Part shown: positions 1-32,000 of the stretch, one piece after another
How positions within the stretch are numbered: the stretch's first letter is position 1
How the letters are laid out: each line of letters opens with the position of its first letter
Assembly: GCA_002720745.1 (NCBI GenBank)
Contig: PBJO01000022.1
Coordinates: forward strand, 1-32,000
Direction of reading: 5' to 3'
Source: Balneola sp.
GTDB taxonomy: Bacteria; Bacteroidota; Rhodothermia; Balneolales; Balneolaceae
DNA length: 32,000 bases
Program-made: the position numbers and the translations under genes
Notes under the pieces: model-generated
What the model saw: the letters and a program-made list of their open reading frames with translations, nothing else
Told to the model about the DNA's origin: nothing
The model's database searches: none

Positions 1-2799
1 ATCGTTGACTATTTTGGTACAGCTGATAATGATCCTGGTAGTGGTTGGGATGTTGCGGGTGTTTCTGCGGCAACTAAAGATCATACTCTTGTTCGTAAAT
101 CAATGATTAAATCAGGTAATCCACTTCCTTTAGCTTCTTTTGGTGTGGGTAAAATGTCTTCTGAGTGGGAGGTTTATGACAAGGATGACCTAACTTTCAT
201 AGGTACCCATAATTTGGGAAGCTCAACAACTATAAGAGATTTGAATACATATCCTGGTATCACTGAATTTTCAGTTGAGGCTATTCAAAATCATCCATTA
301 AGAGGTGAGACACAAACATATACAGCAGTAATTACGTCTTATCCAAAAAGTTCTGGTCTTTCTAATCCTAGAGACTCAGATAATGATGGAGTTATTGATG
401 CAATATCCCGGATTCACGTATTTGTGACCGATACGCATGCGGTATCTATGGGTCGTGAAGGTATGTCAATTCAATTAGTAGAATCAGATTACACTTTACT
501 TGACTCATATGTTCGTGGTGATATCATTACCTTCGATGCTACACTTGGATTCTATAACGGAACAGCTCAAGTAGCCGTTGATAATGTAATTCTAGTTGGT
601 AATGTAAATGCTGACTTTACAAATTATGCATCTCTTTTGGAGCCATGGGAAGCTCCAATGAGTGAATTCAATGTGTTTACAGGTACAGAGTTATACATGA
701 ATATTGAGGGATACTTAAAATATAATGGCGCTTATGTAAAGTTTCCGTCCTCTACAGTAACTCAAGCAGGTGAATTTAATGGCCGAGTCGATTGGTCAGT
801 GAATCAAGGTGGCTCTCGAATGTATGTGTATGATACATCACTTCGATTTAGAAATGATCATGCAATAGGTGCAGAGGGATACATTCCAAGTTATAATGCA
901 CGAAGAATAGATGGCGAAGATGGATTATTTACAGCACCTGCTTCTGGTGCTAATGTAGATATTAGTGGATTTGTTAATTATGTGGGTGATGATCCTGATG
1001 GGTTAGTTCCAGATGGTAGTGGCGCATTATCTATTAACCCTTTTGAGGATGGAGTAGTTTGGTTAAATGAAACGCGATTCGTTGATGGGCAAGATGTTGG
1101 TGGCACAACATTTAGCTGGCCAAATGACCTTATAGTGAATGGTTTACCTCCGGTATTCTCTAATATTATGTTATCAGATTCTACAGTGACCTCAACTGAT
1201 GAAGTTACTGTTAGTGCTGATATCGTAGGAACAAATGGGGCTACTATTACTGAAGTAACACTTACTTATAGTACCAGCGGTAAAGATTCAACCGTAGCCA
1301 TGACTAACACTGCTGGTAATACTTTTGAAGTTACTCTGCCTGCTTTTCCTAATTTCTCTGCTGTCTCTTTTTATCTAGAAGCTAAAGATTCTAACGGTTT
1401 AACCGGTCGTGCGCCACTCTCTGGTGGATTCAATTTCTTCGTTCAAGATGAGCCAATTACTACCATTGAGTTTTTACAAAAAACAGGAGATGGCCAAGCA
1501 GGTGATAGTCCACTTTATGGTTTGGGTGATTTACCAGTAGATATTAATGCTACTGTTGTTGCCAGTGCAGTTACCGATGGATTTATTGTAATTCAGGATA
1601 AGGCTTCCGCTTGGTCAGGTATTTTTGTTGAGGCAAATAATGAAACTTCTACCCTCATGCGTGGTGATATTATCAATATTACAAATCTATCGACTAACGA
1701 AACATATGGCGTTACGTCTACTGTCCTAAATGAATTCACCAAGACAGGGACAAATGAGGAAATGGATACCTTAGCATTAGTTACTAATACTAAAGATGTT
1801 GTTGATAATTTTGAAGCACATGAAGGCCTGCTTTTAACTTTAGATAATGTTGAGGTATTATCAAATCAGGCAGATTTTCCCAGAGATTTTGGCGAATGGG
1901 AAATTGGGACTATTGAAAGTGGTTTAGAGGTAGGCCAAGGTTTACGTGTGGACGATAATGTAAATTTTGGATCGACTACGTATGGTTCTGATTTAAATGA
2001 TCATGTAAAAATTGGTGCTTTGATTGATAACTTCACGGGTGTTTTACACTACAGTTATGGGAATCCAAAAATGATCATGCGAAGTATTCAGGATGTTACT
2101 GCATCTGACTGGACTATGCCAATGACTAACTTTGTATTAAAGACACCAGATGAAGGAGCTACAGTTGTGGCGGACGCTGATATTATTCCAACTTGGGCTG
2201 CTACATCTGATTTAGATGGCAATACTGTAGGTTATGAATGGGTTTTATACGGCCCAGATTCTACTGAAATTGTTGCTGTAACAGCAAATGAGGAAGGTGC
2301 TGCAACTACGGTAACTCTACCTGCTTCAGTAGTAGACGGTTTACTAGTTACTGCAGGAGTAGCAGATGGAGCTAGTGCAGATTTACTTTGGAATGTTCGG
2401 GTCAATGATGGTGTAGATACTTTGGCTGTATCAAGTAGCTATGATGTAGACTCAAATACATTTACTCCAATATACCGTGCTATAACTTTAACAAACAGCT
2501 CTTCTGTGAGCAATGAAGAGTTAGCAGGGCTTCCAGAGAAGTTTGACCTCAAGCCTAACTATCCTAACCCATTTAACCCAAGTACTCAAATTGCTTTTGA
2601 TTTACCAGAGTCTGCGGATGTTCGACTCAAGGTGTTTGATGTATTAGGTCGTCAGGTGGCAACACTTATTAATCAGCCTATGAAAGCTGGGACGCATACG
2701 ATTAGTTTTGATGCGCAACGTCTAGCGAGTGGGGTATATATATACCGACTAGAAGCTGGTAGTTTCAGTATGACTCGCAATATGATGTTGATTAAATAA
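1..2799 (+). CDS. Large T9SS-secreted surface protein, 5'-truncated at the window edge. LTD-like segment, repeated beta-sandwich/OB-like modules and a C-terminal type-A T9SS sorting domain.
   Basis: Frame 1 is open from nt 1: IVDYFGTADNDPGSGWDVAGVSAATKDHTLVRKS precedes the first Met at 103, so that Met is internal. This stretch resembles the end of a lamin-tail (LTD) domain. The last ~80 aa (NYPNPFNPSTQIAFDLPESADVRLKVFDVLGRQVATL...GVYIYRLEAGSFSMTRNMMLIK) fit the Por_Secre_tail pattern. A DSDNDGVID Ca-binding-like motif is present. Confidence 0.8.
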   Translation: MVDYFGTADNDPGSGWDVAGVSAATKDHTLVRKSMIKSGNPLPLASFGVGKMSSEWEVYDKDDLTFIGTHNLGSSTTIRDLNTYPGITEFSVEAIQNHPLRGETQTYTAVITSYPKSSGLSNPRDSDNDGVIDAISRIHVFVTDTHAVSMGREGMSIQLVESDYTLLDSYVRGDIITFDATLGFYNGTAQVAVDNVILVGNVNADFTNYASLLEPWEAPMSEFNVFTGTELYMNIEGYLKYNGAYVKFPSSTVTQAGEFNGRVDWSVNQGGSRMYVYDTSLRFRNDHAIGAEGYIPSYNARRIDGEDGLFTAPASGANVDISGFVNYVGDDPDGLVPDGSGALSINPFEDGVVWLNETRFVDGQDVGGTTFSWPNDLIVNGLPPVFSNIMLSDSTVTSTDEVTVSADIVGTNGATITEVTLTYSTSGKDSTVAMTNTAGNTFEVTLPAFPNFSAVSFYLEAKDSNGLTGRAPLSGGFNFFVQDEPITTIEFLQKTGDGQAGDSPLYGLGDLPVDINATVVASAVTDGFIVIQDKASAWSGIFVEANNETSTLMRGDIINITNLSTNETYGVTSTVLNEFTKTGTNEEMDTLALVTNTKDVVDNFEAHEGLLLTLDNVEVLSNQADFPRDFGEWEIGTIESGLEVGQGLRVDDNVNFGSTTYGSDLNDHVKIGALIDNFTGVLHYSYGNPKMIMRSIQDVTASDWTMPMTNFVLKTPDEGATVVADADIIPTWAATSDLDGNTVGYEWVLYGPDSTEIVAVTANEEGAATTVTLPASVVDGLLVTAGVADGASADLLWNVRVNDGVDTLAVSSSYDVDSNTFTPIYRAITLTNSSSVSNEELAGLPEKFDLKPNYPNPFNPSTQIAFDLPESADVRLKVFDVLGRQVATLINQPMKAGTHTISFDAQRLASGVYIYRLEAGSFSMTRNMMLIK

Positions 2800-2816
2800 T
2801 TTTATATAAATCATAC

Positions 2817-2860
2817 TTTGAGGTGAGAGTGGAAGCTCTCATCTCAAATTTCTTTCTCTT
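2817..2860 (+). terminator. Rho-independent terminator after the T9SS cargo gene
   Basis: Arm tttgaggtgagag (2817-2829), loop tggaag, arm ctctcatctcaaa (2836-2848). The 13-bp stem has one G:U pair and is followed by the T-rich run tttctttctctt. Confidence 0.6.
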
Positions 2861-2910
2861 AATACTGTTTTCAATCAATAGAGATTCGAGTTTTTGAACG
2901 ATACTCAGTC

Positions 2911-4458
2911 ATGAACCTTTTTTCATTAATATATATACGAAGTTTACCCGCGCTTATTGCTTTGCTTCTATTTGGGATTATAGGGTCTTCCTGCGAGACA
3001 GGTATTACTGGAGATGTGATTGAAAACCAGCCGCCGAGTACCTTCATGACCGTTGCCGGAATAGATCGGGAAAATGAGTTCAGATTATCAAGTCAAATAA
3101 GAATATCATGGTGGGGTAATGATCCCGATGGCTATGTTGCAGGCTTCGAATACGCTATTAATGATACATCAGAAGGGGCATGGTCCTTTACAATTAGAAC
3201 AGATAGCACTTTCATTTTACCTATTACCGAAGGTCAAGAGATAGATGATGTATTATTTAAAGTACGTGCTATAGATAACGATGGCGCAAAAGATCCTGTG
3301 GGAGCCAGGTTACAATATCCAATAATTAATTCTATTCCTTCAGCTAAGTTCAGGTCTAATGAAACACCAGCTGATACTATGTTTGGGATTGCTAGCTTCG
3401 GATGGACCATTGATGATCCTGACGGGCTATTAAATGTCCGGAGTACTCAAATTGCTTTCAATGATACCCTCAATGGGTGGGTAGAGATTCCCTTCAATGC
3501 CACAAATAATGGGGAGCTTTTTATTTCGGCTTCCGTTGATAATAAGACGAAGGGAATTAAAACGGGACAGGTATATCTTGGGCGTTCTTATAGTAGAGCT
3601 GTAGATGAAAAAGGAAATCCAATTTTAGTTGAAGGAATTGAGGTTGGAGCGATGAATACCGCTTATGTTAGGACCATTGATGCTGCAGGGGCAGTTAGTG
3701 AGCGCGATCAGATAGAGTGGTTTGTGAAACAGCAAAAATCGAAGGTGTTATTGTTAAATGATATAGGTAAAAATTCATCTCTTGAAGAGATGAATTGGCA
3801 TATTAGCTATTTAAATGAATTGGGAATTGACCCGGATATCTGGCTAATAAATACCGGTCAACCTGCGTTAGGAACCATTGAACTCTCGGATCAATTTCCT
3901 AAAGTAGTAGATCCAACGCTTAAAAAAACCCTAGCTAAATGGGATCATATTTATTGGGTATCTGACGATGTGGATAGAAATATCGTGCATGCTTTAGACA
4001 TCACCTCCGACTTTTTTGCAAATGATGGCACTATGTTTGTTACTATTCCTATGAAAGAAGTATCTCAGGAAGATGTGATATTTAACTTTTTGCCGGTAGA
4101 TTCTATTGGGTATTTTCCAGCAGGTGGAATTGAAACTGGTTTTGTGATTAACGCTGGAACCGAAATAATTCCAGTAGATGATCCCGAAGCCCCGATCTTA
4201 AAATTCGAATCTCGAGTGGTGGGGTGGTATCCATTAAACGCTATATCTGGTTCTACTTTATTATATGAGTCGGATTATCGCTCTACAACCTTACTAGGTT
4301 TTATTACCGACTACACCATCATGGAAGGGGTAAGCATAAAGAATCCGGAAGGTAATCTTATCTATTTTGGTATGGATTTAATCAAGTTGAATGGAAACAA
4401 CAATATGAAAGACTTTATTAAATACATGTGCGTGCAACAGTTAGGATTTGAACAATAA
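2911..4458 (+). CDS. Putative lipoprotein of unknown function with two W-x-x-DPDG beta-sandwich-like modules
   Basis: Signal peptide ends in a lipobox-like IIGSSC. Modules are repeated: ISWWGNDPDGYVAGFEYAIND and FGWTIDDPDGLLNVRSTQIAFND. Its stop overlaps the start of the next ORF. Confidence 0.65.
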   Translation: MNLFSLIYIRSLPALIALLLFGIIGSSCETGITGDVIENQPPSTFMTVAGIDRENEFRLSSQIRISWWGNDPDGYVAGFEYAINDTSEGAWSFTIRTDSTFILPITEGQEIDDVLFKVRAIDNDGAKDPVGARLQYPIINSIPSAKFRSNETPADTMFGIASFGWTIDDPDGLLNVRSTQIAFNDTLNGWVEIPFNATNNGELFISASVDNKTKGIKTGQVYLGRSYSRAVDEKGNPILVEGIEVGAMNTAYVRTIDAAGAVSERDQIEWFVKQQKSKVLLLNDIGKNSSLEEMNWHISYLNELGIDPDIWLINTGQPALGTIELSDQFPKVVDPTLKKTLAKWDHIYWVSDDVDRNIVHALDITSDFFANDGTMFVTIPMKEVSQEDVIFNFLPVDSIGYFPAGGIETGFVINAGTEIIPVDDPEAPILKFESRVVGWYPLNAISGSTLLYESDYRSTTLLGFITDYTIMEGVSIKNPEGNLIYFGMDLIKLNGNNNMKDFIKYMCVQQLGFEQ

Positions 4459-7450
4459 ACGCCAGCCAATGAATACAAAAATAAATATCCGTTCTTTTCT
4501 ATTCTTAGCAGCTTATTTGATTCTTTTTATAAAATTTAGTAGCGCAGCACTTAAGGCACAAAGTACTGGTGATATTACCGGTGTTATAACCGAAGAGAGA
4601 ACTGGAGAGACATTACCTGGTGTCAATGTTCGTATAGTAGGCACAAATTTTGGGGCAGCAACGGATGTAAATGGCCGATTCGTCATTAAAAGTATTAGAC
4701 CAGGTGAATACACCCTTGAAATCACTTTTATTGGTTTTCAGATTACCCAATTAACAGGTATTGTAGTTATGGCTGGCGAAACCACTAAAGTAAGCCAAAG
4801 CTTGACAGAGCAAGTTTTCGAATCTAACCAAGAAGTAGTCATTATTGGTGAGGCGCCAATTTTTGATGTTGAAAAATCTACGACCTCTTCTATTATATCG
4901 AAAAAAGACATTGAAGCAGCTCCTATTCAGAAGGTAGAAGATGCTGTTTCTCTTCAGTCCGGGGTTGTTAAAGATCCAACAGGGCTCTACATAAAAGGTG
5001 GACGAGCATATGAAACAGGTTATGTGGTGGATGGTGTTTCTGCTCAGGATCCTTTAGCAGGAACGGGCTTTGGTCTGGATTTAGGGTCAAATTCATTTAG
5101 CAATATTGAAGTAATTACGGGCGGTGTTGGAGCGGAGTATGGGGATGTAACCTCAGGTGTGGTTTCGGTACAAACTCAAAATGGGGGTGATCGTTACGAA
5201 GGTAACTTCTCTCATAAACGTGACAATAAAGGCAGTAATGTAATGTCTAATCAGGCTAATTTTTTCTCAGATATATATGAGCTCAGCATTGGTGGCCCAT
5301 CGATATTGACTGAACAATTATTACCCTCAATGGGGATTGATTTACCCGGTTCTCTAACATTCTTTGCTACAGGGCAAATTTCACTCACAGACGGCTATAC
5401 CAAATTATCGGCGTCTCAAATCCAGTCTTCTATCATTAATAGCGATTTTTGGTCTCCTCGACAGGGAAATCGGTGGAATGGTATGTTTAAGATGACCTAT
5501 AATATAAAACCAGGTATTCGACTTCAGGGAGCCTACCAACGCTCGTTAACCATTAACCAAAATACACGAATGCTTCAAATTACCGGAGCAGATACGCAGA
5601 TTCGGCCTGGTTTTCAATTCGCCTTTTCAAACGGTTTTTTAGATAATGCCAGCACATATACACATGATAGTAATCTGTCTTATTTGAAATATACCCAAAC
5701 ATTATCGCAATCAGCATTTTATGAAGTCCAAGTTAGCCGTTTGTTTACACGACTTCGTGCCGATGCGAATGGTCGTGCATGGCGGCCAAATAATATCGAC
5801 AGCGAGTTTGATCCTGAAAGTATAATAACTTCTCCTGCAGAAGAATTTGAGGGAGGAGAAGATTTTACTTATGTACTAGCAGGTCCCGGTTATGTAAACA
5901 ATGGGGGTATTTCTACTTTATGGCACGATCACTTTGCAGAGGAACTTACTGTAAAAAATAGTTTAACTAAGTTTTTTGGAGATCGTACAAATCAGATTGT
6001 AGCTGGATTTGAGTTTAAGTTTAATGATTATCAATGGATTGACATAACACGGCCTTGGATTGGGGCGCCTATTTATATAGATGAAAATACAACATCTGAA
6101 ACATTCCGAGTTGGTGAGACTTTCGATGCATGGCGAGTAAAACCTAAACGAGGGGCTATTTTTGTAACCGACAAAATTAGATACAATGGACTTATAGCTA
6201 ATATTGGAGCAAGATTAGAGTATTGGGCTCCGGGAAGGTATGTGGACAATGCTGTAAATAATGCGCTTGACCCAGCATCTCTTTCTACAATACCTTCCTT
6301 TGTAGCCCAGGATTATTTGAATAGTAGTACTGAAATTTTGGGTCTCCGGTATAAATTTAGGTTTTTGCCTAAGATTAATGTATCGTTCCCGGTTCGTGAA
6401 AATCAGGTATTGTTCTTTAATTATGGACACTCGACACGAATACCTCATCCATCTTATATATATGCTGGTTTAGATCCTTTTTATCAAGATCAATCTGATC
6501 TGCCTGATTTAGGAAATCCTAACTTAGATCCAGAAGTTGATATCTCCTATGAAATTGGATTTAGGAATCAAATCACTTCTAATGATGCATTTAATGCTTC
6601 TGCATTCTGGCGGGATAAATATGACTTTGTAACCACACAGTCGATCCGAGTGCAGGATGTCGATGGGCGAAATGTGACTAAAGCATTCAGAATTAATGGA
6701 GATTATGCTCGCTCCAGAGGTATCGAGTTGTCGTATATAAAGCGCTACAAAGATTTAATACGAGGACAGTTGTCTTTTACCTATTCACGTGCAGAGGGAT
6801 TAAGCTCTACTAATGATGATAATTTAAATGCTATCAATGCGAATCAAAATATAGGTAGTAACATTGAAACGCCTTTGGCATGGGATCGTCCGTTTGATAT
6901 TAAAGGAAACATTACCTTTACCCATGATCGTCCTCAGAGCTTGCTTGGATGGTCTGCTTTAAATGATTTTCAAATCTTTTTATCTGGGGTATGGAGATCT
7001 GGAACTCGCTATACACCTATGGAATTTGTCGGACTGCAACGTAATCCAGTGACAGGGAGAGAAGATTGGAGGCCCATTTATGAACGTGTAACCGATCCTG
7101 CTAAGCGGTACAGTCAAGTAGGTCCTGCATGGTTTTATATGGACTTGAATGTTCAGAAATGGTTTGAGATACAAGGTGTGCGTGTATCAACCTTTGTAGA
7201 ATTGACCAATATATTGGATAACCGAAGCTCAGTGATTGTTAATCCAGTAACGGGAGTAGGCTATAAGAAATACCCTCGAGACCCTGCGACTTTAATAGCA
7301 CTTCGAAGTGATCGAAGTTACGATGTACCCGGAAATGTTAGGGATCCCCGATACTTAGATCCAACGGATAATAATTTGCCAGCGTATGATAACCCAGCCA
7401 ATTATATAGAACAACGTCATTTAATGATAGGGGTATCGATTCGATTCTAA
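4448..7450 (+). CDS. TonB-dependent-receptor-family outer-membrane protein: CarboxypepD_reg-like N-domain, plug and beta-barrel
   Basis: Signal peptide ends ALKAQ. GVITEERTGETLPGVNVRIVGTNFGAATDVNGRFVIKSIRPGEYTLEITFIGF is the carboxypeptidase-regulatory-like fold. A plug-like LYIKGGRAYETGYVVDGVS follows. The ORF is ~1000 aa and ends in the OMP signature IGVSIRF. The start may instead be the Met at 4469. Confidence 0.85.
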   Translation: MNNKRQPMNTKINIRSFLFLAAYLILFIKFSSAALKAQSTGDITGVITEERTGETLPGVNVRIVGTNFGAATDVNGRFVIKSIRPGEYTLEITFIGFQITQLTGIVVMAGETTKVSQSLTEQVFESNQEVVIIGEAPIFDVEKSTTSSIISKKDIEAAPIQKVEDAVSLQSGVVKDPTGLYIKGGRAYETGYVVDGVSAQDPLAGTGFGLDLGSNSFSNIEVITGGVGAEYGDVTSGVVSVQTQNGGDRYEGNFSHKRDNKGSNVMSNQANFFSDIYELSIGGPSILTEQLLPSMGIDLPGSLTFFATGQISLTDGYTKLSASQIQSSIINSDFWSPRQGNRWNGMFKMTYNIKPGIRLQGAYQRSLTINQNTRMLQITGADTQIRPGFQFAFSNGFLDNASTYTHDSNLSYLKYTQTLSQSAFYEVQVSRLFTRLRADANGRAWRPNNIDSEFDPESIITSPAEEFEGGEDFTYVLAGPGYVNNGGISTLWHDHFAEELTVKNSLTKFFGDRTNQIVAGFEFKFNDYQWIDITRPWIGAPIYIDENTTSETFRVGETFDAWRVKPKRGAIFVTDKIRYNGLIANIGARLEYWAPGRYVDNAVNNALDPASLSTIPSFVAQDYLNSSTEILGLRYKFRFLPKINVSFPVRENQVLFFNYGHSTRIPHPSYIYAGLDPFYQDQSDLPDLGNPNLDPEVDISYEIGFRNQITSNDAFNASAFWRDKYDFVTTQSIRVQDVDGRNVTKAFRINGDYARSRGIELSYIKRYKDLIRGQLSFTYSRAEGLSSTNDDNLNAINANQNIGSNIETPLAWDRPFDIKGNITFTHDRPQSLLGWSALNDFQIFLSGVWRSGTRYTPMEFVGLQRNPVTGREDWRPIYERVTDPAKRYSQVGPAWFYMDLNVQKWFEIQGVRVSTFVELTNILDNRSSVIVNPVTGVGYKKYPRDPATLIALRSDRSYDVPGNVRDPRYLDPTDNNLPAYDNPANYIEQRHLMIGVSIRF

Positions 7451-7451
7451 A

Positions 7452-8507
7452 ATGTATTCAGAAGAAAGCTATATCATAAATACGTTTTATACACGAATAT
7501 TACCTGACAGTTTCTTTGCAACTATTGGGTTCATAGGTGTGATAGTATTGCTATTGCTGGCCTCTCCTAATTCGCTAAAAGCTCAAAAAAGTTTTGGGCA
7601 AGATCGAGCAGGTACGGAAGGTTTCCAGTTTACCAAAATTCCTGTTGATCCCCGTTCGGCTGCTATGGCAAATTCCAATATGGCCGACGCGATGGATGGC
7701 TCTAGTTTATATTGGAATCCAGCTCTATCTGCAGAAACGACTGGATCGGAAATTATGGTTAGTCATACAGAGTATGTAGCTGGCATTCAGCAAGATTATT
7801 TTAGTTATATCCAGCGGATAAATAGTTATGCAATCGGTGTTTCCGTTCAGTACTTAGGGTCTGGTGACATAATAGAAACTACCGAGTTCCAACCTTTTGG
7901 CACGGGCAGAATATTTTCAACCCATCACATGGCGGCTGGTCTTTCTATTGCGCAGAAGGTAACGGATTTGTTTAGTTATGGTCTAACATTTAAGTATCTG
8001 CTAGAGAAAGTAGAAGAAATTCAATATCAAACTGGTGCCATAGATTTTGGTTTTGCTTACAGAGTAGGAGATACAGGACTTCGATTCGCTGTGGGAATTA
8101 ATAACTTTGGTTTGGATGCGGCACCCGATGGTAATACTCAAAGAGAATCCTTAGAGGGAGTTTTAGAATTAGAACCAGAAACTAATATATCGTTGCCGAC
8201 TCGCTTCCATATTGGTGCTGCGTATGATTTGGTTGATAATCAGCTTAATAAAGTAACATTTACGGTCCAAATTACTAACCCGTCTGATAATGCTGAGCAA
8301 TTGAATATAGGAGCTGAGTATAGTTTCATGGATCAATTTCATCTACGAACGGGCTATGAATACGGGCAACTAGAACGTATAATACCTAGTCTAGGCGGTG
8401 GTATTTCTACTCCATTCGCAGGCCATATATTGAGAGCCGATTATGCGTATACACGTTTTGAACGTTTGGGGCAAATTCATCGGATAGGAGTGAGTATAAG
8501 TTTATGA
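7452..8507 (+). CDS. PorV/PorQ-family outer-membrane beta-barrel (PorV paralog)
   Basis: After the signal peptide (...SLKAQ) comes GTEGFQFTKIPVDPRSAAMANSNMADAMDGSSLYWNPALSA. This matches the characteristic PorV/LptO N-terminal motif (xFLxIxxxARxxxMG...DxSxxYWNPA). The start lies 1 nt after the receptor stop, and an ATGA overlap joins it to the next gene. Confidence 0.75.
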   Translation: MYSEESYIINTFYTRILPDSFFATIGFIGVIVLLLLASPNSLKAQKSFGQDRAGTEGFQFTKIPVDPRSAAMANSNMADAMDGSSLYWNPALSAETTGSEIMVSHTEYVAGIQQDYFSYIQRINSYAIGVSVQYLGSGDIIETTEFQPFGTGRIFSTHHMAAGLSIAQKVTDLFSYGLTFKYLLEKVEEIQYQTGAIDFGFAYRVGDTGLRFAVGINNFGLDAAPDGNTQRESLEGVLELEPETNISLPTRFHIGAAYDLVDNQLNKVTFTVQITNPSDNAEQLNIGAEYSFMDQFHLRTGYEYGQLERIIPSLGGGISTPFAGHILRADYAYTRFERLGQIHRIGVSISL

Positions 8508-9814
8508 GAATAAACCAAATTAAACCTTTGATGAGAGCTTCAGCAACTTCGTTATTGGTCTTTTTTATGATTATTCAGGGAGGATGCAGCGATTTATTCA
8601 ATACTAAGGACAATGCTGATACGGATGAAATTTTTGATGAGGGTAAAATTGATCCTCAACTAGAAAATATTGATGGTTATGCCCCGGTATTACCTTTTTG
8701 GGGTGGTTTTGATGCTCCTAATGATGTGCATGTTGGCTTTGATGAATTTGTATATGTAACTGATGCTAATGGGGTTCATTTATTAGATAGAGCGGATTTA
8801 TCTCCTAGAGTGACCATAGAATTGGAAGGAGCGGAAGCAGTAACACAAGATCGACTATTGAATGTATATGTGGCAGCTAGGATCGACACCATAATTGAGA
8901 GTATTGATCCAACAATTATATGGAATCTGCCTGCTGTGTTTAAAATAAAAAATATGAATGGAGCAGGGCCTATAAGTTTTGTAGACACTCTTATTTTCCC
9001 TTTTGATGACGCGAGTTTAAGCACTTCTGCCGCTCAAAATTCACGCTTAAACCGAAGCAGTAGAGCCAATTATGAAAAAGTGAATATCACAGGTCTCAGC
9101 GTACTTGCCGACAATACCTTATATGTCACGCGAACTGGACCATTTAATGAGACTACTCAGGTAGCAGCCCCAGATAATACGGTGTTAGAATTTCACCGGG
9201 TAATTGTAGATGGTATAAAGACTGATAAGATGCGTAATGTGCGTCAAATAAGAAGTCTCAGTCCAAATGTACCATCATTGCGTAGTGCTATTGGACTAAG
9301 TAGTATAGCTACTTTTGTAGCACCACCTCAACGTGATACTTACACCGATAGTCGGAGTTTTTTAATTACGCAATCACAAGCCAATGTAGAAATTCCTTTT
9401 CGTGTATTATGGATTGATGTGGTCGAGACAGTCGATGGCTTGATTTACCAACAGAATTCACAATTATTAGCTCAGGATACTTCACAAGCAAGTGGGTTTT
9501 TATACGAAACCAATAAATTTCTAAATCCTCAAGATGTAGCATTTGGTGGGGATGATGACGCATTTATCTTTGTAGTAGATAGTGAAGTGCATCGGTTATA
9601 CCAGTTTCAGTCTAATGGTCAAGAAGGCGTTCCTCCACCAGCAGGAGCGGATGATCAAACCCGTCAAATCACAGTCTCTTTTGGTGAGTTAGGTGCTGGC
9701 CCGAAAGAATTTAACATGCCTAGCGGAGTGGCATACTTTCGTCGTGTGGTCTACGTAGCAGACAAAGGTAATAATCGTATTTCTCGGTATAAGTTAACTT
9801 CTGATTTCGAATAA
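8504..9814 (+). CDS. Putative lipoprotein with NHL-repeat/beta-propeller-like segments
   Basis: Signal peptide with QGGC lipobox. NHL-like motifs: GVAYFRRVVYVADKGNNRISRYKL and EFVYVTDANGVHLLD. Confidence 0.65.
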   Translation: MRINQIKPLMRASATSLLVFFMIIQGGCSDLFNTKDNADTDEIFDEGKIDPQLENIDGYAPVLPFWGGFDAPNDVHVGFDEFVYVTDANGVHLLDRADLSPRVTIELEGAEAVTQDRLLNVYVAARIDTIIESIDPTIIWNLPAVFKIKNMNGAGPISFVDTLIFPFDDASLSTSAAQNSRLNRSSRANYEKVNITGLSVLADNTLYVTRTGPFNETTQVAAPDNTVLEFHRVIVDGIKTDKMRNVRQIRSLSPNVPSLRSAIGLSSIATFVAPPQRDTYTDSRSFLITQSQANVEIPFRVLWIDVVETVDGLIYQQNSQLLAQDTSQASGFLYETNKFLNPQDVAFGGDDDAFIFVVDSEVHRLYQFQSNGQEGVPPPAGADDQTRQITVSFGELGAGPKEFNMPSGVAYFRRVVYVADKGNNRISRYKLTSDFE

Positions 9815-10032
9815 GAGAATATGAGATAGGCCTAAGCTTAGGCATACGAAGCATGCGTTTTAGGCTGGAATGAGTGTGTTGATGTCGCTCTTTTTGGTGA
9901 CTTAGGCTGCCATTACTAATACCGACCGTTTAGATTCACCTTCTGGCTTCTAGCGAGGTATAGCACCCATCCCCAATCATGGCAGCCTTGAAATTTTTGA
10001 GGGAATTTTGTTTGATAAAGGTAAGTTAAATA

Positions 10033-10050
10033 AATGTATTTAAATACATT
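10033..10050. promoter_or_regulatory. Perfect 18-bp palindrome AATGTATTTAAATACATT, a candidate operator upstream of fdxA
   Basis: Verified base by base as its own reverse complement. It lies ~100 bp upstream of the fdxA start in a 337-bp intergenic region. Confidence 0.35.
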
Positions 10051-10151
10051 ATATGCCCATAGATTTTTACAATAATTTGGATTGTATCTAATCAAATTCG
10101 GCTGCATATTTTACCTCTTTAATTCAAGAACAACTCATTCTATTTTCCGCT

Positions 10152-10487
10152 ATGCCTTACGTTGTTACAGAACCATGTATTAAATGTAAATACACCAACT
10201 GTTCGGCGGTTTGCCCCGTTGATGCTTTTCGAGAAGGACCCAATTTTTTGGTCATAGATCCTAATGAGTGCATTGACTGTGATGCATGTGTTTCAGAATG
10301 TCCTGTTGAGGCTATTTACCCAGATGATGAAGTACCCGAAAAGTGGGAGCATTTTATTGATTTGAATGAACGCCTTGCCGAAGAGTGGGAAGATAATGTT
10401 ATCAATGAAACTAAGGATGCATTACCTGAGGCAGATGAGTGGGCAAATAAAGAGGACAAAGATGATCAGCTCCAAGAAAAGTGGTAA
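10152..10487 (+). CDS. fdxA: 7Fe-type ferredoxin (one [3Fe-4S] and one [4Fe-4S] cluster), FdxA-like
   Basis: [25 protein letters not shown] followed by [17 protein letters not shown] is the classic Azotobacter-type ferredoxin I cysteine pattern. The C-terminal tail is acidic. Confidence 0.9.
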
Positions 10488-10532
10488 AGTTGCTGAGTGA
10501 GGTAGTTTTGTATACATCATCCTACTAAAACT

Positions 10533-11372
10533 ATGCTAGCTCTTGACCTTTTTCTTGCTAAACAACATCCATCTATTATGGGAGTACTTAACGCGACTCC
10601 AGATTCCTTTAGTGATGGAGGAAAATTTAATCGAATAGATGCTGCTTTGCAACGTATTGAAGAAATGATACAACAAGGAGCTACGATTATTGATATAGGA
10701 GGAGAATCCACCCGGCCCTATGCCCCTGTTGTTGAAGAATCAGAAGAAACAAATAGAGTTATACCTATTTTAGAAAGTGCAGTATCTCGATTTTCCGATC
10801 AGGTACTTTTTTCTATTGATACCACGAAATATGGGGTAGCAGAGCGTGCCTTAAATGCTGGAGCCTTAATTGTAAATGACGTAAGCGGACTTCAGAAGTC
10901 TCCAGCAATGGCAGGATTAGTAGCTTCATTTAATGCGGCATATATTCTTGTGCATGCCCAAGGAAGCCCCCAGGATATGCAAAACAACCCAAGTTACATG
11001 CATACAGTTACAGATATTGTAAATTTTTTAGCACAACGAAGCCTGCTTCTACAGCGGGAAGGAGTAGAGCATATTATTGTAGATCCTGGTATAGGGTTTG
11101 GAAAGACCCTGAATCATAATCTGCAGATTATTGCAGGACTTGACAAAGTGGTAGAAATTGGCTTTCCTGTATTATTAGGAGCTTCTCGAAAATCTATGTT
11201 TGACCAATTGTTAGACGGTCGTGAGGTAGAAGGGCGATTGGCAGGAACGCTTGCAGCACATTATCACGGATTAATGCAGGGAGTGCGTATATTACGCGTA
11301 CATGACGTACAAGAAGCTAGTGATAGTGTACAGGTGTTTAAAGCCTTACAAGTAGCTAAACAAACAGAATAG
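10533..11372 (+). CDS. folP: Dihydropteroate synthase
   Basis: IMGVLNATPDSFSDGG, IIDIGGESTRP, VNDVSG, DPGIGFGK and LGASRKS are hallmark FolP motifs. Confidence 0.92.
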   Translation: MLALDLFLAKQHPSIMGVLNATPDSFSDGGKFNRIDAALQRIEEMIQQGATIIDIGGESTRPYAPVVEESEETNRVIPILESAVSRFSDQVLFSIDTTKYGVAERALNAGALIVNDVSGLQKSPAMAGLVASFNAAYILVHAQGSPQDMQNNPSYMHTVTDIVNFLAQRSLLLQREGVEHIIVDPGIGFGKTLNHNLQIIAGLDKVVEIGFPVLLGASRKSMFDQLLDGREVEGRLAGTLAAHYHGLMQGVRILRVHDVQEASDSVQVFKALQVAKQTE

Positions 11373-11472
11373 AATATTAGCTCTTGTATGAGTATTTTCT
11401 AGCTATATATTCGGTTGGTCGAAGCTATGCCTATGACACGAGATATTATTAATCGTAAACTACCTTTTTGAA

Positions 11473-12288
11473 TTGAATCCTCTAGGTTTTCTCGATTTTG
11501 GATTATTAGATTTTTTAGAGACATTAGTTATTGCAGGAGCTTTAGTTGGTGTCTATCGTTGGATCCGTGGAACCTACGCTATACGTGCGGGTGTGGGTAT
11601 TTTATTTCTGTTACTTATAAATTTCATTATTCGATTATTTGGATTCACCACTATCGATTTTATTCTAAGTGCAATTCTTGATGTTGGTATTCTAGCCGTA
11701 TTTATAATTTTTCAGCCCGAAATAAGAAGTCTTTTGTACCGAATAGGGCAGAATCCATCTATTCGGTTATTTGGCGGTAAGTCCAGCACTGAGCAGGTTA
11801 TCGATGAGGTTATAAATGCAGTTAAGTATATGTCGAAAGAGTATATTGGGGCCCTTATTGTATTTGCTCCTCCATCTGGCGCCTTGAATTTTGACAACAC
11901 TGGGACACAACTCGACTCGGCGGTAAAGCAGAAATTATTGGTGAGTATTTTTAGAAAAGAATCCCCTTTACACGATGGTGCTGTTATTATCCGTAATAAC
12001 CGCATTACTGCGGCAGGTTGCTTTTTATCTTTATCCGAAAATCCTAATCTAAGTAAATCTTTAGGCACTCGTCACCGAGCTGCAATTGGTATGTCCGAAA
12101 ATAACAATATGTTTGTTATTGTCGTCTCAGAAGAAACTGGACGTATATCAGTAGCTCAAAACGGTAATTTAAATAGTGGACTTAGTATCCAACGCCTCCG
12201 TAAAGAAATGGAGAGTAGTTTTTCTTTGACAAAGTTTAAAGAAGAAGTGGCTTTTTCAGCGCCACAGAATGAAATGAATCTAAAATAA
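11473..12288 (+). CDS. cdaA: Diadenylate cyclase (c-di-AMP synthase), membrane-anchored CdaA/DacA type
   Basis: Three N-terminal TM helices are followed by a DAC domain with DGAVII, GTRHRAAIGMSE and VSEETGRISVAQNG. The TTG start at 11473 is forced: an in-frame stop sits at 11434-11436 and there is no ATG or GTG between. folP-cdaA adjacency is a common arrangement. Confidence 0.88.
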   Translation: MNPLGFLDFGLLDFLETLVIAGALVGVYRWIRGTYAIRAGVGILFLLLINFIIRLFGFTTIDFILSAILDVGILAVFIIFQPEIRSLLYRIGQNPSIRLFGGKSSTEQVIDEVINAVKYMSKEYIGALIVFAPPSGALNFDNTGTQLDSAVKQKLLVSIFRKESPLHDGAVIIRNNRITAAGCFLSLSENPNLSKSLGTRHRAAIGMSENNNMFVIVVSEETGRISVAQNGNLNSGLSIQRLRKEMESSFSLTKFKEEVAFSAPQNEMNLK

Positions 12289-12319
12289 ATTAGGCTTGGT
12301 AACCATCACCTGCTCTCCA

Positions 12320-13663
12320 TTACCCAGAGTTACGTTCTAAGAAGTGAGTATTTCCTTGTACTCTGTAAAGACTTCTAGCAGTCTGAACGGTACCTTTTCC
12401 GTAACGATTATTAATTCGATCAATGGCCTGATAGCGCTGAATATGTTCGGCTTCGTCCCGGAAAAAAAGATTCATTTGGCTAGTTTTGTCCATATTTTGA
12501 GTGCTTATAGTTAGATTACGAATAGCTATTTTTCGGTGGCAGAAGGATTCAATGAGTTCAGCTAATTCTTTCATACATTCATCATACACATATTTGGTAA
12601 TATAAGTAAAACTAGGAGTGACAAAGCGAAATCCTATGTTAGGATAGTTATTTTTATCAAATCCAATATGCCCTCCAAAACTACTCGAACGAATACTATA
12701 GGCCCGCATTCGGTAGCAGATCATTTCGATTCCAATAGCTAGTTCACCTTTGATGGCTTCTGGGTCGGTGCTTCCTTCGGAAAAGGTATGGCCATAACTA
12801 ACACCCCACTTAGGTGAATATTCATAATTTTCTTCGAGTATTCGACCTTGGTCCTGCCCAGTAATCGTTTCAAAAAGCATACGCCCAAAATGTGGCCCAA
12901 ATAAACGTATAAAGGTGTTGGGTTCATTGTGTTTGACCACATCTCGTATGCGCTGATACCCTTCGGCTAGGAGATGCTCATAACGCCTGCGCCCTACACC
13001 CCAAACTTCCTTAAGCGGTAATGGGTGTATATACATTCGTTCATCTTCATTACTCAGAACAAGAGAAATACCTTTAGGCTTATTTAAGCCGCTGGCTAGC
13101 TTAGCATAGGTTTTGGATCGAGCTATTCCAATAGACCCATATAGTCCTGTGGTTTCCACGATGTCGCGCTGCAGTTGTTGAGCAAATGTCTGGATTTGAA
13201 GCTCTTCTTTAGCTAAAAGGAAACTTGCGTCCATGAAATACTCATCCATTGAATAGCGCTCTATTTGATGTGAATATCGATTCATGATATGATGTACCTG
13301 CGTTGATATAGCGGTATAACTAGCATAGTCTACTTGAAGCATGCAAATGTAAGGGCAGCGCTTATAGGCCTCATAGGCGCTCATTCCTGTCTTAATACCC
13401 ATAGAACGTGCTTCATAAGAAGAGGTGGCTACAATACCTTTAACAGTTCCATTTTCTTTTCTCCATCCACCTATAATCAGAGGAACTCCATACATATTCT
13501 TTCGGAGTTGCTCTACTTGTGCGTAAAAGCAGGCAAAGTCAAAATGCAGGTATAATCGGTTTTTACGATGGCGATGTTGGTGTTCTGGATACACCGTATT
13601 GTAGAGAGTAATACGATGTACATCTTGTTCAGCTTGGTAAGAAAAGTCATTTTTTTTAGGCAT
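12320..13663 (-). CDS. Y-family translesion DNA polymerase, UmuC-like with a DUF4113-like C-terminus
   Basis: LHFDFACFYAQVEQ (catalytic Asp), SSYEARSMGIKTGM, YSMDEYFMD (catalytic D-E) and an HhH GVGRRRYEHL. The C-terminal IDRINNRYGKGTVQTA resembles the UmuC/ImuB C-terminal box. A ~35-aa N-terminal extension is His/Arg-rich. Confidence 0.85.
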   Translation of the reverse strand: MPKKNDFSYQAEQDVHRITLYNTVYPEHQHRHRKNRLYLHFDFACFYAQVEQLRKNMYGVPLIIGGWRKENGTVKGIVATSSYEARSMGIKTGMSAYEAYKRCPYICMLQVDYASYTAISTQVHHIMNRYSHQIERYSMDEYFMDASFLLAKEELQIQTFAQQLQRDIVETTGLYGSIGIARSKTYAKLASGLNKPKGISLVLSNEDERMYIHPLPLKEVWGVGRRRYEHLLAEGYQRIRDVVKHNEPNTFIRLFGPHFGRMLFETITGQDQGRILEENYEYSPKWGVSYGHTFSEGSTDPEAIKGELAIGIEMICYRMRAYSIRSSSFGGHIGFDKNNYPNIGFRFVTPSFTYITKYVYDECMKELAELIESFCHRKIAIRNLTISTQNMDKTSQMNLFFRDEAEHIQRYQAIDRINNRYGKGTVQTARSLYRVQGNTHFLERNSG

Positions 13664-13724
13664 AAACTACTCTACTATTGATATGTACAATATATGTGCT
13701 TAATTTAAAATGACCAAATGAAAA

Positions 13725-14372
13725 TTGGTCATGAATAACTTTCCACTTATAGAAATGCTCACTTTTTTTCCCCGCTATTCAGAGGTGCATACTTTTGATT
13801 GGAGGCATCGTTATGTACGGAAGGTGCGTCAAATTAGGTCCTGTCATACTAAGATGCTGGGAGGAGTACCGCATTCATTTTTTAGTATTACAACTCAACA
13901 TGGGGAAGTCATGGATATGCGATTTAATCACGATGAATTACTCTGGGATATAGTAGCACTGCCTGGATCCGATTCACCTGTACATAGCGAAGATGAATCG
14001 CGTCTAGTTATTGATCGGGTATTGGTACACCAGCAACGACACAAACACCAGCCTTCGCTGGCTCACCGTATGTGCCCTATTCGTTTTGAGTGGCTTCCTT
14101 ATGCTCAATGTCTACGGCAGAGCCCTATTGAACATGCCAAAATAGACCGTATGCATCCGTATCGTTTTTTAAAAGGGAAAAACAGTTCCTATCAAATCCA
14201 CAGCGTAGAAACGCGTCATTTAGAAGATGTTATGGTTACTCGGCACTTACATTATATTGTTGAGGATACCGAACGTCGGTTCTATCATGTAGTATACATA
14301 CTGGATCAAGGAGATTGGCGCTTTATACAAGAAGTAGATGAGCAGTTCTTATTTCATCGGCCTGCACCTTAA
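13725..14372 (+). CDS. Hypothetical His/Arg-rich protein, divergent from the polymerase gene
   Basis: A 648-nt open frame in an AT-rich genome with no competing ORF. I recognise no motif in it. The TTG at 13725 is followed by an ATG at 13731, which is the more likely start (MNNFPLIE...). Confidence 0.5.
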   Translation: MVMNNFPLIEMLTFFPRYSEVHTFDWRHRYVRKVRQIRSCHTKMLGGVPHSFFSITTQHGEVMDMRFNHDELLWDIVALPGSDSPVHSEDESRLVIDRVLVHQQRHKHQPSLAHRMCPIRFEWLPYAQCLRQSPIEHAKIDRMHPYRFLKGKNSSYQIHSVETRHLEDVMVTRHLHYIVEDTERRFYHVVYILDQGDWRFIQEVDEQFLFHRPAP

Positions 14373-14392
14373 AAGCGAGTCAAACAGTACTA

Positions 14393-15109
14393 TTAGAATA
14401 AACGTAACTCGGGTTGAATAAGATGGGGGCTGTTGTTACGTACGTTCCCAACAGCGGTAGAAACGATGTGACTCTTTAGGCTATCGTCGGGGTAAGGATC
14501 CAATAGATAATTTAAACTATTAAAATCTTGTTTTGGATCCAACCATGTGCCCCATTCAGATGGATCTAAAAAAACTGGCATCCGATCATGAATGTTTTGC
14601 ATGGTTGTATTGGATTTTGTGGTTAAAATGGAAAACGAATAATAGGAACCCAAAGGACTTAGGGGAGAATAAAAACCAGCTGCAAAAAGAACAGAGTTAT
14701 TGGATGCTTGTATATAGTGGGGGCTTTTATTTCCTTTTGCACCTGACCACTCATAAAATCCATTCATAGGAATAAGGCATCGCTGCGTAGATACTGATCG
14801 CCACATAGATTTTTCTACAATTTCTTCGGATCGGGTATTAATGGGTAACAGGGGCCGACTTCCTGCCTTCGGTTTCCAACCCATAAATCCCCAGTGCATA
14901 AGAATCTGAATAAATTGGTTGGTACTGGTGTTAAGTGAAAGAATAACCGGCACAATATGGCTGGGTGCTATATTATAAGAAGGTAATGTGCGGCCAGTTT
15001 CTTGTAGACACTCATTTTTAAAAATCCCTTCTGTTTCGTTTGGTTGTGAAGATCCACTTAATGCGTCTATGGTATTAAAATCACTAAAAAGAGTGTATCG
15101 TCCACACAT
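14393..15109 (-). CDS. SOS-response-associated peptidase (SRAP/YedK/HMCES family), an abasic-site DNA-protein crosslinking protein
   Basis: N-terminal MCGRY (catalytic Cys2), INTRSEEI, RCLIPMNGFYEW and HDRMPVFL are canonical SRAP motifs. Confidence 0.9.
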   Translation of the reverse strand: MCGRYTLFSDFNTIDALSGSSQPNETEGIFKNECLQETGRTLPSYNIAPSHIVPVILSLNTSTNQFIQILMHWGFMGWKPKAGSRPLLPINTRSEEIVEKSMWRSVSTQRCLIPMNGFYEWSGAKGNKSPHYIQASNNSVLFAAGFYSPLSPLGSYYSFSILTTKSNTTMQNIHDRMPVFLDPSEWGTWLDPKQDFNSLNYLLDPYPDDSLKSHIVSTAVGNVRNNSPHLIQPELRLF

Positions 15110-15125
15110 TAAATAAAAAAGCAGT

Positions 15126-15788
15126 TTAGTAAAAAATCCGAAGTACGATTCGTCTATTTTTTGCGCGATTTTCTACGATGTTTTGTCCAAATTCGTCAGT
15201 ATGGGGTGCAGTAGGTAAGGGTTGTGTATCTGCATATCCTGATGCTTTGAGATTGGAAGCTTTGTATCCTTGATTAACAAGAAATTTAACTACCTCAGAG
15301 GCTCTAGCAACAGAAAGTTCCCAGTTAGAAGGAAATCTTAGCGTATTTATAGGAACATTATCTGTATGCCCTTCGATATCTACCTTAAAATTGTAAAATG
15401 ATAATCCATTTAGAGCGTCAGATACTTTACGAATAATACCCTCGCCTGAGGGTAACAATTCGGCGCCACCTGAGATATAGAGTGAACTACTATTAAATGT
15501 CATCACAATCTCTTTGGTAGTCAAATCAATGTTAACTAAGCCTTGATTACGTTCAGGGGTTAGAACAGAATCAAGATCAGCTTTAATTTCTGCTAATGGT
15601 GTTTTTTGTATTTCAGTACCCGTGACTTCTGATCGCATACCTTCTTTCATTTGGTCCCAAAGGGCTTGATCAGGGGTACTTGAAGCAATTAGAATAGCAA
15701 AAAATGCAAGCAGTAAAGTGATCATATCACTGTATGTAAGAAGATATTCAAGATCTTCTTCTGCTTCTTCGATTTCATTAGCGCTCAT
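15126..15788 (-). CDS. motB: MotB-family stator subunit with an OmpA-like peptidoglycan-binding domain
   Basis: N-terminal YLLTYSDMITLLLAFFAIL holds the conserved channel Asp (D21) within the single TM. The C-terminus carries GHTDNVPI...NWELSVARASEVVKFL...NRRIVLRI, the OmpA_C-like signature. Confidence 0.85.
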   Translation of the reverse strand: MSANEIEEAEEDLEYLLTYSDMITLLLAFFAILIASSTPDQALWDQMKEGMRSEVTGTEIQKTPLAEIKADLDSVLTPERNQGLVNIDLTTKEIVMTFNSSSLYISGGAELLPSGEGIIRKVSDALNGLSFYNFKVDIEGHTDNVPINTLRFPSNWELSVARASEVVKFLVNQGYKASNLKASGYADTQPLPTAPHTDEFGQNIVENRAKNRRIVLRIFY

Positions 15789-15824
15789 AACAAACTTATT
15801 TAAATTGTTATTCTACTAGGATTT

Positions 15825-16643
15825 TTATTCTTTGTCTTTACTTTTACCATCTTTCTTTTTGAAGTCACGCTGTAAAAAAGTGCTAAGTTTATCCTGAACA
15901 TAAAATGCTGTTTTCTTTTCATTAATTAAAATGATTCCTTCGAGCATGAAAGTTTCTCTAAAACGATTTATAGAGGCTGAATTTTTAATTTTCTCAGCAA
16001 CAGGATAAAAAATGAATCGAGAGAGTATAATTCCATATAGTGTAGTCATTAAAGCAGCTGCAAGTCCAGGCCCCATGGCAGAAGGATCGTCCAAGTTACT
16101 TAGCATATCAATTAAACCAAACAATGTACCAAACATACCAAAGGCAGGGGCTGCTCCACCCATCGCTCGAAGAACATCAACAACAACCATTTGCCTAAAA
16201 AAATTTTCTTGGATATGATTAGTTCCGAATTGACGAATGTCGTCACTTGAATAATTGGTACTTAAAAGAGAAAAAAGATATCCTTCTAAGTACCCACCTC
16301 GTTCTTCTTCTAATCTATCTAATGCATTAACTCTATCTTTTCTGATTTCATCATTCCATTCAACAATTGATTCAAAATCTCTTTGGAGAGATTTTTTGTT
16401 TGCACCTGCTTGACTAAAAAAGTATCTCACCCCAGCTAAAGCTTTATTTACATACCTTGATTGAAACGTTATATAAGAGGCCATAAGAACCCCACCTATA
16501 ACAATAACCATACTAGGTATATTCACAAATTGGGTGTTAATGCCATCAGTATAAGTTGTGGTTTTGATTGTCTCCAATACACCAAAAATTATCATTGCTA
16601 AACTAATGACTGTACCGATCATTGAGCCAATTGAAAATTTCAT
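15825..16643 (-). CDS. motA: MotA-family proton-channel stator subunit (MotA/TolQ/ExbB superfamily)
   Basis: Four predicted TM helices with a long TM2-TM3 cytoplasmic loop. GGAAPAFGMFGTLFGLIDML...GLAAALMTTLYGIILSRFIFYPVAEKI matches the MotA TM3/TM4 signature, including both conserved prolines. Confidence 0.85.
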   Translation of the reverse strand: MKFSIGSMIGTVISLAMIIFGVLETIKTTTYTDGINTQFVNIPSMVIVIGGVLMASYITFQSRYVNKALAGVRYFFSQAGANKKSLQRDFESIVEWNDEIRKDRVNALDRLEEERGGYLEGYLFSLLSTNYSSDDIRQFGTNHIQENFFRQMVVVDVLRAMGGAAPAFGMFGTLFGLIDMLSNLDDPSAMGPGLAAALMTTLYGIILSRFIFYPVAEKIKNSASINRFRETFMLEGIILINEKKTAFYVQDKLSTFLQRDFKKKDGKSKDKE

Positions 16644-16646
16644 TTG

Positions 16647-17255
16647 TTACTGTCCTCCACGGATCTCTTGTATTAAAGTTTCTAATTCAGGGATACTAGG
16701 GATTGGAATATTTGGATCCATTTGGACTGCTCGATTCCAATTAGCGCGGGCTGCCGTAATATTTTCTAACATAAAAAAAACAGTTCCTTTCAGGGCATAG
16801 GCGTCTGCGGTCTCTTGTATTTCAAGGGTTTTGTCAACAAATTCTAATGACTGTCGATATTCTCCCAAATAGAATAAATCTTGGGCTTTTCGAAAGTTAG
16901 TAAGTAGAGACTGTATATCCCTAGCTCTATTTTGTACAAGACTAGAGTCGATTACTACGATGGAATCTTTATCGACCGGTCTCATACCTCTTAAATCTAA
17001 ATAAAATTGTTCTCTAGACGGGTCTAGTTTAATCTGAATATTTGAACTTTCATTTAAATAATTAACAGTAATGACCTCTTTGGAAGGTGAATTATCTGAA
17101 TCAATAGAACTCGTTATACGAGGTGAATTTGAAAGTGCTCTTGGATTTGGATTCGTAGGCTGACTATTTGAACTGCTTGATATAGACTGCGGTGTTGCAC
17201 ATCCAATATGCATAACGATAAAAAGCACAATTATTGTTGTGAATTTTTTTTCCAT
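16647..17255 (-). CDS. TPR-containing lipoprotein (periplasmic)
   Basis: The likely start is the Met at 17255 (MEKKFTTIIVLFIVMHIGCATP, lipobox HIGC). The ORF-track start at 17297 would overlap the upstream gene. A Ser/Pro/Asn-rich linker is followed by C-terminal TPR-like helices (AQDLFYLGEYRQSLEFVDKTLEIQETADAYALKG...ANWNRAVQMDPN). Confidence 0.7.
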   Translation of the reverse strand: MEKKFTTIIVLFIVMHIGCATPQSISSSSNSQPTNPNPRALSNSPRITSSIDSDNSPSKEVITVNYLNESSNIQIKLDPSREQFYLDLRGMRPVDKDSIVVIDSSLVQNRARDIQSLLTNFRKAQDLFYLGEYRQSLEFVDKTLEIQETADAYALKGTVFFMLENITAARANWNRAVQMDPNIPIPSIPELETLIQEIRGGQ

Positions 17256-17268
17256 GAAAAATAGGCTA

Positions 17269-18447
17269 TTAGAATCGAATAACTGCATGAAATCCAAATC
17301 CAGTTTGTTTATAAGTTAAACGGTCTTTATTTGCTAATTTTATTGTTTCGCCAGCAAGCATGAGATTACCAAAAACAGACAATCCAATATTTTTACTTAA
17401 ATTAAATTGCAGTCCAGGTTCTAACACAAACATTTCGCCTTCTTTATTCCCAAGTGGAAATTGCGTATTTAATTTGGAATAAAATACTACACGATATTCG
17501 TCTATATCTGCAACTTTTTCTGATATAGCTTGATAATAGATTAATCCCAATTCGAATAGCGAAATATCGAATAATGTTTGTTCTCTGTCTTGAGATCTAA
17601 CTATATGATAACCAGCACTAAAACCAATATAAGAACTATTTTCTAAATCTAAAGGCTGTCTGTAGGTAAATGTTATACTGAAATCAGTAAGAGCTTGTCT
17701 TAACAGAGTATCAGCTTGATGTGAGAATGCGTTTGCTGTGGAATCAGCACCAGCACCAGCACCAGTACCAGTACCAGTAGTGTCGTTACTTGTTGTGGAT
17801 GTTGCATATTTATTTCGGTACCAACTATCAGAGGCTTTATTACTAATGCCAAAAGTAACTAGTTTTTGTGTTCCTTGATTTAAAGTAGGTAAAACTATTG
17901 GAGGGTTTGAAATAAACGAATTACTCCATATCACTTCGCGTGATTGAGGATTCATTACACGGATACTAATAACTAGTCCTTCAGGTTCTCTTCGTTGTAA
18001 ACTTAACTCAACAAGACCTTGGACACCATATTTATAGGCAATTTCTTCTAGCATCTCTGGGGATACATCTGCTAGGGAACGTCCTTGCATATTTAGAATT
18101 TGTAGAGTAGAATCGTTCCCTACAATCTTAAGTTTATCGTTTGGTTCTAATTCAGGAGGTGATAATACGGTAAGCCCAGCATAATTGCGCATAGAATACT
18201 CGATCTCTGCACGTATGTATTCTACCTCTTCATTTGTGAATCTAAGTGCTGAATAATTAATTTTATAGATAGCTATACGACGCACTGTGGCGGGAAAATC
18301 AGCTAAATTTGGATTTAACTGTTCTTGGATTTTTTCAATCATGTACGGATCACCTTGTTCATAACTAAAAATCTGAGCAGCGACATAGTAAGAATCAGTC
18401 AAAGCTCCAAGAATGAAAACGATAAGTAGATTGAATAATTTTTTCAT
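17269..18447 (-). CDS. Outer-membrane protein: N-terminal periplasmic alpha/beta domain, Thr/Gly/Ala linker and C-terminal beta-barrel
   Basis: SPI-type signal peptide (…YYVAAQ). The C-terminal half shows an alternating amphipathic pattern and ends FGFHAVIRF, with the terminal Phe typical of OMPs. The N-domain (IAIYKINY...GVQGLVELSLQRREPEGLVISIRVMNPQSREVIWSNSF) resembles the FlgO/CsgG/TolB-N-like fold pattern. Confidence 0.65.
   Translation of the reverse strand: MKKLFNLLIVFILGALTDSYYVAAQIFSYEQGDPYMIEKIQEQLNPNLADFPATVRRIAIYKINYSALRFTNEEVEYIRAEIEYSMRNYAGLTVLSPPELEPNDKLKIVGNDSTLQILNMQGRSLADVSPEMLEEIAYKYGVQGLVELSLQRREPEGLVISIRVMNPQSREVIWSNSFISNPPIVLPTLNQGTQKLVTFGISNKASDSWYRNKYATSTTSNDTTGTGTGAGAGADSTANAFSHQADTLLRQALTDFSITFTYRQPLDLENSSYIGFSAGYHIVRSQDREQTLFDISLFELGLIYYQAISEKVADIDEYRVVFYSKLNTQFPLGNKEGEMFVLEPGLQFNLSKNIGLSVFGNLMLAGETIKLANKDRLTYKQTGFGFHAVIRF
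17745..17780. repeat. In-frame hexanucleotide tandem tract: (CAGCAC)x3, (CAGTAC)x2, CAGTAG
   Basis: Read directly at 17745-17780. On the coding (minus) strand it encodes the TGTGTGAGAGA linker of the OM protein. Confidence 0.9.
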
Positions 18448-18450
18448 TAT

Positions 18451-20385
18451 CTATGCGTCTGTTTTCATTTTTCGACGTACTGCATAAAGAATAGTTTTTT
18501 GGGCATCTTCAACCTCTGAATTAGTCGCTTCAGAAGGCATTTCTATTTCACTGAGTATGAGTTGTTGATCTCGTTTGGTACGGGATTTTAAAACTTTCTC
18601 TCGAACTGCTGCAGGAGCAGTACGTAGGGCTAAAATAAGTGTTTCAGAGGGTATTTCGTCAAGTGCTGATTTTATTAATTCAATTTTTACTTTAGGTAAA
18701 TCATCAAAACCGATAAAAAACTTTTTAATTTTTTTAGCTAATTCTAAATCTTGTTCTGCAATTGAAGCAACGTATGCATCTTGTTCAGACAGTGGCATAG
18801 TTTCAATTGTATTTAGTATAGTTTCTACACCATCTGCTGCAACGTATTTCATGTCTGAGATTTCTAATGCTTTGTTAGAGAAATGAGAAGCAACTTTTTT
18901 ATAAACTGAAATGGGTATGTTGTTAATTTTTCCCATCTTGAGAAGGATTGATATACGCTTATCATCATCCATTTTTTGTAAAACAACTCCAGCTCTTTCA
19001 CCTGCAACCTGTGCTAATAAAATTGAAATCATTTCCTCAGACTCATCTTTCATTAAATGAAGAATTTGTTGATCTGTTAACTGATCGACAAAGTCGAATA
19101 GGCTGTTTTGCGACCCTTCAGCATCTGTAGATGCTTTATATGTCGTAATGCTGCTTCGGAAATTTTCTGTTTCACTTATCCTTTCTTCCAAAGTAAGGGC
19201 GTCAAAATTATTAAGACCAAAATTAATCATCTCAAAAGTATTGGAACTTATATGAGGCTTTAACATTTTCAACAGCGTCTCGTCTACACTTATAAGGCTT
19301 TTTACCGCTTTCGATACACCCTGTTCTTCATCATTTTCAATCCATTCGCTTATTATATTTGCAACGATTTTTGGTTTACTAATACACATATTTGCAATGA
19401 AGGTTTTGTCTCCTTCGAATTTTGCCATTTCTCTTACAGTAGGCCCTTTTTGAGGTTCTGGTGTTTTAAGTTCTGTAATGATAGGTTGAGAATTTTGTAA
19501 TACAGGTGTAGTTTGTCCCATGTCCTGCATAATTTGTTCTTCATCTTTAGCTTTGGTTTTTCTTGAAATTGCCATAAATAATGCCAGTAAGAATAAGATT
19601 CCTAATGCAATAATTATAAATATTAGATGCTCAGGATTATTCCAATCAATTCCTAAGAACATCTTTTTTTCTCTTTCTGCAACTACTGTTTGTATTATTG
19701 TGTCTGGCGTAAGTGGGAACATACTATTCTCGATAACCTCTTCTCTTTCATTATCTTCTTCTTGCTCTTCTTCAATATCATTAATTTCGTTGTTTGTATC
19801 TAACAACGCCGCGGGATTTGGTGCAGTAGATTTTTTAACATCTTGTGCAATAGCTCGGTTATTGCGCGGAAATACTTTTCTGCTAACCGATATTATGTCT
19901 CCACGAAATTCATCGGCATTTGCAATTAATATAACGGCTTCTTCCACAAAATCTACATCCTCATTACTATAAGAGGTGTCAACGAGTACTTTTATATTGA
20001 GTCTAGTAAGTTGGAAGCGAGCATCAAATCCTGAGGCTCTCAAACTATCCTGATTAGATGACCTATTCTTTTGTATATTTGGTGGGATAAAAGGTAATCC
20101 TGGTAAATTTTCAATTTTAATGTCTTCTTGTGGCTGTATAATCTCATATCCTTTAGGGACTAAGATTCGCTCCAATGTCGCCTTAACATCTACAATAAAT
20201 GTACCTTCTCGATAATAATCTGAGAGTGCATTATCTAAAATTATTTCATAGTACCGTTCATATTTAGCAGTTTCTTCTTGGGCATCTGCAGACAATGTTT
20301 GTGCAGGCAAAATTTGCCCGATTACAATAATACTCTGAAGCGCAATAATGCCCGTAAGAGCAAGAAATTTAAAGTATCCTGCCAT
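18451..20385 (-). CDS. Membrane protein fusing a FliF-like periplasmic ring-forming region to a complete FliG-like (N/M/C) cytoplasmic region
   Basis: TM1/signal at aa 5-27. The periplasmic region includes RLNIKVLVDTSYSNEDVDFVEEAVILIANADEFRGDIISVSRKVF, which resembles the FliF/YscJ C-terminal periplasmic motif. An acidic linker follows, then TM2 at aa 253-273 (nt 19567-19629). The cytoplasmic ~330 aa carry ADGVETILNTIE (FliG-M GGxxxAAxILN-like), KKFFIGFDDLPKV (the FliG MFVFEDL box, nt 18697-18720), LILALRTAPAAVREKVLKSRTKRDQQLILSEIE and VEDAQKTILYAVRRKM (FliG-C). Confidence 0.75.
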   Translation of the reverse strand: MAGYFKFLALTGIIALQSIIVIGQILPAQTLSADAQEETAKYERYYEIILDNALSDYYREGTFIVDVKATLERILVPKGYEIIQPQEDIKIENLPGLPFIPPNIQKNRSSNQDSLRASGFDARFQLTRLNIKVLVDTSYSNEDVDFVEEAVILIANADEFRGDIISVSRKVFPRNNRAIAQDVKKSTAPNPAALLDTNNEINDIEEEQEEDNEREEVIENSMFPLTPDTIIQTVVAEREKKMFLGIDWNNPEHLIFIIIALGILFLLALFMAISRKTKAKDEEQIMQDMGQTTPVLQNSQPIITELKTPEPQKGPTVREMAKFEGDKTFIANMCISKPKIVANIISEWIENDEEQGVSKAVKSLISVDETLLKMLKPHISSNTFEMINFGLNNFDALTLEERISETENFRSSITTYKASTDAEGSQNSLFDFVDQLTDQQILHLMKDESEEMISILLAQVAGERAGVVLQKMDDDKRISILLKMGKINNIPISVYKKVASHFSNKALEISDMKYVAADGVETILNTIETMPLSEQDAYVASIAEQDLELAKKIKKFFIGFDDLPKVKIELIKSALDEIPSETLILALRTAPAAVREKVLKSRTKRDQQLILSEIEMPSEATNSEVEDAQKTILYAVRRKMKTDA

Positions 20386-20454
20386 GATTTAACCCCCGCA
20401 GAAGGTAATTTATTTAAGCCTAAGTATAGATGATGATATGTACATCGCTAAGTA

Positions 20455-20470
20455 TGCGAAAATTTTTCCA
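20455..20470 (-). promoter_or_regulatory. Candidate sigma-54 (-24/-12) promoter for the FliFG-MotAB operon
   Basis: The minus strand reads TGGAAAAATTTTCGCA. The GG and GC dinucleotides sit at the canonical spacing of TGGCAC-N5-TTGCA, ~70 nt upstream of the ATG at 20385. Only 8 of 12 defined consensus positions match, so this is weak. Confidence 0.25.
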
Positions 20471-20652
20471 GTTTTCCACATTATTGAATAAAATAAGTAG
20501 AATATTGATTTAATGATAATATTCTTCAAAATTATTGATGTTTAAATACTTAGACGAGAATAAATCTCACACAGTGTCATTATTTATCTACTTATCCACA
20601 CTCTAGACCACAAAAGAGCACTCAAGTTATGTATGCACTGAACGGGATTTTA

Positions 20653-21081
20653 CTAAGATGAAAAAGCCAAAGCGTAAATTTTCATTTGCTTAACCATAGA
20701 AGCCAAGCCATTAGCTCTCGTTGGTGAAAGATGTTCATGCATCCCAATTTCAGTTATGAAGGTAGGCTCTGTTGAAAGAATGGCACTTGGGGTCTGATGG
20801 CTATATAGGTGGACCATCAATGCTACCAGTCCCTTTGTGATAGCGGCGTCACTATCAGCCTCGAAAATGATTTTACCATCACTGAATTCGGCATGCAGCC
20901 ATACTTGACTTTGACAGCCCTTTACTATGTTATTTTCTACCTTTTTGGAGCTATCAAGATGGGGTAGCTTAGAACCAAATTTAATTATGTACTTATAGCG
21001 CTCAGTCCAATCTTCAAGCAAACTGAATTCTCTGACAATTCTATTTTGGATGTCTACAATACTTACCTTTGACTGCGACAT
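20653..21081 (-). CDS. sufE: SufE-family sulfur acceptor protein
   Basis: ~140 aa with IVKGCQSQVWLHAEF, the SufE active-site Cys motif. The tail RANGLASMVKQMK is SufE-like. Confidence 0.85.
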   Translation of the reverse strand: MSQSKVSIVDIQNRIVREFSLLEDWTERYKYIIKFGSKLPHLDSSKKVENNIVKGCQSQVWLHAEFSDGKIIFEADSDAAITKGLVALMVHLYSHQTPSAILSTEPTFITEIGMHEHLSPTRANGLASMVKQMKIYALAFSS

Positions 21082-21089
21082 ATCGACGC

Positions 21090-21968
21090 TTAAATCTCTT
21101 TTAACTCTAACTTACCGACTGATTTTACTGATGAAATTTTATTGTTATTATCATCTTTTATAGGACTAAATGACTGATATATTGTCTGGTAATCATCAGA
21201 ATCTGGGATTTTATAGCGAAATAATTCAGATACCGTTTTCCCTTCAAACGCATTACTTAGAGCGTGCTGTATCATGGCAACGTCGTCTGGGTGTATAACA
21301 CTACCTAATCCTTTTTCAAAAATATCATCAGAGCTACATCCTGTGACTTCTTCGAAGGCTTCATTTATGTATTTACAATTAAAGCCTGATTCATCTTTAG
21401 AAAATTTCAGAATAAACTCTTCTCGTTGCTTAAGTAGCGTACCAAAATCAGTATTAAAAATTGCCTTTGCTGTTTCTTTTTTCTCTGTAACATCTCGCTG
21501 ATACGATACCCAATGAGTCACCTCTCCTTGAGTATTCATTAAGGGATGAATATCCCACTGGTTGATAAACTCTGAACCGTCTTTACGATAATTAATGGTA
21601 TGACCAAAAAAGGCTTGACCTTCAATTAATCGTCTTTTTAGCCGTTCTAATATAGATCGGTCTGTTTTTTCTCCTTGGAGTATACGAGGTGTTTTTCCTA
21701 GTACTTCTTGTTTTGTGTACCCAGTCATACGGGTGAAGCCGTCATTTACGTAAATAATTTTTGGTCCTGGTTTCACTAAACTAAGCTCGGTGATAATGAT
21801 GGAATCATAATCGTTTCGAATCGCGCTTTCTAACAGCTCCAATTGATGTTTTAGTACAGCAATTTCATTTGCTTGTGACTTAAAAGCATCTTCTAGCCTT
21901 ATTTGTGCTTCAGCGTCTTTTGTAATTTTCTTGATGTCGTCTATTTCAAATGATTTATTGTACTTCAT
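21090..21968 (-). CDS. Dual-PAS protein with no output domain. The first PAS is LOV-like but lacks the adduct-forming Cys.
   Basis: aa 52-160 align by eye to LOV domains: IIYVNDGFTRMTGYTKQEVLGKTPRILQGEKTD...INYRKDGSEFINQWDIHP...WVSYQRDVTEKK. GKTPRILQG (nt 21672-21698) replaces the canonical GxNCRFLQG. An N-terminal coiled coil and a second PAS occupy the rest. Confidence 0.75.
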   Translation of the reverse strand: MKYNKSFEIDDIKKITKDAEAQIRLEDAFKSQANEIAVLKHQLELLESAIRNDYDSIIITELSLVKPGPKIIYVNDGFTRMTGYTKQEVLGKTPRILQGEKTDRSILERLKRRLIEGQAFFGHTINYRKDGSEFINQWDIHPLMNTQGEVTHWVSYQRDVTEKKETAKAIFNTDFGTLLKQREEFILKFSKDESGFNCKYINEAFEEVTGCSSDDIFEKGLGSVIHPDDVAMIQHALSNAFEGKTVSELFRYKIPDSDDYQTIYQSFSPIKDDNNNKISSVKSVGKLELKEI

Positions 21969-22101
21969 AGGGCCACTTTGATCTCAAGCAGTTTACATAT
22001 TAGTAGTCAGCACATAAACGACTAATTATGATCAATCATTCCACAACTTCAAACAAATAATTAATGCTCTATATGAGTTTATATGGGTACAATTGCAGAA
22101 T

Positions 22102-22129
22102 AAAAAAAGGGGGACTATTGCCCCCCTTT
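22102..22129 (-). terminator. Rho-independent terminator ~285 nt downstream of meaB
   Basis: The minus strand reads AAAGGGGGGCAATAGTCCCCCTTTTTTTA: a G/C stem (GGGGG/CCCCC plus A:T extension), a ~7-nt loop, then a T7 run (22102-22108). Confidence 0.7.
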
Positions 22130-22412
22130 CCTCACTCACTCATCGAAGTAGCAGCTTAGCTTAGCTAAACTGCACATTCTTTAATATTCAATTATAATCA
22201 GCTGTTACATATATACAAATTGAATTTTGTCAATCGCTCAAACACATTTATTATTATTGCAGAAAAAAAACATTTGTAGCTAACAGGTCATAAGTGATTA
22301 TGCTAATATAATATTGTAAGCGCTTTTTTGCTAATATAAAGTGTGTTTTTATACATATTTTGTTTATCAAGTGCTATTCTAAACAGGCTAAAACCTTAAA
22401 ATGAACGGTTTA

Positions 22413-23423
22413 TCAATTATTAAGTAGTGAGCGTGTGAACTCTTGAGCTGCTTCTAGGATACTTATCTTACCAGATTGCATCTCTTTTAAGAGCATGTTT
22501 TTGAGAGGAGTAGAGTGTTTAGCTGAATGTAAATATTGAAGCCAATAAAATTCACTTAATTTTTTGAACCATTGTTTTTGTTGCATTTGTCTTTTGTGCT
22601 CGTAGTATCCAATTGATGTAGCTTGTTCCAGGAATTTAGTTACAGCTTGCCAACTTTCAGAGATTCCAGTCTCTTCGACGGAACTAACCCCAATGATTGG
22701 TACTTGGTAATTCTTTAAGGAATGAGTGATCAGTTGAGATGTAGATCGTAATGATTGAAGGGTTTGTTGAGCTAGATATTTAGTGGCCCCGTCCATTTTA
22801 TTCACTAGTAAGACATCAGCAAATTCTAATACTCCTCGTTTAATTCCTTGTAATTCATCTCCACTACCGGGTTGATTGAGTAAAACAAAGCAGTCAACCA
22901 TATCCGCTACTGCACCCTCATTCTGACCGATTCCGACGGTTTCTATGAGGATGACGCTATAACCAGCTAATTCGCATAAGCTCATGATTGATTGAGTTGC
23001 ATGCGTGACTCCACCAAGAACTTGTTGGGAAGGTGAAGGGCGTATAAAGGCATTAACTTGGGTACTTAATCGTTCCATTCTAATTTTATCACCCAGAATA
23101 GAACCACCAGAAACCCGGCTACTAGGATCTACAGCTAACACGCATACTCGGAATCCTAAGGAGAGTAGATGCATTCCTAAAGATTCTATGTAGCTACTTT
23201 TTCCTACCCCAGGAGGTCCGGATATCCCTACTCTAATTGTTGGAGTATGACCATTTTTATTAAGTCGTTTTAAGGCTCCATCAAGTAGGTCCCGAGCCCG
23301 GTTTTGATCTTCTATACAGGTGCTTTCTACGAGTGTGATAGCCCGAGAAAGGCTTCGTATTTGCCCTTTTTCAATGGAATTTATCCATTTTGAAATAGCA
23401 GTATGAACACTATTTTTTCTCAT
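22413..23423 (-). CDS. meaB: Methylmalonyl-CoA mutase-associated GTPase (G3E family, MeaB/ArgK)
   Basis: P-loop GISGPPGVGKSS, VLAVDPSS, ILIETVGIGQNE and VNKMDG are MeaB hallmarks. The start lies 2 nt after the mutase stop. Confidence 0.9.
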   Translation of the reverse strand: MRKNSVHTAISKWINSIEKGQIRSLSRAITLVESTCIEDQNRARDLLDGALKRLNKNGHTPTIRVGISGPPGVGKSSYIESLGMHLLSLGFRVCVLAVDPSSRVSGGSILGDKIRMERLSTQVNAFIRPSPSQQVLGGVTHATQSIMSLCELAGYSVILIETVGIGQNEGAVADMVDCFVLLNQPGSGDELQGIKRGVLEFADVLLVNKMDGATKYLAQQTLQSLRSTSQLITHSLKNYQVPIIGVSSVEETGISESWQAVTKFLEQATSIGYYEHKRQMQQKQWFKKLSEFYWLQYLHSAKHSTPLKNMLLKEMQSGKISILEAAQEFTRSLLNN

Positions 23424-23425
23424 TC

Positions 23426-25507
23426 TTAACTTGAAATAAATCGATCTTTCAAAGCTTCAAATATAGATTCTGCCGCCTGGATTATTGGCGTTCCTGGACC
23501 AAATATTGCAGTTACCCCATCTGATTTCAATTGAGCATAATCTTGTTCCGGTATCACACCGCCAGCCACAATGATTATGTCATCGACATTTTGCTTTTTA
23601 AGCCCCTCGATTAATGTCGTTATTAAGGTTTTATGTCCACCGGCTAGACTTGATATTCCTATAATATGCACATCATTTTCGATGGCTTGTTTTACTACTT
23701 CATCTGGTGTGGAGAAAAGACTTCCCATATCAACGTCAAATCCCAAATCTGCAAAAGCAGTGGCAATGATTTTGGCTCCCCGATTATGGCCGTCTTGTCC
23801 CATTTTTACAATGAGCATTCGAGGTTGACGACCTAGTAATTTTGATAAATTTAATACTTTTTCTTTTAATTGCTTAAATTCTGAATCTTGTTCATACACT
23901 TTGCTGTATACTCCTTTTATGGTGGAATGATGTGCGTTATATCGTCCCCAAACACGCTCTAGAGCCTCTGAAATTTCACCTATGGTAGCTCTAGCTCTAG
24001 CGGCTTCAATGGCGACGGATAAAATATTTAGCTTAGATGATTTAGCCGCTTTTTCTATTGCACTCAAATGGGTTTTCACTAGTTCATTATCCCTATTCTT
24101 TTTAAGAAGAGAGAGTTTCCTTTTTTGAGATTGGCTGACTCTTGAATGATCAATGTTTCGAACATCCATAGGTTCTTGATCAGGGCTTTTGTATTTATTT
24201 ACTCCTACAATCGTTTCAATTCCCTTGTCAATACGAGCTTGACGAATGGCTGCGGAAGCCTCTATTTTTTTTTGTGGAAAGCCGTTTTTGATTGCTTGTG
24301 TCATTCCCCCAATTGCTGTGATTTCTGCAACAAGTTTTTTTGCTTTGGAATACAAATCATGAGTAAGTGATTCTATAGCATAGGAACCAGCAAAAGGGTC
24401 AATGATGTGTGTCATATCTGTTTCCTCTTGCAAAATAAGCTGGGTATTACGTGCAATCCGAGAAGCTGTTTCTGTGGGTAGAGACAACGCTTCATCGTAA
24501 CTGTTGGTATGAAGGGATTGGGTTCCGCCAAAAATAGCGCCAATAGCCTCGATAGTAGTTCTTACGATATTATTCAAGGGATCTTGTGCTGTCAAAGACC
24601 ACCCCGAGGTTTGGCAATGGGTGCGCAACATGGTAGATTTGGGATTCTGTGGCTCAAATAAATCTTGCATTAGTTCTGCCCATAATTCACGCGCAGCGCG
24701 TAGTTTTGCAATTTCTGTGAGCATATTCATTCCAATACCAAAAAAGAAGGAAAGCCGAGGCGCAAATTCGTCTACATCAAGACCCCGACTGACAGCAGCT
24801 CCTACATATTCTAGTCCATCTGCAATAGTAAAAGCCAATTCCAATACTTCATTAGCACCAGCTTCTTGCATATGGTATCCAGAAATTGAGATTGAATTGA
24901 ACTTAGGCATGTGCTGGCGCGTATAGTCAATAATATCGGAGACTAATCGCATGGAGGGGTTTGGGGGATATATATATGTATTGCGAACCATGAATTCTTT
25001 TAAAATATCATTTTGAATGGTTCCACGGAGTTGGTCTTGGGATATTCCTTGTTCTTCAGCAGTTACGATATATGCTGCCATAACTGGAATAACAGCACCA
25101 TTCATAGTCATTGATACTGACATTTTATTCAAAGGGATGCCCTTGAAGAGTAGCTTCATATCTTCCACTGAATCAATAGCAACACCAGCCTTACCTACAT
25201 CACCTACCACCCTTGGATGATCAGAATCATAGCCTCTATGGGTGGCTAAGTCAAAGGCTACGCTAAGGCCTTTTTGCCCATTCTCAAGTGCATCATGGTA
25301 AAAAGCATTAGACTCTTCAGCTGTTGAAAAGCCTGCATACTGTCGAATAGTCCATGGCCGGCCTGTGTACATAGTATCATATGGACCCATACGATAGGGA
25401 AATTTGCCTGGACGTTGAGGTTTAAATCCTCTTTTATTGAGGTCATCAGCAGTATATAAAGCCTTTTTTTGGAGATGTTCGGCGTCTTGGGACGAAAATT
25501 CACTCAT
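23426..25507 (-). CDS. Methylmalonyl-CoA mutase, single-chain large subunit with a C-terminal B12-binding domain
   Basis: The substrate barrel carries [16 protein letters not shown] and RIARNTQ. The C-terminal [23 protein letters not shown] holds the DxHxxG B12 motif. The likely start is the ATG at 25507 (MSEFSSQD...); the track start at 25546 adds 13 improbable residues. Confidence 0.9.
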
Positions 25508-25565
25508 GAAATATAAATTAATTAGTTTAATGGATAGAATACGCAATAAAGTAAGAAGTAGACAT

Positions 25566-28500
25566 TTATGCTACATCTTCCATTCGAACTCCAACCAATC
25601 GACTAACACCAGTTTCAGGCATTGTGACACCATACATCATTTCTGCTTTACTCATGGTTTTTTTATTATGCGTTATAATGATGAATTGAGTGTCATTTGA
25701 AAACTCTTTAATCATTTTAGCAAATCGTTCGATATTTGCATCATCTAATGGAGCGTCAACCTCATCCAATACACAAAAGGGAGAGGGTTTTACAAGATAG
25801 ATAGCAAATAGTAGAGCGATGGCAGTGAGTGTTTTTTCTCCTCCTGAAAGCTGGGAAATAACCGAGGGTCGTTTACCTCTAGGCTGTGCTTTAATTTCAA
25901 TATGAGCTTCTAATGGATCTTTAGAATCTTGTTCAATAATCAAATCACAAAGATCGTCTGCGAAAAATAATGTTTTGAATACTAGCTGGAAATTCTTTCG
26001 AATCTTTTCAAAGGTTTGGTTAAAGCGTTCTGTAGCAGTTGTATTGATTTCATCTATAGTTTCAAGAACTTGAATTTCGGCTTTAGTTAAATCTTCAATT
26101 TGTTCCTTATAAAAATTTAGCCTCTTGCTTTCTTCTTCGTATTCTTCGATTGCAAGTGGATTAACTTCACCCAAACTATTTATTTTATGATTGAGCCAAG
26201 AGATTCGTTCTTTCACCTCTTCAGGACTTTCTTTTTCGGATAAGGGTTCACTTCGGATTTGTTTGATGAGCAGCCCATAACTTTCCCATATATGATCGCG
26301 AAGTCTTTCACTTTGCAAATCCATTTTTTCTTTAGCCATGTGTAAATGATGAACAAGTTCTATATTCACTTCTTTTTGGCGACGAATTTCTTTTAGCTCC
26401 TTCTCCATTTCGTTAATATTACCCCGTTCTATTGCTGCTGCCTCCTGTGTTTTGGATAAAACCTGATCAGCCTCCTCTTTTTGGGCATTATATTGCGTTA
26501 ATTTTTCGTTGCTGCTAGTTACTTTTTCTGTGTTAAAGTTAATATGTTTGTTTGCTTTATGAATACGCTCTTCACGAAGCTTAATTCGTTGTTCAACCTC
26601 ATTTATACTGATTTGGGCTCGCTGGATTTCACGTTCATGATTTTCAATCTTATTAGTAAGATCCTGATTTTTAAGTTGAGCATCGTTATATCGGCTTTGA
26701 GCTCCAGAACGCTGTTCATCTAGTGATTCTAATAAGCTTTTTTGTTGCTCTAGTTTATGGTTAAAACGATCAAGCTTTTGTTGGATTTCTTTTTGAGAGG
26801 GTGCTATGTTGGCAAGTTCTTGTTGTGCGTTTCCCTCATTGGATTGAAGCGAATTTTTTCTATTAACTTGATTTGTGATATTTTTTTGGTAAACCTGCAC
26901 CTTAGAACTCATAGAGTTTTTTTGTTGTTCAAATGTGCGAATTTGTTGCTCGAAATCTTTTAATACTTTATTGAGTGAGGGAAGGTCAATCTGTGAGCTT
27001 TTACTTTGAATCTGTTCTAAATATTCTGTGAGCTTGTGTAGCTCTTTCTGAATTTTAACTTGTTTTTTTTCTAATCGCTCAATTTTGGTGTTTAAGCTGA
27101 CACGCATACCCGCGTGAGTACTCTTGCTACCAGATGTGTAAAAAGAGTATTGGTTACGAACATCCCCTTGTAAACTAACAGAACTCCATTCTTTCTTTAA
27201 TTCTGTTTTATTCATGAGTTCTGCATTTTCAAACACAAGAATATTGCCCAACAAGAGTTGCTTTAAGGCTGAGTACTTTGTTTTACTTTTCACATGGTGA
27301 AATAAGCTACCATCAGCAACATCATACGTAGCCGCAAGCTGTTGAAGAGGGATAAAGGTAGCCAAGCCTTTTTTGTATTTCTTTAATAATTTGGCAGCAG
27401 CAAGTACTTCATCCATCGTATCTACGACCAAATAATTTAGTATAGGACCTAATGCCGATTCTAAAGCAATAGCATAGGTTTCATCGGTTGAAAAAATATC
27501 ACTAACCGTAGTCATGTTTTTAAAATTGAATCGCTGCTCTTCTAATAAATATTGTACACTCGATGGAGAAGCTTCATTGGAGGTGAATAGATCTTGAAGG
27601 AGACGAGATTCAGACTCCGTTGATGCCAAATCACTGTTTAGGCTGCGAATCTGATCTTTTGTCTCGTTTTGGGTATGAGCGAATTGTTCTTTTCTTACTC
27701 GAGCCTCTTCTAACAATTTTTCTTGTTGGTTTCGTTGATTTAAGATTGTTTCTAGCTGTTCATCTACTTGGCTTTGTTGCTTAGTAATAGTAGCTATTTC
27801 ATTATTCATGTTATAAATTTCAGCCTCAATTCGCTCCAGATTACCTTCTGTATTTTCGAGTTTGGACTCAATTTTAATTCGCTTGGCTTGAAGTTGTATT
27901 AATTCATTTTTTGTAGCACTAATTTGTACTTCCTGTTCATAAATTTCGTGACGAACTTTGCTGTATTGTTGTTGAGTTTGTGTGTAGATAACTCTCGAAC
28001 CTTCTAAACTTTTCTTAGATAGTGTTTGTTCAGTGATAAATCCCTTGAGTTTTTCCTGAGTGTATGTTCGAATCTGCTGTAACTCTGCTAAATTTTTATT
28101 CCCCTGTTTGATGTCTCTTTTGTATTCACTCAGAACTTTTTCTTCGCTTTCAATTTTTTGATGTGCAATACGGATTTGGGTGGTAGCTTCCTGAATAGCT
28201 TCTGCTAGTGATTGTACTCTACGTTGAGCTTCGACTTGTGCTCGTTCTTTTCTGAGAAGGGCGTTCCTAGCTTTCTCATCTTCTTTTTCAAGTGAACTTA
28301 GTTTTTGCTGGAGCTCAATTTTTTCAAATTGTGCAGAATTTATCCTTTCGATTAAAGGATTAAGCTCTTGCTGAATTCGTTCATGATCGTATAGAGTGAG
28401 AGCTTTATCAAGTTTTTCTAGTTCTTCTTTGTATCCTTTCGCCTTAACTGCCTTTTCTGCTTGGATTTCTAAGTTCCGAGTTTTCTTGCGTAATTCGATT

Positions 28501-29084
28501 AATAAATCATCAATTCGTTGAAGATCTTTCCTTGTTTCCTCAAGCTTTCTGAGACTTCTTTTTCGTTGATCTTTGTAACGCGTGACACCTGCAGCCTCTT
28601 CAAAGAGTTTACGACGATCGTTATTTTTATCATTTAATATTTCCTCTACCATCTTAAGCTCAATTACCGAATAAGCATCGGACCCCATTCCTGTATCCAT
28701 GAATAATTCCATGATATCTTTTAACCGGCATGAGGTTCCATTTATAAGGTATTCTGAATCTCCTGATCGATATAAGCGGCGAGTTATAGTGAGTTCTGAG
28801 TATTCAATGGGCAAAATACTTTTATTATTGACGAAAGTAAGTGATACCTCTGCCATCCCAAGAGCTTTTTTTTTGGATGTGCCATTAAAAATCACATTAC
28901 CCATAGTCGAAGAACGTAGTAAAGAAGGTCGTTGTTCTCCGAGTACCCACCGTAAAGCATCCACAATATTAGATTTTCCACAGCCGTTTGGTCCAACGAT
29001 TGAGGTAATTCCACTATCAAAGCTCACTTTTGTTGCATGAGCAAAACTTTTAAATCCTTGTAATTCGAGTTCAGATATATACAA
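25566..29084 (-). CDS. smc: Chromosome segregation protein SMC
   Basis: [14 protein letters not shown]...[21 protein letters not shown] (Walker A), ~900 aa of coiled coil plus hinge, then C-terminal [17 protein letters not shown]...[12 protein letters not shown] (signature and Walker B). Confidence 0.95.
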
Positions 29085-29129
29085 CGTTAGTGGGGCTTAC
29101 ACTCTTGGTTTGCATAGAAGCCAAGAAAT

Positions 29130-29699
29130 TTAGACAGTCATTATTTCCGTCTCTTTTTGCTTTAATAGTTGGTCTACATTGCTCGTATGTCCATCGGTTA
29201 CTTTTTGCACTTCTGATTCCGCTTCAAATTTAGAATCTTCGGATAACGAGTGTGTTTCTACAGCTTTTTTCACTGAATCATTGGCATCACGGCGTACATT
29301 ACGTATGCTAATTCGGGTTTGTTCAGATTTATCCTTAGCTATTTTCACTAATTCTTTGCGGCGTTCTTCGGTTAAAATGGGTAGTGGAATACGAATTAAA
29401 TCACCATCATTCATTGGATTAAGTCCCAGTCCAGAGGACATAATTCTTTTTTCGATATCCGTTATCATACTTTTATCATAAGGCTGTACCAAGAATAGTC
29501 GTGGTTCAGGGGCTGAAATATTTGCTAATTGTTGAAGGGGTGTTTGAGCCCCATAGTACTCTACTAGAATACCTTGAATAAGTGCGGGGTTTGCTTTACC
29601 AGCTCGGATATGCGAAAATTCTTTTTTTAAATATTGAACTGCATCGTCCATTTTCATTTCTGCTTCATCTACTATTTCTTGCAGTTCATCTGCAATCAT
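29130..29699 (-). CDS. frr: Ribosome recycling factor
   Basis: 189 aa with HIRAGKANPALIQGILVEYYG...LTEERRKELVK...IRNVRRDAND, typical of RRF. It sits in the conserved tsf-pyrH-frr order. Confidence 0.93.
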   Translation of the reverse strand: MIADELQEIVDEAEMKMDDAVQYLKKEFSHIRAGKANPALIQGILVEYYGAQTPLQQLANISAPEPRLFLVQPYDKSMITDIEKRIMSSGLGLNPMNDGDLIRIPLPILTEERRKELVKIAKDKSEQTRISIRNVRRDANDSVKKAVETHSLSEDSKFEAESEVQKVTDGHTSNVDQLLKQKETEIMTV

Positions 29700-29840
29700 A
29701 ATGTTCTCCTACAAAATTTTTGTTCAACTGAGCTAATATGATATACCCTCCCTTGAAGGTATTTGACGCGTTATTGTGTGTCATCTACCATTTTAAAAAT
29801 ACTAAAAGTGTGGTATAAATCTTAATAATTTATAGGATCG

Positions 29841-30560
29841 TTAACCCCAAACTACTATGGTGCCATCATTACTGCCTTCACAGACAATTTTTTTAAGAGT
29901 TCCTTTTTTATTCATGTTGAAAACGATAACAGGGGTCTCGTTTTCACGGCACAAAGTAAACGCTGTTAGATCCATTACAGATAGGCGTTTTTTAAGGACC
30001 TCATCGCCTGTAATGGTATCAAATTTGATGGCATCTGGATTAACTTCAGGGTCGGTATCGTAAATACCATCTACCCGAGTACCCTTGAGAATTACGTCTG
30101 CCTCAATCTCAATAGCACGTAAAGCTCCCGCTGTATCTGTGGTAAAATAGGGATTTCCAGTTCCAGCACCGAAGATGATTACGCGTCCTTTTTCTAGATG
30201 TCTAACGGCTCTTCGCCGTATGAAAGGTTCAGCAATGGCTTCCATTCGAATAGCACTCATTAAACGAGTCATTATTCCATTACGTTCTAGCGCGTCTTGA
30301 AGTGCCATGGCATTAATCATTGTCGCTAACATTCCCATATAGTCACCTTGCACTCTGTCCATACCTTCAGTAGCGCCTTTTACTCCGCGAAATATGTTGC
30401 CGCCGCCAATGACAATACAGATTTCTACGCCTTCGTCACGAATAGATTTAATTTCTTTGGCGTACTGGTGAAGTATTTTTCCGTCGATACCATGTCCTTG
30501 TGCTCCTAGTAAAGCCTCTCCACTGAGCTTTAAAAGTATACGTTTGTATGTATTTGTCAC
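29841..30560 (-). CDS. pyrH: UMP kinase
   Basis: [23 protein letters not shown] and [19 protein letters not shown] are canonical PyrH motifs. Confidence 0.95.
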
Positions 30561-30633
30561 ACTATTTGGGTTTATAAGGAATAAAAAGCAACATATTTAA
30601 AATATTAATCAATCTAATTTAATTAAATTTTAA

Positions 30634-31467
30634 TTAAGCGTTTTCGCCTAATTGAATTCGATGGAAAGAAGCAACTAAAGGAGCGTTATTTTCTTCTAAG
30701 TATTTTCTCACTGTCAAACTATTATCCTTGACAAATTTTTGGTTCAGTAGAACACGTTCTTCATAAAAACGGCGTAATTTTCCTTTAGCAGCTTTTTCTG
30801 CTATTTCTTCTGGTTTACCCTCATTAATGAGTTGTACCTTGGCTATTTCAAGTTCTTTCTCTACAACATAGGAATCTACTTCAGCTTCTGTGACGGCAAT
30901 CGGTTTCATTGCTGCTACTTGCATGGCGACATTGTTCCCAACTTCTGAATCAACAGAAGATCCGTTAAACTCAACTAGAACACCCAACTGATTACCAGGA
31001 TGAATATAACTCACCATAGTGCCTTGGGTAGTAGCAAATATGATAGTACTGATCTGGATTTTTTCTCCAATTTTACCAGTCATATCCTGCAGGTAATCGG
31101 CAATATTGCGGCCATCAATATCAATGGCTAGTAATCTTTCAACAGACGTTGTATTGTTATCGTAAGCGGCATTTAGGAAGGATTTAGCTTGGGAGTAAAA
31201 ATCTTCATTTCGAGCTACAAAATCAGTTTCGCAATTGATTTCAATGGCTACTGCTTTTTTTGCATCATCACTAACTCGGGTGAGTATTAGCCCTTCTTTA
31301 GCTTCACGATCGGCTCGCTTGTCGGCTACTTTTTGGCCTTTTTTTCTAAGAACTTCAACAGCACTGTCAAAATCGCCTTTGGCTTCCATTAAAGCTTTTT
31401 TACAGTCCATCATGCCCGCTCCGGTCATGTCTCTAAGCTTTTTTACATCTGCGGCAGAAATGGTCAT
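30634..31467 (-). CDS. tsf: Translation elongation factor Ts
   Basis: The N-terminal UBA-like VKKLRDMTGAGMMDCKKALMEAKGDFDSAVEVLRKKG and INCETDFVARN are hallmark EF-Ts motifs. Confidence 0.95.
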   Translation of the reverse strand: MTISAADVKKLRDMTGAGMMDCKKALMEAKGDFDSAVEVLRKKGQKVADKRADREAKEGLILTRVSDDAKKAVAIEINCETDFVARNEDFYSQAKSFLNAAYDNNTTSVERLLAIDIDGRNIADYLQDMTGKIGEKIQISTIIFATTQGTMVSYIHPGNQLGVLVEFNGSSVDSEVGNNVAMQVAAMKPIAVTEAEVDSYVVEKELEIAKVQLINEGKPEEIAEKAAKGKLRRFYEERVLLNQKFVKDNSLTVRKYLEENNAPLVASFHRIQLGENA

Positions 31468-31508
31468 TTGTATGTCTCCAAGTTTGAAAGTTTGGTGATT
31501 GGGTCAGA

Positions 31509-32000
31509 TTATTTATCCTTTTCCTTCGAAGCGCTATCTTCAGTATTTGCCTCATTTGATATATCAGCCTTTGTAGGCAGGTCATTGCTTTCTGCTTTTC
31601 CGGATAGTGTGTCTTGAGGCTCTAAAGTTTCAACAATGCTGGGTTTTTTTTTCTTTCGGCGAGATCGCAATTTGGTTGTAGGTTCTGTTTCTTTAACAGA
31701 ATCTTCTTTCGCATCGATAGTTAGTTCTTCTAAATAAGCCTCTTCTTCATATGTTTCACGTTCAGCTGCACCTTCGATGATGGCGTCAGCTACTTGCGAG
31801 GTTACTAATCGGATAGTTCGTGCAGAATCATCATTACATGGTACAATGTAATCAGGAACATCAGGGTCGCTATTGGTGTCTACCATAGCAATAATAGGAA
31901 TATGTAATTTGATGGCTTCGCTTACCGCTAAATGTTCTTTTTGTATATCTACAACAAAGATGGCGCCAGGCAGACGATTCATGTTAGCGATCCCACCGAG
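31509..32000 (-). CDS. rpsB: 30S ribosomal protein S2, N-terminus beyond the window edge, with a long charged C-terminal tail
   Basis: The frame stays open to nt 32000 (LGGIAN precedes the track Met). [56 protein letters not shown] is the conserved S2 core. It lies upstream of tsf, as is almost universal. Confidence 0.92.

What the first reader, a model, noticed from the sequence alone, without database searches (positions are those of the whole stretch)
15126..20385. Self-contained rotor + stator + envelope-scaffold operon with no other flagellar genes: a candidate flagellum-independent MotAB/FliG machine
Five co-directional minus-strand genes are packed with gaps of only 3, 13, 3 and 36 nt.
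- A 644-aa FliF-like/FliG-like fusion.
- A 392-aa outer-membrane beta-barrel with a periplasmic N-domain.
- A TPR lipoprotein.
- MotA, with four TM helices and both conserved prolines.
- MotB, with the channel Asp and an OmpA-like PG-binding domain.

The flanking genes are unrelated: sufE and the PAS gene upstream, SRAP and the UmuC-like gene downstream. The 32 kb holds no T3SS export gate (FlhA/B, FliPQR), no FliM/N, and no rod, hook, ring or filament gene.

The FliG C-terminal domain is the established torque-generating partner of MotA. To my knowledge none of the other 5:2 motor families uses a FliG-like partner (ExbBD-TonB, TolQR-TolA, GldLM, AglRQS, ZorAB). The gene set covers inner membrane, peptidoglycan, periplasm and outer membrane. 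It therefore predicts a PMF-driven rotary or power-stroke device that spans the envelope but lacks an axial filament. What it drives is unknown. The host shows T9SS signatures (FCB group).
Basis: partly seen in the sequence, partly recalled or inferred. Interest (0 to 1): 0.92.

Follow-up and report, generated by a model that had tools for sequence, protein, structure and literature searches.

The report
Flagellar-type rotor and stator without flagellum
A marine Balneola genome carries a conserved five-gene operon that pairs a natural fusion of the flagellar ring proteins FliF and FliG with a MotA/MotB ion-driven stator and two outer-envelope proteins, and no other flagellar genes lie nearby, so it looks like an undescribed motor that works without a flagellum.

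Summary
Five tightly packed minus-strand genes (15126-20385) encode:
- a 644-aa protein: signal peptide, FliF RBM3-like periplasmic domain, one transmembrane (TM) helix, then a complete FliG (N, M and C domains);
- a 392-aa outer-membrane protein: a TolB-N/LpoB-like periplasmic domain plus an 8-strand barrel;
- a TPR lipoprotein;
- a PomA/MotA-type stator A subunit;
- a MotB with channel Asp, plug and OmpA domain.

The FliG torque-helix Arg is nearly invariant across the family. The FliM-binding EHPQR motif is lost.

The same five genes, in the same order, occur in 27 Balneolaceae species genomes. They also occur in a Fibrobacterales MAG, an "Elusimicrobia" bin and about nine long metagenome contigs, always among housekeeping genes. 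All five genes are under purifying selection (dN/dS 0.06-0.15).

A published per-genome table lists FliG and MotA (MotB in one) but no FlhA/B, FliPQR, FliF, FliM/N, rod, hook or filament proteins for two Balneolaceae genomes. I found no paper describing this cassette.

Best reading: a flagellum-independent rotor-stator machine spanning the envelope. Rotation and output are inferred, not shown. I could not scan this organism's whole genome.

The parts
18451..20385 (-). 644-aa FliF(RBM3)-FliG fusion, the putative rotor subunit
   Evidence: ORF. FliG_C, FliG_M and FliG_N. PDB alignment to Salmonella FliG residues 8-318. Orthologs at 56-96% identity in Balneolaceae. 74 of 123 50%-cluster representatives found with the N-terminal half have the same full architecture.
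20299..20385 (-). N-terminal hydrophobic segment (aa 1-29), probably a cleavable signal peptide ending ...PAQ
   Evidence: Read directly from the sequence. Relatives end in AQ-type motifs. The hydrophobicity is weaker than that of the central TM helix. Cleavage is inferred.
19831..20298 (-). Periplasmic FliF RBM3-like domain (aa 30-185) with family motifs LPGLP and VDxxY..D..F...L...A.LD..RGD..I....FP
   Evidence: With the family profile A3, FliF chains are 5 of the 6 PDB hits (best E 0.003). YscJ_FliF_C matches 36 of 43 members; P0299 scores 24.8 bits against a cutoff of 23.8. Foldseek of the low-confidence model also finds FliF RBM3/collar (6sd1, prob 0.89, E 0.6). Motifs.
19636..19830 (-). 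Acidic, indel-rich low-complexity periplasmic linker (aa 186-250)
   Evidence: Alignment A1. Lowest family-wide conservation, 0.11. pLDDT below 50.
19561..19635 (-). Single transmembrane helix (aa 251-275)
   Evidence: Hydropathy scan finds a strong TM at this relative position in nearly all family members. Helix 251-274 in the model.
19111..19410 (-). FliG_N-like domain (aa 326-425), joined directly to the TM helix by a ~50-aa linker
   Evidence: phmmer alignment starts at Salmonella FliG residue 8. TIGR00207 covers aa 345-638. pLDDT 84-89.
18859..19071 (-). FliG middle domain (aa 439-509). The EHPQR FliM-binding motif is replaced by E-S-E-E.
   Evidence: FliG_M E 3e-8. Salmonella 'DEHPQI' aligns to 'DESEEM'. 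Family-wide, E is kept (60 of 75) but H-P-Q is not.
18463..18765 (-). FliG C-terminal (torque) domain (aa 541-641)
   Evidence: FliG_C E 8e-19. R605 = FliG R281 (R in 70 and K in 4 of 75 family members), E613 = D289, R588 = K264. D288 becomes S612 and R297 is not kept.
17269..18447 (-). 392-aa outer-membrane protein: signal peptide, periplasmic alpha/beta domain (aa ~37-180), 8-strand beta-barrel (aa ~195-392), C-terminal Phe
   Evidence: No Pfam, NCBIfam or PDB sequence hit. AlphaFold model pLDDT 72. Foldseek finds TolB N-domain, LpoB-C and GNA1162 for the N-domain, and OmpA, Ail and OmpW for the barrel. Orthologs sit in the same operon position in distant lineages (HMM E 6e-65 to 1e-9).
16647..17255 (-). 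202-aa TPR lipoprotein (lipobox ...MHIG|C, Ser/Pro-rich linker, TPR repeats). An alternative TTG start lies at 17297.
   Evidence: TPR_1 and TPR_2. The lipobox Cys is kept in 5 of 6 divergent lineages. It always sits between the OMP gene and motA.
15825..16643 (-). 272-aa flagellar-type stator A subunit (MotA/PomA/MotP-like)
   Evidence: MotA_ExbB E 7e-20. MotP 135 bits and PomA 123 bits, against TolQ 20 bits. Best PDB hit is Vibrio PomA 8brd, E 8e-29. Prolines and TTLYG conserved. No ZorA hit.
15126..15788 (-). 220-aa stator B subunit (MotB-like): channel Asp21, plug, short linker, OmpA-type peptidoglycan-binding domain
   Evidence: MotB_plug E 4e-11 and OmpA E 1e-13. MotD model 138 bits. PDB MotB 6ysf E 1e-18 with 'YSDMITLLL' aligned to 'FSDTITLLL'.
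20386..20652 (-). 267-nt AT-rich region upstream of the operon; presumed promoter region (not demonstrated)
   Evidence: Sequence. The consensus promoter scan shows no excess over shuffles. No Rfam element.

Best explanation
The operon encodes a self-contained flagellar-type rotor-stator machine that works without a flagellum.

Shown by sequence:
- One polypeptide joins a periplasmic FliF RBM3-like ring-building domain, a single TM helix and a complete cytoplasmic FliG.
- The adjacent MotA/MotB pair is of the flagellar (PomAB-like) kind, with the channel Asp, plug, prolines and peptidoglycan anchor.
- An outer-membrane barrel protein with a TolB-N/LpoB-like periplasmic domain, and a TPR lipoprotein, are obligate operon partners across phyla.

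Inferred:
- The fusion oligomerises through its RBM3-like domain into a ring in the inner membrane. This ring is an MS-ring and upper C-ring in one protein, with FliF:FliG fixed at 1:1.
- Peptidoglycan-anchored MotA5B2 units use the ion-motive force to push on the FliG_C torque helix (conserved Arg) and turn the ring.
- With no FliM/FliN there is no CheY switch. With no export gate, rod or hook there is no axial drive shaft.
- The periplasmic face of the ring therefore engages the TPR lipoprotein and the periplasmic domain of the OM barrel protein. Torque or force is delivered to the outer envelope rather than to a filament.

The most likely output is mechanical work on the outer membrane or peptidoglycan: Tol-Pal-like tethering or trafficking, or movement of surface components. 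This last step is the least supported.
For: - Domain content.
- Torque-interface conservation: FliG R281-equivalent is R in 70 and K in 4 of 75 family members. PomA R88/K89/E96 equivalents are kept in the window protein.
- Loss of the FliM-binding EHPQR motif.
- Five-gene order conserved in 27 Balneolaceae loci with variable flanks, in L037, in a Fibrobacterales MAG and in an 'Elusimicrobia' bin.
- Every sufficiently long metagenome contig has the same order; 9 sets are complete.
- The second gene is orthologous across these lineages.
- Variant neighbourhoods still combine the fusion with MotAB, OM barrel or TPR and peptidoglycan-binding modules.
- Purifying selection on all five genes, dN/dS 0.06-0.15, like neighbouring SufE and SRAP.
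- No flagellar Pfam family within +/-10 kb in the 11 Pfam-annotated loci or in the 32-kb window.
- Published Table S2 of PMC12199754: two Balneolaceae genomes have FliG and MotA (MotB in one) but no export gate, FliF, FliM/N, rod, hook or flagellin.
- Engineered FliF-FliG fusions assemble into rings (PMC11481574, PMC10941966; PDB 8z4d).
Against: - No direct evidence of ring formation, rotation or any phenotype.
- The RBM3 homology is weak: E 0.003 with a family profile, mostly the C-terminal beta-alpha-beta. The AlphaFold model of that domain is poor (pLDDT below 60).
- I could not scan the whole genome of this organism or of any cassette-bearing genome for a flagellar regulon.
- The literature on Balneola motility conflicts. 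Hahnke 2016 (PMC5167729) cites flagella in B. vulgaris. PMC9909488 and PMC9027524 report no flagellar genes or proteins.
- The MotA charged residues are variable in distant relatives. Only 3 of 5 classical FliG charged residues are kept.
- How a ring without a rod could pass torque to an OM protein is unknown.
- In one distant locus (L033) no MotAB lies in the 8 kb downstream.
Confidence: 0.62

Rival explanations
1. The operon is an accessory or displaced rotor-stator set of a canonical flagellum encoded elsewhere in the same genome. It would be comparable to extra FliG paralogs or dual stator sets in other bacteria. The fusion would co-assemble with, or replace, FliF and FliG in a normal basal body.
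For: FliG, MotA and MotB are clearly of flagellar type. Some Balneolaceae (Aliifodinibius) carry nearly complete flagellar KO sets. Flagella were reported for B. vulgaris according to PMC5167729. Whole genomes could not be scanned here.
Against: - The fusion has only RBM3. It lacks RBM1/RBM2, which house the export gate, and it lacks the FliM-binding EHPQR motif.
- The operon partners (OM barrel, TPR lipoprotein) have no flagellar homologs.
- The cassette recurs among housekeeping genes in Fibrobacterales and other lineages, with no flagellar neighbour.
- Two Balneolaceae genomes have FliG and MotA (MotB in one) but no other core flagellar protein.
- The Aliifodinibius flagellar set includes its own fliF, fliG and motAB KOs.
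Confidence: 0.1
2. A non-rotary envelope tether or gated ion channel. The FliG domain would serve only as a docking or plug-release partner that activates MotAB ion flow, or would anchor it at a site. The OM barrel, TPR lipoprotein and OmpA domain would staple the outer membrane, peptidoglycan and inner membrane together. This would be a Tol-Pal analogue in lineages where tol-pal is not recognisable.
For: - TolB-N-like fold in the 392-aa protein.
- A TPR lipoprotein resembling the lipidated CpoB described for non-proteobacteria, and the reported lack of tol-pal loci in Bacteroidetes (PMC12204202).
- Peptidoglycan-binding modules (OmpA, SPOR, LysM) recur around family members.
- Short family members keep the RBM3-like domain, TM helix and TPR partner without FliG or MotAB.
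Against: - The MotA cytoplasmic domain and the FliG torque-helix Arg are conserved as in torque-generating motors.
- MotA scores 135 bits to MotP against 20 bits to TolQ.
- There is no TolA- or TonB-like transducer and no beta-propeller.
- A 5:2 motor is intrinsically rotary according to solved structures (established knowledge; PMC9389320).
- This rival overlaps with the 'output' part of the main explanation and does not exclude it.
Confidence: 0.15
3. A decaying remnant of an ancestral flagellum with no present function.
For: PMC9909488 proposes that the Balneolaceae ancestor was flagellated and that genes were progressively lost.
Against: - dN/dS is 0.06-0.15 for all five genes, like housekeeping neighbours.
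- All reading frames are intact.
- Gene order is conserved across phylum-level distances.
- Two of the five genes have no flagellar counterpart.
Confidence: 0.02
4. A Zorya-like anti-phage defence system built on a MotAB-like motor.
For: MotB matches ZorB models in PADLOC (63 bits). Zorya is the best-known non-flagellar use of MotAB-like motors.
Against: - No ZorA hit for MotA and no ZorC/D-like genes.
- MotB scores far higher to flagellar MotD/MotB models (138 bits).
- The operon sits at a stable core-genome position across Balneolaceae, not in a variable island.
- There is no long ZorA tail; MotA is 272 aa.
Confidence: 0.02

Closest known systems
Bacterial flagellar motor core (FliF MS-ring, FliG upper C-ring, MotAB/PomAB stator)
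   Same: - All three FliG domains.
- The FliG torque-helix Arg (R281 equivalent).
- A FliF RBM3-like periplasmic domain directly before a TM helix.
- A PomA/MotP-type MotA with both prolines.
- MotB with Asp, plug and OmpA domain.
- The 1:1 FliF:FliG relation is hard-wired by the fusion.
   Different: - No RBM1/RBM2 and no EHPQR motif.
- No FliM/FliN, export gate, rod, hook, L/P rings or filament genes nearby (or, per PMC12199754 Table S2, in two Balneolaceae genomes).
- A probable cleaved signal peptide instead of FliF TM1.
- Obligate partners are an OM barrel protein and a TPR lipoprotein that have no flagellar homologs.
Engineered FliF-FliG fusion proteins of Salmonella and Vibrio (PDB 8z4d; PMC11481574; PMC10941966)
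   Same: One polypeptide carries both the MS-ring and the FliG parts, and forms rings in membranes. This shows that the architecture is physically workable.
   Different: Those are laboratory constructs of full-length FliF (about 560-580 aa) plus FliG inside a complete flagellum. This is a natural, conserved gene with a truncated FliF part and no flagellum.
Tol-Pal system (TolQRA, TolB, Pal, CpoB)
   Same: - A 5:2 ion-driven inner-membrane motor.
- A periplasmic TolB-N-type fold.
- An OmpA-type peptidoglycan-binding domain.
- A TPR (CpoB-like, lipidated) protein.
- All are encoded in one operon and together span the envelope.
   Different: - The motor is of the flagellar clade, not TolQR (135 against 20 bits).
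- The partner is a FliG ring, not a TolA/TonB-type extended transducer.
- There is no beta-propeller and no Pal lipoprotein.
Other non-flagellar 5:2 motor systems (ExbBD-TonB, GldLM/T9SS, AglRQS, ZorAB)
   Same: All use a MotAB-family ion-driven motor to power an envelope process other than flagellar rotation.
   Different: None of them is known to use a FliG or FliF partner. My literature searches found none. The MotA here retains the large flagellar torque-generating cytoplasmic domain.

Membership tests
Canonical bacterial flagellar motor | FliG with N, M and C domains | tested here: met
   Pfam FliG_C and FliG_M above cutoff, FliG_N weak. phmmer alignment to Salmonella FliG residues 8-318. 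Foldseek top hits are FliG.
Canonical bacterial flagellar motor | FliG charged torque-helix residues (K264, R281, D288, D289, R297 in E. coli numbering) | tested here: inconclusive
   R588, R605 and E613 keep 3 of the 5. D288 becomes Ser and R297 is lost. The R281 equivalent is near-invariant family-wide.
Canonical bacterial flagellar motor | FliG EHPQR motif that binds FliM, with FliM/FliN present | tested here: not met
   'EHPQ' aligns to 'ESEE'. H-P-Q is not conserved in 75 family members. There is no FliM/FliN in the window or in the annotated loci.
Canonical bacterial flagellar motor | Full-length FliF with RBM1, RBM2 and RBM3 between two TM helices | tested here: not met
   Only an RBM3-like domain of about 155 aa is present. 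There is no YscJ_FliF (PF01514) hit. The N-terminal segment looks like a cleavable signal peptide.
Canonical bacterial flagellar motor | Type III export gate, rod, hook and filament genes in the genome | not testable with these tools
   They are absent from the 32-kb window and from +/-10 kb in the annotated loci. The published Table S2 of PMC12199754 lists none for two Balneolaceae genomes. The genome of this organism could not be scanned.
Flagellar-type stator (MotAB/PomAB, 'FIT' clade of PMC12505986) | MotA with 4 TM helices, a large cytoplasmic torque-generating domain, conserved prolines and a Thr ring; MotB with Asp, plug and peptidoglycan-binding domain | tested here: met
   NCBIfam MotP/PomA 135/123 bits, below the equivalog cutoffs, against TolQ/ExbB at 16-20 bits. 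PomA 8brd E 8e-29 over aa 33-258. Motifs. MotB. No formal phylogeny was made.
Tol-Pal system | TolQ/TolR-type motor, TolA transducer, TolB with beta-propeller, Pal lipoprotein | tested here: not met
   TolQ model scores only 19.7 bits. There is no TolA-like gene. The 392-aa protein has a TolB-N-like fold, but a barrel instead of a propeller.
Zorya defence system | ZorA with a long cytoplasmic tail, ZorB, plus ZorC/D or ZorE/F/G effectors | tested here: not met
   PADLOC gives no ZorA hit and no other Zor component. Only generic ZorB (MotB-like) hits at 63 bits or less.
T9SS/gliding motor GldLM (PorLM) | GldL/PorL and GldM/PorM proteins | tested here: not met
   No GldL/GldM or PorL/PorM family hit for any of the five proteins in Pfam or NCBIfam. 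T9SS cargo and a PorV-like gene exist elsewhere in the window.

The most novel reading that the evidence does not exclude
This would be a previously unrecognised class of ion-driven envelope machine. It would be a free-standing FliF/FliG ring, turned by flagellar-type MotAB stators. It would deliver torque to the outer membrane through a dedicated OM barrel protein and a TPR lipoprotein, with no type III export apparatus, rod or filament. It is spread across Balneolaceae, Fibrobacterales and other uncultured lineages. It would be the first non-flagellar use of the FliG-MotA torque interface. It could be either an exapted flagellar core or a surviving relative of the pre-flagellar rotor-stator module.
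Probability: 0.4. Interest if true: 0.95.

Novelty: new variant of a known kind. Interest (0 to 1): 0.82.

Why it matters
FliG-MotA is the textbook torque-generating interface. It is thought to be exclusive to flagella; every other 5:2 motor family uses a different partner.

[quoted passage not shown]' That question is raised explicitly in PMC12199754, which noted rotor proteins in non-motile genomes.

It offers a minimal five-protein system for studying rotor-stator mechanics without the roughly 40 other flagellar proteins. It bears on how the flagellum was assembled in evolution: a rotor-stator module with or without the secretion system. It may also reveal how FCB-group bacteria that lack a recognisable Tol-Pal system energise their outer envelope.

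A cultured strain offers a route to experiments. Balneola sp. EhC07 (PMC4945805) is reported to carry FliG and MotAB but no other flagellar genes.

Tried and rejected
- **Single-sequence Pfam/NCBIfam for FliF.** No YscJ_FliF hit. Homology emerged only with a family profile.
- **AlphaFold of the 644-aa protein with 20 close homologs.** The N-domain was too uncertain to use (pLDDT 59 overall). The Foldseek hits to FliF RBM3 are therefore only supportive.
- **Third large protein search, using the N-domain profile.** It returned only 13 fragments and no taxonomy.
- **Cluster look-ups.** They gave organism names for only two distant members. Most distant loci therefore have no taxonomy.
- **Metagenome scan with the 44-sequence alignment.** It failed for lack of conserved stretches. 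A 7-sequence subfamily worked.
- **FlgO/FlgT-type relation of the 392-aa protein.** No Pfam or PDB sequence hit even with the family alignment. Only the generic TolB-N/LpoB fold was found.
- **Defence-system reading.** Rejected with PADLOC.
- **Regulatory RNA or an obvious promoter or terminator.** Nothing above background.
- **Literature searches for a prior description.** Nine searches, combining FliG, MotAB, non-flagellar, FliG-like, FliF-FliG fusion, Balneolaceae, Fibrobacter and strain names, found none. Only open-access papers and bioRxiv were searchable.
- **Whole-genome test for a flagellar regulon.** Not possible.

Full report
**What is in the sequence**

The gaps between them are 3, 13, 3 and 36 nt.

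The rest of the 32-kb window holds ordinary genes. On one side are T9SS-type cargo, a TonB-dependent receptor, a PorV-like gene, folP, cdaA, a Y-family polymerase and SRAP. On the other side are sufE, a PAS protein, meaB, methylmalonyl-CoA mutase, smc, frr, pyrH, tsf and rpsB. No flagellar family appears among them. There are no tRNA genes and no Rfam hits.

The 392-aa protein is 100% identical to an NCBI entry from a 'Balneola sp.' MAG. The host is therefore a marine Balneolaceae bacterium.

**The 644-aa protein**

Its C-terminal half is a complete FliG.
- Pfam gives FliG_C (E 8e-19) and FliG_M (E 3e-8). TIGR00207 covers aa 345-638.
- phmmer against PDB aligns aa 326-642 with Salmonella FliG residues 8-318.
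- In that alignment, R605 matches the torque-helix R281, E613 matches D289 and R588 matches K264. D288 is Ser and R297 is not kept.
- The FliM-binding 'EHPQ' is 'ESEE'.

Its N-terminal half has no hit as a single sequence. A full HMMER search of 1.84 billion cluster representatives with aa 1-345 found 123 relatives. Of these, 74 have the same overall architecture: N-domain, one strong TM helix, then FliG, at 570-730 aa.

A profile of 43 diverse N-domains then found FliF.
- FliF chains are 5 of its 6 PDB hits (best E 0.003). The match is aligned to the last part of RBM3, ending in the '...RGD..V....F' stretch that precedes FliF's second TM helix.
- Pfam YscJ_FliF_C matches 36 of the 43 at E<=1, best 1.6e-6. 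One family member passes Pfam's gathering score.
- Foldseek on the low-confidence AlphaFold model lists FliF RBM3/collar structures after FliG (probability 0.75-0.89, non-significant E).

So the protein is a probable cleavable signal peptide, an RBM3-like domain, an acidic linker, a TM helix and then FliG. It is a natural, truncated FliF-FliG fusion.

Across 75 full-length family members the R281 equivalent is R in 70 and K in 4. The Glu of EHPQR is kept, but H-P-Q is not.

**The stator**

MotA scores 135 and 123 bits to the MotP and PomA models, against 20 and 16 bits to TolQ and ExbB. Its best solved relative is Vibrio PomA (E 8e-29). The equivalents of PomA R88/K89/E96 are retained. Both prolines and the TTLYG motif are conserved in every lineage examined, although the charged residues vary in distant relatives.

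MotB has the channel Asp (D21), the plug and an OmpA-type domain. PADLOC gives no ZorA hit.

**The two envelope partners**

The 392-aa protein has no family in Pfam or NCBIfam and no PDB hit by sequence, even as a 26-member alignment. Its AlphaFold model (pLDDT 72) shows a signal peptide, an alpha/beta periplasmic domain and an 8-strand barrel ending in Phe. Foldseek matches the TolB N-domain, LpoB-C and GNA1162 for the first domain, and OmpA, Ail and OmpW for the barrel.

The 202-aa protein has a lipobox Cys, conserved in 5 of 6 lineages, and TPR repeats.

**Conservation**

- *Balneolaceae.* The fusion has orthologs at 54-96% identity in 29 Balneolaceae loci from the species-genome collection. 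All 27 loci that are not cut by a contig end carry the five genes in the same order. SRAP, SufE and PAS come and go in the flanks.
- *Other lineages.* The same five-gene order is found in a 36%-identical relative next to T9SS cargo (L037). It is also found in a 'Fibrobacterales bacterium' MAG and in 'Elusimicrobia bacterium ADurb.Bin231'. Every sufficiently long contig among 15 loci from JGI metagenomes has it too; nine sets are complete.
- *Orthology of the second gene.* An HMM confirms it, with E 6e-65 to 1e-9.
- *Variant contexts.* These keep the same logic. One is an OM-barrel-plus-TPR protein, the fusion, a small TPR-like protein, MotA and MotB (L034). Another is MotA and MotB, DUF4402-type small proteins, a 1218-aa protein with TPR and OmpA domains, the fusion, and a SPOR protein (L035).
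- *One exception.* In L033, no MotAB lies in the 8 kb downstream.
- *Short family members.* About twenty keep only the RBM3-like domain and a C-terminal TM helix, some with an N-terminal LysM. They are again followed by a TPR protein.
- *Selection.* dN/dS between the window and a 77%-identical relative is 0.06-0.15 for all five genes, like SufE (0.05) and SRAP (0.15).

**Is there a flagellum elsewhere in the genome?**

I could not scan whole genomes. The indirect evidence is consistent.
- None of the 11 loci with precomputed Pfam annotation has a flagellar gene within 10 kb.
- The fusion lacks what a canonical basal body needs from FliF (RBM1/RBM2) and from FliG (the FliM site).
- Supplementary Table S2 of PMC12199754 lists hits for 'Balneola sp. 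strain EhC07' and 'Balneolaceae bacterium strain ECT2AJA-110-D'. [quoted passage not shown]
- That is the background set also seen in non-flagellated Bacteroides, plus FliG and FlgO. It contains no FlhA/B, FliPQR, FliF, FliM/N, rod, hook or flagellin.
- I could not verify that their FliG is this fusion.
- PMC9909488 reports no flagellar-assembly genes in Balneola, Gracilimonas, Rhodohalobacter and Fodinibius salinus. It reports a nearly full set, including its own fliF, fliG and motAB, in Aliifodinibius.
- Against this, PMC5167729 cites flagella for B. vulgaris, and PMC9027524 says the opposite.

**Mechanism**

*Shown:* the parts list, its topology signals, the conservation of the torque-helix Arg and of the stator's channel and plug, and the obligate genetic linkage of the five genes.

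*Inferred:*
- The RBM3-like domain builds a ring, as RBM3 does in the S-ring. Engineered FliF-FliG fusions do form rings (PMC11481574, PMC10941966; PDB 8z4d).
- Peptidoglycan-anchored MotA5B2 units turn that ring.
- Without FliM/FliN there is no chemotactic switching.
- Without a rod, the periplasmic face of the ring must act on the TPR lipoprotein and the OM barrel protein.
- The output is unknown. The partner set is a TolB-N-like fold, a lipidated TPR protein and OmpA/SPOR/LysM modules. FCB-group bacteria reportedly lack tol-pal loci (PMC12204202). Both points favour work on the outer membrane or peptidoglycan. Movement of surface components is an alternative.

**Comparison and novelty**

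The cassette works like the core of a flagellar motor but fails membership of the canonical flagellum on three tested features: full FliF, EHPQR with FliM/N, and neighbouring export or axial genes. It is not Tol-Pal, Zorya, GldLM or AglRQS.

Recent surveys of MotAB relatives and of flagellar loss do not describe it. PMC12505986 does not mention it. PMC12199754 only remarks that rotor proteins in non-motile genomes 'could have an alternative function'. Nine literature searches found no description.

I rate it a new variant of a known kind, with a substantial chance (about 0.4) that it is a new class of envelope machine.

Noticed in passing
Loci L038 8001-8765, L039 3633-4601; proteins P0264-P0347 (short members): About twenty 240-385-aa proteins carry the same FliF RBM3-like domain plus a C-terminal TM helix but no FliG. 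Several have an N-terminal LysM domain. They are preceded by a ~1000-aa protein and followed by a small TPR protein, which suggests a wider family of membrane-anchored RBM3-like ring or scaffold proteins in FCB-type bacteria.
   Followed up: partly
L035 2393-6184 and L038 1215-4710: Runs of four to five small (~175-280 aa) secreted proteins lie next to RBM3-like family members, and in L035 next to MotAB as well. Some hit DUF4402 weakly. They might be fibre or pilin-like subunits associated with the system in some lineages.
   Followed up: partly
window 13725-14372 (+): A 215-aa ORF with a TTG start and no Pfam family lies between the Y-family polymerase gene and the SRAP gene. An ORF of similar size is called at the same place in L001 (16000-16662). 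It may be a conserved unknown partner of this SOS-type gene pair.
   Followed up: no
window 103-9814 (+): A co-directional block holds a T9SS C-terminal-sorting-domain protein (898 aa), a 515-aa unknown, a 1000-aa TonB-dependent-receptor-like protein with CarboxypepD_reg and Plug domains, a PorV-like barrel (351 aa) and an NHL-repeat protein. It is a possible T9SS cargo/shuttle module.
   Followed up: no
window 21090-21968 (-) and relatives: A 292-aa protein made of two PAS domains with no output domain travels with sufE upstream of the operon in most Balneolaceae loci. It lies 0.3 to about 7 kb from the fusion gene. No regulatory link is shown.
   Followed up: partly
L001 1286-4806: In the 2.39-Mb contig of GCA_038144155.1 the smc gene is called as three consecutive pieces (78, 521 and 599 aa), against one 1172-aa ORF in the window. 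These are probably frameshift errors of a long-read assembly.
   Followed up: no
window 15001-23000: G+C content is 34-37% across the operon and the genes upstream of it, against 38-42% in the left third of the window. The low-GC stretch extends beyond the operon, so it does not mark it as foreign.
   Followed up: no
PMC12199754 Supplementary Table S2: The two Balneolaceae genomes in that table also score for 'FlgO', which the neighbouring Bacteroides entries lack. I found no FlgO-type sequence signal in the 392-aa protein, so which gene gave that hit is unknown.
   Followed up: partly

What the first reader, a model, noticed from the sequence alone, without database searches (positions are those of the whole stretch)
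18451..20385. Apparent natural FliF-FliG fusion: MS-ring topology outside and a full FliG-like region inside, in one 644-aa chain
Topology read from the sequence:
- Hydrophobic N-terminus at aa 5-27.
- A periplasmic segment of ~220 aa.
- An acidic linker, NDIEEEQEEDNEREEVIEN.
- TM2 at aa 253-273.
- A cytoplasmic segment of ~370 aa.

This is the two-TM, periplasmic-loop topology of FliF, but the loop is about half the size. The loop ends with RLNIKVLVDTSYSNEDVDFVEEAVILIANADEFRGDIISVSRKVF. That is very like the FliF segment I recall as RLSVAVVV...L...A.GF...RGD...V....F.

The cytoplasmic part aligns by eye along the whole FliG M and C domains:
- ADGVETILNTIE to GGxxxAAxILN.
- ELAKKIKKFFIGFDDLPKV to ELAEEIRxxMFVFEDLxKL.
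- SETLILALRTAPAAVREKVLKSRTKR to xxLALALKGAxxELxEKxxxNMSxRAA.
- VEDAQKTILYAVRRKM to VEEAQQKIxxIIRRL.

In flagella FliF and FliG are separate proteins that bind 1:1 through the FliF C-tail and FliG-N. A covalent, miniaturised version is an unusual architecture.
Basis: partly seen in the sequence, partly recalled or inferred. Interest (0 to 1): 0.85.

Follow-up and report, generated by a model that had tools for sequence, protein, structure and literature searches.

The report
Natural FliF–FliG fusion with MotAB
One 644-residue membrane protein of a marine Balneola bacterium joins the ring-forming part of the flagellar protein FliF to a complete FliG rotor protein, and it sits in a conserved five-gene cluster with a MotA/MotB stator and two outer-membrane-type proteins, apparently a small motor that is not part of a flagellum.

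Summary

- **Cytoplasmic half:** it is collinear with the E. coli FliF C-terminal tail followed by full-length FliG (hhalign 99.4 %, E 6.6e-22, 310 columns, 4-residue gap at the junction).
- **Periplasmic domain:** it has the FliF RBM3/beta-collar fold. The 18 best PDB matches are all MS-ring structures. Pfam YscJ_FliF_C is its best hit and is significant in relatives.
- **Missing parts:** RBM1 and RBM2 are absent, and the FliM-binding EHPQR motif is not kept.
- **N-terminus:** the hydrophobic segment looks like a cleaved signal peptide, not FliF's TM1.
- **Conservation:** the gene is under strong purifying selection (dN/dS 0.12). About 124 clusters at 50 % identity exist, in Balneolaceae, Calditrichaeota and KSB1.
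- **Gene cluster:** wherever downstream DNA was available (40 Balneolaceae loci and 5 distant loci), the order is fusion, ~380-aa OMP-like protein, TPR lipoprotein, MotA, MotB.
- **Rotor-stator contacts:** MotB Asp32, MotA R90/E98 and FliG R281/D289 equivalents are kept in Balneolaceae.
- **Host:** the cluster occurs in non-motile Gracilimonas tropica, which is reported to lack flagellar assembly genes.

This is most likely the rotor of an undescribed MotAB-powered envelope machine. Rotation and output are inferred, not shown.

The parts
18451..20385 (-). 644-aa fusion protein: signal peptide, FliF RBM3/collar-like domain, linker, TM, FliF C-tail, FliG N/M/C
   Evidence: ORF. Domain hits. Full-length homologues.
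20317..20385 (-). aa 1-23: N-terminal hydrophobic segment, probably a Sec signal peptide cleaved after VIG|Q
   Evidence: Hydropathy. AXA|Q-type sites at the aligned position in most family members. Cleavage is inferred, not tested with a dedicated predictor.
19861..20295 (-). aa 31-175: periplasmic FliF RBM3-like domain, alpha-beta then an insertion carrying the near-invariant (>=90 % of 84 sequences) LPGLP motif, then beta-alpha-beta ending in RGD...FP
   Evidence: AF2 domain model with pLDDT 75 and pTM 0.61. Foldseek top 18 PDB hits are all FliF RBM3/collar. PF08345 is the best Pfam hit at E 0.015 and matches 30 of 79 relatives at E <= 0.01. hhalign to E. coli FliF 375-434. dN/dS 0.046.
19636..19860 (-). 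aa 176-250: variable acidic, disordered periplasmic linker ending in the conserved juxtamembrane motif FLGIDWNNP
   Evidence: Length and sequence vary between homologues. pLDDT below 50. Composition.
19564..19635 (-). aa 251-274: transmembrane helix, equivalent to FliF TM2
   Evidence: Hydropathy maximum 3.23. Helix 251-274 in the model.
19324..19434 (-). aa 318-354: FliF C-terminal tail motif (KPKIVANIISEWIEND), the FliG-binding helix of FliF
   Evidence: The family HMM hits the last 19 residues of E. coli FliF at 14.8 bits; 0 of 5000 shuffles reach this (maximum 6.8). Collinear hhalign across the junction. W348 is nearly invariant.
19126..19323 (-). aa 355-420: FliG N-domain equivalent
   Evidence: hhalign of aa 318-425 against E. 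coli FliF-tail+FliG: 94.7 %, E 5.7e-8, 82 columns. TIGR00207 alignment starts at aa 345. Helical with pLDDT 83-89. There is no Pfam FliG_N hit here; Pfam FliG_N hits fall on the M domain.
18796..19125 (-). aa 421-530: FliG middle domain, with the EHPQR FliM-binding motif not conserved
   Evidence: PF14841 E 3.3e-8 at aa 439-509. E. coli E125-H-P-Q aligns to E448-S-E-E.
18454..18795 (-). aa 531-644: FliG C-terminal domain with torque helix; R588, R605 and E613 correspond to E. coli K264, R281 and D289
   Evidence: PF01706 E 8.3e-19. Residue mapping. R605 and E613 are invariant in 31 Balneolaceae sequences. dN/dS 0.025.
17269..18447 (-). 392-aa secreted protein of unknown family: signal peptide, conserved N-terminal domain, C-terminal half ending in an OMP-type beta-signal (...GFHAVIRF). 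Starts 3 nt after the fusion gene's stop codon.
   Evidence: Always the next gene downstream. The C-terminus ends in F in all 41 orthologues retrieved by BLAST. Homologous to the Calditrichaeota protein at E 2e-7. No Pfam, NCBIfam or PDB match.
16647..17255 (-). TPR lipoprotein of about 202 aa counted from the ATG at 17255; lipobox ...HIGC
   Evidence: TPR_1 and TPR_2 hits. A cysteine directly follows the signal-peptide-like stretch in the orthologues. Conserved position in the cluster.
15825..16643 (-). MotA-type stator A subunit, 272 aa
   Evidence: PF01618. NCBIfam MotP 2e-39 and PomA 1e-35 against TolQ 6e-4. R104/E112 correspond to E. coli R90/E98, and P166/P214 to P173/P222.
15126..15788 (-). 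MotB-type stator B subunit, 220 aa: plug, channel Asp21, OmpA-like peptidoglycan-binding domain
   Evidence: PF13677 and PF00691. NCBIfam MotD, MotS and MotB hits. Asp present in 44 of 44 orthologues.

Best explanation
The gene encodes a natural end-to-end fusion of a reduced FliF with a complete FliG.

**Layout along the chain**
1. Signal peptide.
2. RBM3 ring-building domain with a short collar-like insertion.
3. Flexible linker.
4. One transmembrane helix.
5. The FliF C-terminal tail.
6. FliG N, M and C domains.

**Shown by sequence and fold**
- The homology of each part.
- The collinearity across the FliF/FliG junction.
- The absence of RBM1 and RBM2.
- Strong purifying selection.
- The strict five-gene cluster (fusion, OMP-like protein, TPR lipoprotein, MotA, MotB) in three FCB-group lineages.

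**Inferred**
- Like FliF, the RBM3 domains assemble a multi-subunit ring just outside the inner membrane. This places an equal number of FliG domains in a ring under the membrane.
- MotA5B2-type stator units, anchored to peptidoglycan by MotB's OmpA-like domain and gated by its plug, use the ion gradient (channel Asp conserved). They push on the FliG C-domain torque helix through the conserved charge pairs: MotA R104/E112 against FliG E613/R605.
- The ring therefore turns, or at least is loaded with torque.
- There is no FliM/FliN binding motif, so there is no switch.
- There is no RBM1/RBM2 housing, so there is no type III export gate or rod.
- The TPR lipoprotein and the beta-barrel-like protein probably form the outer-membrane end. 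They would act either as a scaffold for the stators (as TPR/SLR proteins do in Vibrio and Campylobacter motors; my own knowledge) or as the part that receives the output.
- The most likely origin is read-through fusion of adjacent fliF and fliG genes, plus loss of RBM1 and RBM2.
- The machine serves a non-flagellar envelope function that remains unidentified.
For: **FliG part**
- Pfam, NCBIfam and PDB sequence hits.
- Foldseek top hits are FliG, E 3.6e-9.
- hhalign 99.4 %, E 6.6e-22, collinear with E. coli FliF-tail+FliG.

**FliF tail**
- 14.8 bits on the last 19 residues of E. coli FliF; 0 of 5000 shuffles reach it.

**RBM3/collar**
- Foldseek top 18 hits are all FliF MS-ring structures, and the same structures are matched by the full-length model.
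- PF08345 hits in the family.
- hhalign to E. coli FliF residues 375-434.

**Selection**
- dN/dS is 0.12 overall, 0.025 in FliG_C and 0.046 in the periplasmic domain.

**Cluster conservation**
- 40 Balneolaceae loci with otherwise differing flanks.
- Five distant loci, including a Calditrichaeota MAG and relatives of KSB1 proteins.
- The fusion->392-aa, 392-aa->TPR and TPR->motA gaps are 3-13 nt; motA->motB is 36 nt.

**Stator identity and contact residues**
-.

**Outer-membrane-type partners**
-.

**Non-flagellar host**
- The cluster is in Gracilimonas tropica DSM 19535 (L025).
- That strain is listed as non-motile (PMC5167729) and as lacking flagellar assembly genes (PMC9909488).
- No other flagellar gene lies in the 32-kb window.

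**Feasibility**
- Salmonella FliF-FliG fusion mutants are motile and form rings (PMC6079021).
Against: - Ring formation, rotation and any output are not shown; only monomer models were made.
- The AF2 full-length model is poor in FliG_M (pLDDT below 50 for aa 419-519).
- The collar-like insertion is modelled with low confidence.
- A disordered linker of 35-75 residues between the RBM3 domain and the membrane is a poor torque shaft.
- The canonical charge pairs are kept in Balneolaceae but not at the aligned positions in the Calditrichaeota/KSB1-like MotA and FliG.
- I could not scan whole genomes for flagellar genes.
- The literature conflicts for the genus of this window: Balneola vulgaris is listed as flagellated in PMC5167729, while the genus Balneola is listed as lacking flagellar assembly genes in PMC9909488.
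- The 392-aa partner has no recognisable relatives.
Confidence: 0.6

Rival explanations
1. The ring does not rotate. The fusion protein would be a fixed inner-membrane docking platform. MotAB units would bind its FliG domains and use ion flow to pull on or remodel the envelope through the TPR lipoprotein and the OMP-like protein. This would be a Tol-Pal/TonB-like force transducer built from flagellar parts.
For: - A long disordered periplasmic linker.
- Outer-membrane and TPR partners resembling the CpoB/Pal logic of Tol-Pal.
- Other 5:2 motors drive non-rotary outputs at the outer membrane (PMC12204202).
- The torque-helix charges are not conserved in the distant branch.
Against: - MotB has the plug and OmpA-like anchor typical of torque-generating stators.
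- The RBM3 fold is a ring-building module.
- The FliG C domain is the most constrained part of the protein, with dN/dS 0.025, and keeps the R281/D289 equivalents in Balneolaceae.
Confidence: 0.22
2. It is a component of a genuine but unusual flagellum. The fusion would replace separate FliF and FliG in flagellated Balneolaceae.
For: - Balneola vulgaris is listed as motile with flagella (PMC5167729).
- Source annotations call homologues 'flagellar motor switch protein FliG'.
- Laboratory FliF-FliG fusions support motility (PMC6079021).
Against: - No RBM1 or RBM2 (no PF01514 hit among the top 25 families listed for 79 relatives; positive control), so there is no housing for the export gate.
- The EHPQR motif is not kept.
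- No flagellar gene is near the cluster in the window or in any of the 45 loci with downstream DNA.
- The cluster is present in non-motile G. tropica, which is reported to lack flagellar assembly genes (PMC9909488, PMC5167729).
Confidence: 0.1
3. It is a decaying remnant of a lost flagellar operon with no present function.
For: PMC9909488 interprets partial flagellar gene sets in Balneolaceae as remnants of an ancestral flagellum.
Against: - dN/dS is 0.12 overall and as low as 0.025 in one domain.
- Reading frames are intact in more than 100 contigs.
- The same five-gene order is kept between lineages whose fusion proteins are only 20-30 % identical.
Confidence: 0.03
4. It is an artefact (two genes joined by an assembly or frameshift error), or the cytoplasmic part is an MgtE_N-type domain and not FliG.
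For: - MgtE_N gives weak hits: E 0.062 in the window protein, and up to 1.6e-8 in relatives. This is expected, because FliG and MgtE_N are related folds.
Against: - The same single ORF is found in independent assemblies, including closed chromosomes.
- FliG_C scores 8e-19 and aligns over the full length of FliG.
- There is no MgtE membrane domain.
Confidence: 0.01

Closest known systems
Flagellar MS-ring protein FliF with rotor protein FliG (E. coli/Salmonella; PDB 6sd1, 7bk0, 8umd, 8wiw)
   Same: - RBM3 fold with an insertion between its two halves.
- RGD...F block of RBM3b.
- TM helix followed by the C-terminal FliG-binding tail.
- FliG N, M and C domains in the same order.
- Torque-helix R281 and D289 equivalents.
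- A neighbouring MotA/MotB with the matching charged residues.
   Different: - One polypeptide, where the flagellum uses two.
- RBM1 and RBM2 are absent.
- The collar insertion is about 50 residues, where FliF has about 110.
- The N-terminal segment is probably a cleaved signal peptide.
- The EHPQR motif is lost.
- Scores are far below the equivalog cut-off (TIGR00207 88.5 against 226.7).
- No other flagellar genes are nearby, and the cluster occurs in a non-motile host.
Salmonella FliF-FliG fusion mutants and engineered FliF-FliG fusions (PMC6079021; Vibrio construct PDB 8z4d/8z4g)
   Same: FliF and FliG are joined covalently at the FliF C-terminus and FliG N-terminus. The full-frame laboratory fusion assembles rings and supports motility.
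   Different: The laboratory fusions arise by mutation or design inside a complete flagellar system and keep RBM1 and RBM2. This one is natural, conserved across lineages, reduced, and embedded in a different gene set.
Other 5:2 ion-driven motors with non-flagellar outputs (GldLM of type IX secretion/gliding, ExbBD-TonB, TolQR-TolA, AglRQS, ZorAB)
   Same: A MotA/MotB-family motor in the inner membrane is coupled to partners reaching the outer membrane, in a non-flagellar setting (PMC12204202, PMC12505986).
   Different: Those systems use non-flagellar-clade A/B subunits and have no FliG or FliF. Here the stator is of the flagellar clade, with plug and OmpA-like domain, and its presumed target is a FliG ring.
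Ring-building-motif proteins outside flagella (SctJ/PrgK of injectisomes, SpoIIIAG of sporulation)
   Same: An alpha-beta-beta-alpha-beta ring-building fold. SpoIIIAG also carries a beta insertion inside the motif. Both appear as weaker fold matches: 2y9j at E 8e-3 and 5wc3 at E 0.11.
   Different: They match clearly less well than FliF RBM3. They have no FliG and no stator partners.

Membership tests
FliG (flagellar rotor/switch protein) | FliG C-terminal domain with torque helix | tested here: met
   PF01706 68.3 bits (cut-off 23.3), E 8.3e-19, aa 541-641. Matched in 76 of 79 relatives at E <= 0.01.
FliG (flagellar rotor/switch protein) | FliG middle domain | tested here: met
   PF14841 34.1 bits (cut-off 25), aa 439-509.
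FliG (flagellar rotor/switch protein) | FliG N-terminal domain that binds the FliF tail | tested here: met
   Not found by Pfam; its FliG_N hits fall on the M domain. hhalign of aa 318-425 against E. coli FliF-tail+FliG gives 94.7 %, E 5.7e-8. TIGR00207 aligns from aa 345.
FliG (flagellar rotor/switch protein) | Charged torque-helix residues (E. coli K264, R281, D288, D289, R297) | tested here: inconclusive
   R588, R605 and E613 are kept; D288 is replaced by S and R297 by T. In the Calditrichaeota/KSB1-like branch only K aligns at the R281 position.
FliG (flagellar rotor/switch protein) | EHPQR motif for FliM binding | tested here: not met
   E. coli E125-H-P-Q aligns to E448-S-E-E in the window protein and to L-K-T-G in P0176.
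FliG (flagellar rotor/switch protein) | Equivalog-level score and flagellar gene neighbourhood | tested here: not met
   TIGR00207 scores 88.5 bits against a cut-off of 226.7. No fliM, fliN or other flagellar genes in the window or loci.
FliF (MS-ring protein) | RBM3 with beta-collar (Pfam YscJ_FliF_C) | tested here: met
   Fold: the top 18 PDB hits are FliF RBM3/collar. Sequence: PF08345 is the best hit but below threshold in this protein (16.2 against 23.8 bits). It is above threshold in some relatives (P0243 33.0 bits; P0316 27.9 bits); 30 of 79 relatives match at E <= 0.01.
FliF (MS-ring protein) | RBM1 and RBM2 (Pfam YscJ_FliF, PF01514) | tested here: not met
   No hit in the window protein at E <= 1 and PF01514 is not among the top 25 families listed for the 79 relatives. 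E. coli FliF control scores 234 bits. The periplasmic domain is only about 145 residues.
FliF (MS-ring protein) | Two transmembrane helices flanking the periplasmic region | tested here: inconclusive
   There are two hydrophobic segments. The first starts at residue 3-6 and is followed by AXA|Q-type sites across the family, so it is probably cleaved. No dedicated predictor was available.
FliF (MS-ring protein) | C-terminal FliG-binding tail | tested here: met
   The family HMM matches E. coli FliF 534-552 at 14.8 bits; 0 of 5000 shuffles reach it. The alignment is collinear through the junction.
Flagellar-type MotA/MotB stator (neighbouring genes) | MotA with E. coli R90/E98 and P173/P222 equivalents; MotB with plug, channel Asp and OmpA-like domain | tested here: met
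   R104 is kept in 40 and E112 in 39 of the 44 aligned MotA sequences (the departures include the Calditrichaeota/KSB1-like loci); the two prolines and the MotB Asp are kept in 44 of 44. Scores are below NCBIfam equivalog cut-offs.
MgtE N-terminal domain | MgtE_N scoring better than FliG domains, with an MgtE membrane domain | tested here: not met
   MgtE_N scores E 0.062 against FliG_C at 8e-19. There is no MgtE transporter domain.

The most novel reading that the evidence does not exclude
This is a stand-alone rotary machine that is not a flagellum. A minimal MS-ring/FliG rotor made from a single protein would be spun by flagellar-type MotAB stators and connected to an outer-membrane beta-barrel and a TPR lipoprotein, in non-flagellated Balneolaceae, Calditrichaeota and KSB1 bacteria. 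It would be either a flagellar motor core stripped down and repurposed, or (less likely) a surviving relative of the motor as it was before it acquired a type III export apparatus.
Probability: 0.4. Interest if true: 0.9.

Novelty: new variant of a known kind. Interest (0 to 1): 0.8.

Why it matters
In all characterised systems I am aware of, FliF, FliG and flagellar-clade MotAB work together only inside flagella. If the cluster is confirmed in genomes without flagella, the rotor-stator core can exist and be selected for on its own.

This bears on two open questions:
- How the flagellar motor arose, in particular whether a motor could exist before or without the export apparatus.
- What else ion-driven rotary motors do in the bacterial envelope.

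The system also offers a very small rotor, one protein with no switch, for structural and single-molecule work. One host, Gracilimonas tropica DSM 19535, is cultured, which makes the question testable.

The RBM3/collar-like domain also turns up fused to LysM or repeated in a lipoprotein. This suggests a wider, unrecognised family of periplasmic ring builders.

Tried and rejected
- **PDB sequence search with the periplasmic profile:** nothing found, so the FliF link had to come from Pfam on relatives, hhalign and fold search.
- **Pfam FliG_N hits:** these looked like evidence for an N domain but lie over the M domain and were discarded. The isolated N region has no Pfam hit. hhalign was used for that test.
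- **The 392-aa partner:** Pfam, NCBIfam, PDB single-sequence and PDB profile searches gave nothing significant.
- **Sigma-70 promoter and terminator scan of 14300-20700:** counts were at shuffle level and therefore uninformative.
- **The listing of cluster members:** gave no organism names for distant representatives. Taxonomy of the distant branch rests on NCBI names.
- **Metagenome scan with the LysM-RBM3-like protein P0161:** returned only generic LysM genes, none with the domain.
- **Literature:** nine searches and the two most relevant recent surveys of MotAB relatives and force transducers (PMC12505986, PMC12204202) contain no description of this fusion or cluster. This covers the searchable library only.
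- **Explanations considered and rejected:** MgtE_N identity, assembly artefact and pseudogene remnant (see rival explanations).


Full report
**Observation**

The window has an ATG-started ORF at 18451..20385 on the minus strand encoding 644 aa. A hydropathy scan finds two hydrophobic segments, aa 3-31 and aa 249-277. The window is about 37 % G+C. It is 96 % identical at protein level to an uncultured marine Balneola MAG (L001).

**The cytoplasmic half is FliG, preceded by the FliF tail**

- Pfam gives FliG_C (E 8.3e-19, aa 541-641) and FliG_M (3.3e-8, aa 439-509), both above their gathering thresholds. MgtE_N reaches only E 0.062.
- TIGR00207 (fliG) aligns aa 345-638 to model positions 30-319 of 338. 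The score is 88.5 bits, well below its equivalog cut-off of 226.7.
- A family profile hits solved FliG structures at 1.6e-16.
- Foldseek with the full-length model puts FliG chains first, at E 3.6e-9, with 309-353 aligned columns.
- Pfam FliG_N hits in this family lie on the M domain and are not evidence for an N domain.
- The decisive test was hhalign of the family's cytoplasmic profile (82 sequences, window aa 318-644) against a concatenate of the last 60 residues of E. coli FliF and E. coli FliG. It gave one collinear alignment of 310 columns, probability 99.4 %, E 6.6e-22, with only a 4-residue gap at the FliF/FliG junction.
- The N part alone (aa 318-425) gives 94.7 %, E 5.7e-8 against the concatenate, but only E 0.0018 against FliG alone.
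- An HMM of the post-membrane motif (consensus gnPkevArvlesWieedge; KPKIVANIISEWIEND in the window) hits the last 19 residues of E. coli FliF at 14.8 bits. None of 5000 shuffled FliF sequences exceeds 6.8 bits.

The protein therefore carries FliF's FliG-binding tail immediately before a FliG N domain. This is the layout expected from read-through of adjacent fliF and fliG genes, which overlap by 8 nt in E. coli.

**The periplasmic domain is FliF RBM3 with a collar-like insertion**

- The window protein alone gives no YscJ_FliF_C hit at E <= 1 when scanned whole.
- Scanned as an isolated domain, PF08345 is its best Pfam hit, at E 0.015 and 16.2 bits, below the threshold of 23.8.
- An exhaustive profile search with aa 28-290 found 124 cluster representatives, mostly 580-690 aa long.
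- Of 79 long representatives, matches at E <= 0.01 were: 76 FliG_C, 75 FliG_M and 30 PF08345 (best E 7e-8). The PF08345 hits checked individually fall on the end of the model, the RBM3b block.
- hhalign against E. coli FliF aligns only that block, residues 375-434, at E 5e-4.
- AF2 predicts alpha, long beta, loop with the near-invariant (>=90 % of 84 sequences) LPGLP motif, long beta, alpha, beta. This is the order RBM3a, collar, RBM3b described for FliF (PMC10655999 introduction).
- For the domain model (pLDDT 75, pTM 0.61), the 18 best PDB matches are all FliF MS-ring RBM3/collar structures, at E 3.7e-5 to 5.5e-4 and TM 0.46-0.56. OsmC/Ohr folds and PrgK follow. The full-length model finds the same FliF entries.
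- There is no trace of RBM1 or RBM2: no PF01514 hit in the window protein, and PF01514 is not among the top 25 families listed for the relatives. E. coli FliF scores 234 bits as a control.

**Topology**

In most family members the N-terminal hydrophobic stretch begins within a few residues of the start. It is followed by AXA|Q-like sites, which is VIG|Q in the window protein. I infer a cleaved signal peptide and a single-pass mature protein. This was not tested with a dedicated predictor.

Between the RBM3 domain and the membrane lies a variable, acidic, low-confidence linker of 35-75 residues.

**Real gene under selection**

- Full-length homologues of 41-96 % identity occur on more than 100 contigs, including closed chromosomes.
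- Against a relative with 77 % amino-acid identity, dN/dS is 0.12 overall. By region it is 0.025 in FliG_C, 0.071 in FliG_M, 0.046 in the periplasmic domain and 0.31 in the membrane/cytoplasmic linker.

**Context**

On the same strand the fusion gene is followed by four genes:
1. A 392-aa ORF, after a 3-nt gap.
2. A TPR protein, after a 13-nt gap counted to the ATG at 17255.
3. MotA, after a 3-nt gap.
4. MotB, after a 36-nt gap.

Conservation of the cluster:
- The five-gene order holds in all 40 Balneolaceae loci with downstream DNA, including the cultured Gracilimonas tropica DSM 19535 and Balneola sp. EhC07. Flanking genes differ between loci.
- The same order holds in a Calditrichaeota MAG and in four other distant loci whose fusion proteins are only about 20-30 % identical to the window protein.

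The stator genes:
- MotA matches flagellar stator models (MotP 2e-39, PomA 1e-35) far better than TolQ or ExbB.
- MotB has the plug, the OmpA-like domain and the channel Asp, which is present in 44 of 44 orthologues.
- MotA R104 and E112 align with E. coli R90 and E98. They are kept in 40 and 39 of the 44 aligned MotA sequences; the departures include the Calditrichaeota/KSB1-like loci.
- The FliG partners R605 (R281) and E613 (D289) are invariant in the 31-sequence Balneolaceae alignment.
- In the Calditrichaeota/KSB1-like branch both sides differ at the aligned positions.
- The EHPQR motif that binds FliM is not kept.

The two outer partners:
- The 392-aa protein has a signal peptide and a conserved N-terminal domain that is homologous to its Calditrichaeota counterpart (E 2e-7). 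In all 41 orthologues retrieved its C-terminus ends in F, after an alternating hydrophobic pattern in the Balneolaceae ones, like an outer-membrane beta-signal. It has no match in Pfam, NCBIfam or PDB.
- The TPR protein has, in the orthologues examined, a cysteine directly after its signal-peptide-like stretch.

**Host biology**

The window carries type IX secretion markers (Por_Secre_tail, PorV-like) and no flagellar gene. PMC9909488 reports that Balneola, Fodinibius, Gracilimonas tropica DSM 19535 and others lack flagellar assembly genes. It also reports that cultured Balneolaceae of that study are non-motile. PMC5167729 lists G. tropica as non-motile but B. vulgaris as flagellated. I could not scan whole genomes, so the non-flagellar status is best supported for G. 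tropica and remains open for the organism of this window.

**Mechanism**

- *Shown:* homology, domain order, selection, synteny and conserved contact residues.
- *Inferred:* the RBM3 domains build a ring as in FliF. This arrays FliG under the membrane. Plugged, peptidoglycan-anchored MotAB units use ion flow to push the FliG torque helix. There is no switch and no export gate. The lipoprotein and the beta-barrel-like protein form the outer end, either as a stator scaffold or as the output.
- *Feasibility:* covalent FliF-FliG fusions are known to work, because Salmonella fusion mutants are motile and the full-frame fusion forms rings (PMC6079021). An engineered Vibrio fusion is in the PDB (8z4d).
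- *Main doubts:* the long flexible linker; the unknown output; the divergent charge pattern in the distant branch; and the lack of any multimer model or experiment.

**Comparison and novelty**

The protein passes the domain tests for FliG (C, M and N) and for FliF RBM3 and tail. It fails the tests for a canonical flagellar FliF (no RBM1/RBM2) and a canonical FliG (no EHPQR, sub-equivalog score, no flagellar neighbourhood).

Databases label homologues 'FliG C-terminal domain-containing protein' or 'flagellar motor switch protein FliG', and precomputed Pfam strings already show PF08345 with the FliG domains. Nine literature searches and two recent surveys of MotAB relatives found no description of the fusion or the cluster.

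I rate it a new variant of a known kind: flagellar rotor and stator parts in a new, reduced, apparently non-flagellar system. Interest is 0.8.

Noticed in passing
Proteins P0161, P0170, P0193, P0202, P0241 and P0243: The same RBM3/collar-like periplasmic domain occurs without FliG. One architecture is signal peptide, LysM, the domain, then a C-terminal TM helix (about 300 aa). Another, P0243, appears to be a lipoprotein with three tandem copies followed by TPR repeats. This suggests a wider family of periplasmic ring-building proteins.
   Followed up: partly
window 103-9814 (+): A run of five plus-strand ORFs:
- an 898-aa protein with a type IX secretion C-terminal sorting domain
- a 515-aa ORF with no Pfam hit
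- a 1000-aa CarboxypepD_reg+Plug+TonB-dependent-receptor barrel protein
- a PorV-like protein
- an NHL-repeat protein

It is not linked to the motor cluster in other genomes.
   Followed up: no
window 12320-15109: An SRAP (SOS-response-associated peptidase) gene starts 16 nt after motB. It is followed by a 215-aa ORF on the other strand and a Y-family polymerase (IMS) gene. These genes accompany the cluster only in the loci whose fusion protein is >=71 % identical to the window's, so they are probably not part of the system.
   Followed up: partly
window 20653-21968 (-): SufE and a double-PAS protein lie directly upstream of the fusion gene. Homologues of both are found upstream at variable distances (about 1-9 kb) in many but not all Balneolaceae loci. 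A regulatory link to the PAS protein is possible but was not examined.
   Followed up: no
L042 6249-7175 (+): In the Calditrichaeota MAG a CsgG-family gene lies about 800 nt upstream of the fusion gene on the same strand. It is not seen in the other distant loci.
   Followed up: no
Literature (PMC5167729 against PMC9909488): Balneola vulgaris is tabulated as motile with flagella, while a later genome comparison lists the genus Balneola among those lacking flagellar assembly genes. The 'incomplete flagellar pathway' reported for Aliifodinibius may partly consist of this FliG/MotA/MotB cluster.
   Followed up: no
MotA and FliG_C of L042/L044 against the window: The canonical rotor-stator charge pairs (MotA R90/E98 and FliG R281/D289 equivalents) are kept in Balneolaceae. 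At the aligned positions in the Calditrichaeota/KSB1-like branch they are replaced on both proteins. This could be co-variation or alignment uncertainty.
   Followed up: partly
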